DNA from: an uncultured Planctomycetales bacterium
Lineage (GTDB): Bacteria; Omnitrophota; Gorgyraeia; Zapsychrales; JBDRMG01
Reading direction: 5' to 3'
Length of the DNA: 64,000 bases
Assembly (NCBI GenBank): GCA_964478715.1
Contig: CAYZIY010000001.1
Coordinates: 149,196-213,195 of the forward strand
Of this stretch, positions 1 through 64,000 are shown piece by piece. Positions within the stretch are counted from its first letter, which is position 1. Every line of letters starts with the position of its first letter. Both the position numbers and the translations under genes were made by a program. A model generated the notes under the pieces. The model was not told the origin of the DNA. It did not search any database and saw only the letters and a program-made list of their open reading frames with translations.

Positions 1-3
1 TCT

Positions 4-306
4 TTGATAAGGATTGATTTTATTTTTTCTTTTTCATTCTATGAACAACAAGCGATAAAAAGAGCTAAGAAAGTTGATGTCATAAACTATCCTGTGAAAT
101 TTGCCTCACTGGAAGATATTATTGTCCATAAAATTCTGGCGGGCCGGGCGATTGACGAAGAAGACGTTAAGAGTATTATTATCAAAAATAAGAACAGAAT
201 TAACCAGGATTATATTAAGCGATGGCTTTCAGAATTCAAAAACATTGCAGAATATTCGGGCGCGGTAAAGAAATTCAAAAAAATTTTAAAACAAACAGCA
301 GATTAA
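4..306 (+). CDS. Hypothetical protein, probably a C-terminal fragment of a gene starting upstream of the window
   Basis: Open frame reaches the window edge; no recognisable catalytic motif; weak resemblance to C-terminal regions of nucleotidyltransferase-type proteins. Confidence 0.35.
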   Translation: MIRIDFIFSFSFYEQQAIKRAKKVDVINYPVKFASLEDIIVHKILAGRAIDEEDVKSIIIKNKNRINQDYIKRWLSEFKNIAEYSGAVKKFKKILKQTAD

Positions 307-329
307 AAAACTCTTCCCGCATATTCCTA

Positions 330-358
330 TTGGCAAAACAGCCTTCCTTTGTTACAAT
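330..358 (+). promoter_or_regulatory. Sigma70-like promoter (TTGGCA-17-TACAAT) upstream of the acetyl-CoA synthetase gene
   Basis: Hexamers read directly: ttggca at 330-335, 17-nt spacer, tacaat at 353-358, about 35 nt upstream of the ATG at 394. Confidence 0.4.
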
Positions 359-393
359 ACTTTCCTTAAACCAATAGAATAAATTTTTCATCC

Positions 394-2469
394 ATGACGC
401 AGATATCTTCAGCTTCAGCAAAAAATCTTCAGGCGCTCTTTAAGCCCCAAAGCGTGGCTGTGATCGGCGCTTCGGCTCATCCGCAGAAAATCGGACATAA
501 GATATTAAAAAATATTATCAACGGCGGATTTACCGGCGAGATCTATCCTGTCCATCCCAAAGAAAAAGAAATTCTGGGGAAAAAGGTTTTCGCTCATCTC
601 AAGGACATTCCGCAAGAAATCGACTATGCCATTATCGCCATTCCCTCGCTTTTGGTGATTCCGACCCTGGAAGAGTGCGGAAAAAATAAAGTCAAAAGTG
701 TGGCCATTATCACCTCCGGTTTTGGCGAAGTCGGCAAAACCAGGGAAGAGGAAAAGATCAAAGAGATCGCCGATCAATACGGCATGGCTCTGCTGGGGCC
801 CAATATGCTGGGCACGGTTTACACGCCTTCAAATCTCAATGCCAGTTTTGGGCCGCCGACGGTACTGCCCGGGAAAATCGCTTTTATCTCTCAGAGCGGC
901 GCCCTGGCGATTGCCCTGATGGGCTGGACCGTGATGGAGCAAATCGGGCTGGCCTCATTGGTGAGCTTCGGCAACAAGGCCGATATTCAGGAAAAAGAGC
1001 TGATTGAATATTTTAATGAGGATGAAAATGTGAATTCTATCCTGATCTACATGGAAGGCCTCAAAGACGGCCGGGCGTTTATGGAGACAAAGGTAAAAAA
1101 GCCGGTGGTCATGCTGAAGGTCGGCTCAAGCCAGCGCGGAGCCAAGGCCGCGGCCTCGCACACCGGATCCTTAGCCGGATCGGATAAAATTTTTAGCGCC
1201 GCGTTTAAACAGCTGGGCATTTTGCGCGCCCATACCTTTGATCAGGCTTTTAACTGGGCGCGCACATTTACCCTGCCGATTCCTCAGGGCGAGGAGACGG
1301 TGATCATCACCAACGGCGGTGGCATCGGGGTGACATCCACCGATCAATGTGAATTTGTCGGCATCAAGCTCATGGATGATCCCGACTGGCTTGAAGAAAA
1401 ATTCCGTTCGACCATGCCGGATTTCGGAAGCAGTAAAAATCCGATCGATATCACCGGTCAGGGACGGGTGGAGGAATACCGCAAGGCCGTTCATGTGGCT
1501 TTAAACGAAGACCGTATCAAGGCCGCGATTATTCTTTATTGCGAAACCGCCGTAGCCGATGCCAAGGAAATCGCTCGGGCGATCGAAGAAGAATATGGCA
1601 AGATTGGGCGCAACAAGCCGATGGTGGTCACTATGGTCGGCGGAGAGAATGTGCGCGAAGCCATTTATTATCTTAACAGCAAACATATTCCGGCCTTTAG
1701 CGCGGTCAATGAGGCGGTTTCATCATTAAAGGTTCTTTTTGACTGGCAGGCGATCGCCAATCGTGAAAAGGAAACCGTTAAGATTGACAGCCCTCCGCAG
1801 GAGGCGCTGGATATCATTGGAGACATCAAGAAAGAAAAGCGAGAGGTTTTAATGGAGCATGAGGCGCGAAAAGTTTTAGAGCTTTGTGGTGTTCCCATGC
1901 CCAAATGGGGATTTGCCACCAGCTGTGAGGAAGCGGTCACTCAAGCCAAGGATATGTATCCGCTGGCCATGAAGATTGCCTCTCCCGATATCATTCACAA
2001 ATCCGATGTGGGAGGCGTGGTTGTTAATATTAGGGATGAAGAACAATTGAAAACGGAATATAACCAAATGATGGAACGGATCAAAATGCGCCAGCCGGAA
2101 GCCAAGATTTTGGGCGTGAATCTAATCCAGATGGTCAAAGGGATCGAGTGCATCATCGGCTTAAGCCAGGATCCTCAATTCGGTCCCACGGTAATGTTTG
2201 GGCTAGGCGGGGTATTGGTTGAGGCCCTTAAAGATGTGTCTTTCCGGATCGTTCCTTTCGGCAAGCTGGAGGCCGAGCGTCTTTTGGGCGATATCAAAGG
2301 ACGAAAGATCCTCAAAGGTTTTCGCGGGATGAAAGCCGATCAAACCACTTTGATCCAAACGATGATGGCCATTCAAAAACTCGCCTTTCACGTTAAAGAA
2401 ATCGACATCAATCCTCTGATGACCAGCAACGACGGGAGTTACGCGGTCGATGCCAGGATTATCCTTTAG
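394..2469 (+). CDS. ADP-forming acetyl-CoA synthetase / NDP-forming acyl-CoA synthetase, fused alpha-beta form with CoA-binding, ligase-CoA and ATP-grasp domains
   Basis: N-terminal CoA-binding Rossmann motif VAVIGAS...KIGH, succinyl-CoA-ligase-like middle region, C-terminal ATP-grasp (EHEARKVLELCGVP...); 691 aa is typical for fused Acd. Confidence 0.88.
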   Translation: MTQISSASAKNLQALFKPQSVAVIGASAHPQKIGHKILKNIINGGFTGEIYPVHPKEKEILGKKVFAHLKDIPQEIDYAIIAIPSLLVIPTLEECGKNKVKSVAIITSGFGEVGKTREEEKIKEIADQYGMALLGPNMLGTVYTPSNLNASFGPPTVLPGKIAFISQSGALAIALMGWTVMEQIGLASLVSFGNKADIQEKELIEYFNEDENVNSILIYMEGLKDGRAFMETKVKKPVVMLKVGSSQRGAKAAASHTGSLAGSDKIFSAAFKQLGILRAHTFDQAFNWARTFTLPIPQGEETVIITNGGGIGVTSTDQCEFVGIKLMDDPDWLEEKFRSTMPDFGSSKNPIDITGQGRVEEYRKAVHVALNEDRIKAAIILYCETAVADAKEIARAIEEEYGKIGRNKPMVVTMVGGENVREAIYYLNSKHIPAFSAVNEAVSSLKVLFDWQAIANREKETVKIDSPPQEALDIIGDIKKEKREVLMEHEARKVLELCGVPMPKWGFATSCEEAVTQAKDMYPLAMKIASPDIIHKSDVGGVVVNIRDEEQLKTEYNQMMERIKMRQPEAKILGVNLIQMVKGIECIIGLSQDPQFGPTVMFGLGGVLVEALKDVSFRIVPFGKLEAERLLGDIKGRKILKGFRGMKADQTTLIQTMMAIQKLAFHVKEIDINPLMTSNDGSYAVDARIIL

Positions 2470-3586
2470 AAAAAAAGTTATTCCTTTCTTTTTATTCGTC
2501 TTAATCTTTTTCTGCAGCGGATGCATCCGGTCCCAGGAGCATCTGATCGTGACCGATGACGGGTCTGGAACTCTTGCGGCCCAGATCTTTGTACCTCAAG
2601 GGACAGTGATGATCGTTGATCAAATGCTTGGCGGCATGATGCGCGGCATGCAAAAGGCCTTTGGCGGTCAGCAGAATGAAATGTCCGGGAGTATCGCCGA
2701 AGAAATGTTTGGAAGCCAGGAGGGGATGCAGAAAGCCGCAGATCGAGCCGGCTGCCAGATCAACTTTCTCGATTTTCGCAAACGCAAAACCCAAGACGGA
2801 TTGACTGTCAGCTATACGTTTGAATTTGACGATGTGGCGAAATTGGGGCGCAGCGGGATTTTGAGCATGAAAATGAACATCGAGAAAACTCCCGGCGGCC
2901 TTTGGGTTGTCAGCCCCATGGAATCACCGGAGAAAATCCAGGAATCCACCAGTCAGATGCAGGCCTTTGAGGAATTTCAGAAAACAGGGGATTTTACCGG
3001 CATGCAAAAAGCTCAGCAGCAGATGGTTGAAAAAGCTTTTCAGGATTTAAAAATTGTTTTTCTTCTTCAGTTTCCCGGAAGAATTTCGCAGGTCAGCGGG
3101 ATATTTGAGCGGGAAGACGCCCGGACAGCGCGCATTACCATCAGCGGAGATTTACTCAAAGATCCGACCATAGTTCAAAAGATTTACGGGATGGACAGCG
3201 GCAATTCCCAGGCGGTGTGGTCTGCCACAGGAAAAAGGGCGGATGCTTCAGCCCGGCCGCCGCAAAGGCAAACCCGACGGAAAGAAAAACGCGAGAGGCT
3301 TGATTATTGGGGTGATCGGGAGGATGGTTTTGTTGTCTATGAGAGAAATCAAAAAGACATGCCGGTTTGGGGTGATCCGAAGAGTCCTCAACCGCAGAGT
3401 CCGCCAATGCAGAACCAAAACCAGAATCCGTCATCTGCTTGGAAAACGATTAGTTTGAAAAACGGGAGTCAAGTCAAAGGCCGCCTAGTCAATGAAACCG
3501 AAGATTTCATCACGCTCAGCGTGCGGGGCGTGGAAGTGAAATATTATCGGGATGAATTCACATCTGCAGAAAATCTGCCGGAATAA
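2450..3586 (+). CDS. Putative lipoprotein, Gln/Met-rich, function unknown
   Basis: Signal peptide ending in a lipobox-like FFCSGC; low-complexity Q/M-rich middle; small beta-rich C-terminal domain. Confidence 0.55.
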   Translation: MPGLSFRKKVIPFFLFVLIFFCSGCIRSQEHLIVTDDGSGTLAAQIFVPQGTVMIVDQMLGGMMRGMQKAFGGQQNEMSGSIAEEMFGSQEGMQKAADRAGCQINFLDFRKRKTQDGLTVSYTFEFDDVAKLGRSGILSMKMNIEKTPGGLWVVSPMESPEKIQESTSQMQAFEEFQKTGDFTGMQKAQQQMVEKAFQDLKIVFLLQFPGRISQVSGIFEREDARTARITISGDLLKDPTIVQKIYGMDSGNSQAVWSATGKRADASARPPQRQTRRKEKRERLDYWGDREDGFVVYERNQKDMPVWGDPKSPQPQSPPMQNQNQNPSSAWKTISLKNGSQVKGRLVNETEDFITLSVRGVEVKYYRDEFTSAENLPE

Positions 3587-3701
3587 CCAATAACCAAGAC
3601 ACAAGTCATACCCAAATTCCAATACCCATTTACCTTGCTGCAGAATGCCAGTTTTTCCGTTCTTGGCGGAGCGGGCGCCAGGGGCGTGCATGAAATGCTG
3701 C

Positions 3702-4604
3702 TTAGAAGTTGTACACCACAGATGAAATTATTCTAAAATCATTCTTTTTGGTTTCTGCCGACGGATGTGAATTATATTCATCGATAAAGCTCAAACGCAG
3801 CGCCGTACGGTCACTGAAATTGTTTGTCAGACTGCTTTCTGAATAAAAGCGGTACTCGCCAAAATCACTCAATGACGGATAGAGCGTTATCTGTTGGCTA
3901 AAGACCAGATTTTTCAACAAGGTTTTTTCAAAGAAAGCCCGGGGAACCAAAATGGCCTCATGGGAGTTTTCCGTTTCATCCCGGTAATTCGTATGCTCAT
4001 AACCGAGGCCGATTTCGGCCATGGCTTTCAAAGGCGGCTGATCGCTGAACCAGTAGCCGATACCGGTTGAAGGGGTGAGACGATAGTTGATATTAGCAAA
4101 TCGGTCGCGGCTGCCTTCGAGCTTGGTGAAGTGATACCACTTAAGAGAATCGGAGAAACTATAGGCATAACGAATCAGTCCGCGATAGTACTGGGTATCC
4201 ATCTTCTGGTCGGAGGAGCCATAAATGCCGGAGGCTTCAAAATTGAATTCATTGTCCTTAGTTTTTCTATGCATTTTAAGCGCGGCTTCACCGGCCTGGT
4301 TTTCGGTATTGCCTCCGGTTTGGCTGTAGCCGAGAGAAATTTCATTATTCCAGAGGTTCTGGGGCGGCTCAGCTTGCATTTCCTCCTTTGGGAAAACAGA
4401 TCCGCTACTGTCTTTTAGATGATCTTTGCTGATGGTCAGTGTGCCCAGAATTTCGGATTGCACGACAATCTCTTTTCCAGAGTCCATCACAATGTTTCCG
4501 CTGATCCGGTCTCCGTTTGTGAGAATAATTTCTTTGGCCGAGGCCCTGCTCACAAGAAGACAGCAACAGAGGATGGATAATAAAACAGTAGTAATGATTT
4601 TCAT
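3702..4604 (-). CDS. Outer-membrane beta-barrel protein, DUF481/YdiY-like
   Basis: N-terminal signal peptide (MKIITTVLLSILCCCLLVSRASA), alternating amphipathic beta-strand pattern, C-terminal aromatic residue (..VVYNF); the only minus-strand gene in the window. Confidence 0.55.
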   Translation of the reverse strand: MKIITTVLLSILCCCLLVSRASAKEIILTNGDRISGNIVMDSGKEIVVQSEILGTLTISKDHLKDSSGSVFPKEEMQAEPPQNLWNNEISLGYSQTGGNTENQAGEAALKMHRKTKDNEFNFEASGIYGSSDQKMDTQYYRGLIRYAYSFSDSLKWYHFTKLEGSRDRFANINYRLTPSTGIGYWFSDQPPLKAMAEIGLGYEHTNYRDETENSHEAILVPRAFFEKTLLKNLVFSQQITLYPSLSDFGEYRFYSESSLTNNFSDRTALRLSFIDEYNSHPSAETKKNDFRIISSVVYNF

Positions 4605-4814
4605 AAGAATACTCCTTTTTGATAGTGATTTTTATGGTCGTTATTATAATACAGCCTTAATCAAAGTCAAATTTTGCAAAATGCCGGCTCCAGACGTAAA
4701 GTCCGCTAAAGTGGTTTACTTCATTTTCCGGCTATAATATAATACTGACAACTTGATCACAAGGGTGTTTTATGACCAAGCGCTTGAAAGAAGCTTGAAA
4801 CAGAAAATCAGCAT

Positions 4815-6728
4815 ATGAAAAATCTCTCGGCCAATAAACTTCTGGAAGAATTCATGAATACCGTTCCGGATGTTGTCTATATCAAAGACAAAAAGGGGCG
4901 GTTTTTGTTTGTCAATGAGGCCCATGCCCGCGGGGCAGGATGCAGGCCCAAAGAGCTGATCGGTAAAACCGATTATGATATCTTTCCGAAAGAAAAAGCC
5001 CGGCGCATGGCTAAAGACGATGAATTTGTTTTTACAAAAGGCAAGTCGATCATCGATAAAATCGAGCGTTCCACCCGCGTGGACGGGGTGGATAACTATG
5101 TGTCCACCACCAAGATACCCCGCTTTGATACCAAAAGGAGGGTGATCGGCTTGATCGGTATGACCCGCGATGTGACACGGCGTGTACGTCGCGAGCGTCT
5201 GCATCAGCGGCGGGCCCGCCGCGAGCAGAAAATCGAGATGCTTTCGGATTTCAATGAGATGAAAAGCGAATTCGTCTCCACCGTTTCGCATGAAATCAAA
5301 ACGCCTTTGGCCATCATCAAACAGCTCGTACTTTTGCTGTTAAATGAAAACGTGGGTAGTGTCAGCCAGCGTCAGAGAGAGGCCCTGGTTAAAGCGTCTA
5401 AAAATTTGGATCGCCTGCAAAGCACGGTCGATAAACTGCTGGATATTTCCAAAATCGAAGGCAAACGTTTGACCCTGCGCTATTCTTTGGTCAACATTAA
5501 TACCCTGCTTAAAGATTCCGAGAAGTTCTTCAAGGAATTGGCGGCGGAGAAAAATATCCGGCTGCGCTATCATTATCCCCAAAAAGAGGTGAATCTCTTT
5601 GTCGATGCCGACCGGATCGTTCAGATTTTAACCAATCTGGTCAACAATGCCATCAAATTCACCGAAGAGCACGGGCACATTGATGTCAAAATCGATGTCC
5701 TTGAGACCAAAGTGCGTATTGGGGTGATCGATTCCGGTGAGGGGATTGCGCCTTTGGATATTCCCCACGTCTTTGAAAAATTCACCCAGATGACCAAAGA
5801 CTCAAAGAAGGCCGGTCGGGGCATCGGTTTGGGGCTGTCCATTGTCCGAGAGCTCGTTGAGCGCCATGGCGGGGAAATATGGGTGGAATCTAAATTGGGG
5901 CTGGGCAGTCAATTTTATTTTACCCTGCCGCGTTTTTATACGGCCCAGCTTTTGGGAAAGCGTGTCAAAGACAATATCAAAAGATATCTGCAGAGAAGGC
6001 AGTCTGTCTGCCTGGTCAATATTTTGATTGTCAACTACGAGGAGTTCCGCAAGAAAATCGGCTTAAGCTCAGCGATAATGCAGCGGCATTGGAAAAAGCT
6101 GATCAAAGATGTTTGCGGAAGCCTTTCGCTATCCTCGGACAATATCAAAAACATCGCCGCCTTGAACATGGGCAAAGGCAAATACAGCGTGCTCTTTCCC
6201 AATATAAAGGAAGAGATCGTTAATGGATTTTGCCGCAGACTGCGTGATACCACCAAAAGATATTTTACTGAAAGAAAAATGGACGATGTTTTTATTGCTT
6301 TGGGAATCTTATCTTATCCTTCTACTTCAAAAGCAAAGACGCGGGACATGGCTCCGGAGATGGGCATTCGGGAAATGTATATCGGCGCCGAAGTGCGCCG
6401 GTTTAAGCGCATCAAATATAAAACAAAGCTCAATGTTATTTCGCCTTTAAAAAAGAAAGCGAAATGCGAAACTGTTGATCTTTCCCAGGGCGGCTTGTGT
6501 TTTATCGCTCCAATGAAATTGAAAACTGATGAGAAAATAACGGTGCGCCTGCGGATTTTGAAACGAAATAAATGGATCACCGCCAAAGGCCGGGTGTCCT
6601 GGATCAAGCAGTGCGATCCTCAGCCCGGGCGGCTGATCGATGTTTATCGAATCGGATTGGAGTTTATTGATCTTAAGGCAACAGACCGGAAAATGCTTTT
6701 AAAGGAGCTGAAGCTGTATTATGAGTAA
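4815..6728 (+). CDS. Sensor histidine kinase: PAS - HisKA - HATPase_c - degenerate GGDEF-like module - C-terminal PilZ domain
   Basis: H-box FVSTVSHEIKTPL; N/G-box NLVNNAIKFT / GRGIGLGLSIV; C-terminus has the PilZ motifs RRFKR (RxxxR) and DLSQGG (DxSxGG). Confidence 0.85.
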   Translation: MKNLSANKLLEEFMNTVPDVVYIKDKKGRFLFVNEAHARGAGCRPKELIGKTDYDIFPKEKARRMAKDDEFVFTKGKSIIDKIERSTRVDGVDNYVSTTKIPRFDTKRRVIGLIGMTRDVTRRVRRERLHQRRARREQKIEMLSDFNEMKSEFVSTVSHEIKTPLAIIKQLVLLLLNENVGSVSQRQREALVKASKNLDRLQSTVDKLLDISKIEGKRLTLRYSLVNINTLLKDSEKFFKELAAEKNIRLRYHYPQKEVNLFVDADRIVQILTNLVNNAIKFTEEHGHIDVKIDVLETKVRIGVIDSGEGIAPLDIPHVFEKFTQMTKDSKKAGRGIGLGLSIVRELVERHGGEIWVESKLGLGSQFYFTLPRFYTAQLLGKRVKDNIKRYLQRRQSVCLVNILIVNYEEFRKKIGLSSAIMQRHWKKLIKDVCGSLSLSSDNIKNIAALNMGKGKYSVLFPNIKEEIVNGFCRRLRDTTKRYFTERKMDDVFIALGILSYPSTSKAKTRDMAPEMGIREMYIGAEVRRFKRIKYKTKLNVISPLKKKAKCETVDLSQGGLCFIAPMKLKTDEKITVRLRILKRNKWITAKGRVSWIKQCDPQPGRLIDVYRIGLEFIDLKATDRKMLLKELKLYYE

Positions 6729-7104
6729 AAAAAAGATTCTTCTGGTGGATGATGAAGAGGATATGGTTTATGCTGTGCGTCTGCAGCTCGAATCCAACGG
6801 CTATCAGGTGAGCGTGGCGCAAGACGGTAAGACTGCTTTAGAAAAGGCCCGCAGCGAAAAACCAGATTGTATGATTCTTGATGTTATGCTTCCTAAGATC
6901 GACGGTTATAAAGTCTGCCGGATGTTAAAATTCGACGAGAAATATCAAAAGATCCCCGTTATTCTTTTTACGGCCAGGGGCCAGAAGGCCGATGAGCAGG
7001 TGGGCTATGAAGTCGGGGCCGATGCCTATTTGACCAAACCCTTTGATCCCGATAAACTGCTTTCAAAAATCAATGAGCTGCTTAAGACAAAAGATACCTC
7101 ATGA
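6721..7104 (+). CDS. Single-domain response regulator (CheY-like receiver)
   Basis: DDEED acidic pocket, phospho-acceptor D in MILDVMLP, conserved T and K (LFTARGQ...YLTKPF). Confidence 0.85.
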   Translation: MSKKKILLVDDEEDMVYAVRLQLESNGYQVSVAQDGKTALEKARSEKPDCMILDVMLPKIDGYKVCRMLKFDEKYQKIPVILFTARGQKADEQVGYEVGADAYLTKPFDPDKLLSKINELLKTKDTS

Positions 7105-8795
7105 GTGATTTTCCCCGTAGAGAAAGAGAATTGATCGATCTGCTTTTAAAAGAAAAGCTGATCAACGAAGACATGCTCAATCAGGCTCGAGAGGAGACCC
7201 AAAAGACGGGTTTAAGTGTGATGCGGGCTTTAGAGAAACTCGGCTTCGTGGTGGATGATAATCTTTTAAAGATTCAGGCCGAGGCGCTGGGCGTGCCCTA
7301 TATGGATGTGGCCGATTATCAGATCGACAAGCAGTTGATCAAGGCCCTTCCTAAGGATGGGGCTCAAAAATTCAAAGCCGTACCGCTTTTTAAAATCGGA
7401 CAGAATTTAACCGTGGGCATGCTCGATCCGCAGGATGTCCTGGCCTTGGATGAGATACGTAAAATCTCAGGCATGGAAACGGTCGAGCCCGTTTTGATTT
7501 CCGAGCGCGGTTTTCAGCGGGTGATCGATGTGTTTTACGGGGCGCAAGATTCTCTGCAGGCTTTGATCAGCGCTATTGAGCGCGATCAGAAAATCCAGAA
7601 GCAGGGACGCAGTCTCACCGAGATCGCCGAAGAGGCTCCGGTGATCAAATTGGTGAATGCGATTTTCTTAGAGGCCATGCGCTTAAGGGCCTCAGATATC
7701 CATATTGAACCCGAAGAAGATTATGTCCGGATTCGCTTAAGGATCGATGGGGTTTTAAGGGAGTTGATTCAGATGCCGAAATCGATTCAAAGTCTGGTGA
7801 CCTCACGCGTCAAAATTCTCTCGACGATGGATATTGCCGAGTCGCGCCGGCCGCAGGACGGGCGTATCCAGCTGGAGCTTGAGGACAAACAGCTTGACGT
7901 GAGGGTTTCCACATTTCCGACGATTCACGGCGAGAATGTGGTGATGCGTCTGCTTGAAAAATCTTCCGTTTTATTCGGGCTTAAAGATATCGGTTTTGGA
8001 GAAAAAGAACTTAAGGCCTTTGAGCAGGTGATCCAAAGGCCCTACGGGATTATTTTCATTACCGGTCCGACGGGAAGCGGTAAAACCACGACCCTTTATT
8101 CGGCGCTGACAACCATCAGCTCGATGGAAAAAAATATCGTCACAATCGAAGATCCGGTAGAATATGAGCTTCCCTTGATCCGCCAGACCCAGGTCAATCC
8201 TAAGGCGAATGTCACCTTCTCTAACGGTCTGCGCAGTATTTTGCGGCAGGATCCGGATGTGATTATGGTCGGGGAAATCCGCGATAAGGAAACCGCCGAG
8301 ATCGCGATTCAGGCGGCCTTGACTGGCCATCTGGTTTTCTCCACCTTGCATACCAATGATGCGACATCCGCCTTGACGCGCTTGATTGATATGGGTGTTG
8401 AGCCGTTTCTGATTGCCACCTCCACGATCGGTATTTTGGCACAGCGTCTGGTGCGCGAAATCTGTCCGAAATGTAAAGAAGAATTCAAGCCGCCCAAAGA
8501 ATTGCTTAAAGATCTGGGATTGAGGGTGAGCGCGAAATCCAAGGATTCCTTCTATAAAGGAAAGGGATGTCCGGCTTGTCATCAGACAGGCTATTTAGGG
8601 CGCAGCGGCATTTTTGAGCTGCTTTTGATCGATGAAGATATCCGCCGGATGACCGAAGAAAGAAAATCCACGGATGATATCAAGAAGAAGGCTCTTAGCC
8701 AAGAGATGATTACGCTTAAAGAAAACGGGCTTAAAAAAGCACGCCAAGGAATCACGACGATTGAGGAAGTGCTGAGAGTAACGGAGGTTGTATAA
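7101..8795 (+). CDS. GspE/PilB-family type II secretion / type IV pilus assembly ATPase (copy 1)
   Basis: N-terminal GspE_N-like domain, Walker A GPTGSGKTTT, Asp and His boxes, C-terminal tetracysteine CPKC...CPAC. Confidence 0.9.
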   Translation: MSDFPRRERELIDLLLKEKLINEDMLNQAREETQKTGLSVMRALEKLGFVVDDNLLKIQAEALGVPYMDVADYQIDKQLIKALPKDGAQKFKAVPLFKIGQNLTVGMLDPQDVLALDEIRKISGMETVEPVLISERGFQRVIDVFYGAQDSLQALISAIERDQKIQKQGRSLTEIAEEAPVIKLVNAIFLEAMRLRASDIHIEPEEDYVRIRLRIDGVLRELIQMPKSIQSLVTSRVKILSTMDIAESRRPQDGRIQLELEDKQLDVRVSTFPTIHGENVVMRLLEKSSVLFGLKDIGFGEKELKAFEQVIQRPYGIIFITGPTGSGKTTTLYSALTTISSMEKNIVTIEDPVEYELPLIRQTQVNPKANVTFSNGLRSILRQDPDVIMVGEIRDKETAEIAIQAALTGHLVFSTLHTNDATSALTRLIDMGVEPFLIATSTIGILAQRLVREICPKCKEEFKPPKELLKDLGLRVSAKSKDSFYKGKGCPACHQTGYLGRSGIFELLLIDEDIRRMTEERKSTDDIKKKALSQEMITLKENGLKKARQGITTIEEVLRVTEVV

Positions 8796-8833
8796 AAACA
8801 TGAAAGCTCTAAATCCTAAGTTCTAAGGAAAAG

Positions 8834-10048
8834 ATGCCTACTTATCAATATAAAGCCAGAACGCAGGACGGGAAATCCATCCAGGGACTCATGGGAGCCG
8901 ACAGCGAACAGGCCGTGGCCTCTAAATTAGAAGCCATGGGGCATTTGCCGATCGATATCCGCCTGCTTAAGGAAAAAACTGAGGGGCCGTCATTTTTCGA
9001 CCGTTTTAAAAGAGTCAGCTTTGAGGATTTGAATCTTTTTACCCGTCAGCTGGCCACGCTCCAGCGGGCGGGCATTCCGCTTTTAACCAGTCTCGGGTCT
9101 CTTAAAGAGCAGGCCGCCAATTATCAGCTAAAAAAAACAATCGAGGTGATTATCCGGGATGTCGAAGGCGGTTCTTCCTTATCGGGGGCGCTTGAGCGTC
9201 ATCCCGTTGTTTTTTCTGCCCTTTATGTCAATATGGTGCGCTCCGGAGAAATGTCGGGGCAACTGCCTGAGGTCTTAAACCGTTTGGCGACTTTAGGAGA
9301 ACACGACGAGAAAATCCGGCGGCAGATCAGCGCGGCGATGCGCTATCCGGCCATTGTGGTCGCGGCTATGATTATCGGCTTTATGGTTCTCATTGTTTTT
9401 GTTATGCCGCGTTTTATCAACATCTACGGGCAATACAATACCGCTTTGCCTATGCCGACGCAGATTATGATTGGTCTTAGTGTCATCACAAAAGAATTTT
9501 GGTGGCTTCTGTTGGGGCTTTTGGCTATTGCTATTTTTCTTTTTAAAAGTTATAAAGAATCAACGTCAGGCCGGAAAGTAACCGACGAGATCAAGCTGAA
9601 GATTCCTGTTTTCGGTCCTTTGATGCATAAACTTTTGATGTCGCGGTTTTGCCGGGCCACAGGGACGCTTTTAAAAAGCGGCGTGCCGATTTTACAGATA
9701 CTGGAATTAAACAAGGCAGGCGCGGGCAATGTGAAATTGGGCGAGACCATTGATCAGGTGATTCAAAGCGTGAAAGAAGGGAAGGGCATGGCGGAGCCGA
9801 TGAAACAAAGCGGATGCTTCCCGGTCATCGTTACCCAGATGGTCTCTGTCGGTGAGGAGAGCGGCCGGCTGGATGAATTGATGATTTATGCCTCGGATTA
9901 TTATGATCTTCTGATTGATCACACCATTAAAAATCTGGTGTCCTTGATTGAGCCGCTTCTGATCTTTGTGCTGGGCATTGCCGTTTTGTTTATGGCCCTG
10001 GGCATTTTTATGCCGATGTGGAATTTGATGCAATTGTTTAAAAGATAA
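8834..10048 (+). CDS. PilC/GspF-family inner-membrane platform protein (copy 1)
   Basis: Two repeated T2SSF domains, three TM segments, ~400 aa typical size. Confidence 0.88.
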   Translation: MPTYQYKARTQDGKSIQGLMGADSEQAVASKLEAMGHLPIDIRLLKEKTEGPSFFDRFKRVSFEDLNLFTRQLATLQRAGIPLLTSLGSLKEQAANYQLKKTIEVIIRDVEGGSSLSGALERHPVVFSALYVNMVRSGEMSGQLPEVLNRLATLGEHDEKIRRQISAAMRYPAIVVAAMIIGFMVLIVFVMPRFINIYGQYNTALPMPTQIMIGLSVITKEFWWLLLGLLAIAIFLFKSYKESTSGRKVTDEIKLKIPVFGPLMHKLLMSRFCRATGTLLKSGVPILQILELNKAGAGNVKLGETIDQVIQSVKEGKGMAEPMKQSGCFPVIVTQMVSVGEESGRLDELMIYASDYYDLLIDHTIKNLVSLIEPLLIFVLGIAVLFMALGIFMPMWNLMQLFKR

Positions 10049-10066
10049 AGAAATCGGTTTTTGTGT

Positions 10067-10095
10067 TTGTCAAAGATTTTCGGCTTGAGTATAAT
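10067..10095 (+). promoter_or_regulatory. Near-consensus sigma70 promoter (TTGTCA-17-TATAAT) driving the major pilin gene
   Basis: ttgtca at 10067-10072, 17-nt spacer, tataat at 10090-10095; followed by RBS aggagg at 10121-10126 and ATG at 10136. Confidence 0.5.
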
Positions 10096-10135
10096 GAAAA
10101 GTAGTTCAACAAACAATATAAGGAGGAGGGACGGT

Positions 10136-10558
10136 ATGAAGAGAGGTCGAAGCGGTTTTACATTGATCGAAATCATCATGGTGATCATTATTCTGGGCAT
10201 TCTGGCGGCGGTGGCGATTCCGCGGTTTACGAACTTGCAGCAAAATGCCTTGGATGCTGCCGAGCAAGGTGTTGTAGGTGGTGTGCGGGCGGGGATCTCA
10301 ACTGTCAGAGCAAGCAATTTGGCCAATGGGGTCACGCCGGCGATACCGGCCACATTAGACGGTCTTGCAGCTGGAACAACATGCTCAACAGCAAATCCCT
10401 GTTTTACCAATGTTCTCGACCAGGGCGGTATTACCGACGGGAATTGGATTAAGGTGAATGACACAACTTATACATCTCAAACGGGAGCCAATCAAAGTAC
10501 TTATACTTATAATCCTGCGACAGGAACATTTTTGTGTACCGCGGGCTCTTGTCCGTAA
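10136..10558 (+). CDS. Type IV pilin (probable major pilin), prepilin peptidase-dependent
   Basis: MKRGRSG/FTLIEIIMVIIILGILAAVAIP class-III signal with G-1, F+1, E+5; 4 Cys in the C-terminal half (two disulfide loops); Thr/Ser-rich. The ORF-track start at 10061 includes the promoter; 10136 has a proper RBS. Confidence 0.85.
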   Translation: MKRGRSGFTLIEIIMVIIILGILAAVAIPRFTNLQQNALDAAEQGVVGGVRAGISTVRASNLANGVTPAIPATLDGLAAGTTCSTANPCFTNVLDQGGITDGNWIKVNDTTYTSQTGANQSTYTYNPATGTFLCTAGSCP

Positions 10559-10580
10559 AATGATCGATGAGGGTTGCTAG

Positions 10581-10618
10581 CCCCCCCCGCACCAATTCAT
10601 TGGTGCGGGGGTTTTTTT
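10581..10618 (+). terminator. Rho-independent terminator after the pilin gene
   Basis: GC-rich stem cccccgcacca / tggtgcggggg with a 6-nt loop, followed by ttttttt. Confidence 0.75.
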
Positions 10619-10664
10619 GATCTTAATATTGTGAAAGATTGATTTTCTTATTAGAATAGAGACA

Positions 10665-11501
10665 ATGAAAAGGCTACACTCTCCAAAAGGCTTGACGCTG
10701 ATTGCCTCTGTTATGCTTCTGGTTTTCGCCTCCATCATCATTCTTGGATTAAGCACATTTGTTATTCAGCGTCTTTCACTGGGCAATACCCGGCTGATTC
10801 AGACTCAGGCTTTTTACGATGCCCGGGCCGGTATTTATCAGTCACTTTATGATTACCGTCTGCGTCAGATGACCGGAGACGGATTCTTCCATTGGGGCCG
10901 CACGGATCTGGATTCCGATAATTTTTATTATATTGCCGGCGACTGGTCCAATATTTTGCTGGTCGATACCACCGAAAGCCGTCTTAATGGCGCGAAGAAT
11001 CTTGAGGGTTGGACTTTAAAGAATGTGACGGATTTCACTGGCTTGACAATCACCGGGATGACGGTAACCTGGCAGGGAGGATGTAAATCCTGCCGGCTTC
11101 GGCGTATTCGTTTTAAAAATAGAAATTTCTGGCAAAGCGGTCAGGGTGAGTATTCTCCGGTCAAGGCCGTATTCAAAAGACCTTTTTCATTAAGAGATCC
11201 CGATCTTGTGGAGCGCAATTCTTTGGAATTTACCGGCGATATGTCCGGGGCGAGAATCGAGGCTGAATTTCTGATGGGAGATAGCACAAGTAAAACCGTG
11301 ACTCTTTATCCGGCTGGCGTCAGTAAGCCGACATTTACGATTGTCTCAATGGGGCGCACGATTGCGTCGCCTTTGTTTCGCACGATGGAGGCCGTGTATA
11401 ATCCCCAAGAGGACCGGATCGTTGATCAGAGAGAAACCGAGGAATTATTGAAAATTCCTCAATCAGGGGAGATGCCTGGTGAGATTATTCAGAGACCCTA
11501 A
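10665..11501 (+). CDS. PilX-N-domain-like pilus assembly / minor pilin-associated protein
   Basis: N-terminal hydrophobic segment GLTLIASVMLLVFASIIILGL followed by QAFYDARAGI, resembling the PilX N-terminal domain. Confidence 0.55.
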   Translation: MKRLHSPKGLTLIASVMLLVFASIIILGLSTFVIQRLSLGNTRLIQTQAFYDARAGIYQSLYDYRLRQMTGDGFFHWGRTDLDSDNFYYIAGDWSNILLVDTTESRLNGAKNLEGWTLKNVTDFTGLTITGMTVTWQGGCKSCRLRRIRFKNRNFWQSGQGEYSPVKAVFKRPFSLRDPDLVERNSLEFTGDMSGARIEAEFLMGDSTSKTVTLYPAGVSKPTFTIVSMGRTIASPLFRTMEAVYNPQEDRIVDQRETEELLKIPQSGEMPGEIIQRP

Positions 11502-11883
11502 CAGCGGCTTTAGTTTAATCGAATTGATCATGACCATTGTGGTGGTCGGTGTGATCGCGGTTCCCCTCGCCCTTTTGATCGGTCAATACATCGATAGTGT
11601 TTTTGATTCCCATGAATATTTGATTACTATGAATCTGGCCCGCATGGAAATGGAGCGGGTTTACAATATGCCCTTTGACCGGGTTGTCTCAACGACCTTT
11701 CCTCAATATCAGGGTTACGCCTACGAGCTGGAGCGCCGGGTCACGGTTGTGCCAACCACGCTTCCGGTGCCCGCGGATTCATCGTTGAAAATCATTAAGG
11801 TTTTTGTGCGTCGGCCGCGTTCGGCTGAAACCATCCTCGGACTGTCCACCCGCCTAACGGGAGTCTTGGCCTATGGTCCGTAA
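11479..11883 (+). CDS. Minor (pseudo)pilin with prepilin-type N-terminal cleavage/methylation domain
   Basis: NSG/FSLIELIMTIVVVGVIAV with E+5. Confidence 0.75.
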   Translation: MRLFRDPNSGFSLIELIMTIVVVGVIAVPLALLIGQYIDSVFDSHEYLITMNLARMEMERVYNMPFDRVVSTTFPQYQGYAYELERRVTVVPTTLPVPADSSLKIIKVFVRRPRSAETILGLSTRLTGVLAYGP

Positions 11884-12433
11884 AAAGGCGGCCGGTTTTA
11901 CTTTAATAGAGGCCATTATGGTGATGATCATCATCGCTGTTTTGGTCGGAGGTGGTGTTGTTTTCTTAACCGGTTTTGTGCAAAACACCTTGTTTGTTTC
12001 CCATCAGCTGAGCACGGATCTTTTGGCGTCGGATTGTATGGAAATAATGATCGAAGGCGACAGTCAAGCCAAGGGATTGCGGTTTTCCCGCTCTATTTCC
12101 TGGGCCAGAGATCATATGCTTTCTTTTATTAATCAAGACGGAGACAGAGTGATCTACATCTATTCTCCCTTTAACGGAAGGATTTACCGGTGGACGCCCT
12201 ATGTTTACGGTATCATTCCGTCTTATAATAACGCAAGTTCGCCCGTGACGATTCTTGTAAATAATGATAAACTATTTACTTACTATGATGAAAATGAGCA
12301 GATTACAAGCGATCCTCTGCGTATTCGGGCTGTCAAAATCGAATTTATTGCCCAAACCGGTTCTGGAGATTACGCGCAGGGGCAGGGACAAACGCATTTG
12401 ACTTCGGCGGTGGCCGTCAAAAGACTCGAATGA
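11873..12433 (+). CDS. Minor (pseudo)pilin with prepilin-type N-terminal domain
   Basis: AAG/FTLIEAIMVMIIIAVLVGG with E+5. Confidence 0.75.
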   Translation: MVRKKAAGFTLIEAIMVMIIIAVLVGGGVVFLTGFVQNTLFVSHQLSTDLLASDCMEIMIEGDSQAKGLRFSRSISWARDHMLSFINQDGDRVIYIYSPFNGRIYRWTPYVYGIIPSYNNASSPVTILVNNDKLFTYYDENEQITSDPLRIRAVKIEFIAQTGSGDYAQGQGQTHLTSAVAVKRLE

Positions 12434-14076
12434 TTCAAATAGAGACTATTCAACAAAAAATCTTGGAACTTAAAGATTCCCTCATCCGGGATTCGGGCCA
12501 GGTACTGGTGATCGATTTCAATGAGCTGTCGATCGAGATTGCCTGGTGCGCGACAGCCCCTGGCGCGTTATCGCTGTTGGCTTTTGATGAGGCCGAAATC
12601 GGCCAGAATCAGAAACAGAATGTGCCCAGTTTCATCAGCCAGTTTATCGAACGTCATCAGATCGATGAGAAAAATATCCTGATTACAATCAGTGACAGCG
12701 CCAGTTTTCATTTGAAACAGCTCAGTCTTCCGCTTTTGCCCGAACGGGAAATTACTAAAGCGGCCAAATGGCAGCTTAAAGATGAGGTTACCTTTGATCT
12801 CGAGGATGCGGTTCTCGCCTGGCAGCCGATTCGGGTGTTTAGCGATGAAAAAGGAGCCAAACGTCAGGATCTGACCTTTATCCTTGTTCAAAAGAAAATC
12901 ATTCAGCAATATATTTCTTGTGTGCTCGACTGCGGGCTGAATCCGCTTTCGATCAGCAACAGTTGTTTTGATTTTTCTTATCTTCTCGGTGAGCTGCCCC
13001 ACGCGGCAGCCAACTGTGCCATTCTCAATATTGAGAAAAATGATTCGCTTTTGACGTTTTATCTAGATCACAAAGTGTGCTTTATGCGGCGTTTACCGAT
13101 TTCAACCGAGAAAATGATTCGCGCTTTGATGGGAACGCTGGTTTCCGAAAAAGGAAAAATTTCCCTAACCCGCACCCAGGCCGATGATATCTTAGAGGCA
13201 ATGGGAATTCCGCTCTCAGAGTACGGGCCGGTCACCGCAGGGCTTGACTCCTCGCGGTTCATGTCTTTGATGCGCCCTTTGCTTGAGGCTTTGACGCGGG
13301 AGGTTAAGTTTTCTTTTGAATATTTCTCGTCCCGCTTTCAGATGAAGAAAATTGATCAGCTTTATGTGACCGGTCGCGGGGCGAGTGTCAAGAATCTTGA
13401 TCATTATATCGAGAAGGAATTATCCCTAACGGTTGACCGGCTGGGTTTGCCGAGCTCTCTGAAACTGGAATCGGAGGGAAAGCCGTGGAGTTTAAAGAAG
13501 CAGAATCAGATGACCAAGGTGATCAGCGCGGTGCTTTCGCGGGGCCGGGCTGTAAATTTACTGCCGCGAGAGCAGAGGTTAAAAAGAACAAAAGATATCC
13601 AGAAGATCGTTTTGCGGCTGATGGCAATCTCTTCTACGGCTATTTTTTTGATGATGTTTTTCATGATCCGGATTCAGATACGGGATTATCAAAACAGGGT
13701 CAAGATGGCGGAAATGCATTTGAAAACCGTCGGCCGAATCAATGATTTAACCAAGGATATCTTCGCTAAACAGCAGTTGATAGAGTTGATCCGAGGGCCG
13801 ACCGTCCCTGCCGAGGGGGTTCTTCGGGCTTTAAGCGATCTGACTCCGGCTGAAATTATTCTTAGGGAAATCGATCTTGATCAAAACAGCCAGATGCTTC
13901 GCATTAAGGGTGTGATAACCAGCAGCGATGAGCAGGCGCAGGGGATCTTGTTCAACTTTATTCGCGGCCTTGAGGAATCGCTGTTTTTTATTGAGGCGAG
14001 TTTGACTTCAGCTCAAAGAACAGGACTGGTGCAGGAATTTGAAATCAGTTGTGATTTAATTTCCCGAATGCCATGA
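12430..14076 (+). CDS. PilM-like actin-fold cytoplasmic domain fused to a TM segment and PilN-like periplasmic domain (GspL-like architecture)
   Basis: PilM signature region LPLLPEREITKAAKWQLKDEVTFDLEDAVLAWQPI; TM helix IVLRLMAISSTAIFLMMFFMI at about residue 395; periplasmic C-terminal domain. Confidence 0.7.
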   Translation: MIQIETIQQKILELKDSLIRDSGQVLVIDFNELSIEIAWCATAPGALSLLAFDEAEIGQNQKQNVPSFISQFIERHQIDEKNILITISDSASFHLKQLSLPLLPEREITKAAKWQLKDEVTFDLEDAVLAWQPIRVFSDEKGAKRQDLTFILVQKKIIQQYISCVLDCGLNPLSISNSCFDFSYLLGELPHAAANCAILNIEKNDSLLTFYLDHKVCFMRRLPISTEKMIRALMGTLVSEKGKISLTRTQADDILEAMGIPLSEYGPVTAGLDSSRFMSLMRPLLEALTREVKFSFEYFSSRFQMKKIDQLYVTGRGASVKNLDHYIEKELSLTVDRLGLPSSLKLESEGKPWSLKKQNQMTKVISAVLSRGRAVNLLPREQRLKRTKDIQKIVLRLMAISSTAIFLMMFFMIRIQIRDYQNRVKMAEMHLKTVGRINDLTKDIFAKQQLIELIRGPTVPAEGVLRALSDLTPAEIILREIDLDQNSQMLRIKGVITSSDEQAQGILFNFIRGLEESLFFIEASLTSAQRTGLVQEFEISCDLISRMP

Positions 14077-14654
14077 GAGAATTGATCGATACACAAAAGA
14101 AAATAGGGATAAGCATAGCGGTGCTCGTTTTGGTTCTTTTATGCGCGTGGCTGTTTCTCTATCGACCCACAGCCAGTAAGCTTAAAGAACTGAAAACACG
14201 GTTTCATGATATTGAAGCGGCTATCCGTCAGATCGAATCGATCGCTTCGCGCGGAAAAGACTTAAAAGACAGCATAATGGATCTGGAGGAAACCCGCAGC
14301 CGGCTTAAGCAGAAGTTTCCGGCAAAAGAAGAGGAGAGCCTCAGGATTCTTTCGCAATTGGCGCGCGATAATGATATTGAGGTGATCCGTTTCAAGCCGC
14401 AGAGCAAGAAGCTGTTTAGATCCGCCGGAGACAGACAAGGGGATGCTGTCATTGAGGGCAAGACATGCCGTCAGCTGTCTGTGGTTTTGGAACTGCGTTC
14501 GACCTATCATGATCTGCTTCATTATATCGATGCGCTTAAAAGTTCCGGGGCGGCTTTTTTTGTGGTCCGAAAAATGGAATTGCGCAAAAACTATACGGAC
14601 AGCCGATTGCTGAGTGTCGGATGCACCATCGATTTTTATTACTTATCCTCATGA
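14073..14654 (+). CDS. PilO/GspM-like bitopic inner-membrane pilus assembly protein
   Basis: Short cytoplasmic N-terminus, one TM (ISIAVLVLVLLCAWLFL), coiled-coil then periplasmic domain; position after the PilM-N fusion. Confidence 0.6.
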   Translation: MRELIDTQKKIGISIAVLVLVLLCAWLFLYRPTASKLKELKTRFHDIEAAIRQIESIASRGKDLKDSIMDLEETRSRLKQKFPAKEEESLRILSQLARDNDIEVIRFKPQSKKLFRSAGDRQGDAVIEGKTCRQLSVVLELRSTYHDLLHYIDALKSSGAAFFVVRKMELRKNYTDSRLLSVGCTIDFYYLSS

Positions 14655-15076
14655 AAATGACAAAAGAGAAAATTCAATATATTGCGACGGGTATTTTGTT
14701 TGTGATTCTTGTTGTGGCAATTTTCTCAGCCGTTAGATCGACAAAAAAATCCAGAACCACAAAACCTGTCGCAGGCTTTGCTTCTCAGGGCGGGACTTCC
14801 GGCGGCAGCGAAGCGAATTTCTATCAACAACTCCTCAAAGAATCTAAGACGTATAGTGCCCAGCGTGATCCTTTTTCCCGGCAATTGAGGCCGTCTGCCA
14901 AAGGGCTCTCTTTAAATGGAATTGCCTGGGATCAGAAAAATCCCACCGCCATCGTCAATAATGAGATCGTCCAGATCGGAAGCGAGATTTCCGGTTACAT
15001 AGTGGAAGATATCCTCAAAGACCGGGTGATTCTCACCTCCGAAGAACAGACGATCGAATTAATGCTGCAGCTGTAA
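14621..15076 (+). CDS. PilP/GspC-like protein
   Basis: One TM, Gly/Ser linker, C-terminal beta domain (IVNNEIVQIGSEISGYIVEDILKDRVILTSEEQTIEL) typical of PilP. The true start may be the internal Met at 14651. Confidence 0.6.
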   Translation: MHHRFLLLILMKMTKEKIQYIATGILFVILVVAIFSAVRSTKKSRTTKPVAGFASQGGTSGGSEANFYQQLLKESKTYSAQRDPFSRQLRPSAKGLSLNGIAWDQKNPTAIVNNEIVQIGSEISGYIVEDILKDRVILTSEEQTIELMLQL

Positions 15077-15152
15077 TTTTCTAAAAAAATTCCCAAACGG
15101 ATTATTTAAAAAGTACTTTTTAAAACAAAAAGGAAAATACCCCGATCACGGC

Positions 15153-15181
15153 TTGACACGGTAGATAGGTTAACATATATT
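15153..15181 (+). promoter_or_regulatory. Near-consensus sigma70 promoter (TTGACA-17-TATATT) heading the MerR-like / ParA / PilMNOP-secretin gene string
   Basis: ttgaca at 15153-15158, 17-nt spacer, tatatt at 15176-15181, inside a 180-bp AT-rich intergenic gap. Confidence 0.5.
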
Positions 15182-15255
15182 AAGACTAGATAATTAAAGA
15201 TAACATACAACAATAGAACAGAATACTTGATAATAAGTATTAATGAGTATGGGGT

Positions 15256-15525
15256 TTGACATTAGAAAGAAGCTATATGAAGAATTTAGGAACAGTCGAG
15301 GACATCGCCAAGCAGTTTGATATTTCAAAAGCGACCGTCAATTATTACACCAATATCGGACTGATTGTTGTGGCCCGCAAAAAGGGCAATAAACGGCTTT
15401 ATGATCGGGCCGAGGTGGACAAAAGAATCAATAAAATCAGAGAGATGATGAATAGGGGCTATACCCTGCGGCTCATTCAAAGAGAATTTGCGCTTTCCAA
15501 GGAATTCAATCCGATGAATTCATGA
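15256..15525 (+). CDS. Small MerR-type HTH DNA-binding protein
   Basis: VEDIAKQFDISKATVNYYTNIGLI...KGNKRLYD resembles a MerR-family HTH; lacks a long effector domain. Confidence 0.5.
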   Translation: MTLERSYMKNLGTVEDIAKQFDISKATVNYYTNIGLIVVARKKGNKRLYDRAEVDKRINKIREMMNRGYTLRLIQREFALSKEFNPMNS

Positions 15526-15535
15526 GGAGAAGCTT

Positions 15536-16384
15536 ATGAACAATGCATATATAGAGAAGAGACCCGTCAGTATTGCCATCGTCAACCAAAAGGGAGGATG
15601 CGGCAAGACAACGACTGCTATCAACCTGGCTTCCTGTCTGGCGCTTTCGGGCTATCAGACGCTTTTAATCGATACGGATCCGCAGGCCCAGGCCACGTTA
15701 GGCTTAGGGGTTGAGCTTCATGAGGAGTGTCTCACCCTTTATGATGCGCTCACCAAAGGCGTTCCCTTAGAAAAGATTGTGCGCTTAAGCTCTGTTATGC
15801 GCCTGGATTTGATCGGTGCCAATTCTCTTTTAGCCGGGGCGCAATTGGATATTGCCTCGAGCTTAGGGAGGGAAGCGATTCTTAGAAGCGCGTTTGACAA
15901 ACTGGCTCTTTGCGGAAAGTATGATTACGTGATTATGGACTGCCCGCCGACACTGAATCTTGTTACCGTCAATGTGTTGGCGGCTTCACAGTATGTCTTG
16001 ATTCCTTTTCAAACGCATTATTTTGCCCTGCAGGGTATCAAGGAATTGTTTCACACCATTGATACCGTCAGGGAGAGGCTCAATCCTCAGCTGGATATTT
16101 TGGGAATTCTGGTGACCCTTTTTGATCAGCGCAATAAAGTGAATCACGAGATTCTTCGGCAAATGAACGAGTATTTTAAGGAAAAGATGTTCCGGGCTAA
16201 AATCCGCAACAATGTCAAACTCTGCGAGGCTCCGATGCACCAAAAGCCGATTCATCTTTATGCGGCGCAGTCGAAAGGCGCTGCCGATTATTGGGAATTG
16301 ACCCGGGAAGTGATCGAGCGGACACAAAGACGAAAAGATCATCATGTCATCGAGCCAGTGGTGCATTATGGTTCCAGCGAATAA
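15536..16384 (+). CDS. ParA/MinD-family P-loop ATPase (CpaE/TadZ-like pilus localisation factor candidate)
   Basis: Deviant Walker A KGGCGKTTTAINLA, Walker A' and B (IDTDPQ, VIMDCPP). Confidence 0.85.
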   Translation: MNNAYIEKRPVSIAIVNQKGGCGKTTTAINLASCLALSGYQTLLIDTDPQAQATLGLGVELHEECLTLYDALTKGVPLEKIVRLSSVMRLDLIGANSLLAGAQLDIASSLGREAILRSAFDKLALCGKYDYVIMDCPPTLNLVTVNVLAASQYVLIPFQTHYFALQGIKELFHTIDTVRERLNPQLDILGILVTLFDQRNKVNHEILRQMNEYFKEKMFRAKIRNNVKLCEAPMHQKPIHLYAAQSKGAADYWELTREVIERTQRRKDHHVIEPVVHYGSSE

Positions 16385-17657
16385 AAATTCTGATTCCCAT
16401 CAGCCGGACGTTGAAAAACTTGACACCAATGTCGTTCAGTCTATTTTTGGGAAAAAGGAGAAACGCAAAAAGACATCCAGCCTTTTCGGCAGTACGTCTC
16501 AAGCACCCCAGACTGAATCTCAGAAAGATGTTGTCAAAAACACGAGAAAGATCCGATCTGCTGGTCAAGGTTTTCTTCCGGTGGGGGTGGATGTCGGCTC
16601 CAGCAGCATTAAAATCGCCCAGCTGGAAAACAAGGGCAGGCATCTGGCTATTTCCAAGCTGATTGTGGAAGAGCTGCCTCTGGAATTGGTGGAAAACCCG
16701 GCGCAAAGAGACAAGCAGTTACCCGGGATTCTTAAAAATCTCTGCAATACCTATCAGCTCCAGGGAAACGCCTATGCGGCGCTCTCAACAGAATCGGTGA
16801 TGATGAAAAATATCGCCTTGCCGCAGATGCCGCCGGCCGAATTGGAGGAGGCCCTGCGCTGGGAAGTCCGTCAAATGGCGAAGGACGATTTGGACAATAT
16901 CAGTTATGATTTTGTTGTATTAAACGAAGAACGCTCCTTTAGAGAAGAGAAAATACAGATCCTTCTGATTGCGATTCAGCATGAGGATATTTGGAAATAT
17001 ATGGACATGATGGAATTCGCAGGATTAAAACCTCTGGCGATTGAAACCGAGAGTTTTTCATTGGCCGCCGGTTTGTATTTCAATCAGATCGCCAGAAAAG
17101 GAGAGGTTGTTATCGCTTTAGATTTGGGCGCCGGAGCGGTCAAGCTCAATATCTTAAAAGACGGTAATCTTCAGTACACGCGGGTGTTGAATATTTCTGG
17201 CAATTCCCTGACGCAGACGATAAGGGACTATTGCCATGTCTCATTTACAGAAGCTGAGCGTCTCAAAAGAAAATACGGTTTCTCCAGTTTAACGCAATGC
17301 GATCAAGAGGATCAGAAGCATTATCCGCGGGATATTCCGCTTCAGGTGCGCAATGCGATCACGCTTCCCTTTGAGAAACTGGTGTCCGATATTGAGCATA
17401 CGTTTAAATATTATTCGTATCAATTGACCAAATCCCGGATCACAAACTATGACAAAATAATTTTAAGCGGCGGATCGGCCGGGTTCCCGTCGCTGGTTCC
17501 CATGATTTACGAACGGCTGCATGTGCCGGTGGAAACCGACAATCCTCTGGTGAAATTTCAGATCGCCAAAGAGGCTCTGATTGATCAGGAGAATCTGGAG
17601 AGGTCTTTTCCGCGCTTTGGGGTTGTGCTGGGATTGGCTCTGCGGGGAGCACAGTGA
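16344..17657 (+). CDS. pilM: Type IV pilus assembly protein PilM (actin-like ATPase fold) with N-terminal extension
   Basis: VGVDVGSSSIKIAQL start of the PilM domain; ALPQMPPAELEEALRWEVRQ signature; C-terminal LSGGSAGFPSL. Confidence 0.85.
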   Translation: MSSSQWCIMVPANKNSDSHQPDVEKLDTNVVQSIFGKKEKRKKTSSLFGSTSQAPQTESQKDVVKNTRKIRSAGQGFLPVGVDVGSSSIKIAQLENKGRHLAISKLIVEELPLELVENPAQRDKQLPGILKNLCNTYQLQGNAYAALSTESVMMKNIALPQMPPAELEEALRWEVRQMAKDDLDNISYDFVVLNEERSFREEKIQILLIAIQHEDIWKYMDMMEFAGLKPLAIETESFSLAAGLYFNQIARKGEVVIALDLGAGAVKLNILKDGNLQYTRVLNISGNSLTQTIRDYCHVSFTEAERLKRKYGFSSLTQCDQEDQKHYPRDIPLQVRNAITLPFEKLVSDIEHTFKYYSYQLTKSRITNYDKIILSGGSAGFPSLVPMIYERLHVPVETDNPLVKFQIAKEALIDQENLERSFPRFGVVLGLALRGAQ

Positions 17658-17666
17658 AAGGCAAGA

Positions 17667-18251
17667 ATGAAACGGATTGATTTGATTCCTAAGAAAAACA
17701 GGATAAAAAAAACAACTGCGAGCAGATCAAGCCGAGTAATCATTTTTTTGATATTGGCGATTATTGTTTCTTTTATCTGGCAGAAAACGGCGATCATACG
17801 TTATCAATACAGTATCGATAAGGCCAAGCAGGAAATCCAGACACTAAAAAAGATGCAGCGGGATAATGAAAAACTCTTTTCCTTGCTTTCGCAGCAAAGA
17901 GAGAATGTCAATCAAGAGCGGGCGCAGATCGCCCAGCGGCTGGATATTCTCCAGCAGTCGCGCAGAAAAGGTATCGCCTGGTCGAAGGTCTTGGTTGAGA
18001 TCAGTGCTATTGTGTCGAAGCGGGTTCAGCTGAAGGAACTTCAGCTTTCGGAAGAGGAAATACTTCTTAAAGGGATGGCGCAAGATCAGGAAGATGTCAG
18101 CACGCTGATGCTTTTATTGGATCAATCGGACATTTTTGCGGAAACCGGATTTCGTTTCATGCAGTCTGTCAAAAAAGAAGAAAATAAAATGCCCCAGACG
18201 GAATTTGAAGTGACGACTCAAGTTAGCCGAAGAGCATGGCAAGAAAAATAG
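17667..18251 (+). CDS. pilN: PilN-like fimbrial assembly protein
   Basis: IDLIPKK N-terminus, single TM, coiled-coil and periplasmic domain; follows pilM. Confidence 0.75.
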   Translation: MKRIDLIPKKNRIKKTTASRSSRVIIFLILAIIVSFIWQKTAIIRYQYSIDKAKQEIQTLKKMQRDNEKLFSLLSQQRENVNQERAQIAQRLDILQQSRRKGIAWSKVLVEISAIVSKRVQLKELQLSEEEILLKGMAQDQEDVSTLMLLLDQSDIFAETGFRFMQSVKKEENKMPQTEFEVTTQVSRRAWQEK

Positions 18252-18263
18252 GACATTAATCAC

Positions 18264-19172
18264 ATGGAATTTTTGGCGGGATCTCAGAAAAAATTCAATT
18301 CCTATCGCAAGGTTTATGACCGGCAGCCGGCCAGAACAAAGATCCTGATCGGTCTGCTTTTTCTGGCTTTTTGTTTCAGCCTTTTGATAAATTTTGTTTA
18401 CCGGCCCCAGCAAAGGCTTCTTGCCGATTACAGGCAGGAGATAGTCTCTTTGAAAAACAGGCAGTTGGATCTCAAGGCGAGAATACCCGATGTGGAATCG
18501 CAGAGGAAACTTTTGGAAAGAGAGCGTAATGCTTTGAATGTTTTGACCGATGAACTTAAAAATTTGGAGGCGGAACTGCCGCAGCAGGACAGCCTGCCTA
18601 CGCTTTTAGGCGAATTGATCAGGCAGACCAGGGGGGATCTGGTGGAATTTCGCTCGATCAAGCCGATGGAAGTCGGGGAAAAAGAAGCTTATGACCGCAT
18701 GAATATCGAGATGCAATTGACAGCGGATTTTTCAGGCCTGCTGAATTATTCCCGGCGGCTGGAAACAATATTTCCGTTTATGACCATCAATGAAGTAGCC
18801 ATGCAAGAAAGCAGCCAGGAGCGTTTTTCCCGTTTGGATATCAAGCTGGTGGTCTCAACTCTCTTGAATGACAAGACAACCGGCGGAGGAATCAGGGAAT
18901 TGAAAAAAGATCTCGCCTTTGAGGCTGTGATTTTTGAGAATAATCCGTTTGTCTCAAGTGTTTTTCAAAAGACCTCATTAGCCGAGGATCAAGATTATCA
19001 GATCAGCGGCATTATTTATCAAGGGCAGACCCCGACTGTTATTATCAATGACGAAGTCTTCACTGTCGGGGATTATCTCGACGGATATCAGGTGGAGAAG
19101 ATCATGAGAAATTCTGTTATCTTAAGCGATGGGTTCAGTGCCTTTGAACTCAAAATGGAAGAAAATCCGTAA
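18264..19172 (+). CDS. PilO-like protein fused to a C-terminal PilP-like domain
   Basis: TM plus coiled coil (PilO-like) followed by C-terminal YQISGIIYQGQTPTVIINDEVFTVGDYLDGYQVEKI, paralogous to the PilP-like domain at 14.9 kb. Confidence 0.65.
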   Translation: MEFLAGSQKKFNSYRKVYDRQPARTKILIGLLFLAFCFSLLINFVYRPQQRLLADYRQEIVSLKNRQLDLKARIPDVESQRKLLERERNALNVLTDELKNLEAELPQQDSLPTLLGELIRQTRGDLVEFRSIKPMEVGEKEAYDRMNIEMQLTADFSGLLNYSRRLETIFPFMTINEVAMQESSQERFSRLDIKLVVSTLLNDKTTGGGIRELKKDLAFEAVIFENNPFVSSVFQKTSLAEDQDYQISGIIYQGQTPTVIINDEVFTVGDYLDGYQVEKIMRNSVILSDGFSAFELKMEENP

Positions 19173-19206
19173 ATCATTTTAGTCAGTTGCCAAAAAGGAG
19201 TAGATC

Positions 19207-20601
19207 ATGAGAATCATTAAGAATGTTATGTATCTTGCGGCGGCGGTTTTGATCTTGATTGTTGCCCCGATCGCTCTTTGCGCGGATGATCAACAACTGG
19301 TGAGTCTGGATTACAAGGAAGCCAATCTTTCCAGCGTTCTGCGCGCTTTATCTTATTCCTATGATTTGAATCTGGTGGCCACCAGAGATGTGACCGGAAC
19401 GGTGACGGTGAATCTGCGCGATGTGACGGTGGATGAAGCGCTTCAAGCGATTTTAAGTGTTAACGGTTATGCTTTTACCCGCAAGGGGAATCTTATTTAT
19501 ATCACGCCGGGGCCGGGGACGGAAGGGATCGATTTGGCGACCGAATCGATCCGTCTGAGCTATTTGACCGCGGCCGAGGCCCAGCGTCTCTTGGGGCGGG
19601 TGATTTCCGGCAAAGGCGATATCCAGATCAATGAGGCGACCAATAGTTTAGTGATCACGGACTTTCCGGCCAGTATTCAAAAGGTGAAAGAGGTTCTTGT
19701 CTCCATTGATGTGGCGCCGGCGCAGGTTTTGATCGAATCTAAGATCGTCGATATACAGGATAAGGCCTATGAAAACTTCGGGACGACCTACACATTAACC
19801 TATGATCCCAAGGGATCGACGCCGGGTTTGTTTGACCGGGTCACCAGTTATGATGAATCAATGAGTTCAACAACGACCCTGGCCGGACCGTCTTCGGCAT
19901 TATCCGGCGGGCAGTTTACCTTAACCACCACCATGAAAGATTTCGAGGCAACCGCTACGCTTGATGCGCTGATTCAGGCTAATCAGGCGCGCCTCTTGGC
20001 CTCACCTTCTATTGCGACTCTAAACGGCAAAGAGGCGCGCATTATTATCGGTGAGAAATTTCCCTATAAAGAAAAAACGCAAACCACAACCGGCACCACC
20101 GAAACCACGCGTTTTATCGATGTGGGGACAACTTTAAAAGTTACACCGATGGTTTCACCCGACGGTTGGATCACGATGAATGTGCACCCGGAGGTGTCTT
20201 CGGTGTCGGCCGCGCTTGATGCCGGGCCGCGGATCACCACCCGCGAGGCCGATGCGACCGTGCGGGTAGCCAACGGGCAGACGATTATCATCGGCGGTTT
20301 GATTAATCGCAAAGACGATAAAATCAAAGGCGGGATTCCGTTTCTGCGGGCGATTCCCGTGATCGGGTTTCTGTTTTCCAAACGCAGCAGTGATTTCGAG
20401 GAGACCGAGCTGACGGTTTTTATCACACCCTATATTATCAAGAATCCCCGGCAGATTGCTCAAAAAGATCAGATTTCTTCTCAGGAGGTCTTTTTTGATG
20501 TGAGTCGGGCCGATTATTTACAGAAGGATGCGTATCTGAATCTTCGGGTGATGGAGAAAAAAGAAAAGAATCTGGAAATCGAGACGCAGAGAGCGCAATA
20601 A
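19207..20601 (+). CDS. Secretin (PilQ/GspD family) outer-membrane channel
   Basis: Signal peptide, N-domains, conserved secretin core LLASPSIATLNGKEARIIIGEKFPY ... GGLINRKDDKIKGGIPFLRAIPVIGFLF. Confidence 0.9.
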   Translation: MRIIKNVMYLAAAVLILIVAPIALCADDQQLVSLDYKEANLSSVLRALSYSYDLNLVATRDVTGTVTVNLRDVTVDEALQAILSVNGYAFTRKGNLIYITPGPGTEGIDLATESIRLSYLTAAEAQRLLGRVISGKGDIQINEATNSLVITDFPASIQKVKEVLVSIDVAPAQVLIESKIVDIQDKAYENFGTTYTLTYDPKGSTPGLFDRVTSYDESMSSTTTLAGPSSALSGGQFTLTTTMKDFEATATLDALIQANQARLLASPSIATLNGKEARIIIGEKFPYKEKTQTTTGTTETTRFIDVGTTLKVTPMVSPDGWITMNVHPEVSSVSAALDAGPRITTREADATVRVANGQTIIIGGLINRKDDKIKGGIPFLRAIPVIGFLFSKRSSDFEETELTVFITPYIIKNPRQIAQKDQISSQEVFFDVSRADYLQKDAYLNLRVMEKKEKNLEIETQRAQ

Positions 20602-20603
20602 CG

Positions 20604-21827
20604 ATGCCGCAATACGTTTATAAGGCCAGAGATAATGAAGGGTTGCCGATCCGCGGGGCGGTGGATGCGGTCAGTGAGCTGGCGGTGGTGACTAATCTCA
20701 GGAGTTTGGGCTATCGGGTCGTCTATATCGAGGAACAAAGCGAGGCGAAACGTCTTTGGCAGGACTTGCTTAAAAGGATGAGCCGCATCACCCAGGCTGA
20801 AGTCATCCTTTTTACCCGTCAGCTTTCATCTATGCTTAAAAGCGGTCTGCCGATTACAGACGCTTTGACCAGTTTGATTCAGCAAAGCAAGAATGAAACT
20901 TTTGTTCGCGTGCTTCAAAACGTGCTTAAAGATATAGAGAAAGGCGAGAGTTTTTCCCAGGCTTTGAGCCATCATCCGCGGGTTTTTAACACGCTGTATG
21001 TCAATATGGTTAAAGCCGGAGAGACAGCGGGCGTGCTGCATGAAGTCTTGGATCGACTGGTTGTTTTAAAGACTCAGGAGATGGATGCCCTGATGCGGGT
21101 TCGCTCGGCCATGGTTTATCCGGTGATTCTGGTAACGGCGGCTATTTTTATCGTCGGTTTTCTGATGGCTGTGATTATCCCCAAGTTCGTGGTGATTTTT
21201 GAAACCTATGAAGCCAAGCTTCCTCTGGCCACCCGGGTGTTGATGGGCTTGAGTTTCGCGTTAAAAGATTTCTGGTTTGTTTTTTTGCTGGTTATGGCTT
21301 TGGGCGTTTTCTGGTTTAAGAGATATACGCAGGATGAAGAGGGGCGCTACCAGTTTCATCATTTATTGATCAAGCTTCCGGTCTTTGGAGATTTTTATGT
21401 CAAGATGATCGTCGCCCGCTTTACCCGGATTTTGGGCGTGCTGGTGCGCAGCGGCGTTACGATTTTGGAGGCTCTGGCCGTGACGGAAAAAACGATCAAC
21501 AATGTGGTGATCTCCCGTGTGATCGAAAAGATTCATGTCGCGGTCAGCGAAGGGCAGTCTTTGAGCGAACCGTTTCAGGCCAGCGGGATTTTTCCTCCGA
21601 TGGTGATTCAGATGATCACCGTCGGGGAAAAAAGCGGACGCATGGATCAAATGCTCGCGGAAATTTCCGCCTATTACGATCAGGAGACTGAATATATCAT
21701 CAAGAATGTGACAACCATTTTAGAGCCGGTGTTATTGCTGACGATGGGGGGATTAGTGGCCTTTATCGCGCTGGCGGTTTTGTTGCCGATTTTTAACCTG
21801 ATAAAAGTTTTTCGCGGAGGGATTTAA
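20604..21827 (+). CDS. PilC/GspF-family inner-membrane platform protein (copy 2)
   Basis: Paralog of 8834-10048 with the same two-repeat architecture. Confidence 0.88.
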   Translation: MPQYVYKARDNEGLPIRGAVDAVSELAVVTNLRSLGYRVVYIEEQSEAKRLWQDLLKRMSRITQAEVILFTRQLSSMLKSGLPITDALTSLIQQSKNETFVRVLQNVLKDIEKGESFSQALSHHPRVFNTLYVNMVKAGETAGVLHEVLDRLVVLKTQEMDALMRVRSAMVYPVILVTAAIFIVGFLMAVIIPKFVVIFETYEAKLPLATRVLMGLSFALKDFWFVFLLVMALGVFWFKRYTQDEEGRYQFHHLLIKLPVFGDFYVKMIVARFTRILGVLVRSGVTILEALAVTEKTINNVVISRVIEKIHVAVSEGQSLSEPFQASGIFPPMVIQMITVGEKSGRMDQMLAEISAYYDQETEYIIKNVTTILEPVLLLTMGGLVAFIALAVLLPIFNLIKVFRGGI

Positions 21828-21840
21828 AGGAAGCCCGGAT

Positions 21841-22446
21841 TTGCAAGACGAAGTGAACGCAAGCCTGTCGGCTGACTTGATTCCGTTTCTTACGGCGGGC
21901 GGGATAAGAGGAGAAAGGAAATTCAAGAATATGAATAATTCAAGAAATAGAAAAGCGGGTTTGGCGGGTCAATGTTTCTCGTGTAGTCCCCAAAACGCGG
22001 GCCGGATGCAGGGGTTTACCCTCATCGAAATTCTCATAGTGATCAGCATCATTGCCATTTTGGCTTCAACGATTATTCCCAATTTTGTCGGCTTTGATGC
22101 TGAAGCCCGTGTTTCGGCCACCCGGACCAATCTGGAGTCGATCCGCACCCGGATTAATTTATTCAGGGCCAAGGAAGGACGCTACCCTGATTCGCTGGGA
22201 GAGTTGACGACTACAACCTACAATGACGTGGGTGTAAAGAAGGCCTACCTGAGGAAGATCCCGTCCGAGACGATCAGTAGTTCACGGGGCAATAATGATT
22301 ATGCGGATCAAACGCAAGAAGAGACTTTAGGCGGGACCGGCGGATGGATTTATTTCACCGATACCGCCGAGGTGAAGGTCAATGTAGCCAAAGAGCTGGG
22401 GCGGCGGTGGGGAGATTATGCTGATGAAATTCCTTCAGAATGGTAA
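21841..22446 (+). CDS. GspG-like pseudopilin / pilin with prepilin-type N-terminus
   Basis: MQG/FTLIEILIVISIIAILASTIIPNF with E+5, GspG-like following region. Annotated start gives a long leader; the true start may be an internal Met such as 21931. Confidence 0.8.
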   Translation: MQDEVNASLSADLIPFLTAGGIRGERKFKNMNNSRNRKAGLAGQCFSCSPQNAGRMQGFTLIEILIVISIIAILASTIIPNFVGFDAEARVSATRTNLESIRTRINLFRAKEGRYPDSLGELTTTTYNDVGVKKAYLRKIPSETISSSRGNNDYADQTQEETLGGTGGWIYFTDTAEVKVNVAKELGRRWGDYADEIPSEW

Positions 22447-22819
22447 AAGCAAAAAGGAAAACAGCAAATTGAATGAGGAGAATGGCACCATTCTTTTGAC
22501 GACCCTTATTGTATTGATTTTTGCAACGGTCTTAGGGATGAGCCTGATGGTTTTTCTGATGTCGCGAACGAGAGCCGGCACGCTGGAGCTGGCCCGTCTT
22601 GAGGCTCTGTATCTGGCAGAAGCGGGTATCGCCGCTTCTATTTTTGAATTGAGAAATGATATCGATCCCGACGGAAACGGCGTAGGAAATATCAGGGCTC
22701 GTTCATTGGGTGAGGGGACCTGTTGGGCTGTTCATGATTTTGCGACTTCCACCATTGTGGGCACAGGCGAGATGAATCAGGTTCAGCGTTTTATCCAGAT
22801 CAAATACAGCGCGCTTTAG
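22418..22819 (+). CDS. PilX-N-domain-like small pilus-associated protein
   Basis: TM segment ILLTTLIVLIFATVLGMSLMVFL followed by EALYLAEAGIA (PilX_N-like). Confidence 0.5.
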   Translation: MLMKFLQNGKSKKENSKLNEENGTILLTTLIVLIFATVLGMSLMVFLMSRTRAGTLELARLEALYLAEAGIAASIFELRNDIDPDGNGVGNIRARSLGEGTCWAVHDFATSTIVGTGEMNQVQRFIQIKYSAL

Positions 22820-22832
22820 GTAAGGATGACTC

Positions 22833-24641
22833 ATGGTTGAAAAAAGACGATTGCTGGGAGAATATTTAATCGAGCAGGGGATTATCAGTCCCGACCAGCT
22901 CAAGACGGCGATCGAGGAGGGCAAGCGCTCGAATCGCAAGATCGGGGACGTGCTGATCAAGCTGGGTTACGCCAAGGAAGACGATATTGTAAAGGCCTTA
23001 AGCGAGCAGTTGGGGATTCCCTTTATCGATGTCGACACCTACCAGTTTGATCCTGCAAGCGTGGCTTTGATTCCTTTTGATGCGGCTTTTAAGTTGCGCG
23101 TGATCGGGGTTTACCAAATCGCGAATTCTCTGACCGTGGCCATGACCGACCCGCTCAATGTCACGGTGATCGACGAGCTCGAGAAGCTGACGGGGCTGAC
23201 GATCAACCCTGTTTTTGCCACCCCGACGGGAATCAAAAAAGCGATTCAGAAATATTACTCTCGCGCGGGGTCCTCTGCGACCGGTTTGGGTGTGTCGGGG
23301 GGCTCGGGTACTGCGGCCACTTCGGACTCTGCGGAAACGCTGGACATTTCGGGTGCTTCAGGTACTTCGGGTGTTTCAGGAGTAGCAGACGCGACTGGCG
23401 AGGCTGGCGCGGCTAAAACGGGCGGAATCTCCGCCGGCCGAAGCGACGACTTACCGAAACTAAGAGAACAGGCCGCCCAGGCGCCTGTGATCAAGCTGGT
23501 CAATAAAATCATCGAAGACGCCGTAACGCTTAAGGCCAGCGACGCGCACTTAGAGCCGCAGGACAAGCGATTTCTCTGCCGCTACCGGGTCGACGGAATT
23601 TTGCAGGATTTTATTGAACTGAAAAAAGACCTGGAGCTGGCCACGATCTCACGAATCAAAATCATGGCCAACATCAACATTGCCGAAAAGCGCCTGCCTC
23701 AGGACGGCCGGATTCAAACTCAGGTGAAAGGCAAAGAGATCGATTTGAGAGTGGCCACCTTTCCTACTATTCACGGAGAGCACGTGGCGATTCGCGTTTT
23801 AGATAAATCGACCGGGATACTCAGTTTAGACGAACTGGGTCTGAAAGGGGATCTCTTGAGACAATTTCAGTCTTTGATCACCAAACCGCACGGGCTGTTT
23901 CTGGTGACCGGTCCCACCGGAAGCGGAAAATCCACGACCTTGTATTCGGTTTTGAACACCGTCAATGACAAAAAGAAAAATATTATCACGCTCGAAGATC
24001 CGGTGGAGTACACGATTGAGTATATTCATCAGTCGCAGGTCAATGTAAAAGCCGGTTTGACTTTTGCCGTGGGTTTGCGCTCGATTGTCCGCCTGGATCC
24101 CGACATTATTATGATCGGAGAAATCCGGGACCGGGAGACGGCCGAAATCGCCATTCACGCGGCTTTAACCGGGCACCTGGTTTTCTCGACGCTTCACACA
24201 AATGACGCGCCCAGCGCCTGCGCCCGTCTGATCAATATCGGCTTGGAGTCTTATCTGTTGGCCAGTTCCCTGACCGGCGTGGTGGCCCAGCGGCTGGTCA
24301 GAAAATTGTGCGATCAATGCAAAAAACCTCACAAGCCTGAGCCCCGGGAAATTGAAAGTCTCGGGATGAATCCGTCCGATTTTCAAAACGCACAGATCTT
24401 CCGGGAAAACGGTTGCAAGGCCTGCCGGCAGACCGGCTACAGCGGACGGATCGGTATCTTTGAGATTCTTGTTCCCAATGAAAAAATACGCACACTGATT
24501 ACCCAAAAGGCCTCTTCCAAAGACCTGATGAAAGAAGCCAGGACCTTAAATATGACAACCCTGCTGGAAGACGGTATAGAAAAAATCCGCCTAGGAATCA
24601 CATCGATTTCGGAAATTTTAAGGATTACCGAAGAATCATAA
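22833..24641 (+). CDS. GspE/PilB-family secretion ATPase (copy 2) with MshEN-like N-terminal tandem motifs and a G/S/A/T-rich linker
   Basis: Walker A GPTGSGKSTT, tetracysteine CDQC...CKAC; N-terminal tandem RLLGEYLIEQGII...Q and RKIGDVLIKLGYA...Q motifs; low-complexity insert about 23265-23450. Confidence 0.9.
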   Translation: MVEKRRLLGEYLIEQGIISPDQLKTAIEEGKRSNRKIGDVLIKLGYAKEDDIVKALSEQLGIPFIDVDTYQFDPASVALIPFDAAFKLRVIGVYQIANSLTVAMTDPLNVTVIDELEKLTGLTINPVFATPTGIKKAIQKYYSRAGSSATGLGVSGGSGTAATSDSAETLDISGASGTSGVSGVADATGEAGAAKTGGISAGRSDDLPKLREQAAQAPVIKLVNKIIEDAVTLKASDAHLEPQDKRFLCRYRVDGILQDFIELKKDLELATISRIKIMANINIAEKRLPQDGRIQTQVKGKEIDLRVATFPTIHGEHVAIRVLDKSTGILSLDELGLKGDLLRQFQSLITKPHGLFLVTGPTGSGKSTTLYSVLNTVNDKKKNIITLEDPVEYTIEYIHQSQVNVKAGLTFAVGLRSIVRLDPDIIMIGEIRDRETAEIAIHAALTGHLVFSTLHTNDAPSACARLINIGLESYLLASSLTGVVAQRLVRKLCDQCKKPHKPEPREIESLGMNPSDFQNAQIFRENGCKACRQTGYSGRIGIFEILVPNEKIRTLITQKASSKDLMKEARTLNMTTLLEDGIEKIRLGITSISEILRITEES

Positions 24642-24655
24642 GACCACAGGAATGC

Positions 24656-27600
24656 ATGAAGATCAACAACTGCCGCTTAATGTATTGCTTGCTCAGCCGA
24701 CCCTGCGGTTGCAGAAATGCTTTTTGTCGGCTTTGGCCCCGATTATTTATGGCAGGGGCTGTCTTGCTTTTGATCTCTTTGTGCCTGCCTGAAAATCTTT
24801 ACGCTTACTTGACCGGTGACGCGTGGGATTACGAGCAACAGATCACGGTCACCAATCCCAATGCCGCGTCGCTCAGCAATTACCAGATTCTTGTCGCATT
24901 CGACAGCGCATCCTTGATTACGGCCGGACAGATGGCCGCAGACGGCCGGGATCTGCGATTTACCTCAGCGCAGAATGACGACGCGACCCTGTTGGATTAC
25001 TGGATCGAATCCGGCACGATCAATACGGATGCCACCTATGTTTGGGTTAAGGTGCCTTCACTGGCGGCCTCATCATCCGCGAACATTTACATGTATTACG
25101 GCAACGGAGCCGCACCCGCAGTCAGTTCGCTTGTCTCAACTTTCCGTTCCAGCGATCTCTTTTTATTGACAACCCGTGCCACCGACCAGACCCTGGCCGG
25201 CTACACGGATAATCACGATGAATTTGACGAAATTATTACGCGCATCGGGACGCCCGATTTCGCCGTAGACGGTTCCGGCTATGTGAATGCGGTCAATCAC
25301 AATGCGAATCCCTACGGCAGTTCGGAATACTATTTTTCCCGGTACCGTTTCTTATTTGTCCCTTCTTTAACAGGCACATATTATTTTGGGACCAATTCTG
25401 ACGATGCTTCCGAAATCCTGATCAACAGCGCCGATCAGGACTTAACGCATAATGTGATCGCTTCCTGGTACGGCGGGCATGGAATATCCGGCAGTTTTAA
25501 TCACAACAGTCCGGTTTCTTTAAACGCCGGCTACGGCTATTGGATCGAATACCGGATGACCGAATGGCGCGGCGGGCAGCTCAGCCGGATGGGCATTTTG
25601 CCGCCGGCCGGTTCGTGGCAGATCGTTAACAGCACCAATTTTAGCGGACAGCTGTTCGCCCGAGAGTATGCCGACCAAGAACCGACGGTCAGTTTTCCGC
25701 CTTCCAAACTGGTCTTTACAACCAGCGAGCAAACTATTAATACAGACGGCGTTTCGGGTGTGATCACCATTGAGACTCAGGATCAATTCAGCCATGTGGC
25801 GGTCGCTTCAGCTGATACCGCCATCACGCTAAGCTCGAACTCTTCAACAGGCCAATTTAGCTTAACGGCGGATCCGTTTACGCCTGTCAGTTCCGCGATC
25901 ATTTCTTCCGGTGAAAGTTCTGTCAATCTTTATTATCGCGACAGTTCTTCGGGAACTTTTACCATTTCCGTTTCATCAGCCGGCTTGACCCCGGCGAGTC
26001 AGACAATGAATGTGCAGAATCTAAGCGCGCAGTGGGACCATCGGATTCCCGTTATTATCAATAATGCGGATTGCACTGACGCGCTTAACGATTATCAGGT
26101 TTTAGTGACATTAAACACAGCCGCGATTATCGCCCAGGGAAACATGCAGGCCGACGGAGCGGATATCCGTTTTACGGATTCCGATGACGCGACCTATTTA
26201 TCCTACTGGATCGAATCCGATACCATCAATTCGTCTGATACCTATATTTGGGTAAAAGTTCCCTCCGTCCCGGCTTCGGCGAGCAAGACGATTTATTTAT
26301 ACTACGGAAATGCTTCCGCTACTGAGGTTAGCTCCATTTCTCAGACTTTTAGCGCGGATCAGATCTATTTGTTAACCACGCGCGCTACGGACAGCGGTCT
26401 GGTTGGCTATAGCGACGATCACTCGGAATTTGACCAGATTGTCGACAGGATCGGGCAAGCTGGCTTCACTATTGACGGTACAGGGTATGTCGAGCGCATC
26501 GATCATAATGCCAATCCGTTTGGAAGCGATGAATATTATTTTTCCCGCTACCGTTTTCTCTTTACGCCTGCGGTAACCGGCGAATACTATTTCGGCACCG
26601 ACAGCGACGACGCTTCCGAGATTTTGGTTAACCGCGCGGACGAAGACCAGGCGCACAATGTGATCGCTTCCTGGTACGGCGGGCACGGCACGGCCGGTAA
26701 TTTCAACCATAATGGGGCTGTGAATCTGGAGGCGGACAAAGGCTATTGGGTCGAATACCGCATGACCGAATGGCGCGGCGGGCAGCTCAGCCGGATGGGT
26801 GTTTTGGAACCGGGTTCCTCCTTTAAAACACTGACCGCGGATAATTTTCCGGGGCAAATCTTCACGCGGAAATACTCAACCTGTCTGCCGAGCTCAACCG
26901 AGCAATTTCCGATCACCCGGATTGCCTTTATATCTCCATCGCAATCCATCTATGAAGATCGGGTTTCAAATCAGATAACGATCGAGACGCAGGATGTAAA
27001 CGGGGATCCGGTCGCGGTCACAGAAGACACAACGATCAATCTGCAAACGACATCTTCGAAAGGAGAATTCAGTCTTAATGAGTCACCGTTTCTTGCCGTT
27101 CATTCCGTTACGATCAGCGCCGATTCAAGCAGCGCGAGTTTTTATTACCGGGACCGTGAAGCAGGCTCCTATACCTTAAGCGCATTGGAGTCTCCCGGTC
27201 GCGGCTGGGACGACGGCCAGCAGACTATTGAAGTTCTTGTTTTTGATTATATCGGAAGCTACCAATATCCCGTGACGATCACCAATCCCAACGCTGAGGA
27301 TCTATCCGATTGCCAGGTGAAAGTGACCGTGGACACGGCAAGCTTGATTGCAGAAGGGAAAATGCTGGCCGATGGCTCGGATATCCGCTTTACCGACGAG
27401 GACGATGCGACGCTGTTGTCTTATTGGATCGAATCCGATACAATGAACACCGCGCAAACTTATCTGTGGGTCAGAGTTCCGTTTCTTGCGTCTTTATCCA
27501 ATAAAACCATCTATATGTATTACGGTAATCCAGGGGCAGCCGCGGTCAGTTCGATAGCTTCGACATTTCAAGAGGACCAGATTTATCTGACGACCACCCG

Positions 27601-29800
27601 CGCTACCAATGCCGCTTTGGCCGGCTACACCGATAACCATAATGAATTTGATCAGATCATCGCGGGGATCGGAGCGGCCGGTTTTGAAATTGACGGATCC
27701 GGTCTGGTGGATGCCCTGGACCACAATGCCAATCCGTTTGGAAGCGATGAATATTATTTTTCCCGCTACCGTTTTCTCTTTACGCCTGCGGTAACCGGCG
27801 AATACTATTTCGGCACCGACAGCGACGACGCTTCCGAGATTTTGGTTAACCGCGCGGACGAAGACCAGGCGCACAATGTGATCGCTTCCTGGTACGGCGG
27901 GCACGGCACGGCCGGTAATTTCAACCATAATGGGGCTGTGAATCTGGAGGCGGACAAAGGCTATTGGGTCGAATACCGCATGACCGAATGGCGCGGCGGG
28001 CAGCTCAGCCGGATGGGTGTTTTGCCGCCGGCCGGTTCGTGGCAGACGCTAAACAGCAGTCATTTCGCAGGCGAATTTTATTGCCGCAACTGCACCGACA
28101 GCAATCTCACCGTGACCGAAGGCGAGGAGATCGGGAATATTGCCAAGCTGGAATTCACCACTTTGCCGCAAACCGTTGTTCAGGGTTTTTCCACGGAATT
28201 GATGTCCGTTCAGACACAGGATGCATCCAGCGTGGCCAGGCCCGTTACTGCCGATACACAAATATTTCTCGAATCCTCGTCTTTGCTCGGGCAGTTCGCG
28301 CCGGAAGACGATCCGGCTAACTGGAGCGCCGATAATACCTTAACGGTTACGATTCCCTCCGGTCAAGATACGGCACGCTTTTACTACAGGGATTTTGAAG
28401 TTGGTCTTCCGACGATCTCCGCGTCCGAATTTCCAACTCAGGGATGGCAGGAGGCCACCCAGCAGCAGACCATTAACAGCGCGGTCAATACATTTCAGGT
28501 GACAGCCGGTGCGGCTCAGGTGACAGGGGAAGCGTTTGCGCTTTCGATCACCGCCATTGACCAAAACGGTAACGTGGCCGTTGATTACAATGATCCGGTT
28601 GATCTTTCCGTGAATTATGTGAGTCCGTTAACAGGCACGGGAGCGCTTTCCGTTGCCGGCGCTACGGCCTTTGTCAACGGGATCGCGGTTTTGAATAATG
28701 TTACTTATTCGAACTGCGGGGTCATCACCATGACGGTAACCAAAAGCGATGATCCGGCTAAAACCGGTTCATCTAGCAATATTTCTTTTGCGCCGGATTC
28801 GTTTTCTTTAGAGTTGTCCGGCCTGGATTTCCTAGCGGCCCACACGGTCAATAAATCCTTCACGCTGAGCGCTACCGCCTTGGATGCGGCGGGAGCTGTT
28901 TGCACAGGCTATCAAGGCCCGGCCTCGCTTTCGGTCAATACTATTGATCCGCCGGCTGATCAGGGGGCCAGCCTTTCGCCCGAGCAATTGGGGAACACGC
29001 TTTGGAATGAAGGAACAGCCGAGATCGCGGAGGCCACTTTCGATCGCTACGGCGAGGTTTCTTTGGTCATCAGCGATGACAATTTATCAACACAACAGGG
29101 GACATCGCAGGAGATTGTTTTTCTTCCCAAAGATTTCCTGGTCAACCTTTCGGATCCTCTGCCGGATAGAGATTTTTATTATACCCATGAACCCATTGAT
29201 ATTTCTGTTGGAGCCCGGGATGAAAACAATGAGCCCGTAGTTAATTATCAGGGGACCGTGGGCTTTGAGGGAACCAGTCTCAGTCTTCCCGAGACTTATA
29301 CATTCATCGATGACGAAGACGGCCGTCATGAGTTTTTGGATATCAGCAGTTCGTTGAGCTTTGAGGAAAAAACTTTAAATGTTTTTGATACGCAGTTTTC
29401 TTTTGTGCAAGGTGAGAGCGAGCCGATCACCGTCAAAGAGGCCCGGATTCAAGTTCTTCCTAACCGGGGTCCGGTGGGGAATCTGCCTTTGACTATTCAG
29501 ATTATTGACGAGGATGATCAGGTGATTGTTGAAGATAACAGCACCTTCTTTACCGTTGATCTTGAGGAATTCATTGATGACGGTTCGGCCACCTCTCATG
29601 CGCTCGGCAATCCCGTTGTGGTCACCGAAGGGACGGCCATGATTATTCTTAATGATGACCAGGCCGAGCAGGTGACGGTCACGCCTGATTCCACGCCCGG
29701 TCTTAAGCCCGTTGCCGGCATCGCCACTTTCGGAACGGTTTCAGGAACAGGGCTGGGTATCCAAATTTATCGAGAGCTAAAAGATGAGGTTGAACAATAA
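24656..29800 (+). CDS. Giant secreted protein (1714 aa): three tandem modules of DUF2341-like domain + PA14 domain, then bacterial Ig-like domains
   Basis: Three repeats each with ..DG.DIRFTD.DDAT.L.YWIES...Y.WVKVP..........IY.YYGN followed by a PA14-like core YYFSRYRF.F.P..TG.YYFGT.SDDASEIL.N; hydrophobic N-terminal region. Start codon uncertain (an internal Met at 24749 begins a signal-peptide-like segment). Confidence 0.8.
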   Translation: MKINNCRLMYCLLSRPCGCRNAFCRLWPRLFMAGAVLLLISLCLPENLYAYLTGDAWDYEQQITVTNPNAASLSNYQILVAFDSASLITAGQMAADGRDLRFTSAQNDDATLLDYWIESGTINTDATYVWVKVPSLAASSSANIYMYYGNGAAPAVSSLVSTFRSSDLFLLTTRATDQTLAGYTDNHDEFDEIITRIGTPDFAVDGSGYVNAVNHNANPYGSSEYYFSRYRFLFVPSLTGTYYFGTNSDDASEILINSADQDLTHNVIASWYGGHGISGSFNHNSPVSLNAGYGYWIEYRMTEWRGGQLSRMGILPPAGSWQIVNSTNFSGQLFAREYADQEPTVSFPPSKLVFTTSEQTINTDGVSGVITIETQDQFSHVAVASADTAITLSSNSSTGQFSLTADPFTPVSSAIISSGESSVNLYYRDSSSGTFTISVSSAGLTPASQTMNVQNLSAQWDHRIPVIINNADCTDALNDYQVLVTLNTAAIIAQGNMQADGADIRFTDSDDATYLSYWIESDTINSSDTYIWVKVPSVPASASKTIYLYYGNASATEVSSISQTFSADQIYLLTTRATDSGLVGYSDDHSEFDQIVDRIGQAGFTIDGTGYVERIDHNANPFGSDEYYFSRYRFLFTPAVTGEYYFGTDSDDASEILVNRADEDQAHNVIASWYGGHGTAGNFNHNGAVNLEADKGYWVEYRMTEWRGGQLSRMGVLEPGSSFKTLTADNFPGQIFTRKYSTCLPSSTEQFPITRIAFISPSQSIYEDRVSNQITIETQDVNGDPVAVTEDTTINLQTTSSKGEFSLNESPFLAVHSVTISADSSSASFYYRDREAGSYTLSALESPGRGWDDGQQTIEVLVFDYIGSYQYPVTITNPNAEDLSDCQVKVTVDTASLIAEGKMLADGSDIRFTDEDDATLLSYWIESDTMNTAQTYLWVRVPFLASLSNKTIYMYYGNPGAAAVSSIASTFQEDQIYLTTTRATNAALAGYTDNHNEFDQIIAGIGAAGFEIDGSGLVDALDHNANPFGSDEYYFSRYRFLFTPAVTGEYYFGTDSDDASEILVNRADEDQAHNVIASWYGGHGTAGNFNHNGAVNLEADKGYWVEYRMTEWRGGQLSRMGVLPPAGSWQTLNSSHFAGEFYCRNCTDSNLTVTEGEEIGNIAKLEFTTLPQTVVQGFSTELMSVQTQDASSVARPVTADTQIFLESSSLLGQFAPEDDPANWSADNTLTVTIPSGQDTARFYYRDFEVGLPTISASEFPTQGWQEATQQQTINSAVNTFQVTAGAAQVTGEAFALSITAIDQNGNVAVDYNDPVDLSVNYVSPLTGTGALSVAGATAFVNGIAVLNNVTYSNCGVITMTVTKSDDPAKTGSSSNISFAPDSFSLELSGLDFLAAHTVNKSFTLSATALDAAGAVCTGYQGPASLSVNTIDPPADQGASLSPEQLGNTLWNEGTAEIAEATFDRYGEVSLVISDDNLSTQQGTSQEIVFLPKDFLVNLSDPLPDRDFYYTHEPIDISVGARDENNEPVVNYQGTVGFEGTSLSLPETYTFIDDEDGRHEFLDISSSLSFEEKTLNVFDTQFSFVQGESEPITVKEARIQVLPNRGPVGNLPLTIQIIDEDDQVIVEDNSTFFTVDLEEFIDDGSATSHALGNPVVVTEGTAMIILNDDQAEQVTVTPDSTPGLKPVAGIATFGTVSGTGLGIQIYRELKDEVEQ
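26507..26806 (+). repeat. 300-bp direct repeat copy A inside the giant gene (PA14 core of module 2)
   Basis: Identical base-for-base to 27725-28024 by direct comparison. Confidence 0.9.
27725..28024 (+). repeat. 300-bp direct repeat copy B inside the giant gene (PA14 core of module 3)
   Basis: Identical to 26507-26806; offset 1218 bp. Confidence 0.9.
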
Positions 29801-30212
29801 GAACCGGGGTTTTACCTTTATCGAGCTGTTGATCACTCTTACGGTTTTAGCGATTTCTTTTCTGCCTTTGATGAATATGTATACCGTGATGATTGACCAA
29901 TCGGTATTTACCAGTGATCTGACATCAGCCCGCTATCTCGCTCAGGAGGAAATGGAGAAAATCAAGAATCGCAATCTCACGGTTCAACAGCTTAAAGAAA
30001 TGGGCGACCGCTGGCATCCGCCGCTTAATGAAAAAGCGCTCGTGTTAAACAAAGAACGCTGGAGGGTTTTAAGGACCATTGAGCCCACAGAACCCTTAAC
30101 GGTTAAAGTTCAGGTCTTCAAAGAAGCCGAACGGATTTCCCGAAAGGAACCCAAGCCGGTTGCCAGTCTTATCACCCTGATCGAAGATTTCCACTGGGCC
30201 ATTACCGATTAA
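29784..30212 (+). CDS. Minor pseudopilin with prepilin-type N-terminus
   Basis: NRG/FTFIELLITLTVLAISFLPL with E+5. Confidence 0.75.
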   Translation: MRLNNKNRGFTFIELLITLTVLAISFLPLMNMYTVMIDQSVFTSDLTSARYLAQEEMEKIKNRNLTVQQLKEMGDRWHPPLNEKALVLNKERWRVLRTIEPTEPLTVKVQVFKEAERISRKEPKPVASLITLIEDFHWAITD

Positions 30213-30218
30213 ACCAGA

Positions 30219-31451
30219 ATGCGAAAGACAAACAAAAACATTAACGGCGGTTTGATTTTAATAGAACTATTGATCGCTATTTCTATTGCGGCGGTTTTAA
30301 TCGGGGTCGTGGCCCTCACCATGAAAACAGTTTTTGATATCTATCATTTCGTGCAAAACGAAATGATACTACAGAAAGCCCTCGATGATTCATTGAAGAC
30401 GCTTTCCGACGGAGATTTCCGCAACTATGGGATCAAAGATTCCCTGGAAATCATTAAAGCCGGCCAAACATATCTTTCATTTGTCCCTCCCTGGGTCGAT
30501 GACAGCCACCGGGTTGACAATATGGCCGATCAGAGATTTAGACTCTCTGCTCCCTTTAAGGCCGGTTCCGGACTTCCTCTGGCCGAGGCCAGACCGTATG
30601 GCAAACAGCCCTGGCAGGTTGTGCCGCTTATTTTCTTTTTAAGAGAAACATCCAACGGGGCAATGGAAAAAGACCAGGCGATTATTGCCGCCGAACTCCC
30701 CCCGGGTACTCCGGTGCGCTTTATCTATCATCCCGACACCCGTACTATTCCTGATGCGAGAATGACTCTCCGCTTTTCCCCAGAGACCATCGCGCGCACC
30801 TACAGACAAAAAAAAGAGGTTTTCCCCAAAAGTGATTTCGGCCCTGTGGCCTTCAGAGATGTTTCATTGAAATATTTTGACAATGCCAACAACAGAATGG
30901 AAGCCGGCGCTTCAGGGGAAATCCCTGCGGCCGACATCCCTAAAATCACAGCTGTCAAGTTGAGTATCACGGCTCAGGCGGGGGGCAAGTCAAAGACGGG
31001 TCATGTTTTTATCAATTTGCGCAATACCCGTTCGGTGGGTTCCGGCTTGATTATCCGAAAGGGCGCCACGCTGCCTCTTCCGAATTCCCGCGATATCCGC
31101 GCTTTTAGTCTGCACAACATTATTGGCGTAAAGCCCGGCGGCCTTATCTCTTTATTGGCTCAGTCTGATGAAGGCAACAGCTGGAAAATCAATATCGAGC
31201 TGGATAGTGAGGGTAACAGGGAGCTGATCAAAGGTTATGGGGTGGAATATCCGGCCGGTTCCAATGTTTCGAGCCAGACACTTAATTTAAACACGGATCT
31301 TCCAATCAACTTCCTGAGCCTGGGAGGAAACGGCCGTTATGATTATGACCTTGACGATAATGTGGAAGATGTCGTAAACTTAAAAGGAAAGGTCAAGTTG
31401 ACGGTTTTGGAGATGGACGCCCAAGGGGCCGCGCTTTTCATCCGGCCGTGA
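30219..31451 (+). CDS. Large (410 aa) pseudopilin-like protein (GspK/PilY-like candidate)
   Basis: Prepilin-like N-terminus NGG/LILIELLIAISIAAVLIGVVAL with E+5; large periplasmic domain. Confidence 0.6.
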   Translation: MRKTNKNINGGLILIELLIAISIAAVLIGVVALTMKTVFDIYHFVQNEMILQKALDDSLKTLSDGDFRNYGIKDSLEIIKAGQTYLSFVPPWVDDSHRVDNMADQRFRLSAPFKAGSGLPLAEARPYGKQPWQVVPLIFFLRETSNGAMEKDQAIIAAELPPGTPVRFIYHPDTRTIPDARMTLRFSPETIARTYRQKKEVFPKSDFGPVAFRDVSLKYFDNANNRMEAGASGEIPAADIPKITAVKLSITAQAGGKSKTGHVFINLRNTRSVGSGLIIRKGATLPLPNSRDIRAFSLHNIIGVKPGGLISLLAQSDEGNSWKINIELDSEGNRELIKGYGVEYPAGSNVSSQTLNLNTDLPINFLSLGGNGRYDYDLDDNVEDVVNLKGKVKLTVLEMDAQGAALFIRP

Positions 31452-31486
31452 AGAATTAGTAAGATTAAAATAGTAAGGAGATATGT

Positions 31487-31801
31487 ATGCCAGACAAAAA
31501 CTTTGAAAACCTAAATGAGTTGATGCAGTTTAGCAATGAAGGGATTTACAGCAAAGTTTTGATCAAGAATGAAAAATACCACTACACCCTGATGTGCCTG
31601 GCCAAAGGAAGCGGCATTGACACGCACACTTCCGCCAAAAGCGGTTGCGTGACGGTCTTAAAAGGTAAAGGGACATTTGTTTTAAATCAAGAAAAGATTC
31701 CGCTTTGTCCCGGCGTGTTTATTCCGATGGCCGCCCATGATCCTCACTCTTTATCTGCCGAGGAGGATCTGGCAATTTTGATCGGCCTGCATACGGCTTA
31801 A
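31487..31801 (+). CDS. Small cupin-fold protein
   Basis: 104 aa with two cupin-like beta motifs (GSGIDTHTS... / PGVFIPMAAHDPH). Confidence 0.4.
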   Translation: MPDKNFENLNELMQFSNEGIYSKVLIKNEKYHYTLMCLAKGSGIDTHTSAKSGCVTVLKGKGTFVLNQEKIPLCPGVFIPMAAHDPHSLSAEEDLAILIGLHTA

Positions 31802-31817
31802 AAATGAAAAAAAATTA

Positions 31818-32891
31818 ATGCGCTATTTTTGCCTTCCTCTACTTACTCTATTTATTCTGAGCCCCTGCTTGTCTCTGGGGCAGATGGAGACGATTTCCTC
31901 CCAACCCTGGCCGCTGGAAGAATTTGAAAAGCACGTGTTTAGTATCAGCCTCAACAAGGAGGCCATTCCGGACATTGACAAACCGCATTATATTCCGCCG
32001 CGAGTTGTTGAAGAAGGCATTTTGCCTTATTTAGATAACAGCGATATTGTTTTTGTGTTAGAAGATAAAAAAATGCCCCGCATTTATCCCCGTAAAGTTC
32101 TGGTCTGGCACGAAGTCGTCAATGATGTCATTGACGGGCGGCCTCTTGTGATTACCTACTGTCCTTTAACGGATTCGGCGATCGCTTTTGAAGCGGTTGT
32201 CGATGAAAAGAGGGTTACATTTGGCAAATCCGGCCTTGTTCTTAACAGTAATCTGGTGATGGCAGACCGGGGCACCGGCAGTCCCTGGCCGCAGATGCTG
32301 GGGCAGGCTATTCGGGGTCCTTTAAAGGGAAAAAAACTCAAACGCATTGCGCTTATAACGATGTATTGGAGTCAGGCCAAAAAAGCTTACGCGTCGGCCC
32401 GAATACTTTCCCGCCATACCGGGCATCTGATGGAATACAAAGGGGATCCTTACGGTTCCTATTGGGGAGGCAGCTCCTATTATCAAACCGGAAATCCAAA
32501 ATATCCGGTGATGTCCTGGGATGCGCGCCTTAATCCTAAAACCGTTATCGTTGGTGTTTTAAGCGGATCTCGTCCTGCAGCTGTCAAGAGAGACCTTATC
32601 AGAAAAGAAAAAGTCGTTAATATTCCTTCCGCCGGAAACAACTGTGCGGCTTTCTATGATTCGGCGCTTCGCGCCGTAAGGGTTTTTAGATCATATGCCG
32701 ACAAAAAGCGGCTGACATTTGTATATGAAAACGGGGGAATCAAAGATCTGGAAACAGAGACCCGCTGGTCGCCGCAGGGAGTGGCTCTTGAGGGAAAATT
32801 GAAAGGACAGCACCTTCAGGCGGCCGACTTCTACAATGCCATGTGGTTCGCCTGGGCCGCATTCTATCCGAACACCATTCTTATCCGCTAA
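31818..32891 (+). CDS. Secreted DUF3179-like protein
   Basis: Signal peptide, then conserved PLVITYCPLTDSAIAF block resembling the DUF3179 core. Confidence 0.45.
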   Translation: MRYFCLPLLTLFILSPCLSLGQMETISSQPWPLEEFEKHVFSISLNKEAIPDIDKPHYIPPRVVEEGILPYLDNSDIVFVLEDKKMPRIYPRKVLVWHEVVNDVIDGRPLVITYCPLTDSAIAFEAVVDEKRVTFGKSGLVLNSNLVMADRGTGSPWPQMLGQAIRGPLKGKKLKRIALITMYWSQAKKAYASARILSRHTGHLMEYKGDPYGSYWGGSSYYQTGNPKYPVMSWDARLNPKTVIVGVLSGSRPAAVKRDLIRKEKVVNIPSAGNNCAAFYDSALRAVRVFRSYADKKRLTFVYENGGIKDLETETRWSPQGVALEGKLKGQHLQAADFYNAMWFAWAAFYPNTILIR

Positions 32892-32926
32892 ACGATTCAA
32901 ACATTTCTTCCATCGGTGAAAATCAC

Positions 32927-32955
32927 TTGACAGAAGGGCTTTTGTGGTTTATATT
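32927..32955 (+). promoter_or_regulatory. Consensus sigma70 promoter (TTGACA-17-TATATT) upstream of fur
   Basis: ttgaca at 32927-32932, 17-nt spacer, tatatt at 32950-32955. Confidence 0.5.
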
Positions 32956-32957
32956 GG

Positions 32958-32975
32958 TAATGAAAACCATTATCA
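32958..32975 (+). promoter_or_regulatory. Fur-box-like operator immediately downstream of the -10 element
   Basis: taatgaaaaccattatca matches about 15 of 17 positions of the core TAATGATAATCATTATC. Confidence 0.4.
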
Positions 32976-33103
32976 ATAAGGAAACGGCCTTTATGACACC
33001 ATTGCGACATCACAGACGGATGCAGCAAGGACACAGGCCCGGAAGATGTTTCCGGGGCAATCAGTCTTTTGTGCAGGGGCAATTCAGAGGGTGCGGCTAC
33101 CGC

Positions 33104-33517
33104 ATGACCAAGCCCAGAGAAGCAATCATTGAGGTTCTCAGAATGGTCCAGGATCCCTTAAGCGCCGAGGATATATATTTCAGAGTCCATAAAATCTATT
33201 CGGACATCGGCCTGACAACCGTCTATCGGAATTTGGAGCTTTTGGTCTCGATGCAGCTGGTGAACAAATTCGACTTTGGCCATGGTTGTGCCAAATATGA
33301 ATTATCGGATAAAAATCCCAATGTCAAACACCATCATCACCTGATTTGCACCGTTTGCAATCGGGTGATCAGCTACTGTGATTTTATGGATCAGGAACTC
33401 AAATACCTCAAGGAAACCGAAAAGGGACTGGCTAAGAAATATCAGTTTGACATCAAAGATCATGTGATTCAGTTTTACGGTTTATGCAAATCTTGTCAAA
33501 AAAAAGAAAGGAGATGA
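33104..33517 (+). CDS. fur: Fur-family metal-responsive transcriptional regulator (Fur/Zur/PerR)
   Basis: N-terminal winged helix, HHHH plus CxxC...CxxC metal sites (HHHHLICTVCNRV ... YGLCKSCQ). Start moved to the Met at 33104; the longer ORF-track start at 32843 overlaps the upstream gene and reads as non-coding. Confidence 0.85.
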   Translation: MTKPREAIIEVLRMVQDPLSAEDIYFRVHKIYSDIGLTTVYRNLELLVSMQLVNKFDFGHGCAKYELSDKNPNVKHHHHLICTVCNRVISYCDFMDQELKYLKETEKGLAKKYQFDIKDHVIQFYGLCKSCQKKERR

Positions 33518-33522
33518 TCACC

Positions 33523-33873
33523 ATGCCAAGAGGAGACAGAACAGGACCGCAGGGAATGGGACCGATGACAGGCCGTCAGGCCGGTTACTGCGCAGGCTTT
33601 TCTGCACCCGGTTATATGAATCCGGTCGGCACAGGGCGAGGAATGGGCTTTCGTCGAGGCGGGGGACGAGGCGCAGGAGGTTACGGACGCGGCCGGGGTA
33701 TGGGCTGGGGCTGGAACGCTCCCGCTTACGGTTATCCGCAAGCTTATCCGGCAGGTTCCGCCTCGATGAGCAAAGAGGACGAGCTTAACGTATTGCGCCA
33801 GGAAGCGAAAGCTTTGGAGCAAGAGACGCAGTCTATTCAATCCAGAATTATCGAGCTGGAAAAAAACGAATAA
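33523..33873 (+). CDS. DUF5320-family protein (Gly/Arg-rich, C-terminal coiled coil)
   Basis: MPRGDRTGPQGMGPMTGRQAGYCAGF opening, glycine/arginine-rich middle, C-terminal helix EELNVLRQEAKALEQE; RBS aaaggag upstream. Confidence 0.7.
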   Translation: MPRGDRTGPQGMGPMTGRQAGYCAGFSAPGYMNPVGTGRGMGFRRGGGRGAGGYGRGRGMGWGWNAPAYGYPQAYPAGSASMSKEDELNVLRQEAKALEQETQSIQSRIIELEKNE

Positions 33874-33910
33874 ATAGTCGCGGAAACTCATTGATAAAAG
33901 AAAGGGGAGA

Positions 33911-34291
33911 ATGGTGAAATTTGCCATATCAACAGATGGAGACTTTGTCTCCGCTCATTTTGGCCGGTGTCCGTCTTTTACTTTGGTGGAGGCCGATAAT
34001 GCGCAGGTGACATCAAAAGAAGTTATCGCGAATCCCGGGCATCATCCCGGATTCTTGCCGGAATTTCTGCACAAACAAGACGTAACGGCGATCATTTGCG
34101 GCGGTATGGGCCAGCGGGCGCGTGTGCTTTTTGAGCAAAAGGCGATTCAAGCTATTACCGGATGTGAAGGCTCTGTAGATGAGGCCATCGATGCTTTTGT
34201 TAAAGGAAAACTTGAAAGCCGGGACAATCCATGCGCTCCGCGATCCGGCAAGGGATACGGATTAGATAAAACAGAATGCGACCACGATTAA
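33911..34291 (+). CDS. NifX/NifB-C-terminal-like dinitrogenase FeMo-cofactor-binding domain protein (copy 1)
   Basis: MVKFAISTDGDFVSAHFGRCPSFTLVE ... AIICGGMGQRA pattern typical of this domain. Confidence 0.8.
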   Translation: MVKFAISTDGDFVSAHFGRCPSFTLVEADNAQVTSKEVIANPGHHPGFLPEFLHKQDVTAIICGGMGQRARVLFEQKAIQAITGCEGSVDEAIDAFVKGKLESRDNPCAPRSGKGYGLDKTECDHD

Positions 34292-34305
34292 AGGAGAATG
34301 ATCAA

Positions 34306-34668
34306 ATGAAATTATGCATTACAGCCACTCAGCCATCTTTGGATGCTGAAATGGATTCTCGTTTTGGACGGTGCCGGTATTTTGCGATTATCGACAGTGA
34401 AACCGGCGAACATGAATTTATCGAAAACAAAAACATTAACGGTGTCGGAGGGGTCGGCATTCAGTCCGCCCAGCTCTTGTCGCAAAAGGGTGTTCAGGCT
34501 GTTGCCACAGGCCAGGTGGGCCCTAATGCCTTTCAGACACTAGCGTCGGCTGGAATTCGGGTTTACAGCGGACTTTCGGGCTCTGTATGCCGGGCGTTTC
34601 AGGAATTTAAGGATGAAAAGTTGACTCCCACTGAAAATCCTGATGCTCAACCAAAATCAGGAATATAA
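34306..34668 (+). CDS. NifX/NifB-C-terminal-like FeMo-cofactor-binding domain protein (copy 2)
   Basis: MKLCITAT...RFGRCRYFAIID...AVATGQVGPNA; start moved to the internal Met with RBS aaggaga. Confidence 0.8.
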   Translation: MKLCITATQPSLDAEMDSRFGRCRYFAIIDSETGEHEFIENKNINGVGGVGIQSAQLLSQKGVQAVATGQVGPNAFQTLASAGIRVYSGLSGSVCRAFQEFKDEKLTPTENPDAQPKSGI

Positions 34669-34672
34669 TTTC

Positions 34673-35278
34673 ATGGATGAAGGGAAGATTCTTGAGAATC
34701 ATAAAATTTATGCGCAGCGTCTTGAGCGAGCGAAAGAATTCGGATTTGATGTCAATCAAAACTGCCAGCAGATTATTGACCTGGCTCAGCCCATCCGGGG
34801 AAAGATTCTGGAAGTCGGCACCGGCAAAGGGCATTTCTGCCTGAATTTAGCCCAAGCGGGATATCGATTCAAAAGCATCGATCTTTCTTCTCAAGAGCAG
34901 GAGATCGCCCGGTTGAATCTGAAATATTTAAAGGAAGATGATCAGGTTGATTTTCTGATCGCCGATGCCCGCAGACTTCCCTTCGAAGATCAATATTTCG
35001 ACATTGTTTTTGCCGTCAATGTGGCCCATCATTTGGACGAACCGCTTGAGGTGGCCCAAGAAATCTTGAGGGTGGTCAAACAAGGCGGCAAAATGATTTG
35101 TACGGATTTCAATGATGAGGGATTTAACATTATTCACAAAATGCATTACAGCGAAGGCCATCATCATCCCGCCCAAGATTTCCGTTTATCGGATATCGAG
35201 CGCGCCCTGGCCCAGCAGGGTTATGAGATAAAAAAGCACCATACACCAACCCAGGATATATGTATTATCCACAAATAG
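34673..35278 (+). CDS. Class I SAM-dependent methyltransferase
   Basis: Motif I ILEVGTGKGHF, motif post-I/II (DLS ... IADARRLPFEDQYFDIVFA). Confidence 0.75.
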   Translation: MDEGKILENHKIYAQRLERAKEFGFDVNQNCQQIIDLAQPIRGKILEVGTGKGHFCLNLAQAGYRFKSIDLSSQEQEIARLNLKYLKEDDQVDFLIADARRLPFEDQYFDIVFAVNVAHHLDEPLEVAQEILRVVKQGGKMICTDFNDEGFNIIHKMHYSEGHHHPAQDFRLSDIERALAQQGYEIKKHHTPTQDICIIHK

Positions 35279-35284
35279 GGAATC

Positions 35285-36124
35285 ATGATACTTTCAGTTG
35301 CCAGCGGAAAAGGGGGAACAGGCAAGACGACAATAGCTACCAGCCTGGCTCTGTCGTTAAAAAATGCGCAGATACTTGATTGCGATGTCGAAGAGCCCAA
35401 TGCCCATATTTTTATTCAGCCTGAAATAGAAAATTCTGAAACAATTTCCCTTCCTGTTCCTGAGATAGATGAAAGTCTTTGCGATCACTGCGGCAGGTGC
35501 CAGGAGGTTTGCGCTTACCATGCGATCGCGGTCTTGCCTCAGAAGGTCTTGGTTTTTCCTCAGCTTTGCCATGGATGCGGTTCATGTCATTATTTTTGTC
35601 CACGCAAAGCCATCAAAGAAGTGGATCAACGGATCGGTGTTGTGGAAACCGGATTCAAAGATGATCTGGCTTTTGCGCATGGACGTTTGGATATCGGCCA
35701 GGCCATGGCGCCGCCTTTAATCAGGGCGCTTCAAAAGCATGTAGACCCTCAAAAAATCAATATTATCGACGCTCCTCCGGGAACATCCTGTCCGGTGATT
35801 GAGGCGATTCGGGAGAGTGATTTCTGCATTCTCGTTACTGAGCCTACGCCTTTTGGTCTCAATGACCTGAGACTGGCCGTTGAGGTTTTGCGCAAGCTGA
35901 AAATTCCCTTTGGAGTGGTGATCAATCGTTCTGATTTGGGAGACTCCTGCACGGAGGATTATTGTCGCAAAGAGAGCATGCCGGTTTTGATGCGTGTTCC
36001 TTTTGACCGCGCTATCGCTGAAGGGTATTCGCGGGGGCAGACATTGGTTGAGACTAATTCTGAATATAAAGATCAATTTAATGATATTTATTTTCAAATC
36101 AATAAACTCATTAAACAAAGTTAG
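35285..36124 (+). CDS. MinD/ParA-superfamily P-loop ATPase with inserted 2x[4Fe-4S] ferredoxin domain (copy 1)
   Basis: Walker A SGKGGTGKTT; CDHCGRCQEVC and CHGCGSCHYFCP cysteine clusters. Confidence 0.8.
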   Translation: MILSVASGKGGTGKTTIATSLALSLKNAQILDCDVEEPNAHIFIQPEIENSETISLPVPEIDESLCDHCGRCQEVCAYHAIAVLPQKVLVFPQLCHGCGSCHYFCPRKAIKEVDQRIGVVETGFKDDLAFAHGRLDIGQAMAPPLIRALQKHVDPQKINIIDAPPGTSCPVIEAIRESDFCILVTEPTPFGLNDLRLAVEVLRKLKIPFGVVINRSDLGDSCTEDYCRKESMPVLMRVPFDRAIAEGYSRGQTLVETNSEYKDQFNDIYFQINKLIKQS

Positions 36125-37483
36125 GTGGATGACATGGAAAAGAAAACGGATATTTTAATTATAGGCGGGGGTCCGGCCGGGATGGTTTGTGCGATTACGG
36201 CAAAGAAATATTATCCGTCTAAAAACGTCCTGGTTATGAAGGATATTGAAAATGGCGTTATTCCCTGCGGAATTCCTTATATGTTTGCCAGCCTTAAGGA
36301 TCCCCAGGATAATGCTTTGGGCGCCGCAGCACTAAAGGACAATCACATTGAACTAGCCATTGATCAAGCATTATCGATCAATCGTGAGAAAAAATACATT
36401 GAGTCCGAAAAAGGCGACAAGTATTACTATGAAAAATTGGTTTTGGCTTGTGGTTCAACTCCTGTCGTTCTGCCTATTGAGGGAATCAACAAAAAAGGGG
36501 TCTATCCGATCCATAAGGATATGAACTATCTTAAGGATGTTATTGAAAAAATAAAACATTGCCGTAATGTGATTGTTATCGGAGGGGGTTTTATCGGTGT
36601 TGAATTTGCCGATGAGCTATCCACGAAAAAAGGAATCAATGTGAGCTTGGTCGAAATGCTTCCGCATCTTTTAGCCAATTCTTTTGACGAAGAATTCTCG
36701 AAATTGGCCGAGGACCGCCTGAAAGCAAAGGGTGTTCAGGTTTTGACTAAAACGTGCATTGAGGCCATTGTCGGCAACGAAAAGGCCGAAAAGGTTCGCT
36801 ATTTAAACGGACAGGAGCAGGTTGTCGATGCGGTTATTCTTGGAATCGGATCCAGGCCTAACGCACAGTTAGCGCGGGATGCCCAATTAGAGATCGGTTC
36901 CTGCAGAGGAATCTTGGTTGATGAATACATGCGCACGACCAGGGATCCCGATATTTTTGCGATCGGAGACTGTTCTTGCAAAAGGGATTTCTATACCAGA
37001 AAAGCAATTCCGGTGATGTTGGCTTCAACCGCAACGGCTGAAGCGAGAATTGCGGGCGCTAACCTGTATCAGATTAAAGTTGTCCGGGAGAACAAGGGAA
37101 CGATTGCGATTTATTCAACCTATCTGGATGGGTTAGTTCTGGGCTCCGCCGGATTAACTGAGCAAACAGCCCGTCAGGAGGGTTTTGAAATCGTGACGGG
37201 AATTTCAAAGGGGGTGGATAAACATCCGGGATCTCTTCCCGGCACAAGCCAGGGAATGATTAAGCTGATTTTTTCAAAGCAGTCCGGCATTATTCTAGGC
37301 GGTCAGATCAGTTGCGGGATGTCATGCGCTCAACTGATTAATGTGATCGGTATTGCTATTCAAAAGAGAATGTCCTTTACAGAATTAGAAACGCTTCAGG
37401 TCGCTACACATCCTTATTTAACCAGTGCTCCGACTAAATATCCCATTATTCAGGCTGCTCAGGATGCGTATTGTAAAATGTGA
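36125..37483 (+). CDS. FAD-dependent pyridine nucleotide-disulfide oxidoreductase (NADH oxidase / CoA-disulfide reductase-like)
   Basis: FAD motif ILIIGGGPAGM, second dinucleotide motif VIVIGGGFIGVEFA, C-terminal dimerisation domain. Confidence 0.8.
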   Translation: MDDMEKKTDILIIGGGPAGMVCAITAKKYYPSKNVLVMKDIENGVIPCGIPYMFASLKDPQDNALGAAALKDNHIELAIDQALSINREKKYIESEKGDKYYYEKLVLACGSTPVVLPIEGINKKGVYPIHKDMNYLKDVIEKIKHCRNVIVIGGGFIGVEFADELSTKKGINVSLVEMLPHLLANSFDEEFSKLAEDRLKAKGVQVLTKTCIEAIVGNEKAEKVRYLNGQEQVVDAVILGIGSRPNAQLARDAQLEIGSCRGILVDEYMRTTRDPDIFAIGDCSCKRDFYTRKAIPVMLASTATAEARIAGANLYQIKVVRENKGTIAIYSTYLDGLVLGSAGLTEQTARQEGFEIVTGISKGVDKHPGSLPGTSQGMIKLIFSKQSGIILGGQISCGMSCAQLINVIGIAIQKRMSFTELETLQVATHPYLTSAPTKYPIIQAAQDAYCKM

Positions 37484-37505
37484 GCCTTAATCAAGGAATG
37501 GAGTT

Positions 37506-38375
37506 ATGAAGCAAATTGTTATCATCAGCGGGAAAGGCGGAACAGGCAAAACGGTGATCACGGCCAGCTTTGCGGCTCTGGCCCGAAATCATATTATGGC
37601 CGATTGCGATGTCGATGCCGCTGATTTGCATTTATTGCTGGAGCCAACAGTGAGTCAAACCCATGAATTCAAAAGCGGTTTAACGGCTCAAGTTGATCTG
37701 TCTCAGTGCACCCGCTGCGGGCAATGCCGTCAGATCTGCCGATTTCAAGCGATTGATGAGCATTTCCAGATTGATCCGATTGCTTGCGAAGGTTGTGCTT
37801 TTTGTTCTCATGTCTGTCCATTGGGGGCTATTACAATGAAAGAAAATACAGCCGGAGAGTGGTTTATCTCGGAAACCCGTTTCGGGATGATGGTGCATGC
37901 TAAGTTGGGTGTGGCCGAAGAGAATTCGGGGAAACTGGTCAGCCTGGTTCGTAGTCAGGCCAAGGAATTAGCGGCACAAAAGGGATGCGATTGGGTGATC
38001 ATTGACGGGTCGCCGGGCATTGGCTGTCCGGTTATTGCTTCTTTATCCGGCGTGGATTGCGCTGTTGTTGTGACCGAGCCGACCCTTTCGGGATTACACG
38101 ACGCCCTGAGGGTGATCGAGGTGGCCGGGCATTTTCATATTCCGACAAAAGTGATTATCAACAAATATGATTTGAATCCTCAGATATCTCAAAGATTGGC
38201 CGATGCCTGTGGCCGAAAAGGGGCTGATGTGATCGGGAAAATACGTTTTGATAAATCCATCGTTCATGCTATGGTGCAAAGAAAAACGGTTATTGAAGCG
38301 GCAGACGGAATCATTCAAAAGGAAGTGACCGATATCTGGGAAAGGCTGCAGAAGGAAATCCTAAAAGGCTTTTGA
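37506..38375 (+). CDS. MinD/ParA-superfamily P-loop ATPase with inserted 4Fe-4S ferredoxin domain (copy 2)
   Basis: Walker A SGKGGTGKTV; CTRCGQCRQIC and CEGCAFCSHVCP clusters. Confidence 0.8.
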   Translation: MKQIVIISGKGGTGKTVITASFAALARNHIMADCDVDAADLHLLLEPTVSQTHEFKSGLTAQVDLSQCTRCGQCRQICRFQAIDEHFQIDPIACEGCAFCSHVCPLGAITMKENTAGEWFISETRFGMMVHAKLGVAEENSGKLVSLVRSQAKELAAQKGCDWVIIDGSPGIGCPVIASLSGVDCAVVVTEPTLSGLHDALRVIEVAGHFHIPTKVIINKYDLNPQISQRLADACGRKGADVIGKIRFDKSIVHAMVQRKTVIEAADGIIQKEVTDIWERLQKEILKGF

Positions 38376-38384
38376 AATTCACAG

Positions 38385-39023
38385 ATGAACATTTTTGATA
38401 AGGATTATAAAAGATACGATCAATGGTATGAGAAAAACCACTTTGCCTATCTGTCGGAGCTGGAAGCCATAAAGAAATACGCTCTTGCGAAAGGGCGGAG
38501 TTTGGAGGTCGGTGTCGGAACCGGCAGGTTTGCGGCTCCTTTGAATATCACAATGGCCATAGACTCCTCTCATAATATGCTCACATTAGCTGGCCACAGA
38601 GGGATCAATGTGCGTTGGGGAATGGCTGAAGATATTCCTTTTTCTAATGATCTCTTTGATGATGTTTTTATGATCAGCACGGTTTGTTTTGTCCATGATC
38701 CATCAAAAGCTTTGCAGGAATGCAAAAGAGTGCTTAAAGATGACGGTTGTTTAATTTTGGGAATGATCAATAAAAACAGTTTTTTGGGACACTGCTATAT
38801 GAAAAAAAAGAGTATTTTCTATCCACAGGCTCGTTTTTTCAGCGTGGAGGAAATAACGCAGTTGTTAGAAGAAGCCGGATTTGATAATCTGAAATACTAT
38901 CAGACCATCTTTGACCATCCCAAAAAGATCAGAAAAATCGAGAAGCCTCAAAAGGGTTTTGATAAAGGCGGTTTTATTGTTATCAAAGCCAATAAAAAAA
39001 CTTTCTTTCCTCATTTTATATGA
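38385..39023 (+). CDS. Class I SAM-dependent methyltransferase (second copy)
   Basis: LEVGVGTGRFAAPL motif I; VFMISTVCFVHDPSKAL; CLILGMIN. Confidence 0.75.
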   Translation: MNIFDKDYKRYDQWYEKNHFAYLSELEAIKKYALAKGRSLEVGVGTGRFAAPLNITMAIDSSHNMLTLAGHRGINVRWGMAEDIPFSNDLFDDVFMISTVCFVHDPSKALQECKRVLKDDGCLILGMINKNSFLGHCYMKKKSIFYPQARFFSVEEITQLLEEAGFDNLKYYQTIFDHPKKIRKIEKPQKGFDKGGFIVIKANKKTFFPHFI

Positions 39024-39562
39024 TTCAAAGTATTCAATTATGCCTTAAGCATAAACGCAGGATCGATTTCAAAAAGAAGATGATCTTTTCACCCGGCTTC
39101 AATACCGTGATCGGCCCCAATGGCTCCGGCAAGAGTTCGCTTTTGCGCGCTATTGATGCTTGCCGAGCGTGCCGGCGTCAAGAAGAGACAAAGACGCGCT
39201 ATCATTATTTTAACAGTGAGACCATGAATCCTCACAGAGACGCAAGGTTCTTTAAGGGGATCGAAGGTTCTATGGTCAAAGTCCGGGCGATGTTTTCCTC
39301 TCACGGGGAGACCATGCGGGATGTGCTTCGTTGTATCAAAGTTGAACCGGGAGATTGTTTTCTTTGTGATGAGCCGGAAGCCGGTCATGATTTGAACTGG
39401 ATTATCAGAATCCGTAAAGGCTTGGACCAGTTGGTTAAAAGAAAATGCCAGATTATCGCGGCCTCCCATCATCCTGTCTTTTGGAATAAAGCAAACGTCA
39501 TTGAGCTTCAGCACAACTACAGTAAAAACACACGGGAAAAAATAAGAAAGTGGATTCGATGA
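39020..39562 (+). CDS. Minimal ABC-type ATPase-like protein (180 aa)
   Basis: Walker A GPNGSGKSS, signature-like SSHGE, Walker B CFLCDEPEAGHD, H-loop-like AASHH, all within 180 aa with no helical subdomain. Confidence 0.5.
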   Translation: MIQSIQLCLKHKRRIDFKKKMIFSPGFNTVIGPNGSGKSSLLRAIDACRACRRQEETKTRYHYFNSETMNPHRDARFFKGIEGSMVKVRAMFSSHGETMRDVLRCIKVEPGDCFLCDEPEAGHDLNWIIRIRKGLDQLVKRKCQIIAASHHPVFWNKANVIELQHNYSKNTREKIRKWIR

Positions 39563-40299
39563 TTCTTAAAGAAGCTAAAGAAAAAGTTTTTCAGAAAGCC
39601 CAGCAGGAAAATCTGCTTGAGAAATCTGTTTGTGTTCGGGCTAAGGTGCTTTCGGCCGAAGAAGCCATCGGAAATCCCGAGGAATATGATTTTCCGCTTT
39701 TAAAGGGAAGAGAGAAGATCGTTGAAGCAAATTTTCAAACGCATAAAGGGCATGCCTTTAGTGATATGTTTGGAGGATTTCAAGGATCATTGAGTGATGT
39801 CCTTCAGATGCCTTTATCCAACAATTACCGCCGGTCTTTAGTGGTGGCGACATTAAATGCCGTTACGCGCTATTGGGGGCTTATTGATCAGACCGTTCAT
39901 TGCCGGGATCAGCAACCCAAAGAATGCGCAAAACGCTGTGTAGAATATTTTTCCCAACGGTATCCGTCAATCAAGAAACTGACTCTGATCGGTTTTCAGC
40001 CCGCTATGGCCGATGCTTTTTTAAAAACAGTGGAATTAAAGATTCTGGATTTGGATCCGGAGAATATCGGGAAAGAAAAATTTGGCGTGATGATCGAAGA
40101 CGGGATCAAAGATCTCAAAAAGGCCTCTCAATGGGGTGATGGGGTTCTGGCCACAGGTTCTTCTGTTGTCAATGGGACCATTGATCAGATCATGGAAACG
40201 GCTAAAGGCAAGAAAGTCATTTTTTATGGGGTGACCATAGCGGCTGTCTCTTATTGGGCTGATTTAAATCGGCTCTGTTTTGTCGGAGATGATCTGTGA
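39550..40299 (+). CDS. DUF364/DUF4213-like Rossmann-type protein (putative metal-chelation domain family)
   Basis: Two-lobed architecture with a C-terminal Rossmann-like block KKLTLIGFQPAMA...LDLDPEN...VLATGSSVVNGT. Confidence 0.4.
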   Translation: MDSMILKEAKEKVFQKAQQENLLEKSVCVRAKVLSAEEAIGNPEEYDFPLLKGREKIVEANFQTHKGHAFSDMFGGFQGSLSDVLQMPLSNNYRRSLVVATLNAVTRYWGLIDQTVHCRDQQPKECAKRCVEYFSQRYPSIKKLTLIGFQPAMADAFLKTVELKILDLDPENIGKEKFGVMIEDGIKDLKKASQWGDGVLATGSSVVNGTIDQIMETAKGKKVIFYGVTIAAVSYWADLNRLCFVGDDL

Positions 40300-41081
40300 T
40301 GGAATGGATGGTTGTAATGAGCGTTTTTGCGGTGTCCTTTGTCTTTTCCATGTTTGGCATGGGCGGAGGGCTGATCTTTATGCCTCTTTTTATGAACCTT
40401 ACCGATCACTATTTCGAGGCTTCCGCGTACAGCTTTATGGCCATCTTTGCGACCAGTTTTTCGGCGATGATCGCTTATCATAGGCAGAAATTGATCGACT
40501 GGTCTCTGGTGCGTCGCCTGGGGCTGCCCCTGGCCGGGGCTGTCTTTTTGACAGGCCACCTTGCTGTCAATATTTCTTTTTCCCATTTGAAATGGATTCT
40601 CTCTGTTGTTCTTATGGCAGCCGGTACGAGCATGATGATGTTTTCCGCAAAAAAGACCACTCACAATAAGGATGATCAAGCCGAAGATCAAAGACCGGAA
40701 AGTTTGTTTATGCACTTCTTGACGGTTGTTTCCGGATTATTGATCGGATTATTTTCTGGTTTGGCCAGTGTGGCCGGCGGTGTCTTCGAGATTCCCCTGA
40801 TTGTGCACGGGTTGCGAAAGCCGGCACATGTCGCGGTAGCTACTTCGTCGGTGACGGTTGTCTTGGCTTCCCTACTGGGATTTATCGGACGGATTTCTTT
40901 TTATCCTCAATCTGTTGAGCCGGATATATTCTTGCTGATCGGAATTCTCATGGCGGCCGTTTGCGGAGGAAGTTTAGGGCCTCTGGTTTCCCTGAAGGCT
41001 CATAAAGATATTTTTAAAAAGCTGTGCGGCGCCTTTGTTTTTGTCATTGGCGCCGCTTATTTATTACGATCAATCCATTAA
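40296..41081 (+). CDS. TauE/SafE-family membrane transporter (sulfite/anion exporter family)
   Basis: Polytopic membrane protein; GMGGGLIFMPLFMNL and GVFEIPLIVHGL motifs. Confidence 0.7.
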   Translation: MMEWMVVMSVFAVSFVFSMFGMGGGLIFMPLFMNLTDHYFEASAYSFMAIFATSFSAMIAYHRQKLIDWSLVRRLGLPLAGAVFLTGHLAVNISFSHLKWILSVVLMAAGTSMMMFSAKKTTHNKDDQAEDQRPESLFMHFLTVVSGLLIGLFSGLASVAGGVFEIPLIVHGLRKPAHVAVATSSVTVVLASLLGFIGRISFYPQSVEPDIFLLIGILMAAVCGGSLGPLVSLKAHKDIFKKLCGAFVFVIGAAYLLRSIH

Positions 41082-41093
41082 GAGGATGACTTT

Positions 41094-41963
41094 ATGAAAA
41101 CCTATGAAGAATGCATACCGTGTCTTTTGCGGCAGGCTCATCAAATTGCTGATCTGGCCACCAGCGATGAGACCTTAAAAAATGAAATCATCGATGATTT
41201 GGTGAGCCTGATTCCCGGACTTTCCTTTGAGTCTTCTCCGCCGGAAACGGCCCGTTTGATTCAGAAAAAGATTAAAAAAAAGGTCTTGGGAAGGGATATC
41301 TATAAAGACATCAAAGCAAAAAGCAATCAAATGGCTTTGAAGCTCTATCCACAGATGAAGGAAATGATTGAGCATTCCAAAGAAAAGCTGTTAACAGCGG
41401 TGGAAATGGCGATTGCCGGCAATGTCATCGATTATGGCGCCAAAAACACCTTAAATATTGAACAAGAAATTGATCAACTGTTTAAGGGGCAATTTCAGAA
41501 GCACGCCAAAGTTGTTTTTGATTTTGGTCAATTCAAGCAGGCGCTGAATGAGACTAACGAGATTTTGTATTTAGCCGACAATGCTGGTGAAATCGTCTTT
41601 GATAAAATCCTTATCGAAGAGCTTGTTTCACAAGGTAAAAAGGTCATCCTGGCTGTCCGTGGCGAACCGGTGATCAATGATGCTCTGATGGAAGATGCTC
41701 TCTCTTGCGGCCTGGATCAGGTGGCTCAAGTGATTTCAAGCGGCGTCGATGCACCGGGAACGATTTTAAAATATTGCTGTGAAGAATTTCTCACGATTTA
41801 CCGAAAATCACAACTTATCATCAGTAAAGGGCAGGGAAATTACGAGGCTTTAAGCGAGGAGAAAGAGCCGATTTATTTTTTACTGAGAGCCAAATGCCCG
41901 GTGATTGCCGATCATCTCAAAGTTGAAGTGGGCGATATTGTTCTTAAAGAAGCCAAAAGATAG
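41094..41963 (+). CDS. DUF89 / ARMT1-like metal-dependent phosphatase-family protein
   Basis: N-terminal CIPCLLRQ cysteine motif and overall length typical of DUF89. Confidence 0.6.
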   Translation: MKTYEECIPCLLRQAHQIADLATSDETLKNEIIDDLVSLIPGLSFESSPPETARLIQKKIKKKVLGRDIYKDIKAKSNQMALKLYPQMKEMIEHSKEKLLTAVEMAIAGNVIDYGAKNTLNIEQEIDQLFKGQFQKHAKVVFDFGQFKQALNETNEILYLADNAGEIVFDKILIEELVSQGKKVILAVRGEPVINDALMEDALSCGLDQVAQVISSGVDAPGTILKYCCEEFLTIYRKSQLIISKGQGNYEALSEEKEPIYFLLRAKCPVIADHLKVEVGDIVLKEAKR

Positions 41964-41982
41964 AAGAGAGAGAATCTGTGAA

Positions 41983-42696
41983 ATGAATATCAAAGTCGTT
42001 TATGATAATGACTCAATGAATTGTCGATTTGCCTGCGGGTGGGGTGTGGCTTATATTATCGACGGTAAGATTTTGTTTGATACCGGAGATGAAGGACAAG
42101 CTCTTGAAAAGAATATTATCTCTGCTGGTTGCGATATTTCTAATTTGCAAACTATTGTGATATCTCATGATCATTGGGATCACACCGGGGGATTAAACCA
42201 GATTCTACCAAAAAGAAAAGGAATTTCCGTACTCGTTTGTCCGGATGTCAGCGAAAATATTAGGACGTCTATAAGAAATCTGAACGCTGATTTAGTCGAA
42301 TGCGGGCGGCCCTTTCAAGTAACCAAAGATATTTTTACGACGGGTTCAATGACCTGTGAATATAAAAAGACCCTGCTGTCGGAACAGGGTTTGGTGATAA
42401 GAACAGCCAATGGACACAGTCTGATTACCGGTTGCGCTCATCCCGGGATGGAGCAAATGATCAACAAGACGAGGGAACAATTCTCGATCGAACAGTTCTA
42501 CGCGGTGATCGGGGGATTTCACCTGTTTCGTGACAAAAAGAATGAGGTCGCGCAACTGGCTGATCGATTGAAGAATTCGGGTATCCAAAAAATCGGTCCC
42601 TGTCATTGCAGCGGGAGATTGGCTAAACAGATCTTTAAAGAGGTTTTTCAAAAGGATTATCTGCCCGTAGCCGCGGGGCAGCAATTTGATCTTTAA
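41983..42696 (+). CDS. MBL-fold metallo-hydrolase
   Basis: HxHxDH motif ISHDHWDHTGG plus downstream His/Asp ligands; start set at Met 41983. Confidence 0.75.
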   Translation: MNIKVVYDNDSMNCRFACGWGVAYIIDGKILFDTGDEGQALEKNIISAGCDISNLQTIVISHDHWDHTGGLNQILPKRKGISVLVCPDVSENIRTSIRNLNADLVECGRPFQVTKDIFTTGSMTCEYKKTLLSEQGLVIRTANGHSLITGCAHPGMEQMINKTREQFSIEQFYAVIGGFHLFRDKKNEVAQLADRLKNSGIQKIGPCHCSGRLAKQIFKEVFQKDYLPVAAGQQFDL

Positions 42697-42760
42697 GGGA
42701 TAAGCTTGCATAGACCCTGAATTTTGATATGATAAATCAACTGATTATTAAGGAGGATGG

Positions 42761-44443
42761 ATGATGGTATTACGAAAAACTTATCTGCTTAATAAGTATT
42801 TTCTGTTGATCTTCCTTGGAACGATTGCTCTTTATTGCTTTATCTTCTTACCTTTTGCGCAAGCTGATCCGCCGTCAAGCAGGGATGAAGCTATCTGCGC
42901 TGCGTATATTACCGGCATCGGTTGCGGCAATTGCGCGGTTTCCGATCCCTATATTTTCACCGAACTTATCCAGAAATATCCGCAACTGATCATCATCGAA
43001 TATGAGATTTACAAATCAAGAGAAGAAAACAAATTCGTTAAAGACGGTTATTTTGCTAATTATATTAAGGAAGGGCAACGGGCCGGCGTTCCGTTTTTTA
43101 TCTTTGATTCCAGGCATAATGCGATCGGCCGTTATGAGGTTCTCGATGTGGCCAAGCGCATTCATGATTTATCATCGAATCCTTGTCCTTTAGCCAATGG
43201 TAAGTCGCAAGATTTTGAAAGTCTGGATATCCGCACTCTGCCCGGCCAATATAATATCTGGACAAAAAACCGGGTCTTGTTATCTGCCGACGGCGGTGAT
43301 AAAAGCATATTAAAACGCATTCTTCTTAAGCGCGATATTTCCAGTGCCTTAGAGGGAGTTCATTTTCAGAAAGTCGACCCGGTACCAGTGGAAATCTCGC
43401 AGGGCAAGATTCATTTTGATTATGCGGTTACAATCGGCGACTGGCGATTGCAGTGGAACGGGGAACCGCTTAAGGTGAGAAAGAGCTTCCGGCTGGGCGA
43501 TGATGCGATGACATGGATTTTTATCTCGATCATTTTTCTTCTGGCCGTTTTCTTTTTCTTTAAAATTGAAAAAAGAGAAAAGACCATGGCCATTACATTC
43601 CGCTTTCAGCGCAAAAAGAAGGAAGTGATCATTGTCTTGATTTCGCTGTTGGCCATTCTGGCCTTTCTTCTTTTGACCAAAAACGTGAACCCTGACTATC
43701 TGAAAAAAATGGGATATCAATTACCGCTTCCGGTCTTTACGGTTTTCATCGCCTTGGTTGACGGATTCAATCCCTGCAATATGTTTGTCTTAACCTGTCT
43801 ATTGGCTTTATTAATCTCCAGCTCTGATTCTAAGGCCAGACTTTTTGCGGTGGCGATCAGCTTTGTGGTCGTGGTTTATATTATCTACTTTCTATTTATG
43901 ACTGCCTGGTTGAATATCTTTAAGTATTTCAGTTTCGTGGCCCCGCTGCGCATCGGAATCGCGATTTTAGCTCTGGCGGCCGGGATTATCAATTGCAAAG
44001 AACTGTTGTTTTTTAAAAAAGGTATTTCGCTCACCATCCAGGATAAGCACAAAGACACCCTCATGGGCCGCATGCGGGGGATGAAAAAAATTATTCAAAA
44101 CGGTTCATTCCCCATTTTGATTACCTCCAGTATCGGCTTGGCCACGCTGGCCTCTCTGGTAGAGCTTCCCTGCACGGCCGGTTTTCCGATTGTCTATACC
44201 GGTATTCTCTCGGGGAAAATTCTTAATAGCACGCTGGCCTATTATCTTTATCTGGCCTTTTACAATCTGATTTATGTGATCCCGCTTCTTGTGATCATTA
44301 CGATCTTTATCAACACCTTTCACGCCAAGGCCATTTCCGAGCGCCAGGTGCAGATCATTAAGTTTATCGGCGGCGTGATCATGCTGCTTTTAGGGATCGT
44401 GCTTTTGGTTAATCCCGGTTTGATCGGTCTGGGATTCGGTTGA
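42761..44443 (+). CDS. Fusion of periplasmic thioredoxin-like CxxC domain with CcdA/DsbD-family transmembrane thiol:disulfide transporter
   Basis: Signal/TM, GIGCGNCAV CxxC motif, then multi-TM region with the characteristic DGFNPCNMFVL cysteine-in-membrane motif. Confidence 0.7.
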   Translation: MMVLRKTYLLNKYFLLIFLGTIALYCFIFLPFAQADPPSSRDEAICAAYITGIGCGNCAVSDPYIFTELIQKYPQLIIIEYEIYKSREENKFVKDGYFANYIKEGQRAGVPFFIFDSRHNAIGRYEVLDVAKRIHDLSSNPCPLANGKSQDFESLDIRTLPGQYNIWTKNRVLLSADGGDKSILKRILLKRDISSALEGVHFQKVDPVPVEISQGKIHFDYAVTIGDWRLQWNGEPLKVRKSFRLGDDAMTWIFISIIFLLAVFFFFKIEKREKTMAITFRFQRKKKEVIIVLISLLAILAFLLLTKNVNPDYLKKMGYQLPLPVFTVFIALVDGFNPCNMFVLTCLLALLISSSDSKARLFAVAISFVVVVYIIYFLFMTAWLNIFKYFSFVAPLRIGIAILALAAGIINCKELLFFKKGISLTIQDKHKDTLMGRMRGMKKIIQNGSFPILITSSIGLATLASLVELPCTAGFPIVYTGILSGKILNSTLAYYLYLAFYNLIYVIPLLVIITIFINTFHAKAISERQVQIIKFIGGVIMLLLGIVLLVNPGLIGLGFG

Positions 44444-44462
44444 TGATTCATTTCCCTATTTT

Positions 44463-45083
44463 ATGAAAATCTCCAAATTCGCAACGACACTCCTGACGCT
44501 GATCATTCTGATTGGCAGTATTTATGTCTTAAGATTTATCTCAACGCGAGTATTGGATCATTTCAAGGAGGAGTCCTTCTTGAAGGTCAAGGGGAATCCC
44601 GCGGCTCCTGTGCATATTATTGAATACTCGGATTTCTTTTGTCCGGCCTGCCGAAGAGGATCCGGGGAGCTCAAAAAACTTTTCCAGAAATATCCGGATC
44701 AGATTTATCGACAATACCGGTTTTTTCCTTTGGCCCGACTTCATCCGCAGATAATGGATTTGTGTCTGTTTGCACAATGCGCAGCCCAGCAGCATCAATT
44801 CTGGACTTATTATGATTTGTTGATGCGTGATCAGCAGAACCTCAAGAAGATGGGCAAACCGCGTTCATATCTTTTTGGGCTTGCGCGGGAAGCCCAATTA
44901 AATTTGTCTGAGCTTAAAAAATGTTTAGCCGATCCCCAAACGCTTTCTAAGATTCTAGCTGATCAACAGAGGGGAAAACGAAAAAAAGTTGAAGCCACGC
45001 CGACCTATTTTGTGAACGGAAAGAAGATTGTGGGCTATTTTAAACTCAAAAATGAAATCCAAAAGCAACTTCAAGACAACTGA
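44463..45083 (+). CDS. DsbA/thioredoxin-like periplasmic thiol:disulfide oxidoreductase
   Basis: Signal anchor, CxxC motif FCPACRRG, thioredoxin fold length. Confidence 0.75.
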   Translation: MKISKFATTLLTLIILIGSIYVLRFISTRVLDHFKEESFLKVKGNPAAPVHIIEYSDFFCPACRRGSGELKKLFQKYPDQIYRQYRFFPLARLHPQIMDLCLFAQCAAQQHQFWTYYDLLMRDQQNLKKMGKPRSYLFGLAREAQLNLSELKKCLADPQTLSKILADQQRGKRKKVEATPTYFVNGKKIVGYFKLKNEIQKQLQDN

Positions 45084-45540
45084 TTTTCGCAGAATCAATA
45101 TATTTATTTCTGTAAGGATTGCCTTAAGTGCAGCCCTGATTCTTTTTCACGGCAGTCTGCTTCTGAAACCTTTTGAGCACCATGCTTATATGTTGGCTCG
45201 AATGGATGTGATCAGCCAGGGCAGGCTTGTGGATATCTTTGCCATTGGCCTGCCCTGGCTGGGTTATTTATTGGGCGGTTTTCTTTTGGTCGGCCTGCAT
45301 ATCAAATTCTGCCTCGGCGCCATGATCTTATTCTCAGCCGGAGAGTCTTTATTTTTTGCCCGGGCCATATCGATCAATCCGCCTGAGACCGTTGCGGTGA
45401 CGGTTTTTCATGATTTTCCGCTAACCGTGTCTTTTCTTTTAGGAGTAAACCTTTTGATTTTGCTGATTAGTATCATTCTAATTTTCCAGAGACACAAAGC
45501 AAGTGAACACTCTTTAGATCGATATTATCGGCGTTTTTAA
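45028..45540 (+). CDS. DoxX/MauE-like small polytopic membrane protein
   Basis: Four predicted TM helices; position next to the DsbA-like gene. Annotated start overlaps the upstream gene by 56 nt, so the start is uncertain. Confidence 0.4.
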   Translation: MWAILNSKMKSKSNFKTTDFRRINIFISVRIALSAALILFHGSLLLKPFEHHAYMLARMDVISQGRLVDIFAIGLPWLGYLLGGFLLVGLHIKFCLGAMILFSAGESLFFARAISINPPETVAVTVFHDFPLTVSFLLGVNLLILLISIILIFQRHKASEHSLDRYYRRF

Positions 45541-45556
45541 TTCCTTTTCTAAATTC

Positions 45557-46324
45557 ATGCTTTCCTGCACCCCAACCCATTGTTTAAAAGAAAAAGAGGG
45601 ATTTGTCGTAACGGCCGATTCCCAGAGTATCCATTACCGTCATTTCAGCCGTCATCGAGAGAGTGCGGTGATCATAGCCCATGGATTTTTCAACAGCGCG
45701 CAGTCAATTTTATTGAATCAACTCAAAGACGACCTTTTGGTTCAGCATGATGTGATTTTGATGGATTTCCGTGGGCACGGAAAAAGCAGCGGAGCTTTTT
45801 GTTTTACATCAAGGGAAATTCAAGATCTGATTGCCGTGATTGAATACGCCAAACAATCCGGTTATCAGACAATCAGCGTGATGGGTTTTTCTCTGGGCGC
45901 TGTTATCGCTGCGCAAGCGGCAACCATGCGGGATGATATTCAGAACATCATTTTGGTCAGCTGTCCGATTCGGTTTGAGGATATTGATTTTCACTATTGG
46001 GAGATGAATATGGAAATTGACATTTTATTCAATATTTTTGGCGGTGGATTACGCGGTAAGGGAATCCGTCCGGGCCCTTTCTGGCTAAACAAGCTGGTTC
46101 CGATTGATTTAATGTCTCGCGTCAAAACCCCGGTGCTTTTCATTCACGGCACAGAGGACTGGATCGTGCGGCCCTGGCACAGCGAAGCCCTGCACAAAGA
46201 GGTAAAAACGCAAAAAGATTTGATTTTCATACAAAACGGTTCCCATGCCGAGTATCTTATGTTAAAACAAAAAAAGGAATTCGTTGATGGTATCCAAAGC
46301 TGGTTTGAAAAAACGTTCAAATAA
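45557..46324 (+). CDS. Alpha/beta-fold hydrolase
   Basis: Nucleophile elbow MGFSLGA (GxSxG), downstream Asp/His candidates, ~250 aa. Confidence 0.75.
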   Translation: MLSCTPTHCLKEKEGFVVTADSQSIHYRHFSRHRESAVIIAHGFFNSAQSILLNQLKDDLLVQHDVILMDFRGHGKSSGAFCFTSREIQDLIAVIEYAKQSGYQTISVMGFSLGAVIAAQAATMRDDIQNIILVSCPIRFEDIDFHYWEMNMEIDILFNIFGGGLRGKGIRPGPFWLNKLVPIDLMSRVKTPVLFIHGTEDWIVRPWHSEALHKEVKTQKDLIFIQNGSHAEYLMLKQKKEFVDGIQSWFEKTFK

Positions 46325-46336
46325 AGGAGAAATCCC

Positions 46337-48259
46337 ATGGTCGCTTTTTCCATCTATATCGTCTCGATTATTGCGACAGCTGTTTTAGCCAGCCAAAAAA
46401 ATTACAGCGTGGGCGGTTTTATTTTTCTGGCCGTCCTCACAGGACCCTTTGCCTTGATACTGATTTTGCTTTTGCCCGAGAGCAAGCCGTCCGATTCGCC
46501 GGGGCAGATCACCAATCTTTCTCAGGCCCGGGCGGAGCTGAGCCGAATCGGAAGTCTTTTCGACGGCCTGCAACAACGCATCAACCGGCTTGAGGAGAAG
46601 ATCAGAGATCTAAGCAAAGATCAATCCGTTGATGTCGAACCTGCCTCCCAAGAGCTACCGAAAGAATCTGTCCCCCCATCTCTGCTGCAGGAAAAGGAGA
46701 AAGAGGGCGGGGGATTTGAGGCGGCTTTTGGAACTTATTGGCTCAATCGGATCGGTGTTTTCATTTTTGTCTTAGGGATGGGTTTTTTACTCAGCCTCAC
46801 CTTTCAGTTTTTGGGAGCCGTGGCCAAAATACTTTTCGGCTATCTTATCGCCGCCGGATTCCTGATCTGGGGAAACCGTCTGGAGAAGAAAGACACAACC
46901 AAAAGGCTGGGTTACGGCATTCTCGCCGGAGGTTGGGGACTTCTCTATCTGACCACCTACGCCACCCATTATATTCAGGCGACGAAAGTAATTCATAATC
47001 CCGTTATCGCTATCTGGCTTTTGGCCGGTATCAGCATGGCCGCGATTATTTTCAATCTCAAATATCAGTCCTGGATTGTGACGGCTTTGACATATTTGCT
47101 GGCTTTAATGACCGTGGGCTTCGGCGATCTGGATTATACAACGGTGATTCTATGTGCTCTGCTTGTGGGAAGTCTCTCATATATTGGTTTTCGGATGCGT
47201 TGGTATTCATTTCTGGTTTACGGTATTGCGGCCAGCTATATCACTTTTATTCACTGGATTCATCCCCGCCTCTTGACATCGTTTCTGGCGGCTAAGCAAA
47301 CAACGATCCCCATTTATCAGTTTCAGATCGCCTTTGGCATTATTCTGGTCAGCTGGACGGTCTTTAATCTGCCGCTTTTTCTTCTGGAATTCGATACTGC
47401 GGAGAAAAGACGGCATTTGGTATTCGGCAATCTTCTCAATGCCGGATTCTTTACCGTTTTAGGTTTGCAGAGTCTTTACCGGGTTGCCCCTCATTTGCCC
47501 AATGGCTGGGATACCAAATTTGTTTTTCTGCTTGTTCTATCAATCATTTATTTTCTCTTTGGATATTTTTATAAAAAACTCAAGGCCCAGCGATTAATCG
47601 TGGTCTGCTGCGTGATCGCCATAATTTTGTTGAATATGGCTCTGATGGCCAGGTTTGCGGGTATCAGCATCAGTTTTTTCTGGCTGTCGATGACCATGCT
47701 GCTTTTAGGATTAGGTTTGTATTATCAAGAACGCGTCTATCGTCTGCTGGGATATATCCTCAGCTTTGTCTTGGCTGTCAGGTTGATTTTTGTGGATTAC
47801 TTTAGCGAGAAAGTTTATGAAATATTCTCAGCGGGAGTTCAGCATAATATTCTCATTTTCTCAATGGCGGCGATTTGTTATCTTCTGTTGACCATCATCG
47901 AGAAAAAAAGGGAATCGAGAGAGAAAATTCCTCATAATGAGTTAGCCGTTTTTCATTTCTATCCTTTTCTTTCCACCCTGTTGTTAACCTTAATTATCGG
48001 CCGGGAGGCCAATCCGAGATGGCTGACCGTCAGTTGGACAATCCAAGGGGCCGCTCTACTGGCTCTGGGGTTTTTCTTGTCGCATAAAAAGTGGCGCATC
48101 TGCAGTTTATGTGTTTTTGTTCTGGTGATCCTGAAGGTCTTTCTCGTCGACATTGCCGCTTTGAACACGATTTACAAGATTTTTGCTTTTACCATTCTGG
48201 GATTGGTTTTGGTGGGTGCTTCAGTTGTCTATTCAAAATGGATGGAATCAAGAAAATAA
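46337..48259 (+). CDS. Large polytopic membrane protein (DUF2339-like), function unknown
   Basis: N-terminal TM pair, coiled-coil segment, then more than 12 predicted TM helices. Confidence 0.45.
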   Translation: MVAFSIYIVSIIATAVLASQKNYSVGGFIFLAVLTGPFALILILLLPESKPSDSPGQITNLSQARAELSRIGSLFDGLQQRINRLEEKIRDLSKDQSVDVEPASQELPKESVPPSLLQEKEKEGGGFEAAFGTYWLNRIGVFIFVLGMGFLLSLTFQFLGAVAKILFGYLIAAGFLIWGNRLEKKDTTKRLGYGILAGGWGLLYLTTYATHYIQATKVIHNPVIAIWLLAGISMAAIIFNLKYQSWIVTALTYLLALMTVGFGDLDYTTVILCALLVGSLSYIGFRMRWYSFLVYGIAASYITFIHWIHPRLLTSFLAAKQTTIPIYQFQIAFGIILVSWTVFNLPLFLLEFDTAEKRRHLVFGNLLNAGFFTVLGLQSLYRVAPHLPNGWDTKFVFLLVLSIIYFLFGYFYKKLKAQRLIVVCCVIAIILLNMALMARFAGISISFFWLSMTMLLLGLGLYYQERVYRLLGYILSFVLAVRLIFVDYFSEKVYEIFSAGVQHNILIFSMAAICYLLLTIIEKKRESREKIPHNELAVFHFYPFLSTLLLTLIIGREANPRWLTVSWTIQGAALLALGFFLSHKKWRICSLCVFVLVILKVFLVDIAALNTIYKIFAFTILGLVLVGASVVYSKWMESRK

Positions 48260-48306
48260 GGAAATTAAGAATTCTAAATAATCTAAATAATCTAAAGAAT
48301 TTAAAC

Positions 48307-48335
48307 TTGCCAGCAAAGGGCCATTCATTTATAAT
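48307..48335 (+). promoter_or_regulatory. Near-consensus sigma70 promoter (TTGCCA-17-TATAAT) at the head of the signalling island
   Basis: ttgcca at 48307-48312, 17-nt spacer, tataat at 48330-48335. Confidence 0.45.
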
Positions 48336-48347
48336 AACGCTGTTGAT

Positions 48348-48731
48348 TTGATCAACATCATTATGAGTCAGGACAAGCAGAAAATCCTAATTGTAGATGA
48401 CGAGCCCGGTATTGCCCGGGTGCTCGGTTGCCGGTTGGAAAGCTGGGGCTATGAAATATGCTCGGCTTTAAGCGGAAAAGAAGCGCTTGAGAAGGTTGAG
48501 GAAATAAAACCGGATCTGGTCTTGCTGGATGTGATCCTGGGAGATGCGCAAGGGTTTGATATTTGCCGGCGGATCCGCAACCAATGCGGTGACGGCTTAA
48601 AGATCATCATGTGTACGGCCAAGATCGACGGGGTGGACGCCAAAAAGGCCCGCGAAGCCGGTGCCGATCACTTCGCTCCCAAAACAGGGGAGATGAGCGA
48701 AATCAAGCGGGCTATTCAGAATCTTCTTTAG
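48348..48731 (+). CDS. Single-domain response regulator receiver
   Basis: VDDE acidic residues, phospho-acceptor in VLLDVIL, conserved T/K (MCTAK ... FAPK). Confidence 0.85.
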   Translation: MINIIMSQDKQKILIVDDEPGIARVLGCRLESWGYEICSALSGKEALEKVEEIKPDLVLLDVILGDAQGFDICRRIRNQCGDGLKIIMCTAKIDGVDAKKAREAGADHFAPKTGEMSEIKRAIQNLL

Positions 48732-48954
48732 AAATCATTTCTTAATATATTGATTCCAAAGTCACTTCCCTATCTTTACTATTGATCATGAAAAGTCAAT
48801 CATCTAAGATGATCAATAGAAGAAAGATTCCTTTTTAATACTAATATTATTACTTTCCGCTAATTTCTTGAATGGCCGATTCTCCGGGTATGCAAAAGAA
48901 TGCTCGCAGATGGCTCTCATGCTTTGGATTTCACGGATGGAAAGGACCCGGAGA

Positions 48955-50247
48955 ATGTCTGAGAGCAAAAACCATATGCAAAAAGAGCGCAGGAAAAGAA
49001 ATCTGTTTCTCGTACTTTTCGGATTGATATCGGCGAGTCTTATTTTCTGTGTCATGGTCTTTGGTCAGGAAATTCTGCCGGATTTACTTTGGGTGCATGA
49101 ACCTTTTCATTCGGCGGTAGAGGCCTTTGGTTCGTTTATTGCCCTTTTGATGGCCGTCATTCTTTTATCCCGCAGGCGACAAGAAGTATCCAGCAAGTAT
49201 CATTTTATCGCGCTTGGTTTTTTGGCCATGGGTATTTTGGACGGTTTTCACTCTTTGACCAATCCGGGCCAGTCGTTTGTCTTTTTACGCTCGCTGGCGA
49301 GTCTTTTGGGAGGAATATTCTTTATGTTCACCTGGTTTCCTCCCCGCAAGAAAATCAAAGGACCGCGACTTACCATTCCCCTGGCGGTCATCGTTGTCAC
49401 AGGCGGGATCTCTATCTTTAGCTTGCTGAATCCTGACCGTCTCCCCCTTATGGTCAATAGCAAAGGAGCATTCACTCCCTTGGCCGTTCAAATGAATTAT
49501 CTGGCGGGGGTCCTGTTTTGTTTAGCCGCTGTTCGTTTTCTGCTCGATTTCTATCAAGCGGGTAAGATGGATTTCTTTCTTCTGGCCGTTCTCTCGGCAT
49601 TATTCGGATTTGCCGAATTAACTTTTGAAACTTCGGCCATTTGGGATATGCAGTGGTGGCTCTGGCATTTGATGCGGCTTGCGGCGTATGGGATCGTTTT
49701 GTTTTTTGTCGGCATGGAGTTTCGTGAGAATATTAAATATGAGAAACGAGCACGGGAGGCGATTGCTCAGGCCAAGGCCTATTCCGATCTGCTGTTTCAG
49801 GTGGTTCCCAGCGCAATCTTTGCAGTCGACAGAAACCGTAACATCACGGCATGGAATAAAAAAGCCGAAGAAATCACAGGCTATTCAATCGAGGAAGTGA
49901 TAGGGAAAGAATGCGTCTTGTTTGCGGAGCAACCATGTAAGGAAAAATGCGGCCTGTTGGATCCCGATATGCAGAAGCCCATTATTGGCCGTGAATGCAC
50001 CATCAGGCACAAAGACGGCAGCACGCGGTTTATTTCCAAAAATGCCGATATTATTCTGGGCGAAAACGGGATTGTCTTGGGAGGTATTGAGAGTTTTGAG
50101 GATACAACAGGCAGAAAGCAGTTTGAAGAACAGCTGAAGAATCACGCTCAGGAGCTTGAGCGGATGAACAAAATGATGGTCGGCAGGGAATTGAGAATGG
50201 TTGAGCTAAAGAAAGAAATTAAAACATTAAAAGGAAGATTACCCTAA
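48955..50247 (+). CDS. Kinase-less membrane sensor: multi-TM N-terminal domain + PAS domain + C-terminal coiled-coil stub
   Basis: Six to seven TM helices, PAS (FAVDRNRNITAWNKKAEEITGYS...), ends in ..MVGRELRMVELKKEIKTLKGRLP without HisKA/HATPase. Start set at Met 48955. Confidence 0.7.
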   Translation: MSESKNHMQKERRKRNLFLVLFGLISASLIFCVMVFGQEILPDLLWVHEPFHSAVEAFGSFIALLMAVILLSRRRQEVSSKYHFIALGFLAMGILDGFHSLTNPGQSFVFLRSLASLLGGIFFMFTWFPPRKKIKGPRLTIPLAVIVVTGGISIFSLLNPDRLPLMVNSKGAFTPLAVQMNYLAGVLFCLAAVRFLLDFYQAGKMDFFLLAVLSALFGFAELTFETSAIWDMQWWLWHLMRLAAYGIVLFFVGMEFRENIKYEKRAREAIAQAKAYSDLLFQVVPSAIFAVDRNRNITAWNKKAEEITGYSIEEVIGKECVLFAEQPCKEKCGLLDPDMQKPIIGRECTIRHKDGSTRFISKNADIILGENGIVLGGIESFEDTTGRKQFEEQLKNHAQELERMNKMMVGRELRMVELKKEIKTLKGRLP

Positions 50248-50263
50248 GATCGCGCGGGTTGTT

Positions 50264-51973
50264 ATGACACTGAAAGTACGGCTTATCGCCAGTTATCTGT
50301 TAATCTTTTGCCTGGTCGCCATGGTCAGCGTTTTTTTGATCAGACATATTAATGCCAATGATCAGCGTCTTAATTTCATTAAGGAAGAAAACGATGAGCT
50401 GAAAAAGGCCATGCATCTTAATTTATTGTCGCAGCATATCAAATATTATGATGAGGTTCTGACCCAATCCGCCAGGAATTATGCCTTTACCCGGGATGCG
50501 AAGTGGAAAAACCGCTATGAAGCTATCGAGCCCCGTCTTGATGAGACGATTAAAGAGGCCGTTGATAAAGGCAATCATAAGGACAAACAAAGTTTTTCTC
50601 AGGTCGATGAGGCTAACTCGGCTTTAGTCAACATGGAACATCAGGCTATGCGTTTGGTTGACGCGGGGCAATCCGCGCAGGCGATTGCTCTGCTGGGGAG
50701 CGGGAGTTATTGGAATCAAAAGAAACTTTATGACGATGCTCTCAAAGAATATATCCGAAGGCAGGGGCTTCTCTACGATCAGGCCACCCGGGAAGCTGCT
50801 CTGGTTTATCAGGATACCATTGAAAAGATTCACCGTTCGGCACAAGAGGGCAAACAAAAGATATTCCTGAGTATTGTTATCATTGCGCTTGTCTTTATCT
50901 TTTTGATTGTTTTTAATATATCGTATATTTTCCGCCCCGTGGATTATCTGGTCGGTGTCATGGGAAATTTTCGCAGCGGTCATTTAGATGTCTCGATAGA
51001 TCCGAAGATTAAAAAATCGAAGGGCGAAATCGGTTTGTTGGCCCGGGTCTTTGACCAGATGGGCAGGGAGTTGAAAAATTCTTATGAACATCTGGAACAA
51101 AAGGTCAAATCCCGGACGCAAGAGCTCAACAAAAAAGTCAAAGAGATGGAAGATAAGAATGAAGAGCTGCAGAGCACCAAGAAAGCTGTTTTGAATATTC
51201 TGGAGGATCTCGAAGAATCCAAGAAAAGCATTGAGAAACAGAGGGATGATCTGGCGGTCCTAAAAAATGAATTAGAGCATTCCAACAAAGAGTTGGAACA
51301 GTTTGCCTATATCGCGTCGCATGACCTGCAAGAGCCCTTGAGAAAAATTGTGGCTTTCGGTGATCTTTTGCATGAAGGGATTGATCAAAAGCTTAACAGC
51401 GAACAGAGGAATTATCTTAAACGCATGCAAAATGCCGCCTATCGCATGAAACATTTGATCGAAGGTCTGTTGGATTATTCGCGCATCACCACTAAAATAA
51501 AGCCTTTTGAAAAAGTAGATTTGAACCAGAAAGTCCAGGAGGCCTTATCTAATCTTGAAATACGAATCAAAGAAACCGGAGCTCAGATAGATATCGGGGA
51601 ACTGCCCGCTATTATGGCCGATGAGCTTCAGATGGCGCAACTCTTTCAGAATCTGATAGGCAATGCTATTAAATTCCACAAAAAAGGGCAGCGCCCGGAG
51701 GTGAAGATTCGCAGTACTTTTCAAGATGGAATCCACAAGATTACCATTGAGGACAATGGCATCGGATTTGATAAAAAATATATGGATCGTGTTTTTGCGC
51801 CGTTTCAGAAACTGCATGCCCGTGACGAATATGAAGGCACCGGGATCGGTCTTTCGATTTGCCAGAAAATTGTTAAATGCCACAATGGAACGATGAAAGT
51901 TCAAAGCAGCCCGGATAATGGAGCTACGTTCATTATCTATCTTCCGATAGTACAAACCGAAAGGAGTTTATAA
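50264..51973 (+). CDS. Sensor histidine kinase (TM - helical sensor - HAMP - coiled coil - HisKA - HATPase_c)
   Basis: H-box FAYIASHDLQEPLRKI, N-box NLIGNAIKFH, G-boxes DNGIGFD / GTGIGLSIC. Confidence 0.85.
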   Translation: MTLKVRLIASYLLIFCLVAMVSVFLIRHINANDQRLNFIKEENDELKKAMHLNLLSQHIKYYDEVLTQSARNYAFTRDAKWKNRYEAIEPRLDETIKEAVDKGNHKDKQSFSQVDEANSALVNMEHQAMRLVDAGQSAQAIALLGSGSYWNQKKLYDDALKEYIRRQGLLYDQATREAALVYQDTIEKIHRSAQEGKQKIFLSIVIIALVFIFLIVFNISYIFRPVDYLVGVMGNFRSGHLDVSIDPKIKKSKGEIGLLARVFDQMGRELKNSYEHLEQKVKSRTQELNKKVKEMEDKNEELQSTKKAVLNILEDLEESKKSIEKQRDDLAVLKNELEHSNKELEQFAYIASHDLQEPLRKIVAFGDLLHEGIDQKLNSEQRNYLKRMQNAAYRMKHLIEGLLDYSRITTKIKPFEKVDLNQKVQEALSNLEIRIKETGAQIDIGELPAIMADELQMAQLFQNLIGNAIKFHKKGQRPEVKIRSTFQDGIHKITIEDNGIGFDKKYMDRVFAPFQKLHARDEYEGTGIGLSICQKIVKCHNGTMKVQSSPDNGATFIIYLPIVQTERSL

Positions 51974-52426
51974 ATGGAAGCCGAAAGAAAGCCGGTCGTT
52001 ATTTTGCTTGCTGACGACGACGATGATGATGCTCTATTAACGAAAAAGGCTTTAAAGGAATCAAGAGTCTGTAATAAGATGTATAGAGTGAAGAATGGTG
52101 AAGAATTGATGGATTTTCTGACGCACAACGGGCGCTATGAAGATAAAGAGAAAGCGCCGCCGCCGGCGCTTATTCTCCTTGATCTCAACATGCCAAAGAA
52201 AGATGGACGGGAGGCATTAAAAGAGATTAAGAACGATCCAAAGTTGCGCAGCATTCCGATTACGATCTTAACAACGTCAAAAGCCGAAGAAGACATAGTG
52301 CGTTCTTATGACTTGGGCGTCAATTCTTTTATTACCAAGCCGGTAGACCTCAAAGGTTTTTTCAATGTGGTCAAAGAGATCAGCAATTACTGGTTTGAGG
52401 TTGTAGAATTACCCCGACAGGACTAA
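51974..52426 (+). CDS. Single-domain response regulator receiver
   Basis: ADDDDDD acidic cluster, LILLDLNMPKKDG, TTSK, K in ITKP. Confidence 0.85.
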   Translation: MEAERKPVVILLADDDDDDALLTKKALKESRVCNKMYRVKNGEELMDFLTHNGRYEDKEKAPPPALILLDLNMPKKDGREALKEIKNDPKLRSIPITILTTSKAEEDIVRSYDLGVNSFITKPVDLKGFFNVVKEISNYWFEVVELPRQD

Positions 52427-52447
52427 AATAATAAGGAGTATTGGGAT

Positions 52448-52813
52448 ATGGGAAAAAGTATTCTTATCATAGACGATGACCGGGAAGATCAGGATCTGAT
52501 CAAAGTGGCTTTAGAAAAAGCCGGATTTAATCAAATTCACTGCTCTATATCGGGAGAGGAAGGGCTGAAAGATGCCTGGGAAACAAGACCCGATCTGATT
52601 ATTGTCGATACCCGTCTGACCGGAATGAGCGGTTTTGAAGTCTGCCAGAAGATCAAGGCCGAAAAAGAGATTTCGGCAAAAGTTATTATTATCACTGGTG
52701 CTGTCGATGCCGTTGACGCCGTCAAGGCCAGGGAAATGGGTGCGGATGATTATTGCGCCAAGACCAGTGATTACGCGCCTTTAGTGGAAACGGTGGAGAA
52801 ATGGCTTAACTGA
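52448..52813 (+). CDS. Single-domain response regulator receiver
   Basis: IDDDRED, LIIVDTRLTGMSG, IITGA, CAK. Confidence 0.85.
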   Translation: MGKSILIIDDDREDQDLIKVALEKAGFNQIHCSISGEEGLKDAWETRPDLIIVDTRLTGMSGFEVCQKIKAEKEISAKVIIITGAVDAVDAVKAREMGADDYCAKTSDYAPLVETVEKWLN

Positions 52814-52815
52814 CA

Positions 52816-55800
52816 ATGGCTGCCATTACAAAAAAGAATAATAGTTTAAAAGCCGCATACCCCCGCTATGTTCTCGTTCTTCTCTGCGGAGCGATTGTTC
52901 TGATTTTTAGCGTTTCCGGGTTGGTCATTACACAAAGTTTAAGAAGTCATGCGTTAAAAGAAATAGCGGATGAAAGCAAGGCGGCGATTGGGGCCTTAAG
53001 CACAGGTCTAATTCGGGAGTTAAGAGAAACACAAAAAGGAGCTCAAAATCTGGCCGGTTCTCCCTGGGTTCCTCCGGTGCTTATCAGGGGAAACCCTCAG
53101 GATATCAAAAGAGTCAACCGGGTTCTTGACCGCTATAACCGTTCTTTCGATGCGTCGGTTTGTTATTTATTGAATCAGCAGGGCATCACCGTTGCTTCTT
53201 CAAACCGCAATACGAGCGAAAGCTTTATCGGCAAAGACTACAGTTTTCGACCTTATTTCCAAAAGGCCATAGGGGGCAAAGCGGGAAGCTATTTTGCTCT
53301 GGGGATCACATCTAAAAAAAGAGGGCATTATGCCTCTTATCCCGTGATATCTGGCGATCAAAAGATTATCGGTGTTGTTGTGATTAAAGATGAGATAGAT
53401 TATTTCGCCGATGCTTTCAGGAAATTTAAGCATTGCTATCTGATTGATCCTAACGGCATCATTTTTCTGGGGAGCCGTTCCCATTTTGTGCTCAAATCAC
53501 TTTGGCCGGTTAGCCAAAAAGCCAGAGACGAACTGAAAAAGACACAGCAGTTCGGAGAAGGACCTTTTGAGCATTTATTGGACCAAGAATATAAAGACGG
53601 ACAAAAGGTGCAATTTCTCAACCAGACTTGGCTGGTCAATCGCAACTATATTAACGACCAGGGTTGGTCGGTGCTTATGTTGAGTTCAACCAAGGGGGCA
53701 AGACTCTATGGTCTTCTCGGGATTTTGACCACCGCTTTTATTATTATTCTGTTGATCGTATTTCTCGGGATTCTTTTCTACATGGATAAATCGCGCCAAA
53801 AAGTTCTGGAAAGTGAAGAAAAGTATCGCGAATTAGTCCAAAATGCCAATAGTATTATTCTGCGCTTAGACAGCGAAGGACGCATTGTTTTTATCAATGA
53901 ATATGCCCAAAACTTTTTTGGCTATATGGAATCCGAAATTTTTGGGAAATCTGTCGTGGGAACGATTGTCCCCGAGCAAGACAGCGAGGGGATCGATGTG
54001 GCTCAAGTGATTGAGAATCTTTTAAAAGACACAGAGCGTTACAAATATAATGAAAACGAGAATATCAAAAGAAACGGAGATCGTGTCTGGGTGGCCTGGA
54101 CCAACCGGGTCATCAAGAATGAGCCTGCCGGAAAAAACGAGATTCTTTGCGTCGGCACAGACATCACCCAAAACCGTCGGGCCTCTGAGCATATTCGCCG
54201 ATTATCGACAGCCGTTGAGCAATCGCCCAGTGTTATTGCCATAACGGATCTCAATGGAAATCTTGAATACGTCAATCCGAAATTTTGCGTGTCTACAGGC
54301 TATTCTCTAGAGGAAGCCAAGGGGCAGAATCCACGGATTCTTAAAAGCGGCGAACAGCCAAAAGAGGTGTATAAAGATATGTGGGAGAAAATCGCCAAAG
54401 GCGAAGAATGGAGAGGCGAGTTTCATAATAAGCGCAAAGACGGCAGTCTTTACTGGGAACTGGCCTCGATTTCTCCTATTCGCAATGCCCAGGGGGAAAT
54501 TACGCATTATCTCAAGGTGGCCGAGGACATCACCGAGCGAAAAAGGGCCGAACAGATGTTGGCCGAGACCAAAGAAGCTCTGGAGCAGCAGACTTGGGGA
54601 TTAAAGAAAACCAATGAAACACTCAAGCTCCTCTATAAAGAGCTCGAGGAGAAGAATGCCGAATTAAAAAAACTTGATCGGCTTAAAAGTGATTTTGTCT
54701 CAACCGTCTCGCATGAGCTGCGCACTCCTCTGGCGATTACGACCGAAGGCATCAGCCTGGTGATCGATCAAATTGCAGGCCCTATTAACGACAAGCAAAG
54801 GAATCTCCTTCACACATCCAAAGAAAATTTGGTGCGTCTAAACAAAATCATCAATGATCTTCTGGATATTTCGAAAATTGAATCTGGACGCCTGGAGCTC
54901 GGTAAAAGCATAACAGATATATCAAGAATTATTCAAAAAACGGTAAATTCTTATCAAACGGTAGCCGACCCAAAAAAGATCACAATCCGGACACATTTTC
55001 CCGAAGAGCGCATTATTCTTTTTATCGATCAAGACAAAATTATCCAGGCGCTCAATAATTTGATTTACAATGCGATTAAGTTTACCAAAGAGCAGGGCGT
55101 CATTGATATAACGCTTGCTTCTCAAGAGACCGAAGTTGTTATCAGTATCAAAGATAATGGAGTCGGTATTTCGCATGAAGATATGAAAAAACTCTTCAGC
55201 AAATTCCAGCAGTTTGGACGCACCCACGGTCCCGGCGCCAAGGGAACGGGTTTGGGTCTTTCGATCACCAAGGCGTTGGTCGAACTGCACGGGGGGCGAA
55301 TTTGGGCTGAAAGTGCGCTGGGCGAGGGAACGACGTTTTCATTTACTCTGCCGAATTACAAGAAAGTGATCGGTGAATTCGAGGAAAATCTATCTGATGA
55401 TATCGAGGAAGCTCAGCAGAGTAAAAAGGATATGACGCTTCTTCTGATGGATGTCGTCAATTATCAAAAGATTGTCGATCGCTTTGATGAATATGTTTTA
55501 GCTGATACGATGAATAAAATATTTTCAATCATTGAGCAGATCGTATCCCGGCCCAAAGACAGAGCCCTTATCATCGATCAACATACGATTTATATCTCTT
55601 TGCCGCAGACCAGCAAAAGCGGAGGCAATGCGGTGATCCGGCGGATCAGGGAGGAGATCAACGCGCAGTCTTTTATGGTGGAGAAAGAAGATGTATCTGT
55701 TTATATGCGATTTAGTATGGCTGTGGCCCCTGCGCAGGGCACAGACAGAGAAACGTTGATTCAACATGCCAGGAAGAAATTATTGCAGCCGCGAACGGTT

Positions 55801-56148
55801 TTGGTGGTTGACGATCATCCGCAGATTGTCCGCATTTTGCAGATGCGGCTGGAGAATAAAGGATATCAGACGGTTCCCGCTTATAATGGGAAAGAGGCTC
55901 TCAATGAAATCGAAAAGAGAAAACCGGATTTAATTATTCTCGATATTATGATGCCGGAGATGAACGGTTATGAAGTTTACGGACGGCTGAAGGAAGATCC
56001 CGAGACATCAGACATTCCGGTTGTTATGCTTTCGGCTCACGATGTGGATATGGGCAAAATTGAGACATTCGGCCCCAAGGCCGTGCCGGTCATTCAGAAG
56101 ACGGGCGGTTTTGAAAATTTGGTATCGAAGCTGGAAGAGCTTGTTTAG
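52816..56148 (+). CDS. Hybrid sensor histidine kinase: TM - Cache-like periplasmic domain - TM - 2x PAS - coiled coil - HisKA - HATPase_c - degenerate GGDEF-like module - receiver
   Basis: H-box FVSTVSHELRTPL, N-box NLIYNAIKFT, G-box GTGLGLSIT, C-terminal REC (VLVVDDHPQ ... LILDIMMPEMNG). Confidence 0.85.
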   Translation: MAAITKKNNSLKAAYPRYVLVLLCGAIVLIFSVSGLVITQSLRSHALKEIADESKAAIGALSTGLIRELRETQKGAQNLAGSPWVPPVLIRGNPQDIKRVNRVLDRYNRSFDASVCYLLNQQGITVASSNRNTSESFIGKDYSFRPYFQKAIGGKAGSYFALGITSKKRGHYASYPVISGDQKIIGVVVIKDEIDYFADAFRKFKHCYLIDPNGIIFLGSRSHFVLKSLWPVSQKARDELKKTQQFGEGPFEHLLDQEYKDGQKVQFLNQTWLVNRNYINDQGWSVLMLSSTKGARLYGLLGILTTAFIIILLIVFLGILFYMDKSRQKVLESEEKYRELVQNANSIILRLDSEGRIVFINEYAQNFFGYMESEIFGKSVVGTIVPEQDSEGIDVAQVIENLLKDTERYKYNENENIKRNGDRVWVAWTNRVIKNEPAGKNEILCVGTDITQNRRASEHIRRLSTAVEQSPSVIAITDLNGNLEYVNPKFCVSTGYSLEEAKGQNPRILKSGEQPKEVYKDMWEKIAKGEEWRGEFHNKRKDGSLYWELASISPIRNAQGEITHYLKVAEDITERKRAEQMLAETKEALEQQTWGLKKTNETLKLLYKELEEKNAELKKLDRLKSDFVSTVSHELRTPLAITTEGISLVIDQIAGPINDKQRNLLHTSKENLVRLNKIINDLLDISKIESGRLELGKSITDISRIIQKTVNSYQTVADPKKITIRTHFPEERIILFIDQDKIIQALNNLIYNAIKFTKEQGVIDITLASQETEVVISIKDNGVGISHEDMKKLFSKFQQFGRTHGPGAKGTGLGLSITKALVELHGGRIWAESALGEGTTFSFTLPNYKKVIGEFEENLSDDIEEAQQSKKDMTLLLMDVVNYQKIVDRFDEYVLADTMNKIFSIIEQIVSRPKDRALIIDQHTIYISLPQTSKSGGNAVIRRIREEINAQSFMVEKEDVSVYMRFSMAVAPAQGTDRETLIQHARKKLLQPRTVLVVDDHPQIVRILQMRLENKGYQTVPAYNGKEALNEIEKRKPDLIILDIMMPEMNGYEVYGRLKEDPETSDIPVVMLSAHDVDMGKIETFGPKAVPVIQKTGGFENLVSKLEELV

Positions 56149-56237
56149 TGAGACTATAATAGGAGTTGTTGACGCAGATTATACGATGCATTAACTTTAA
56201 GGAAGTTTTCTGCCTATCAGAAAAAGAGGAGCCCATC

Positions 56238-56627
56238 ATGAAAGCCAGAGACATTATGACCAAGGATATCATCACTTTAACTCCCGAGACCACAATTGCC
56301 GAGGCCATTGATAAAATCATCAACAATAAAATCAGCGGAGCGCCGGTTTTAGACGCCCAGGGAGAGATTGCGGGTGTCGTTACCGAGAAAGATCTGTTGG
56401 TGGCCTATGATTTTATCAAGAAATTCGGTGAGGCCATCAAGGAATTTATGAGCCGCGATATTATCGGCATCAGTGAGGAGACACCGGTTGAGGAGATCAG
56501 CCAGCTTCTGGTTCAGCGCAATATCAAGCGGGTTCCCGTTCTGGAAGGCAAAAAGGTTTTAGGTATCGTCAGCCGGCGGGATGTGCTCAGATATATTCTT
56601 GAAAAGGAAAAACCGATAAATGCTTAA
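56238..56627 (+). CDS. CBS-domain pair protein
   Basis: Two CBS motifs (ARDIMTKDIITL...GAPVLD / SRDIIGISEETP...RVPVLE); start set at Met 56238 with RBS agagga. Confidence 0.8.
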   Translation: MKARDIMTKDIITLTPETTIAEAIDKIINNKISGAPVLDAQGEIAGVVTEKDLLVAYDFIKKFGEAIKEFMSRDIIGISEETPVEEISQLLVQRNIKRVPVLEGKKVLGIVSRRDVLRYILEKEKPINA

Positions 56628-57417
56628 AAAAATTCTGATTGTCGAAGATGAGAAGCAGATGCAGCAAATGGTCTCCATGCGCTTAAAGGCCGCCGGATAT
56701 GAGGTAATCACCGCCGATGACGGCAGGCAGGCCATGGAGCAGGTGGTCCAGTATGTTCCAGATCTTGTGATCACCGATGTCCTGATGCCGGTGATGGACG
56801 GTTTTTCCCTTTATAAGGAATTAAAAAAAGGAGCGGCTACCAAAGATATCCCAGTTTTGATTTTAACGGCTCGCGGGCAGATGGAAGATACATTCAAAGT
56901 GGTGGGGGCCGATGATTTTATCGCCAAACCTTTTGAGGCCGAAGAACTTTTATCCAAAGTGGAAGAGCTGACTCAGGTTTCACGTAAAACTAGCGTTGCT
57001 CCTGAAACCCAAAAGAAAGTCCTGATCGCCGGCAATCACAAGGATATGATCAATAAAATTATTTTGCTATTAAAGAAAGAAAATCAGGAGACAGTTTTTG
57101 CCTTCGATGGATCAGATGCTGTTCAGAAGGTCATCAAATTTAATCCTGATATCATCGTTTTAGACGTTCTTCTTGATAGTATTCCCACGGAAGAAGCAAT
57201 CAAGATTATCCGCAAAATGACCCAGTATGAAAAAACGCCGATTATTGTTTACAATTTTTATAAAACCGAAGACTTGGGGAGCACTTCGGTGCGCGAAAAA
57301 ATTCTCTTGATCGATTCGGCCCAGGAAGCCTGCAAGGAAGCCGGCATTACCGAAGATATCGGCCGGATTAATGAATATACCTTTATCGAGAAAATGAAAA
57401 AATATTTTTCCAAATAA
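56620..57417 (+). CDS. Tandem-receiver protein (canonical REC + degenerate second REC)
   Basis: First domain has the VEDE pocket and VITDVLMP phospho-acceptor; second retains IVLDVLL but lacks the N-terminal acidic pair. Confidence 0.8.
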   Translation: MLKKILIVEDEKQMQQMVSMRLKAAGYEVITADDGRQAMEQVVQYVPDLVITDVLMPVMDGFSLYKELKKGAATKDIPVLILTARGQMEDTFKVVGADDFIAKPFEAEELLSKVEELTQVSRKTSVAPETQKKVLIAGNHKDMINKIILLLKKENQETVFAFDGSDAVQKVIKFNPDIIVLDVLLDSIPTEEAIKIIRKMTQYEKTPIIVYNFYKTEDLGSTSVREKILLIDSAQEACKEAGITEDIGRINEYTFIEKMKKYFSK

Positions 57418-57427
57418 GAGGTGAATC

Positions 57428-57796
57428 ATGAAAAAAAAGAAAATTCTTGTCATTGATGACGAAAAAGAGATGACCGATATGATTGCCATGCGGCTGAAAT
57501 ATTACGGTTATGCTTGCCTGACGGTTAACGATCCCCAGGATGGAGCGGCGCTGGCCCAAAAAGAAAAACCTGCTGCGATTCTTCTGGATGTGCTGATGCC
57601 GCAGATGAACGGCCGGCAGGTTTGTAAACAGCTTAAAGACAATGAGGTTACGCGAGAGATTCCTATCGTTTTTTTAACGGCTAAAGACAGCGCTGACGAT
57701 GTGACAGCCGAAATGCAAGCCGGAGGGGTAGGGCATATTACCAAGCCGATCAATGATGCCGAATTGATTGATGTGATCAGATCGCTGATTGGATAG
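57428..57796 (+). CDS. Single-domain response regulator receiver
   Basis: IDDEKE, ILLDVLMPQMNG, FLTAK, ITKP. Confidence 0.85.
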   Translation: MKKKKILVIDDEKEMTDMIAMRLKYYGYACLTVNDPQDGAALAQKEKPAAILLDVLMPQMNGRQVCKQLKDNEVTREIPIVFLTAKDSADDVTAEMQAGGVGHITKPINDAELIDVIRSLIG

Positions 57797-57807
57797 GGCT
57801 GGTCTGC

Positions 57808-58086
57808 ATGAAGAAACTGGATGAGATTATGAAAATAGCCGATCAGCAAGAGAGGCAAAGGGAATTGGTGGCTTATGCTCGGTCATTAAATATATCGACC
57901 GGAAAATTCAAAAACGAGCAAGGACAGATTAACGAAGAGAAATTAGCTATTCTGCTTTATGATCATGAACAAGGACAGAAAAGCAGCCGGAATCAAAACA
58001 TCGGCTTTCTCTTTGTCGGTATTTTCTTGGCCCTTATCACTTTCGTCCTGTTTTTCTTATTCTGGAAATCAATCGTTCACCTGTAG
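57808..58086 (+). CDS. Small C-tail-anchored membrane protein, unknown function
   Basis: Hydrophilic N-terminus, single C-terminal TM (IGFLFVGIFLALITFVLFFLFW). Confidence 0.35.
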   Translation: MKKLDEIMKIADQQERQRELVAYARSLNISTGKFKNEQGQINEEKLAILLYDHEQGQKSSRNQNIGFLFVGIFLALITFVLFFLFWKSIVHL

Positions 58087-58091
58087 AAATA

Positions 58092-58517
58092 ATGAAATAT
58101 AAAATTCTTATAGTGGATAACGAAGCTGATTTTGCTGAGATGCTCAAAGCCAGGCTGGTCGCATCGGGATATGATGTGATCATCGCCACGGACGGCCAAC
58201 GGGCTCTTAGAAAGAAAAGAAAGGAAAAGCCCGATCTTTTGATTCTGGACTTGATGATGCCTGAGCTAAATGGCTATGGCGTGTGCCGCGAAATTCGCAG
58301 AAAAGACAATGATCAAAAAACACCTATTATTATGCTGACCGGGAAGGATAAGGATGCCGATCGAATCCAGGGCAAGGTTATCGGGGCGGATATTTATTTG
58401 ACCAAGCCCTGCGACAGCGATGTTTTGCTTAAAAAAATCGATCAGTTGTTAAAGAATATCCAAAACGAAAATACTGAGGGCCGTCATGGAAAAAAAGAAA
58501 ATTCTGATAATCGATGA
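58092..58517 (+). CDS. Single-domain response regulator receiver
   Basis: VDNEAD, LILDLMMPELNG, MLTGK, LTKP. Confidence 0.85.
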   Translation: MKYKILIVDNEADFAEMLKARLVASGYDVIIATDGQRALRKKRKEKPDLLILDLMMPELNGYGVCREIRRKDNDQKTPIIMLTGKDKDADRIQGKVIGADIYLTKPCDSDVLLKKIDQLLKNIQNENTEGRHGKKENSDNR

Positions 58518-58854
58518 CGAAGAGGATATGCGGGCCTTTGTGGGTATGCGTCTTCAGGCTGCCGGATATGAAATCCTGACCGCCATCGATGGCATGGACG
58601 GACTGAATATGGCCCGCGCCCATCATCCCAATTTGATTATCCTGGATGTGATGATGCCTAAAATGGACGGTTTTCAGGTTTGCCGGATGCTTAAATTCGA
58701 TGAGATCTTTCAAGATATTCCTGTGATTATGTTAACCGCCAAATCACAGCCCGATGATAAGAAAATCGGTCAGGATGTCAAGGCCGATGCCTATATAACC
58801 AAACCCTTTGAGGGGGAAGTCCTTATTCGAAAAGTGAAAGAGTTTCTTAACTAA
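58486..58854 (+). CDS. Single-domain response regulator receiver (paralog of 6721-7104)
   Basis: IDDEED, IILDVMMPKMDGFQVCRMLKFDE, MLTAK, ITKPF. Confidence 0.85.
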   Translation: MEKKKILIIDDEEDMRAFVGMRLQAAGYEILTAIDGMDGLNMARAHHPNLIILDVMMPKMDGFQVCRMLKFDEIFQDIPVIMLTAKSQPDDKKIGQDVKADAYITKPFEGEVLIRKVKEFLN

Positions 58855-58903
58855 AAAATTTAATTTGTCTTGGTGAAAAAAAGTTTAAGGCAACAAAAGG
58901 TTA

Positions 58904-60952
58904 TTGATGAGTAAAACCAACATTCTTATTGTGGGAGCCGGTCAGGGCGGCCAAGCTCTTTTGCGATTGCTTTCCCAGAGCAATGAACTTTATATCGTTG
59001 GTGTTGTGGATGTAAACGAAAAAGCTCCGGGAATCATCTTGGCGAAAGAGTTACGCATTTCCACCGGCAGGGATTTCAGGGAATTCCTTAAAAGAAACGA
59101 TCTGCATCAAATCATCAATGTCACCGGAAGCCGGGACGTTGAAAAAGAGATTCGGAAATTTGCATCCTGGGAGACCGAAATCATCAGCGGTCACAGCGCG
59201 AAGCTGATGTGGCATTTGATCGAAGAAAGAAAGAAAATGGAGGAGGAGATCAGAGAGAGCCAAAAACGCTGGGATGCGATCTTTCGTTCGATTTTGACTG
59301 CTGTGGTTATCATTGATATGCAGAAGCGCCAAATTGTGGATTGCAATCCGCTGGCCGAGAAAATGATCGGTCTGCCTAAAAAAGACATTGTTGGTCAGGT
59401 GTGCCATCAATTTATTTGTCCTTCAGAAGCGGGCTGCTGTCCGGTGATCGACTTGCGAGAGATCGTTGACAAATCGGAGAAAATTCTCCTGAACGCCCGC
59501 CAGGAAGAAATTCCCATTCTCAAGACGGTTTGCCGGGTCAATATTAAAGGACGCGATTATCTCATAGACAGTTTTATTGACATCAAAGAGCAAAAGAAAT
59601 TGAGTCAAAAAATTCAGGAGAACGAGGAGCGTTTGCGATCCTGGATTCAGAATATTCCCGGCGCGGTTTATCGCTGTGCCAATGATCCCGGATGGACCAT
59701 GGAATTCTTAAGCGATGAGATTGAGCGGCTCTCGGGCTATCCGGCCGATGATTTCATTAATAACAAGGTGCGCAGTTATGCCAGCATCATCCATCCCGAA
59801 GACCGCGAAATGGTCGATCATGTAATTCAGGAAGCCGTTCAATGTAAATGGCCTTATGATCTAAAATACAGAATTATTGATACCAGGGGCCAGATTAAGT
59901 GGGTTTACGAAAAAGGCCAGGCTCTTTTTAACGAAAAAGGTGATTGTCAATGGCTTGACGGGGGCATTTTTGATATTACCGACCAGAAAAAAGCGGAAAT
60001 AGCGCTCAGATCCAGCGAAGAAAGATTCAGGGTAATTTTTGAATCTTCCAAAGACGCATGCGTTTTGCAGAAACCCGACGGAACAATCATTGACTGCAAC
60101 GAAGCGGCTGTCTCGATGTACGCTTGCCAAGACAAAGAAGAGCTTAAACGACAAAATTCCGCCATTTTGTCAGCCGGCATCCAGTATGACGGGACGCCGA
60201 GTTCACAAAAAATTTCTAGCGTTTTTAGAGAAATTCAAGACAAAGGATCTTGTTTTATTTCATGGAGAGCCCGTCGCTTGAACGGAAAGGAGTTTGACGC
60301 GACCGTTCTTTTCAGTTTATTGGAGATCGACGGAGAGAAGATTTATCATGCTGCCGTGAGGGATGTAACTGAAGAGAAAGAGGCCCTTAAGAAAATCGAG
60401 GAGAACGAACAAAGATTTCGTCTGCTGAACGAGAATGTTTCCGATGTGATTTGGCGGATGAACAGCGATATGACTTTTCGTTATTTTAGCCCTTCCGTTA
60501 AAAAGATTTACGGGTATACTCCGGAAGAGGCCTGCCGTTTGCGGCTTCGTGATTTCTTTGATCCCCAGGGTTTTAAAGAGATAGTCCAAGTGATTGATCA
60601 GGAAACACGCAGGGCCCGCGAGAGTGCGGATTTCAAGTATTCCCGAACTCTCCAGTTAAGAAACAAAAAGAAAGACGGTTCGATGATTTGGGTAGAAATT
60701 AACGCGAATTTTCTTAAGGATCGGCAGGGGAACATTACGGGTCTTTTGGGTGTGACCCGTGATATCACAAAACGGAGAGAGCGCGAGGAAAAAATGAAGG
60801 CAGTCATGAAAGATCTCCAGATGTTTAAAAATGCGGCTATCGACCGGGAGTTGAAAATGATTGAGTTAAAAAAAGAGATCAACCGCCTCTGCGGGGAATC
60901 CGGCAGGCCGCCGCCTTATGATCTTTCTTTTCTTAATGATCCATTAAAATAA
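58904..60952 (+). CDS. Kinase-less cytoplasmic sensor: N-terminal Rossmann-like GxGxxG domain + multiple PAS domains + C-terminal coiled-coil stub
   Basis: ILIVGAGQGGQALL...VGVVD dinucleotide-binding-like start; at least three PAS/PAC units; ends in ..DRELKMIELKKEINRLCGE with no output domain. Confidence 0.75.
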   Translation: MMSKTNILIVGAGQGGQALLRLLSQSNELYIVGVVDVNEKAPGIILAKELRISTGRDFREFLKRNDLHQIINVTGSRDVEKEIRKFASWETEIISGHSAKLMWHLIEERKKMEEEIRESQKRWDAIFRSILTAVVIIDMQKRQIVDCNPLAEKMIGLPKKDIVGQVCHQFICPSEAGCCPVIDLREIVDKSEKILLNARQEEIPILKTVCRVNIKGRDYLIDSFIDIKEQKKLSQKIQENEERLRSWIQNIPGAVYRCANDPGWTMEFLSDEIERLSGYPADDFINNKVRSYASIIHPEDREMVDHVIQEAVQCKWPYDLKYRIIDTRGQIKWVYEKGQALFNEKGDCQWLDGGIFDITDQKKAEIALRSSEERFRVIFESSKDACVLQKPDGTIIDCNEAAVSMYACQDKEELKRQNSAILSAGIQYDGTPSSQKISSVFREIQDKGSCFISWRARRLNGKEFDATVLFSLLEIDGEKIYHAAVRDVTEEKEALKKIEENEQRFRLLNENVSDVIWRMNSDMTFRYFSPSVKKIYGYTPEEACRLRLRDFFDPQGFKEIVQVIDQETRRARESADFKYSRTLQLRNKKKDGSMIWVEINANFLKDRQGNITGLLGVTRDITKRREREEKMKAVMKDLQMFKNAAIDRELKMIELKKEINRLCGESGRPPPYDLSFLNDPLK

Positions 60953-60968
60953 AGAGAAAGGAAAGCGG

Positions 60969-61937
60969 ATGCTGTCGTTAAAAGAAAAATTGCGGGGAGC
61001 CGTTTTGGCCTGCTTGATCGGTTTTGTCGGTGTGGGGATCCGGTCGTTTTCTCAAAATCCCGTTTTTGATCCTTTGTTTGTTTCACTTCTTCTGGGCATC
61101 GTATCCACAGTTTTTATCAAAAGAGGGGGCTTCCGCAGAGAATTGCCCGTTATCTGGAATCTGTTTATTCCTGCGGGCATCATCTTATATGGAGCCGTGA
61201 ATCTTGATTTTCATTCTTTCTATCATGTGCGGACCGGTTCCATTTTTCTGATTTCTATCGTCATGCTTGTTTATTTACTTACGGTCTTATCTCTCTGTAG
61301 TCTTTTCAGGTTGAGCGAAAAGACCAGTTATTTGATTGCTTCAGGTTCGACTATTTGCGGCGCTTCAGCAATAGCGATTACATCCAGGTCGATTGAGGCC
61401 GAGCCCGATGAAATTTCCATGAGTCTTGTTGCCGTTTTTTTGGCCGCTCTTTGCGGTTTATTTGTTGTCTTGCCTTTAGCGCGTTCCGCTTTCAGCATGA
61501 GCGAATATGATTATGCGACCTTTGCCGGCTCAACCGTGCAGTTTACAGGATTTGTCAAAACGGCCGTAGCTAACCTTCAATCTGATTCCAGAAGTACCGC
61601 CATGTCTTTTAAGACTATGCGTTACGTCGGACTCCTTTTCATTATTCCATTATTTACAAGTCTAACCAGGGGGCGTGTCAGCATTCCTTGGTATCTGGGG
61701 GCTTTTCTGGGGGCGGGAATTATCTTTAGCATTTTCCATGAACAAGCAGAAGCGATTAAACCGTTTCTCAAACAGATGTTGTCCCTCCTGTGGTCTATCG
61801 CGATGGCTGCCGTGGGCATGAGCGCTGACCTGAAACAGATTCTGACATGGCAGGGGGTCAAGGCCTTTGCCGCGAGCTTGCTGTCTTTTTTGATAGCGGG
61901 CGGAATTTTCATCTTAGGCCACCAACTTCTAAAATAG
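60969..61937 (+). CDS. Polytopic inner-membrane protein (YeiH/UPF0324-like), function unknown
   Basis: About 9-10 predicted TM helices across 322 aa; family assignment by overall topology only. Confidence 0.4.
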   Translation: MLSLKEKLRGAVLACLIGFVGVGIRSFSQNPVFDPLFVSLLLGIVSTVFIKRGGFRRELPVIWNLFIPAGIILYGAVNLDFHSFYHVRTGSIFLISIVMLVYLLTVLSLCSLFRLSEKTSYLIASGSTICGASAIAITSRSIEAEPDEISMSLVAVFLAALCGLFVVLPLARSAFSMSEYDYATFAGSTVQFTGFVKTAVANLQSDSRSTAMSFKTMRYVGLLFIIPLFTSLTRGRVSIPWYLGAFLGAGIIFSIFHEQAEAIKPFLKQMLSLLWSIAMAAVGMSADLKQILTWQGVKAFAASLLSFLIAGGIFILGHQLLK

Positions 61938-61953
61938 AGAAATATGAAAATCG

Positions 61954-64000
61954 CCACCAAATTTGTACTGATTATTTTGATCATTGCCTTGATGGTTCTA
62001 TCTTTGGGATTTTATTCGGCTCGAATCACCCGTCATGCTTTCAGGGAAATCATTGCTCAAAAATCAACAAACCTTGCCAAGGGATTGCTCAGAGACATCG
62101 ATCACTTAATTGAAATGAGATTTGAAGAATTGCAGATTCATTTGAGTTCAATCAGCTTCAAAAATGCCATGATGGAAGCGAATAACGAATTTAATTTGAT
62201 GGACGATGCCGAGAGAGAGATTCAGGCCAGGGAGCGTAGGTGGGTGTCTTCTTCCGTTGATCATTCATTAAAAGAGAAACTTTTACAGACACCTGAATCC
62301 GAAGAGCTAAAGAAGGTTGTTGAAGACTATCAGCAAAAGTACGGGTATCCCGTTTTTGGGGAGATCTTTCTGACCAATAGATATGGCACTCTTATTGCTT
62401 TTTCTGGAGAAACAAGCGACTATTATCAGGCCGATGAATCCTGGTGGCAGGAAGCCAAAAAGCAGGGTTTTTCGATCGAAGATATTCATTATGATGAAAG
62501 CAGCGGTATTTATGGTCTTGCAATTTCCGTCGCTCTCTTTGATGAGGGAGAAAATTTTATCGGGGTGGTTAAATCGATATTGAATTTTGAGGAGATTGCT
62601 TTCGCATTGAGGGAGGCGGAGCAGTTATCCAGTTCTCAATCAACCGTTTTAAAACTTCTTACGCGAAATGATAAACTCATCTATTCGACGGAAGATTTTC
62701 GATTTTTAGAAGACTATTCTGCCGGGCTTAATCAGCTGAGCAGTCTTTGGTCCGAAAACGGGTCCGGAGACTTTCTGATCGTTGAGGACGAAAGCCTCAA
62801 TAATGTCCGGCTCATTGTGCGGGCGCAGCCGGAGAATTCAGAGATAGCAGATCAGCTGGGCTGGACTTTGATTGTGGAATATGATGCTCAAGAAGTTTTT
62901 GCTTCCCTTAATAAGCTGGAAAAGCATTTATTTATGGCCACTTTGATGATTATGGTAGTTGCGGTTTTCCTTGGATTATTGATTTCACAATCCGTCTCAC
63001 GTCCCTTGTTAACTTTAAATAAAGCGGCAGAAGAATTCGGTCAAGGCCGGTTCGATTGCCCTGTTTGCGTGAAAGCCGGCGGGGAAGTGCGTCTTCTGGC
63101 TGATACCTTTAATACGATGACCCAAAGGATCAAGGAGAGCGCGATCTCACTGGAGCGCTTGAACCAAGAAATCAAATCACGAAAAAAGGCAGAGAATGAT
63201 CTCAAAAATCTTAATCAAGACTTGCAAATAAATGAGGCAGCGCTTAAGAATATGCTTTATGATCTCAATAGAGCTCATAATGAGCTTAAGGAAGTGCAGA
63301 ATCAGTTGCTTCAGTCTGAGAAAATGGCCGCCGTCGGCCATCTCTCGGCAGGTGTGGCGCATGAAATCAAGAATCCGCTTTCGGTGATTCTCTTAAGCGC
63401 GGAGTCTCTGGAGGCAAAAACGAGAAAGATGGATCCGTCTTTGGTCAAACGGGTTTCCATGATCAAAGAATCAGCCCAGAGAGCCAATAGGGTCATTGTG
63501 GATTTGCTGAATTTTTCCCGCTTCAGCAATATGCAAATGCAGCCGGTGCGGCTTAGCCAACCATTAAGCAAGGCCATTGAGTTTTCTCTTCAAGCCGCCA
63601 AACTCAAAGGCATCGAGATCAAGTCTAAAGAGGCCGATCCGGGTTTGTCGGTAGAGGGCGATCAGGTATTATTACAGCATATCTTTTTAAATATCATCAC
63701 CAATGCCATCGATGTCTTGGATAAGAATGGAAAGATCTGGGTGAATGTTGAGAAAGCAGGCGATTCGGATAAAAATGATCAGGTTTACATCCGCATCAAA
63801 GACAGCGGTCCCGGCATTCCCAAAGGTATTGTCAATCAAATATTTGAGCCTTTTTTTACGACCAAAGAGCAAGGCAAAGGCACCGGGCTGGGACTCAGCA
63901 TTGTTTATATGCTTGTTGAGAAACACAAAGGGGCTATTACCGTTGAAAGCGAGGAGGGTCAGGGTACGGAATTTATTATTTCCTTACCTTTAATAAAAAA
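61954..64000 (+). CDS. Sensor histidine kinase, 3'-truncated by the window end (TM - Cache-like sensor - TM - HAMP - coiled coil - HisKA - HATPase_c)
   Basis: Manual translation from the ATG at 61954 stays open to base 64000 (absent from the ORF track because there is no stop). H-box AAVGHLSAGVAHEIKNPL, N-box IITNAIDV, G-boxes DSGPGIP / GTGLGLSIV. Confidence 0.8.

Follow-up and report, generated by a model that had tools for sequence, protein, structure and literature searches.

The giant DUF2341 gene of this locus raises the question of how a block of complete identity came to lie within sequence that is otherwise well diverged. Its three modules are ~60-65% identical in DNA outside one patch, yet within that patch modules 2 and 3 agree at 300 of 300 positions. 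A sequence-only reading had described the two copies (Table 1) as a perfect direct repeat of 300 bp with an offset of 1218 bp, and direct base comparison bears this out, sharp ends included. The offset corresponds to 406 codons and is in frame with the open reading frame, and copies A and B alike start at codon position 1. The match can be extended by 0 bases in either the 5' or the 3' direction, copy A being bounded by mismatches at 26506 and 26807, and the exchange points of the patch lie no more than 302 bp apart. When the gene is compared with itself at the same 1218-bp offset, identity is 60-66% across the 400 bp 5' of the repeat, and 48% on its 3' side, after which it reaches background. 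Within the window, by which the whole 64-kb stretch of analysed DNA is meant, this pair is the longest exact direct repeat, and the remaining exact direct repeats of at least 22 nt, of 38, 29 and 27 nt, are all located within the giant gene. The N content of the window is 0, and no third copy of the 300-bp tract is found on either of its strands. Tandem Repeats Finder reported nothing, because the longest period that it covers is 500.

The gene in which the repeat resides is part of a type IV pilus-like operon. Pfam recognizes DUF2341 (PF10102) in three stretches of the encoded protein (E=9.7e-60), the N terminus of which, as read from the sequence, consists of a hydrophobic signal-like segment without a pilin motif. 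Self-alignment of the protein resolves three modules followed by a single-copy C-terminal array, whereby each module comprises, in this order, a DUF2341 segment (D), a head (X, ~185 aa) and an Ig-like segment (I, ~113 aa). The DNA identity of modules 2 and 3 varies from 45 to 77% by region outside the patch, and the C-terminal Ig-like array is 41-54% identical to those of nine aligned homologues. The two N_methyl genes downstream of the giant gene probably code for minor pilins, and NCBIfam contains no model for the 410-aa member of this pair, nor for the giant protein itself. The same gene order of the pilus operon, including equivalents of the minor pilins, is observed in a distant relative (L001, ~40% identical). 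For the DUF2341 proteins of type IV pilus loci, a role as pilus-tip adhesins has been hypothesized, with no experiments on them (Makarova et al. 2016, PMC4858521). The giant gene resembles those genes in its position between the pilus ATPase and the minor-pilin genes of a PilMNO-secretin-PilC operon, and within this family the giant protein is distinguished by having no pilin-like N terminus of its own. The protein is presumably a multivalent carbohydrate-binding adhesin, in that its domains and gene neighbourhood point to an adhesin role, to sugar binding and to a link with the pilus.

Table 1. Positions in the window of the repeat copies, of the giant gene and its modules, and of the surrounding pilus genes
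Feature	Position	Strand	Description or basis
PilM	16344-17657	+	upstream of giant gene
PilN	17667-18251	+	upstream of giant gene
PilO	18264-19172	+	upstream of giant gene
Secretin	19207-20601	+	upstream of giant gene
PilC/GspF	20604-21827	+	upstream of giant gene
Pilin	21841-22446	+	upstream of giant gene
MshE-type ATPase	22833-24641	+	upstream of giant gene
Giant DUF2341 protein gene, 1714 codons/aa, secreted	24656-29800	+	ORF, Pfam, module alignment, HMM segmentation
Module 1, aa 51-452	24806-26011	+	head X1 ~25136-25693; alignment and HMM segmentation
Module 1 segment homologous to the patch	25301-25600	+	74.3% identity, 77 mismatches
Module 2, aa 453-858	26012-27229	+	head X2 ~26342-26899; alignment and HMM segmentation
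Copy A of the perfect repeat	26507-26806	+	aa 618-717, core of head X2, contains the 'SDD' motif
Module 3, aa 859-1272	27230-28471	+	head X3 ~27560-28117; alignment, HMM segmentation, AlphaFold2 model
Copy B of the perfect repeat	27725-28024	+	aa 1024-1123, core of head X3
Module 1-like 27-nt stretch over the 3' edge of copy B	28020-28046	+	equals 25596-25622, unlike module 2
Single-copy Ig-like array, 442 aa, with conserved extreme C-terminal tail	28472-29797	+	
N_methyl protein (prepilin N-terminal methylation motif)	29784-30212	+	17-nt overlap with the 3' end of the giant gene
N_methyl protein (prepilin N-terminal methylation motif), 410 aa	30219-31451	+	

The repeated segments had been labelled as a PA14 core, a label which proves to be right at the level of the fold. 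The Pfam PA14 family (PF07691) scores 40.4 bits for the whole giant protein at a cut-off of 24, a single head scores 18.8 bits, and a sequence-level search with the head gave no match among solved structures, those of PA14 domains included. The D and X segments of module 3 (aa 863-1154) were modelled with AlphaFold2 from an input alignment of 15 sequences, giving a pLDDT of 88.3 and a pTM of 0.86. A fold search with this model retrieved 6m8m, 6x8d, 5j6y, 4lhk, 2xjp and 4d3w, all with a probability of 1.0, at target-normalised TM-scores of ~0.5-0.69. The top match is the PA14 domain of an RTX adhesin, 6m8m (target-normalised TM-score 0.69, rmsd 3.2 A), and further matches include the Marinomonas MpIBP entries and the A domains of the yeast adhesins Flo1, Flo5 and Epa. 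According to the model, the head is a PA14-fold, lectin-like domain, and its predicted fold is akin to those of the carbohydrate-binding PA14 domains of RTX adhesins (Marinomonas primoryensis MpIBP; 6m8m, 5j6y, 6x7j) and of Flo/Epa, with rmsd values of ~3.1-3.2 A over ~185 columns. It is unlike the solved PA14 lectin domains in sharing only 10-16% of sequence identity with them, and in that a single head falls under the Pfam cut-off. The 300-bp tract covers the core of the PA14-like fold together with the 'SDDASE' motif, which is found in all three modules. Alignment with homologous heads shows S194, S198 and E199 to be invariant and D196 to be nearly so, and the 'SDD' presumably occupies the place of the Ca-binding Asp-Asp pair of lectin-type PA14 domains, as a putative counterpart of that pair.

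The distribution of differences among the three modules bears on the origin of the repeat. A Sawyer-type run test was applied to a codon alignment of the three modules, with 631 variable columns and 10,000 site permutations. For modules 2 and 3, 77 variable sites in succession show agreement (P<1e-4, site permutation), and none of their other agreement runs exceeds 4 variable sites. Inside the patch, synonymous differences between the two modules amount to 0 of ~64 sites (Nei-Gojobori), in comparison with pS values of 0.67-0.84, and thus saturation, for every other region and module pair. The sequence that flanks the two copies, both 5' and 3', is diverged, older and distinct in each. The age of this surrounding frame can be appreciated from the homologues. 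In a neighbour-joining tree of the I segments from the giant protein and its 13 best homologues, the segments are grouped by position and not by protein. When seven proteins with three modules were compared, the segment of another protein that matched best stood at the same position in 91/126 cases for I and in 83/126 for D, where chance would give 1/3. The best overall match lies inside the same protein for none of the 21 I segments, for three of the 21 D segments and for 15 of the 21 heads. The three-module layout is old, because I segments match the same-position segments of distant homologues, and these sequence comparisons show that the scaffold already existed before the lineage separated from relatives with 40-50% identity. 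Where a stretch free of differences is set between flanks that are anciently diverged and position-specific, it is a conversion patch. The perfect repeat is thus best read as a recent patch of non-reciprocal recombination (intragenic gene conversion) between the PA14-fold heads of modules 2 and 3, with a probability of roughly 0.8. The earlier preference for conversion over a simple tandem duplication is upheld by the run test, the lack of synonymous differences, the diverged flanks and the old module layout taken together.

Assembly is one alternative source of such a pattern, either because similar cores were homogenised in the consensus during polishing, or because the module count was set wrongly by a shortest path through the repeat. 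This concern, raised already by the sequence-only reading, is a legitimate one. An exact repeat of 300 bp is indeed longer than the usual k-mer sizes, and the contigs of relatives break in exactly this part of the gene: four of them (L004, L007, L013 and L022) begin inside the last head, 37-79 aa before the last I segment, as expected of a site of repeat-caused assembly breaks. An exact look-up of the giant protein in the protein collection returned nothing, although its ATPase neighbour is present there at 100% identity in a record from the same organism (P0261; the next closest is 65% identical). Surplus spacer-repeat units would also escape notice, the order flank-repeat-spacer-repeat-flank being the sole path that contains two copies. 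Mis-mapping, however, requires copies that are nearly identical to begin with, and therefore only few differences could be hidden in this manner; it cannot yield a jump from ~63% to 100% identity with single-base edges. The reading frame is intact, each copy is flanked by unique sequence, and the window is free of N. Moreover, a similar repeat is present in the independent assembly of a distant relative, metagenome contig L001, where a perfect repeat of 860 bp spans D and X and ends at the X/I border. An artefact is accordingly considered unlikely.

The other explanations accept the repeat as real and differ in how its identity is accounted for. If a whole module had recently been duplicated in tandem, the 300 bp would be what remains of the original identity, and the offset would equal one module length, as it does. 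Such a history is nevertheless very improbable in view of the synonymous saturation of the flanks on both sides, and of the I segments of modules 2 and 3, each of which resembles its positional counterpart in distant homologues more than it resembles the other; nor would decay set a block with zero differences beside blocks with 35-40% differences. Selection on the protein or nucleotide sequence, for example on an embedded RNA or an antisense gene, might preserve identity without recombination, and the patch is in fact the most conserved part of the head, with an antisense ORF of 161 aa (26372-26857) overlapping copy A. This ORF, however, is a mechanical listing without support, and the ~64 synonymous sites are identical throughout, whereas the peptide of module 1 at the patch is 73% identical with a pS of 0.67. 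Protein-level selection is therefore no explanation of the identity of the patch, and selection of either kind is scarcely credible as its cause. Equally little credence can be given to programmed variation, by a system resembling diversity-generating retroelements or by silent cassettes, with one copy serving as template for the other. Its appeal lies in the target, a predicted ligand-binding, lectin-like domain of a surface protein, but the copies are identical and show no adenine differences, both are expressed parts of one ORF, and the 64 kb contain neither a further copy on either strand nor a tandem array.

Gene conversion between modules 2 and 3 may have involved two modules of the same chromosome or of sister chromosomes, and have proceeded by homologous recombination or by template switching, whereby a heteroduplex or a template switch would have copied ~300 bp from one head into the other. 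The exchange could have been seeded by short exact runs (29 and 38 nt) in two conserved motifs inside the tract, NVIASWYGGHG and MTEWRGGQLSRMG. This event would represent the latest episode of an ongoing homogenisation of the heads, during which the DUF2341 and Ig-like parts retain their position-specific character. One outcome would be a single polypeptide with two identical putative sugar-binding cores, and another would be that the 300 bp of identity offer RecA-type recombination a substrate on which one module of 406 codons could be deleted or duplicated in frame. Recombination across the repeat could plausibly change the length of the gene, since the offset is in frame and relatives with two and with three modules exist, and the patch thus marks a site where in-frame gain or loss of a module is likely. 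As for phase variation, nothing in the analysis points that way, and neither a simple-sequence tract nor another switch of that sort was seen. For users of genome data, the patch flags a site where the short-read assemblies of this family of genes break or may give a wrong module count.

Among known systems, intragenic gene conversion brings about concerted evolution in the yeast FLO/EPA genes, which carry PA14 heads, and in streptococcal and staphylococcal repeat proteins. The giant gene shares with such converted repeat adhesins the combination of diverged repeats with a patch of perfect identity, which forms an in-frame substrate for recombination, and its product is, like the yeast FLO/EPA proteins, adhesin-like with a predicted lectin domain of PA14 fold. 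In contrast to those proteins, the part that is homogenised here is not a stalk repeat but the putative ligand-binding head, present three times per polypeptide; the modules are three-domain units of 1.2 kb that are otherwise ~63% identical, and the host is an uncultivated, Omnitrophota-like bacterium. The phenomenon is of a known kind, namely concerted evolution in a repeat-containing, adhesin-like gene, in a family that is little studied. It provides a clean case in which such evolution affects the putative ligand-binding heads of a giant protein linked to a pilus, and the lineage concerned has no cultured members. Periscope proteins offer a further comparison, as their high inter-repeat DNA identity has been proposed to permit intragenic recombination and length variation, and their long arrays of highly identical whole domains make up a rod that bears one binding domain at its distal end (Whelan et al. 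2021, PMC8201768). The giant protein is similar to them as a surface protein with parts of its repeats identical in DNA, and in that its distant DUF2341 relatives include two- and three-module members. It differs from them in being identical over only 300 of 1218 bp, in having three modules, and in that the identical part is the head.

The relatives of the giant protein allow the single patch to be viewed in the context of its family. The closest of them reach at most 51% identity in a protein search and at most 47% in a genome scan, and two metagenome scans for the giant gene gave either no close relative or matches of at most 53% (at most 48% over the full-length region). Those relatives that bear a name, for the giant protein as well as for the neighbouring ATPase, derive from metagenome-assembled genomes of Omnitrophota, the PVC group and Planctomycetia, and the source organism thus appears to be related to the Omnitrophota or, more broadly, to the PVC group. 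An HMM of the giant protein's head matched none of the 13 closest homologues, whereas the D and I HMMs match every module. Across the family the heads fall into four mutually unrelated types, yet each protein has one type only, repeated in all its modules. One type found in relatives bears a weak resemblance to H-type lectins, and the other types are without a Pfam match. In other proteins, a PA14-like head following DUF2341 is a common two-domain unit. Within a protein, identity between X segments exceeds that between I segments in 24 of 27 module pairs. Recent events are visible in the relatives as well, where, besides the 860-bp repeat mentioned above, exact repeats of 127, 84 and 56 nt are present in L024 and one of 51 nt in L017/L018. 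Beside the last I type, the two-module relatives retain the first type in some cases and the second in others, a pattern which may be understood as the product of crossing-over deletions within D-X. From these patterns among distant relatives it is inferred that homogenisation is recurrent, a long-running process that would keep the heads of any one protein alike. With a single head type in each protein and an old scaffold beneath it, the family pattern suggests a cassette-like exchange and homogenisation of binding specificity. The main weight of the present case lies in this pattern, in which the scaffold is old and its heads are homogenised and exchangeable.

A wider reading, which at present is tentative and rather doubtful, would regard the DUF2341 giants as 'head-display scaffolds', in which an old, position-specific DUF2341/Ig frame bears one lectin-like head in two or three copies, and a newly arrived head type is spread over the modules by conversion. 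Such types would be PA14-like in the protein described here, and H-type-lectin-like or otherwise jelly-roll-like in its relatives. If the reading is true, the 300-bp patch represents the spreading of a head caught in the act, and uncultivated bacteria of the Omnitrophota and the PVC group could both switch and multimerise their binding specificity.

The part played by module 1 bears on whether the gene is a mosaic of several conversion tracts, as the sequence-only reading had proposed. Its segment corresponding to the patch (Table 1) is homologous and diverged, as that reading had stated, and the differences affect roughly every fourth position instead of every fifth. Exact runs common to all three modules measure 29 nt (25451-25479) and 38 nt (25556-25593). 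The 38-nt run present in all three modules was considered as a sign that module 1 had taken part in the conversion, but it is not significant in a codon-run permutation (P ~0.1). The sequence directly 3' of copy B had been said to follow module 1 and not module 2, and this is correct: the adjoining 22 bases match module 1 at 22/22 positions and module 2 at 9/22. Identity between modules 1 and 3 is ~0.9 across 25541-25630. The stretch shared by these two modules at the 3' edge of copy B covers 13 variable sites and gives P<1e-4 by site permutation, a test that is inflated at this place if the divergence belongs to module 2 alone; the synonymous codon-run test of the same stretch is not significant (P=0.16). 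The module 1-like flank of the proposed mosaic is thus real, and its second tract is no more than suggestive. The edge may possibly preserve the remnant of an older, second conversion tract between module 1 and module 3. Were that tract real, and did it reach into the 3' end of the patch, module 3 would be indicated as the donor, which gives a weak hint that conversion took place in the direction from module 3 to module 2.

Exact intragenic repeats recur among relatives of the giant gene, which encodes a 1714-aa DUF2341 protein (window 24656-29800), and one of them resides in L001, a metagenome contig carrying a distant relative and originating from an independent JGI metagenome. This 860-bp perfect repeat spans the DUF2341 and head domains of both modules, and its 3' limit coincides with the border between the head and the Ig-like spacer. 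Shorter exact repeats appear in three other family members (contigs L024, L017 and L018), which have different N-terminal architectures. Four further contigs of relatives (L004, L007, L013 and L022) have their 5' ends 37-79 aa upstream of the final Ig-like segment, inside the last head domain. This position suggests that short-read assemblies of the gene family are routinely interrupted by repeats within the heads. The giant protein itself has no record in a collection of 15 billion proteins; the product of the adjacent MshE-type ATPase gene is matched there at 100% identity by an entry from an NCBI contig of 279,925 bp. The giant gene may not have been called as an intact product in the source annotation.

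Exact repeats in relatives of the giant gene and additional features of the window
Feature	Sequence	Positions	Remarks
860-bp perfect repeat	L001	8094-8953 and 9333-10192	two modules of one gene
Exact repeats of 127, 84 and 56 nt	L024	5633-6313	intragenic; offset 399
Exact repeat of 51 nt	L017	3977/4466	intragenic; offset 489
Exact repeat of 51 nt	L018	2719/3208	intragenic; offset 489
PilB/GspE-type ATPase	window	7101-8795	second pilus or type II secretion-like set
PilM-like protein	window	12430-14076	second pilus or type II secretion-like set
161-aa antisense ORF	window	26372-26857	- strand; overlaps copy A of the 300-bp repeat; from a mechanical ORF listing

The C-terminal ~20 aa of the giant protein (window 29740-29797) show conservation across the ten family members in the alignment. 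They follow the pattern G-x-G-I/V-Q/N-x-Y/W/F-R-E-L/V-K, after which come a small number of acidic or basic residues; R434 and E435 are invariant across the ten C termini. This extreme C terminus might serve as a sorting or docking signal. The first minor-pilin gene begins inside the giant gene, 17 nt ahead of its stop codon, and this overlap (window 29784-29800) suggests that the two genes are translationally coupled.

The G+C content is 51% in the giant gene and 55% in the 300-bp repeat tract, compared to 46% in the window. Nothing supports the antisense ORF as a gene. The region directly upstream of the giant gene's operon (window 7101-15076) contains a second set of pilus or type II secretion-like genes.

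What the first reader, a model, noticed from the sequence alone, without database searches (positions are those of the whole stretch)
32927..42696. Fur-box-controlled promoter, fur, and a 9-kb co-directional cluster of DUF5320, 2x NifX-like, 2x ferredoxin-MinD ATPases, FAD-disulfide reductase, two methyltransferases and accessory genes: an uncharacterised metallocofactor or iron-responsive system
A textbook promoter (TTGACA-17-TATATT) is followed within 3 bp by a Fur-box-like palindrome, then by fur itself. With gaps of 0-40 nt the following genes come next:
- a DUF5320 protein (MPRGDRTGP...);
- two NifX/NifB-C-terminal-type FeMo-cofactor-binding domain proteins;
- a SAM methyltransferase;
- a MinD-type ATPase with two ferredoxin cysteine clusters;
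- an FAD/NAD(P) disulfide oxidoreductase;
- a second ferredoxin-MinD ATPase;
- a second methyltransferase;
- a minimal ABC-like ATPase;
- a DUF364-like chelation-domain protein;
- TauE/SafE, DUF89 and an MBL hydrolase.
The DUF5320 + NifX-like + ferredoxin-ATPase core recurs in many anaerobes that do not fix nitrogen, and has no assigned function. Here it sits under an apparently autoregulated Fur promoter and is extended with redox and methylation enzymes. This points to assembly, trafficking or repair of an iron-sulfur or other metal cofactor under metal limitation.
Basis: partly seen in the sequence, partly recalled or inferred. Interest (0 to 1): 0.7.

Follow-up and report, generated by a model that had tools for sequence, protein, structure and literature searches.

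The report
Fur-type repressor guarding an orange-protein-like operon
A special version of the bacterial iron-sensor protein Fur sits with its own DNA switch in front of genes for small metal-sulfur-binding proteins. This same unit recurs in many oxygen-avoiding bacterial phyla, which gives a first regulatory handle on a protein complex whose job is still unknown.

Summary
A near-consensus sigma-70 promoter (32927-32955) abuts a Fur-type palindrome (32955-32979). Next come fur, DUF5320, two NifX-domain genes, two MinD ATPases with ferredoxin inserts, and accessory genes.

The operator is not a chance match. A matrix built from 12 orthologous loci scores it 36 bits; the random maximum is 22, and no other site in 64 kb rises above noise.

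The Fur belongs to a dedicated subfamily. Apart from three partial exceptions, homologs at 45% identity or more, from about eight phyla, are followed by DUF5320-NifX-MinD/Fer4. None of 69 homologs at 42% or less are. The subfamily has an unstructured N-terminal FRGCGYR extension.

The core is not wholly uncharacterised. NifX2 best matches the Desulfovibrio orange protein. NifX1 resembles the MrpORP C-terminal domain. The ATPases have the Orp3/Orp4 build. This is an ORP-type module, but under Fur-type rather than sigma-54/OrpR control.

DUF5320 is a disordered, cationic, Gly/Arg/aromatic-rich protein with a coiled coil. It is frequently fused to the NifX domain, giving the same build as the thioferrate store IssA.

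Iron responsiveness is unproven. The ligand pattern is a Fur/PerR hybrid, and this window's copy uniquely lacks two sensor-site ligands.

Verdict: a new variant of known kinds, with function inferred.

The parts
32927..32955 (+). Sigma-70 promoter: TTGACA (-35), 17-nt spacer, TATATT (-10).
   Evidence: 11 of 12 match, the best in the 16-kb scan. Both hexamers are conserved in orthologous loci while the spacer sequence is not.
32955..32979 (+). Fur-family operator TGGTAATGAAAACCATTATCAATAA, a 10-1-10 palindrome. It overlaps the end of the -10 hexamer and the expected transcription start.
   Evidence: 16 of 19 match to the E. coli Fur box, a unique hit with 0.06 expected. PWM score 36.1 bits against a random maximum of 22. 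Conserved in 22 Fur-linked loci.
32993..33517 (+). Fur-family repressor, 174 aa, from a cluster-dedicated subfamily. It has an unstructured N-terminal extension ending in FRGCGYR.
   Evidence: PF01475, E 2e-28. The nearest model is Bacillus-type Fur, at 127 bits against a cut-off of 220. NCBI's gene call is also 174 aa. AF2 gives the canonical fold from residue 40. P55 and S127 replace the H and D/E ligands.
33523..33873 (+). DUF5320 protein. It has an invariant N-terminal motif with one Cys, a cationic Gly/Arg/aromatic-rich disordered core, and a C-terminal acidic helix.
   Evidence: PF17253, E 8e-26. Composition and pI are and the alignment. AF2 gives residues 1-83 disordered and helix 84-114.
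33911..34291 (+). NifX-domain protein 1. It resembles the C-terminal (Di-Nase) domain of MrpORP/Orp9 and carries HFGRC and C-terminal CDH motifs.
   Evidence: PF02579. NCBIfam MrpORP positions 265-365, E 5e-28. The motifs are conserved in orthologs.
34306..34668 (+). NifX-domain protein 2, homologous to the orange protein (Orp8) and to MTH1175.
   Evidence: PF02579. The best PDB hit is D. gigas ORP 2wfb at E 2e-18, followed by MTH1175.
34673..35278 (+). SAM-dependent methyltransferase 1. An alternative start lies at 34643.
   Evidence: Methyltransf_11, E 1e-23. No NCBIfam cut-off is reached. Homologs occur in L002, L013, L139 and L145.
35285..36124 (+). MinD/ParA-type P-loop ATPase with an inserted 2x[4Fe-4S] ferredoxin domain, the same build as Orp3/Orp4.
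   Evidence: CbiA/ParA plus Fer4. Motifs CDHCGRCQEVC and CHGCGSCHYFC. Orthologs at 53-65% identity lie in Fur-linked loci.
36125..37483 (+). Single-cysteine FAD/NAD(P)H oxidoreductase of the CoA-disulfide, persulfide and NADH-oxidase family.
   Evidence: Pyr_redox_2. Best PDB hits are NoxA-3, Pyrococcus CoADR and CoA-persulfide reductase, with the PCGIPY Cys aligned. Orthologs at 63-64% identity sit in the same position between the two ATPase genes in L125 and L112.
37506..38375 (+). Second MinD/ParA-type ATPase with a 2x[4Fe-4S] insert.
   Evidence: Pfam. Motifs CTRCGQCRQIC and CEGCAFCSHVC. An identical gene lies on Logan contig L001.
38385..39023 (+). SAM-dependent methyltransferase 2.
   Evidence: Methyltransf_11, E 2e-17. 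Homologs at 51-52% identity in L006 and L125.
39020..39562 (+). Small ABC/SMC-like P-loop protein of 180 aa. It is lineage-specific.
   Evidence: AAA_21 and SMC_N N-terminal hits only. Not found in any related locus except the same organism's contig L001.
39550..40299 (+). DUF364-domain protein. It is lineage-specific.
   Evidence: PF04016, E 3e-10. Absent from related loci.
40296..41081 (+). TauE/SafE-family membrane anion exporter.
   Evidence: PF01925, E 4e-38. No homolog was detected by tblastn in related loci. A TauE gene does lie near a DUF134-type cluster in L090.
41094..41963 (+). DUF89/ARMT1-like damage-control phosphatase.
   Evidence: PF01937, E 5e-72. It recurs in L002, L015, L090, L100, L129 and L153.
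41983..42696 (+). MBL-fold hydrolase.
   Evidence: PF00753 and PF12706. It recurs in L002, L010, L018 and L091.
42761..45540 (+). Possible extension, membership uncertain: a 560-aa membrane protein with CxxC, a DsbA/Thioredoxin_4 protein, and a 170-aa membrane protein.
   Evidence: Thioredoxin_4, E 9e-25. A DsbA plus MauE/DoxX pair follows the MBL gene in relative L002. Gaps are 64 and 19 nt, followed by an overlap.

Best explanation
This is one autoregulated transcription unit.

The switch. A strong sigma-70 promoter is overlapped, from the last base of its -10 hexamer across the start site, by a 21-25 bp Fur-type palindrome. The first gene encodes the repressor that binds it. That repressor belongs to a Fur subfamily co-inherited with this operon across many anaerobic phyla. 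When it carries its signal it occludes the promoter. When the signal is lost, fur and the downstream genes are transcribed together. The signal is most likely Fe2+, possibly read out through oxidation.

The regulated core. It is an orange-protein (ORP)/IssA-type module that binds and passes on inorganic metal-sulfide species, most likely iron-sulfur. Its parts are:
- an Orp8-like NifX-domain scaffold;
- a second, Cys/His-bearing NifX domain like that of MrpORP;
- two MinD-type ATPases carrying 2x[4Fe-4S];
- DUF5320, a disordered cationic Gly/Arg/aromatic protein with a coiled coil. I read it as the in-trans equivalent of the cationic tail that wraps thioferrate in IssA.

Accessory genes. A CoADR/persulfide-reductase-like flavoenzyme could supply reduced sulfur or reducing power. 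The methyltransferases, DUF89 and MBL are recurrent helpers of unknown role.

What is shown: the anatomy, the conservation of the promoter and operator, the exclusive Fur-cluster linkage, and the homologies.

What is inferred: the effector, the direction of the response, co-transcription, and the chemical species handled.
For: Promoter and operator:
- Footprint: TTGACA-17-TAtAaT plus the operator is conserved in 12 of 13 genome and contig loci, while the spacer varies. It is also present in all 10 Fur-linked metagenome loci that have enough upstream DNA, at 24-36 bits.
- Across 1.92 Mb of related loci, all 43 sites of 23 bits or more lie next to fur or DUF5320 and none lies elsewhere.

Dedicated regulator:
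- Ten of the 13 non-redundant loci with a Fur at 45% identity or more carry the cluster. Two more keep only a NifX gene and one has fur alone.
- None of the 69 loci with a Fur at 42% or less carries it.
- The FRGCGYR N-terminal motif occurs in 108 of 120 clade members and in 0 of 69 outsiders.

ORP link:
- NifX2's best PDB hit is the orange protein 2wfb.
- NifX1 matches the MrpORP C-terminal domain and carries the HFGxC and CDH motifs (PMC6345978).
- The ATPases have the Orp3/Orp4 architecture (PMC6345978).

IssA link:
- DUF5320 composition and predicted disorder plus a helix.
- A natural NifX-DUF5320 fusion in L019 passes both Pfam cut-offs.
- About 107 of the best 120 homologs of that fusion carry both domains.
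- The architecture and tail chemistry of IssA are described in PMC5524996.

CoADR orthologs sit in the same slot in L125 and L112.
Against: - No expression or binding data exist for any member.
- A repressor that releases at low iron fits poorly with a storage role. Storage proteins are usually induced by iron sufficiency.
- The clade's ligand set is H/E/H/H/D. The Asp lies at the position said to confer peroxide sensitivity (PMC4866751).
- The window's own Fur has Pro and Ser at two sensor-site positions. It is the only one of 120 with either change, so its responsiveness may be altered.
- The orange protein itself binds a Mo-Cu-S cluster, not Fe-S.
- In Desulfovibrio the ORP complex was proposed to act in cell division.
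- The window has no Mrp/NBP35 domain and no Orp5 homolog.
- Orp3/Orp4 orthology rests on architecture. No direct alignment to the Desulfovibrio proteins was made.
Confidence: 0.6

Rival explanations
1. The regulator is functionally a PerR-like oxidant or redox sensor, not an iron-limitation sensor. The operon would then be switched on by oxidative damage, to rebuild or protect Fe-S clusters. This parallels the redox control of orp genes by OrpR in Desulfovibrio.
For: - 100 of 120 clade members have Asp at the position equivalent to PerR Asp104.
- PMC4866751 reports that position as the suggested determinant of H2O2 access.
- The H/E/H/H/D pattern equals that of the peroxide-sensing B. licheniformis PerR3.
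- OrpR senses redox potential (PMC8359166).
Against: - Overall similarity is higher to Bacillus-type Fur (127 bits) than to PerR models (78 bits). The PDB search agrees, with Fur at 1e-29 and PerR at 3e-13.
- The operator has the TGA...TCA outer bases of Fur boxes.
- 16 of 120 members have Glu at this position, and the window has Ser.
Confidence: 0.25
2. The module handles thiomolybdate, thiotungstate or copper species, as the orange protein does in vitro, rather than iron-sulfur. The Fur-type regulator would then sense another metal.
For: NifX2's closest solved relative is the Mo-Cu-S-binding orange protein (PMC6345978).
Against: - Every other link points to iron-sulfur: the Fur family and Fur-box operator, the ferredoxin inserts, and the MrpORP-like Cys/His domain reported to bind a [3Fe-4S] cluster (PMC6345978).
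- The IssA-like NifX-DUF5320 fusions point the same way.
- No Mo or W transport or cofactor genes lie in the cluster.
Confidence: 0.12
3. The ATPases act as MinD-like positioning or cell-division factors, as first proposed for the ORP complex. The metal clusters would be regulatory only.
For: - MinD/ParA homology.
- The proposal and the polar localisation reported in PMC6345978 and PMC4672049.
Against: - The tight linkage to a metal-sensor family.
- Linkage to NifX scaffolds, persulfide-reductase-like enzymes, radical SAM and Mrp carriers.
- No division genes lie nearby.
Confidence: 0.08
4. Only fur through the second ATPase, plus a methyltransferase, form the functional unit. The genes from the P-loop protein to the MBL hydrolase, and beyond, are merely co-directional neighbours.
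For: - P-loop and DUF364 have no counterpart in any related locus, and TauE none detected by tblastn.
- The plus-strand gene run continues for many kb past 42696 into unrelated genes.
Against: - Overlapping or 4-19 nt junctions, with no convincing terminator.
- DUF89 and MBL do recur in other clusters.
Confidence: 0.4

Closest known systems
Orange protein (ORP) complex of Desulfovibrio vulgaris and D. alaskensis: Orp3, Orp4, Orp5, Orp8, Orp9/MrpORP
   Same: - An Orp8-type NifX-domain protein.
- A second NifX (Di-Nase) domain with the HFGxC and CDH motifs.
- Two paralogous MinD-type ATPases, each with two [4Fe-4S] motifs.
- Restricted to anaerobes.
- Clustered with a dedicated regulator.
   Different: - Control is by a sigma-70 promoter and a Fur-family repressor. 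Desulfovibrio uses sigma-54, OrpR and IHF, and no sigma-54 site lies near this cluster.
- The genes form one operon rather than two divergent ones.
- The Di-Nase domain stands alone, without the Mrp/NBP35 P-loop domain.
- No Orp5 homolog was identified.
- DUF5320, the methyltransferases and the CoADR-like enzyme are added.
IssA (SipA) thioferrate storage protein of Pyrococcus furiosus, and the uncharacterised 'IssX' clade
   Same: - The same IPR003731/PF02579 globular domain.
- A cationic, glycine- and aromatic-rich, disordered partner segment.
- An iron-linked regulatory context.
- A CoADR/NSR-type enzyme in the same response.
   Different: - In the window the tail-like segment is a separate protein, DUF5320. 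It has its own invariant N-terminal motif and a coiled coil.
- Fusions occur only in relatives.
- No evidence of thioferrate exists.
- IssA is induced when iron and sulfide are abundant. A classical Fur repressor would predict induction at low iron.
Fur-family metalloregulators (Fur, PerR, Zur) with autoregulated promoters
   Same: - Winged-helix plus dimerisation fold.
- Cys4 structural site and the HHHH motif.
- A palindromic AT-rich operator overlapping the -10 hexamer and the start site of its own promoter.
   Different: - Helix alpha-1 is replaced by an unstructured W/H/R/G-rich extension ending in FRGCGYR.
- The operator core is AATGG-N3-CCATT in many members, instead of AATGA-N3-TCATT.
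- The regulon appears to be local only.
- The ligand set is a Fur/PerR hybrid.
- The window's copy lacks two ligands.
DUF134-linked DUF5320/NifX/MinD-Fer4 clusters
   Same: The same structural genes and the same accessory set: DUF89, radical SAM, Mrp, MBL and TauE.
   Different: A DUF134 DNA-binding protein takes the regulator's position. No Fur-type operator was detected there.

Membership tests
Fur family (PF01475) | Fur-family domain with two CxxC pairs forming the structural zinc site. | tested here: met
   PF01475 at 99 bits. C119, C122, C165 and C168 are invariant in the clade. AF2 gives the canonical fold from residue 40.
Fur sensu stricto (iron sensor) | Reaches an NCBIfam Fur equivalog cut-off. 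| tested here: not met
   The best model is Bacillus-type Fur, at 127 bits against a cut-off of 220. E. coli-type Fur scores 78 against 146.
Fur sensu stricto (iron sensor) | Complete hinge (S2) sensor site: His, Glu, His, and Glu/Asp. | tested here: not met
   The window has P55 and S127 where C. jejuni Fur and Bacillus-type Fur have His and Glu (alignments). Of 120 homologs, 118 have H and 116 have D or E. E103, the HHHH motif and H157 are kept.
Fur sensu stricto (iron sensor) | Fur-box operator at its own promoter. | tested here: met
   16 of 19 match to the consensus, and unique in the window. Conserved across loci.
PerR | Asp at both O-donor positions (Asp85 and Asp104 of B. subtilis PerR). 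| tested here: not met
   The position equivalent to Asp85 is Glu in 119 of 120. The position equivalent to Asp104 is Asp in 100 of 120, but Ser in the window (rule from PMC4866751).
Zur | A Cys S-donor in place of the Asp85-position ligand, and no His37-position ligand. | tested here: not met
   The clade has Glu and His at these positions (criteria from PMC4866751). The E. coli Zur model scores only 33 bits.
ORP complex | An orange-protein (Orp8) homolog. | tested here: met
   NifX2's best PDB match is 2wfb ORP, E 1.9e-18 over residues 2-110.
ORP complex | Two MinD-type ATPases, each with two [4Fe-4S] ferredoxin motifs (Orp3 and Orp4). | tested here: inconclusive
   The architecture and Cys motifs are present. 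No direct alignment with DVU2103 or DVU2104 was possible with the sequences held.
ORP complex | MrpORP (Orp9): an Mrp/NBP35 P-loop domain fused to a Di-Nase domain. | tested here: not met
   Only the Di-Nase-like part is present, as stand-alone NifX1. It scores 98 bits on model positions 265-365, against a cut-off of 450. Some relatives encode a separate Mrp/ParA protein.
ORP complex | Sigma-54 promoter and OrpR enhancer-binding protein. | tested here: not met
   The only TGGCAC-N5-TTGC match in 64 kb is at 62384. The cluster has a sigma-70 promoter and a Fur-family regulator instead.
IssA | IPR003731/PF02579 domain with a cationic Gly/aromatic-rich tail on the same chain. | tested here: not met
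   The window's NifX proteins have no such tail, and the equivalent segment is the separate DUF5320. Fusions exist in relatives.
IssA | Binds thioferrate-type Fe-S polymer. | not testable with these tools
   This needs metal analysis, XAS or EPR of purified protein.
DUF5320 (PF17253) | Pfam gathering score. | tested here: met
   91.6 bits against a cut-off of 27.
CoA-disulfide reductase | NCBIfam equivalog cut-off and the single active-site Cys. | tested here: inconclusive
   222 bits against a cut-off of 579. The PCGIPY Cys aligns with the active-site Cys of Pyrococcus CoADR and NoxA-3.
Nitrogenase cofactor maturation (NifX, NafY, NifB) | Association with nifHDK/nifEN genes. | not tested
   No nif structural genes lie among the neighbours examined (30-52 kb). 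The rest of the genome was not available.

The most novel reading that the evidence does not exclude
A previously unrecognised Fur subfamily is the dedicated sensor of a bacterial iron-sulfur mineral or cluster store. Its helix alpha-1 is replaced by a Cys-bearing FRGCGYR extension, and in some members the protein begins with the same MPRGDGTGP residues as DUF5320. In this reading, DUF5320 is the trans-acting cationic tail. Together with the orange-protein-like NifX domain it nucleates an anionic thioferrate-like Fe-S polymer. The MinD/Fer4 ATPases and the persulfide-reductase-like enzyme load or unload it. That would assign a physiological role to the ORP complex and extend thioferrate storage from Thermococcales to many bacterial phyla.
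Probability: 0.2. Interest if true: 0.8.

Novelty: new variant of a known kind. Interest (0 to 1): 0.6.

Why it matters
The ORP complex and the thousands of non-nitrogenase NifX-domain proteins of anaerobes have lacked a physiological role for two decades.

A conserved, simple repressor-operator pair in front of them turns the question into an experiment. One can ask which signal releases the repressor, and then look for what the induced proteins carry.

The frequent NifX-DUF5320 fusions tie an uncharacterised family, DUF5320, to the only member of the superfamily with a demonstrated storage function, IssA.

The unit also defines a Fur subfamily that genome annotation currently labels as a generic ferric uptake regulator. 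That label would mislead regulon predictions in Omnitrophota, Atribacterota, Nitrospirota and related uncultured groups.

Tried and rejected
- Exact-sequence look-ups of the CoADR-like protein and of the NCBI DUF5320 variant found nothing. The organism could not be named. Relatives are MAGs of Omnitrophota, Atribacterota and Nitrospirota.
- Literature searches found no prior description of this linkage. They covered DUF5320, DUF134, Fur with NifX or MinD, ORP with Fur, and COG1149. The library lacks most subscription papers, including Fievet 2011.
- Rfam found no RNA family in the whole window, so a riboswitch or leader RNA explanation was dropped.
- A sigma-54 promoter like that of the Desulfovibrio orp operons was sought and not found near the cluster.
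- I considered that Orp5 might be DUF5320. I rejected this provisionally. Orp5 is described as homologous to a [2Fe-2S]-binding protein (PMC6345978) that, as I recall from Maiti 2016, which I could not open, has several Cys. DUF5320 has one Cys.
- An HMM of the DUF5320 N-terminus matches only the first 9-10 residues of a subset of clade Fur proteins. 33 of 120 match at E of 1 or less, against 0 of 69 controls. This is too weak to claim a shared domain.
- The terminator scan gave no more sites than chance, and all lie inside coding regions.
- NCBIfam gave nothing for DUF5320, DUF364 or the membrane proteins.

Full report
**1. The observation**

In order they are:
- fur (32993-33517);
- DUF5320 (33523-33873);
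- two Nitro_FeMo-Co/NifX-domain genes (33911-34291 and 34306-34668);
- a methyltransferase;
- a MinD/ParA ATPase with two complete CxxCxxCxxxC motifs (35285-36124);
- a pyridine-nucleotide-disulfide oxidoreductase (36125-37483);
- a second ATPase of the same build (37506-38375);
- a second methyltransferase;
- a small P-loop protein, then DUF364, TauE, DUF89/ARMT1 and an MBL hydrolase.

Junctions run from a 13-nt overlap to a 37-nt gap. The MBL gene starts at the ATG at 41983. The plus-strand gene run does not stop at 42696.

**2. Promoter and operator**

TTGACA-17-TATATT (32927-32955) is the best sigma-70 match in a 16-kb scan, at 11 of 12.

The 19-mer at 32956-32974 matches the E. coli Fur box at 16 of 19. 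It is the only such hit in 64 kb, with 0.06 expected.

I built a 25-bp weight matrix from the corresponding sites of 12 related loci, leaving the window out. It scores the window site 36.1 bits. The next best site in the window scores 17.1. The best of 100 random windows scores 22.0.

In relatives whose Fur is only 45-62% identical, the -35 hexamer, the -10 hexamer and the operator are all kept, while the 17-nt spacer is unrelated. The site is a 10-1-10 palindrome, TGAwAATGGw-A-wCCATTwTCA. It differs from the classical Fur box mainly by G/C two positions from the centre in many members.

**3. A dedicated Fur subfamily**

I scanned one genome per species with an alignment of the closest Fur homologs. 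I then ran tblastn of all window proteins against the fetched loci. The split is sharp.

Ten of the 13 non-redundant loci with a Fur at 45% identity or more have it directly followed by DUF5320, two NifX genes and two MinD/Fer4 genes. L012 and L014 end before the ATPase genes. These genomes belong to:
- Atribacterota;
- WOR-3;
- Omnitrophota (two genomes);
- Planctomycetales;
- Clostridia;
- Aminicenantes;
- Eubacteriales.

Two further genomes keep only a NifX gene, and one has fur alone. None of the 69 homologs at 42% or less has any of these genes.

Clade members share an N-terminal extension ending in FRGCGYR. It occurs in 108 of 120 members and in 0 of 69 outsiders. It replaces the usual helix alpha-1 and is predicted to be unstructured.

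An independent metagenome sample anchored on DUF5320 gave 60 loci with at least 700 nt upstream. Of these, 13 had this Fur directly upstream, 11 had a DUF134 protein, and 36 had neither.

Over 1.92 Mb of all fetched loci there are 43 operator sites of 23 bits or more. Twenty-six lie before fur and 15 before DUF5320. The other two are adjacent to fur. None lies elsewhere.

Many relatives carry a second operator in the fur-DUF5320 spacer. The window has only 5 nt there, so one promoter must serve both genes.

**4. Which kind of Fur**

The nearest models are:

| Model | Score | Cut-off |
|---|---|---|
| Bacillus-type Fur | 127 bits | 220 |
| E. coli-type Fur | 78 bits | 146 |
| Clostridial PerR | 78 bits | 180 |
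| Zur | 33 bits | 167 |

No equivalog cut-off is met. The Cys4 site, the HHHH motif, E103, E135 and H157 are conserved.

At the two O-donor positions the clade has Glu, in 119 of 120, and Asp, in 100 of 120. PMC4866751 reports that Fur proteins have Glu where PerR has Asp104. It also reports that this residue has been suggested to decide H2O2 access, and that the peroxide-sensing PerR3 of B. licheniformis has exactly the Glu/Asp combination. Peroxide or redox sensing is therefore a live alternative to plain iron sensing.

The window's own protein is an outlier. It has Pro55 where 118 of 120 have His. It has Ser127 where 116 of 120 have Asp or Glu. An independent assembly carries the same sequence. 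Its second site (H113, H115, E135, H157) is intact. What this copy senses is open.

**5. What the regulated genes are**

*NifX domains.* NifX2's best solved relative is the Desulfovibrio gigas orange protein, 2wfb, at E 2e-18. MTH1175 comes next. NifX1's best family match is the C-terminal domain of MrpORP/Orp9, at E 5e-28. NifX1 orthologs keep an HFGRC motif, and many keep a C-terminal CDH. Those are the motifs proposed to hold the [3Fe-4S] cluster of that domain (PMC6345978).

*ATPases.* Orp3 and Orp4 are described as paralogous ATPases, each with two [4Fe-4S] ferredoxin motifs, that co-purify with Orp8 (PMC6345978). The two window ATPases have that architecture.

*Conclusion.* The core is an ORP-type module. 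It differs from the Desulfovibrio system in four ways:
- its regulator, since no sigma-54 promoter is present;
- lack of the Mrp domain;
- lack of an identified Orp5;
- the addition of DUF5320.

**6. DUF5320**

The protein has three parts.
- The first 34 residues are almost invariant, MPxGDxTGPxGxGPMTGRxxGYCAGxxxPGYxNP, with a single Cys.
- A Gly/Arg/aromatic-rich segment follows, with pI 10-11.
- An acidic helix ends the protein.

AF2 predicts no structure for residues 1-83 and a confident helix for 84-114.

In L019 the ORP-like NifX domain is fused to a DUF5320 segment. Both pass Pfam cut-offs. About 107 of the 120 best homologs of that fusion carry both domains, and some add a ferredoxin domain.

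This is the architecture of IssA of Pyrococcus furiosus. There the same globular domain, together with a cationic glycine- and aromatic-rich tail, holds thioferrate and can rebuild a [4Fe-4S] ferredoxin. The authors of that work noted an uncharacterised mesophilic 'IssX' clade with glycine-rich tails (PMC5524996).

I infer that DUF5320 acts with the NifX domain on an anionic metal-sulfide species. This is inference from architecture. It has not been demonstrated.

**7. Accessory genes**

The flavoenzyme belongs to the single-cysteine CoADR, persulfide-reductase and NADH-oxidase group. Its PCGIPY motif aligns with the active-site Cys of Pyrococcus CoADR. Orthologs at 63-64% identity occupy the same slot between the two ATPase genes in L125, which is Fur-linked, and in L112.

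Methyltransferases, DUF89 and MBL recur in several clusters. So do radical SAM, Mrp/ParA, DnaJ-like and zinc-ribbon genes, which the window lacks.

The P-loop and DUF364 genes have no counterpart in the related loci. TauE has none detected by tblastn, apart from a Pfam-annotated TauE gene near the cluster in L090. These three may be recent additions or mere neighbours.

**8. Mechanism and its weak points**

An operator that covers the start site of the regulator's own promoter implies repression and negative autoregulation. With a classical Fur, the operon would be induced at low iron. That suits a cluster-delivery or salvage role better than a storage role.

Three other readings fit equally well: an apo-repressor mode, a PerR-like mode, or sensing of an Fe-S species through the Cys-bearing extension. 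None can be decided from sequence.

Co-transcription is inferred from spacing alone. I found no published description of this linkage in the library available.

**9. Verdict**

The feature is real, conserved and statistically secure. It is a new variant built from known kinds: a Fur-family repressor combined with an ORP/IssA-type module. Its function remains inferred.

Noticed in passing
window 33155-33157 (P55) and 33371-33373 (S127) of fur: The window's Fur has Pro and Ser at two canonical sensor-site ligand positions. It is the only one of the 120 closest homologs with either change; the others have His, and Asp or Glu. A Cys (C129) lies two residues after S127.
   Followed up: partly
Fur-clade proteins P0059, P0098, P0037 and others: About 20 of 120 clade Fur proteins begin with MPRG(D/N)GTGP, the same first nine residues as DUF5320. 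No non-cluster Fur does. The window's Fur does not (it begins MTPLRHH...). The support is weak and the meaning is unknown.
   Followed up: partly
L010 6874, L011 1629, L012 4925, L091 7953, L104 6955, L109 6955, L139 6912, and others: Many relatives carry a second copy of the operator between fur and DUF5320. Some loci without an adjacent fur (L098, L108, L157, L092) have it directly before DUF5320. The window has only a 5-nt spacer and no second site.
   Followed up: yes
L019 11227-11922; proteins P0242-P0361: NifX-domain plus DUF5320 fusions of 200-240 aa are very common. Some proteins add a 2x[4Fe-4S] ferredoxin domain (P0341, P0347, P0355, P0359). In L015 the NifX2 protein ends in a G/R tail plus a zinc ribbon.
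   Followed up: partly
L129 6170 and L153 11417: Two Fur-linked clusters carry a second Fur-family gene at their distal end.
   Followed up: no
L016 9939 and 10460: In a Melioribacteraceae genome the clade Fur stands alone, flanked by two operator copies. It sits next to a permease with a CSC motif, and no ORP-like genes lie nearby.
   Followed up: no
window 42761-45540: Three genes follow the MBL gene: a 560-aa membrane protein with an N-terminal CxxC, a DsbA/Thioredoxin_4 protein with CPAC, and a 170-aa membrane protein. A DsbA plus MauE/DoxX pair sits in the same place in relative L002.
   Followed up: partly
window 62384-62399: A perfect sigma-54 promoter consensus, TGGCACTCTTATTGCT, lies far from the cluster. 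About two such matches at one mismatch or fewer are expected by chance.
   Followed up: no
window 29784-32891: Upstream neighbours are two type IV pilin-like or pseudopilin genes (N-terminal FTFIELL-type motif), a cupin and a DUF3179 protein. DUF3179 ends 36 nt before the -35 hexamer, with no terminator seen.
   Followed up: no
window 1-64000: No Rfam family, including tRNA and rRNA, reaches its gathering score anywhere in the 64-kb window.
   Followed up: yes

Follow-up and report, generated by a model that had tools for sequence, protein, structure and literature searches.

The 64-kb stretch of DNA analysed here (the window) harbours an island of two-component genes of a Candidatus Omnitrophota bacterium, an assignment taken from named homologues. 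We read the island as a composite locus in which four or more cassettes lie side by side, each recurring on its own in other genomes, with a signalling mechanism that we infer; we put the probability of this reading at roughly 0.6. Domain content, catalytic and acceptor residues, and the conservation and synteny of the cassettes are the observed parts of this model. Pfam searches located seven output-less REC genes, of which one is tandem and six are single, at 48.3-58.9 kb, encoded together with two membrane histidine kinases (one of them hybrid), a CBS-pair protein, a tail-anchored protein of 92 aa and a MASE3-PAS sensor lacking a kinase. Directly downstream of this interval are a Rossmann-PAS sensor without a kinase and another kinase. 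From 50,247 to 58,854, most genes are separated by gaps of -32 to +21 nt. The island is encoded on the + strand, which carries nearly all of the window, so that its co-directionality is not specific. All genes listed in a preliminary description of this DNA exist with the domains given to them there (Pfam), including the CBS pair, the mini-protein and the two kinase-less PAS sensors. However, its eight stand-alone receivers are seven genes within the interval, the eighth REC being the C-terminus of the hybrid kinase, while two of its three histidine kinases lie inside the interval and the others at 61,944-window end and at 4,815-6,728. A "ninth" REC was also confirmed by Pfam at 6,721-7,104. 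The density that it had called unusual is borne out by a census of two-component loci, where runs of four hold only 1.7% of the two-component genes (PMC3018481); set against this figure, the clustering in the island is far beyond chance. The island is otherwise an ordinary, if extreme, case of two-component gene clustering.

The island receivers are genuine, intact and output-less. All seven receiver genes and the hybrid REC score 64-119 bits with PF00072 (gathering cut-off 30.2), and the full phospho-acceptor set (DD, acceptor Asp, Thr/Ser, Lys) is present in eight of the nine REC domains, i.e., seven domains of the stand-alone genes and the hybrid REC. The receivers have 121-150 aa and the tandem protein 265 aa, and receiver orthologues of the same length were found in other genomes. 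These short polypeptides and same-length orthologues, along with the tight gaps and identical independent assemblies, confirm the initial statement that output domains are absent. The N-domain of the tandem protein, RECs 57428 and 58486 and the hybrid REC are paralogues (36-48% identity) with a common alpha1 pattern (M..M/I..MRL..GY). The Rcp1-type and K-T RECs share no more than 19-34% identity with the remaining receivers and have adjacent kinases of their own. Concerning known structures, the best PDB matches of the receivers are OmpR-class, PleD and RR468 receivers, and Rcp1 for REC 51974. None of the island receivers reached an NCBIfam equivalog cut-off, the DivK, EpsW and CheY models all scoring below it. 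Specifically, the DivK-like model NF045717 (DVU0259 family, cut-off 160 bits) gave at best 100.9 for the tandem protein, 74.5 for REC 58486 and 63.8 for REC 57428, and NF041367 (haloarchaeal CheY), the only CheY model among the matches listed, gave 49.7 against a cut-off of 200. No curated model or solved structure of PilG/PilH was among the receiver matches, and only REC 6721 lies within a pilus operon. The KP motif of several receivers had earlier been likened to that of PilG/PilH- and DivK-type regulators; as Lys-Pro is universal to REC and hence not diagnostic, it does not support such an assignment.

Cassette A would consist of the first REC, the tail-bearing MASE3-PAS sensor, the HAMP kinase and the Rcp1-type receiver. 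The first REC (48,363-48,731, +; Pfam REC 4.6e-25) belongs to a stand-alone type in which the Lys-Pro is replaced by K-T, as in three of the RECs; it has the DD, D, T and K residues, and its ORF opens with TTG at 48,348, the likely start being ATG at 48,363. The membrane sensor at 48,868-50,247 (+) was recognized by Pfam, a TM scan and its tail motif, and combines a 6-TM MASE3 domain, a PAS domain and a C-terminal tail (about 50,113-50,244), present here in a truncated form ending in KGRLP. It ends 16 nt upstream of the sensor histidine kinase at 50,264-51,973 (+), which shows a TM, a periplasmic domain of about 160 aa, a second TM, HAMP, a coiled coil, HisKA and HATPase (Pfam, TM scan). HAMP, HisKA and HATPase are its only Pfam domains, PHY, GAF and bilin-binding domains being absent, and its coiled coil contains AVLNILEDLEE (aa 310-320). 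The following REC (51,974-52,426, +; Pfam) abuts the kinase stop codon with a 0-nt gap and encodes a 150-aa protein of the Rcp1/RcpA/RcpB type, as indicated by its PDB matches over residues 5-148 (5te9, 1.3e-37; 1i3c, 9.6e-36; 1k68, 1.1e-32). Direct reading of the translations revealed the H-box, N-box and G-boxes in all four kinases of the window.

Cassette B would be the conserved core, formed by a K-T REC, a dCache-PAS hybrid kinase with a dead GGDEF domain and a REC, the CBS-pair protein and the REC-pseudoREC protein, followed in relatives by the mini-protein. The K-T REC at 52,448-52,813 (+) is a conserved partner upstream of the hybrid kinase, its orthologues (50-53% identical) being directly upstream of the homologous kinase in the related loci L088 and L004. 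The hybrid kinase (52,816-56,148, +; Pfam, TM scan, orthologues) is arranged as TM, dCache, TM, two PAS, HisKA, HATPase, degenerate GGDEF and REC, and has orthologues in L003 (50% over 793 aa) and L088. Its GGDEF signature reads DQHTI, and five residues upstream, at the I-site position, it carries RPKD; the corresponding RxxD is RPND in L003 and -DGD in L088, and is thus conserved in only two of three. L088 also has the pair of K-T REC and HisKA-HATPase-dGGDEF-REC kinase, and L004 has it with a kinase that lacks GGDEF-REC. The stand-alone CBS-pair protein at 56,238-56,627 (+; ORF from 56,166; Pfam 4.4e-34) overlaps the next gene by 8 nt and has a 68% identical orthologue at the same position in L003, where the order hybrid kinase, CBS, tandem REC and mini-protein is also found.

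The tandem gene at 56,620-57,417 (+) encodes a REC-pseudoREC protein of an Omnitrophota family with about 75 full-length homologues. Its AF2 model (pLDDT 92) shows two (beta-alpha)5 domains, and its top fold match across both of them is the REC-REC' stem of PleD (1w25, E = 2e-16), which is also among the top sequence matches. The second domain is a pseudo-receiver, with DD changed to GN, T to N and K to R, and the alignment showed that its acceptor Asp is not conserved across the family. The pseudo-receiver is nevertheless conserved over 39 sequences with motifs of its own, which indicates that it is under selection. The tail-anchored 92-aa protein (57,808-58,086, +), with a single C-terminal TM at aa 62-92 (TM scan), matched nothing in Pfam or NCBIfam. 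Homologues of 92-112 aa, 27-36% identical and likewise tail-anchored, are encoded directly downstream of the tandem REC in L003, L004, L086, L087 and L088, and a 92-aa gene of the same size directly follows it in L170. The mini-protein gene is next after the REC-pseudoREC gene in 7 of 7 close relatives, the case of L170 being judged by size; in the more distant relatives L005, L089 and L171 a different protein is encoded there. This pairing occurs both with and without kinases in the vicinity; in L086, L087 and L170 there is none. Genes of the REC-EAL, PilZ, PilT-like ATPase, GGDEF-EAL and HD-GYP types occur near the tandem REC in L003, L005, L086, L087, L088 and L170, a proximity to c-di-GMP and pilus genes that is a neighbourhood observation without statistical control.

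Three extra paralogous stand-alone RECs would make up cassette C. REC 57428 (57,428-57,796, +; Pfam 2.7e-24) separates the tandem REC from the gene that normally accompanies it, and is absent at the corresponding position in L003, L004, L086, L087, L088 and L170. REC 58092 (58,092-58,517, +; Pfam 9.4e-28) has 141 aa and a D-N-E acid pocket, and overlaps by 32 nt with REC 58486 (58,486-58,854, +; Pfam). The latter is the closest paralogue of REC 6721 (52% identity, against 48% for REC 58092), a stand-alone REC in the type IV pilus operon (6,721-7,104, +) located between the gene of a PAS-HK-PilZ kinase (4,815-6,728; domain search) and that of an MshEN-domain PilB (7,101-8,795). REC 6721 is in turn the nearest paralogue of both RECs 58486 and 58092. 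The genes between the island and the pilus cluster, which include Fur, Fe-S/ParA-like, methyltransferase, hydrolase and other genes, span 17 kb and are unrelated. Cassette D would join a soluble tail sensor, a membrane protein and a dCache-HAMP kinase. The sensor (58,904-60,952, +; domain search, tail motif) has a Rossmann-like N-domain, four PAS domains and the full tail (about 60,773-60,949), and lacks a kinase. It is followed by a polytopic membrane protein of the PF03601 (Cons_hypoth698) family (60,969-61,937, +; Pfam) and by a further sensor kinase (61,944-64,000, +; Pfam, TM scan) with TM, a dCache-like domain, TM, HAMP, HisKA and HATPase, which reaches the window end. The periplasmic region of this kinase has a weak match to an MCP-like PDC sensor-domain model.

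Both kinase-less sensors end in the same conserved helical tail of about 55 aa, with the consensus RK.AEE.L…ELERFN..VGRELKMIELKKEIN.L….G….Y, which is covered by no model in Pfam, NCBIfam or PDB. A search among 1.84 billion 50%-identity cluster representatives yielded 39,276 matches at E ≤ 1e-3, of which 9,050 reach E ≤ 1e-10. Among the best 148 matches, the motif ends no more than 40 aa from the C-terminus in 93 of 99 motif-bearing proteins, and histidine kinase signatures occur in only two of the 148. Across 80 metagenome loci, a same-strand kinase gene directly follows the tail gene in 15 of 51 cases and directly precedes it in one of 51, so adjacency to a kinase applies to only about 30% of tail genes; an N-terminal REC was found in 17 of 95 tail proteins of the metagenome loci. 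The motif LN(I/L)(L/M)ED is enriched in kinases of tail loci (12/54 vs. 1/89, p = 3e-5), an enrichment that may be due to taxonomic confounding, and inside tail loci alone the difference is not significant (6/16 vs. 6/38, p = 0.15). In a tentative and somewhat doubtful reading, the tail would be a hitherto unrecognised and very widespread module for output or docking, the hallmark of a class of 'kinase-less' PAS/HAMP/REC sensors. Such sensors would control a membrane histidine kinase encoded next to them in trans, perhaps through pairing of the tail with the LN(I/L)(L/M)ED helix before the DHp of that kinase, and the Omnitrophota REC-pseudoREC and mini-protein would be a new membrane-recruitment output of two-component signalling.

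In the cassette model, the kinases would autophosphorylate on extracytoplasmic ligands (dCache) and cytoplasmic cues (PAS, adenylates at CBS, NAD(P) at the Rossmann-like domain) and transfer phosphate to several output-less receivers, which would act through protein-protein contact and competition for phosphate rather than DNA binding. The phosphorylated REC-pseudoREC protein would exert its effect at the membrane by way of the tail-anchored mini-protein, and the tail-bearing sensors would modulate the adjacent kinase in trans. We infer the phosphorylation partners, the roles of the mini-protein and the tail, and the cellular output, every partner assignment coming from gene order; our best guess for the output is type IV pili or c-di-GMP-linked behaviour. 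One unitary system is not supported, as the parts of the island recur separately in other genomes; it looks like adjacent cassettes, some of which may cross-talk.

Upstream of the first gene, a sigma-70-like promoter match (TTGCCA-17-TATAAT, 11/12) at 48,307-48,335 (+) is the best at 45-62.5 kb, a region whose total of promoter-like matches is not above that of shuffled sequences. Directly after the first REC gene there is an inverted repeat with perfectly matching 11-nt arms (CTATTGATCAT-N19-ATGATCAATAG) and then a T-run (48,779-48,819, +; -16.1 kcal/mol, z = -2.5), possibly an attenuator/terminator or an operator. The consensus promoter reported at 48,307 is real as an 11/12 site, but the co-expression suggested from it is not assured. 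Regarding the reading frames, contigs from two further sequencing runs align to 53,087-59,920 of the window gap-free, with 100% and 99.96% identity, which excludes frame errors there. The idea that the receivers are frameshift artefacts or remnants of decayed multi-domain regulators finds hints only in the 32-nt overlap of RECs 58092 and 58486 and in the degenerate pseudo-receiver, and it is hardly tenable. Independent assemblies are free of indels at 53-60 kb, where the suspicion of frame errors or decayed fragments is thereby refuted, and the ORF list for 48-53 kb holds no output-domain remnants in other frames. Moreover, the intergenic gaps are too short for hidden output domains, the orthologues elsewhere are equally long, the acceptor residues are intact, and the pseudo-receiver is conserved across the 39 sequences with its own motifs.

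Since the receivers are genuine and intact with a full acceptor set, a multi-branch phosphotransfer network among many of them is a reasonable reading and, judged from sequence, a plausible candidate. The phosphorelay proposed earlier is not supported as a classical His-Asp-His-Asp relay, because the ORFs scanned throughout the 64 kb yielded no Hpt domain (PF01627). A single integrated network, acting as branched phosphorelay or phosphate sink, appears to us doubtful. In it, all receivers would be supplied by the two or three kinases, a few of them serving solely as phosphate drains that set the response kinetics, much as with CheY1 of Sinorhizobium or the 'four-component' RedCDEF system of Myxococcus. 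The tight gene spacing suits it, as do a hybrid kinase without a visible Hpt in the window, the common alpha1 pattern of the paralogous receivers, which is compatible with a shared kinase, and precedents for cooperating output-less dual and single receivers (PMC2755868; PMC5964349). On the other hand, the cassettes lie apart in other genomes, with tandem REC and mini-protein away from any kinase in three loci, the divergent Rcp1-type and K-T RECs have their own kinases adjacent, and the hairpin with its T-run comes after the first gene.

Another reading is that the island controls the type IV pilus machinery (4.8-31 kb) in a PilG/PilH-like or c-di-GMP-linked manner, its receivers binding pilus motor or assembly proteins. 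The resemblance of RECs 58486 and 58092 to REC 6721, the PilT-like ATPase and PilZ protein beside the tandem REC and mini-protein in L086, L087 and L170, the RPKD of the dead GGDEF domain and the REC-EAL gene in L003 all point in this direction, but the 17 kb of intervening genes, the failure of any receiver to match curated PilG/PilH/CheY-type models, the OmpR-class, PleD and RR468 receivers as best PDB matches and the absence of a Chp/CheA-type kinase make it unlikely. The chemosensory-like adaptation system without CheA and CheW, also suggested in the preliminary description, draws only on the multiplicity of CheY-sized proteins and on the weak PDC match of kinase 61944. It is highly improbable, given that the ORFs scanned in the window encode no CheA, CheW, MCP signalling domain, CheR, CheB, CheZ or CheX and that the CheY models stay below cut-off.

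What is known of the behaviour of Omnitrophota, which are uncultured and often ultra-small, comes from genomes alone, and the locus shows these bacteria investing in dense, output-less two-component circuitry. The REC-pseudoREC protein and its tail-anchored mini-protein form a lineage-specific conserved pair that is directly testable. PAS proteins without an output domain are usually dismissed as unexplained. A strongly conserved C-terminal tail is common to thousands of them, their genes often directly preceding that of a kinase, and this tail gives a concrete, testable handle on their signalling.

Among known systems, FrzZ of Myxococcus is an output-less dual receiver. Also in Myxococcus, the locus of the RedCDEF 'four-component' system encodes output-less dual- and single-receiver proteins that work with at least two kinase-type proteins (PMC2755868). 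The likeness of the island to RedCDEF and FrzZ is one of architecture. In the island, the second receiver of the tandem protein is non-phosphorylatable, and compared with RedCDEF the island has more receivers and sensors and no kinase-like phosphatase protein. Single-domain response regulators such as DivK, MrrA, CheY1, EpsW and PilH serve as hubs or sinks by protein contact or phosphate draining (PMC5964349, PMC4671073); the island receivers are likewise stand-alone with acceptor residues, although they fall below the curated DivK-like, EpsW and CheY scores. REC 51974 resembles the receivers of the Cph1-Rcp1/RcpA/RcpB systems from end to end, with the C-terminal extension also aligned (E 1e-31 to 1e-37), and directly follows its presumed kinase, which is a TM-HAMP kinase and not a phytochrome. 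SgmT of Myxococcus is a hybrid kinase with a degenerate GGDEF domain that binds c-di-GMP (PMC3509222). The island hybrid kinase also has a dead GGDEF with RxxD at the I-site position, its c-di-GMP binding being putative, but this domain is placed between HATPase and REC, only two of the three orthologues keep the RxxD, and no DigR-like DNA-binding partner is encoded nearby. Finally, PleD of Caulobacter (REC-REC'-GGDEF) has, like the tandem protein, a canonical REC followed by a pseudo-receiver without an acid pocket. The tandem protein differs from it in having no GGDEF output (105.7 vs. 474 with the NCBIfam PleD model), in an insertion (DLGS..VR.K…ID) and a GRFNE motif of its own in the pseudo-receiver, and in its conserved partner, the tail-anchored mini-protein.

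The signalling island of the window (48.3-58.9 kb) holds every gene named in the preliminary description, all on the + strand according to the ORF list and Pfam scans. It opens with a stand-alone receiver (REC) gene at 48348/48363-48731, followed by a sensor composed of a six-TM MASE3 region and a PAS domain, without kinase (48868-50247; Pfam and TM scan), a TM-HAMP-HisKA-HATPase histidine kinase (50264-51973) and two more REC genes (51974-52426 and 52448-52813). A hybrid kinase of 1110 aa (52816-56148) bears dCache, two PAS, HisKA, HATPase, GGDEF-like and REC domains and precedes a CBS-pair gene (56238-56627), a tandem-REC gene (56620-57417), a REC gene (57428-57796), the gene of a 92-aa mini-protein with one C-terminal TM helix and no family match (57808-58086), and REC genes at 58092-58517 and 58486-58854. 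The last two overlap by 32 nt (58486-58517), so that a C-terminal 20-residue extension of the former product is encoded across the start of the latter gene. A soluble protein with a weak Rossmann-like N-terminus and four PAS domains, also without kinase, is located at 58904-60952; past the island's end there are a PF03601 membrane protein (60969-61937) and a dCache-HAMP-HisKA-HATPase kinase, extending from 61944 to the window edge. Stand-alone receiver genes in the interval number seven instead of the eight originally counted, and two kinases are inside it, with further ones at 61944 and 4815. Both the CBS protein and the N-terminus of the 58904 sensor (58904-59650) match overlapping N-terminal portions of the NCBIfam model of PrdR, a sigma-54 activator (E-values of 5e-20 and 8e-6, respectively), and their sensor modules may be shared with the PrdR regulator class.

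Of the nine aligned REC domains, eight keep the full set of acid-pocket residues, phospho-acceptor Asp, Thr/Ser and Lys; the exception is the second domain of the tandem protein, where these positions read G-N, N and R. The hybrid REC and receivers 48363 and 52448 carry Lys-Thr in place of the usual Lys-Pro. Receivers lacking an output domain might be decayed fragments of larger regulators or products of frameshifts, and this origin was ruled out. Specifically, contigs of two other sequencing runs match window 53087-59920, one at 100% over 6293 bp and the other at 99.96% over 4704 bp without gaps, thus the gene structure is not a frameshift artefact; intergenic gaps of -32 to +21 nt across most of the array leave no space for lost output domains; and receiver orthologues of the same length were found in other genomes. 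The receivers are truly output-less, as had been proposed.

Their assignment to PilH/PilG- or DivK-type regulators, which had been based on a KP motif, is unsupported, because Lys-Pro is universal in REC domains and no receiver reached any curated NCBIfam cut-off, including those of the DivK-like, EpsW and CheY models. When membership of the DivK, CheY, EpsW and PleD families was tested, no receiver could be placed in them, and support is lacking for the labels chemosensory, PilH and DivK. In PDB comparison the tested receivers resemble OmpR-class receivers, with the tandem N-terminal REC and REC 58486 also matching PleD and RR468. REC 51974 is of the Rcp1/RcpA/RcpB type along its full length (E-values of 1e-31 to 1e-37) and begins one base past the stop codon of kinase 50264, the two being a classic kinase/single-domain-receiver pair. 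RECs 58486 and 58092 are most similar to the pilus-operon REC 6721 (52% and 48%, respectively), and mutual identity is 36-48% among RECs 58486, 57428 and the tandem N-terminal REC.

The tandem protein belongs to a family of about 75 full-length homologues (34-50% identity), and those named all come from Candidatus Omnitrophota/Omnitrophica MAGs. Its N-terminal REC is canonical (D10, D53, T83 and K103-P104 are invariant), and its C-terminal domain is a conserved pseudo-receiver with an insertion of its own and a GRFNE-like motif, the 'acceptor' position itself being variable. AlphaFold2 predicted two (beta-alpha)5 domains (pLDDT 92), for which the REC-REC' stem of PleD was the top structural match spanning both. 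Nine homologous loci were compared. A gene of 92-112 aa lies directly 3' of the tandem gene in all six close loci (L003, L004, L086, L087, L088 and L170), and the five products aligned (L003, L004, L086, L087 and L088) are 27-36% identical to the window's mini-protein and have the same C-terminal TM helix, the L170 product being of 92 aa. In the window, the extra REC 57428 is inserted between the two genes. A profile search with the mini-protein found seven proteins, and its alignment (A5) included two unrelated proteins of 211-215 aa. The REC-pseudoREC/mini-protein pair is Omnitrophota-specific.

The island is modular, and upstream of the tandem gene the genes vary among loci. The gene order of the window is repeated in L003, whose dCache hybrid kinase is an orthologue (50% identity over 793 aa) and whose CBS protein is 68% identical. 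In L088 and L004 the kinase is of REC-HisKA-HATPase composition, with a GGDEF-REC part in L088, and an orthologue of REC 52448 (50-53%) precedes it. No kinase was found near the tandem gene in L086, L087 and L170, where a PilT-like ATPase and a PilZ protein are nearby, together with a PAS-GGDEF(-EAL) protein in two of the three. These three loci (about 1400-14500 in each) share a conserved Omnitrophota gene order: PilT-like ATPase, cytidine/dCMP deaminase, PilZ, (PAS-GGDEF/EAL), a protein of ~530 aa, (one of ~180 aa), REC-pseudoREC, mini-protein, (MscS), dnaX and recR, the ~530-aa and ~180-aa proteins having no Pfam match. Two unrelated Omnitrophota contigs (L086:14174-20816 and L088:8628-15121) carry phage-like genes (terminase GpA, primase/D5, ParB-methylase, SNF2 helicase) and a serine recombinase a few kb 3' of the tandem-REC pair, which suggests an integration hot spot nearby. 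In distant relatives the gene downstream of the tandem gene differs; in L171, a 42%-identical relative, it encodes a 115-aa HisKA-only (DHp-only) protein (10956-11303), followed by a REC gene, and this product could be a stand-alone phosphotransfer protein.

No Hpt domain was detected in the ORFs scanned across the 64-kb window. The GGDEF-like domain of the hybrid kinase reads DQHTI at the GGDEF position, and NPQNI and SFDKV in its orthologues, hence the domain is no cyclase. At I-site distance, RxxD occurs as RPKD in the window and as RPND in L003 and is absent in L088; the domain may thus be comparable to the c-di-GMP-binding dead GGDEF of SgmT (PMC3509222).

Both kinase-less sensors, 48868 and 58904, end in …ELERMNKMMVGRELRMVELKKEIKTL… or …DLQMFKNAAIDRELKMIELKKEINRL..GRPPPYDLSF, part of a C-terminal tail of ~55 aa (…ELERFN..VGRELKMIELKKEIN.L…G….Y; 50113-50244 and 60773-60949) which also occurs in a further Omnitrophota locus (L089:11529-12839) and in 80 metagenome loci (L090-L169). 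The proteins that it ends are kinase-less PAS, HAMP and REC-PAS proteins. Against 1.84 billion cluster representatives the tail profile matched 39,276 proteins at E<=1e-3, of which 9,050 reached E<=1e-10, counts that may be inflated as the six-sequence profile takes in the end of a PAS domain; a word-index search with the 65-aa tail gave only four matches, so that a full HMMER scan was needed. Among the 148 top-match sequences retrieved, 99 contain the core motif, which in 93 of these ends <=40 residues (median 23) from the C-terminus, and only two of the 148 carry kinase signatures. Residues F18, N19, M29, N37, L39, G44 and Y49 are 84-96% conserved, and the conservation of the tail exceeds that of a generic coiled coil. 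A DHp helix with its His replaced was considered as an origin (H-box SHELRTPL vs GRELKMIEL), and was rejected since hhalign of 97 tails vs 50 DHp regions gave a probability of 4.7% and the PDB profile search was empty. In ten tail proteins, Pfam found PAS, or REC, PocR or CHASE only, with the tail uncovered; NCBIfam and the PDB profile search gave no tail match, source records say only 'PAS domain S-box-containing protein', and a literature search with the motif string returned nothing relevant. The tail on kinase-less sensors is widespread and unannotated in the libraries searched (Pfam, NCBIfam, PDB).

The 80 metagenome loci were annotated with home-made REC, HK and tail HMMs. A kinase domain is absent from all 95 of their tail ORFs, 17 of which have an N-terminal REC. 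A same-strand kinase gene directly follows 15 of 51 REC-less tail genes and directly precedes one, and a stand-alone REC gene lies before 11 of 14 REC-…-tail genes. The window conforms to this arrangement: kinase 50264 begins 16 nt after 48868, and kinase 61944 follows 58904 with one gene in between. In L089 the gene of an Omnitrophota HAMP-only tail protein runs into the 5' end of a MASE1-CHASE kinase gene. This adjacency might indicate a split sensor-kinase, in which the downstream kinases are without sensors of their own; it was ruled out by the 2-7 TM segments and long N-termini that most of these kinases have. As the downstream kinases usually possess their own membrane sensors, the tail proteins look like co-sensors and not the sole sensor. 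Additionally, the motif LN(I/L)(L/M)ED (fuller form (A)(A/V/I)LN(I/L)(L/M)ED), ~50 residues before DHp, was identified in 12 of 54 tail-locus kinases vs one of 89 control kinases (p=3e-5), the control being 80 unrelated REC loci retrieved by generic REC peptide patterns. Kinase 50264 carries it as AVLNILEDLEE (aa 310-320, window 51191-51223), and so do kinases of L095, L101, L125, L142, L144 and L166. Within tail loci, the difference between adjacent and other kinases is not significant (p=0.15), and the motif could be a tail docking site or a taxonomic artefact.

A large type IV pilus/T2SS-like cluster takes up the window's first 31 kb, separated from the island by ~17 kb of unrelated genes. 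It comprises two PilB-MshEN genes (7101 and 22833), two PilC genes (8834 and 20604) and, within 7101-31451, PilM/N/O, several pseudopilins and a secretin; a DUF2341/PA14 protein of 1714 aa (24656-29800) is encoded where GC is elevated (0.51, against about 0.45). The 'ninth' single-domain receiver was confirmed at 6721, within this cluster, its gene overlapping both that of a PAS-HisKA-HATPase kinase with a C-terminal PilZ (4815-6728) and a PilB gene whose MshEN domain is of the c-di-GMP-binding type. The co-directional order of the island, taken earlier as a sign of co-expression from a promoter-like site at 48307 (11/12 match), is not special to it, because all plausible genes of the window except 3702-4604 are on the + strand. 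GC skew stays positive over nearly the entire window, and the cumulative skew climbs steadily, consistent with one replichore with a strong leading-strand gene bias. The spacer that separates the first REC gene from the MASE3-PAS gene contains a perfect inverted repeat of 11 nt (CTATTGATCAT-N19-ATGATCAATAG, 48779-48819), with the T-run CCTTTTTAA after it. The hairpin it forms (-16.1 kcal/mol, z -2.5) may serve as an attenuator/terminator or as an operator.

Kinases and acceptor receivers are intact, and the cassettes and their gene order are conserved. We infer that each kinase would phosphorylate its adjacent receiver(s). The tandem N-terminal REC, 57428, 58486 and perhaps 58092 have alpha1 features in common; these paralogues around the hybrid kinase may share it, which would make the pathway branch and the receivers compete for phosphate. 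Once phosphorylated, the REC-pseudoREC protein would act at the membrane via its tail-anchored partner, the CBS protein would provide an extra adenylate input, and the tail-bearing sensors would tune neighbouring kinases in trans. Recurrent neighbours (PilZ, PilT-like, EAL, GGDEF and HD-GYP-type genes, tallied with no statistical control) and the paralogy with the pilus REC make pili, or surface behaviour linked to c-di-GMP, a candidate output. The earlier observation is correct and its interpretation partly so, a multi-receiver network being plausible, and both the REC-pseudoREC/mini-protein pair and the C-terminal tail on kinase-less sensors are worth pursuing.

In a census of two-component loci, only 1.7% of the genes were in runs of four (PMC3018481), which places the density of the island at the extreme tail in general. 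Related Omnitrophota loci are comparably REC-rich, such as L003 with seven REC-containing genes in 20 kb, and a literature search for Omnitrophota and response regulators found no study of island-type systems. FrzZ is one of the closest analogues among known systems. The four-component system RedCDEF of Myxococcus is another (PMC2755868), as are Cph1-Rcp1 pairs, SgmT and single-domain receiver hubs such as MrrA and DivK (PMC5964349). The REC-REC' stem of PleD also belongs here, the tandem protein having such a stem without the cyclase, and the island is not a new kind of system.
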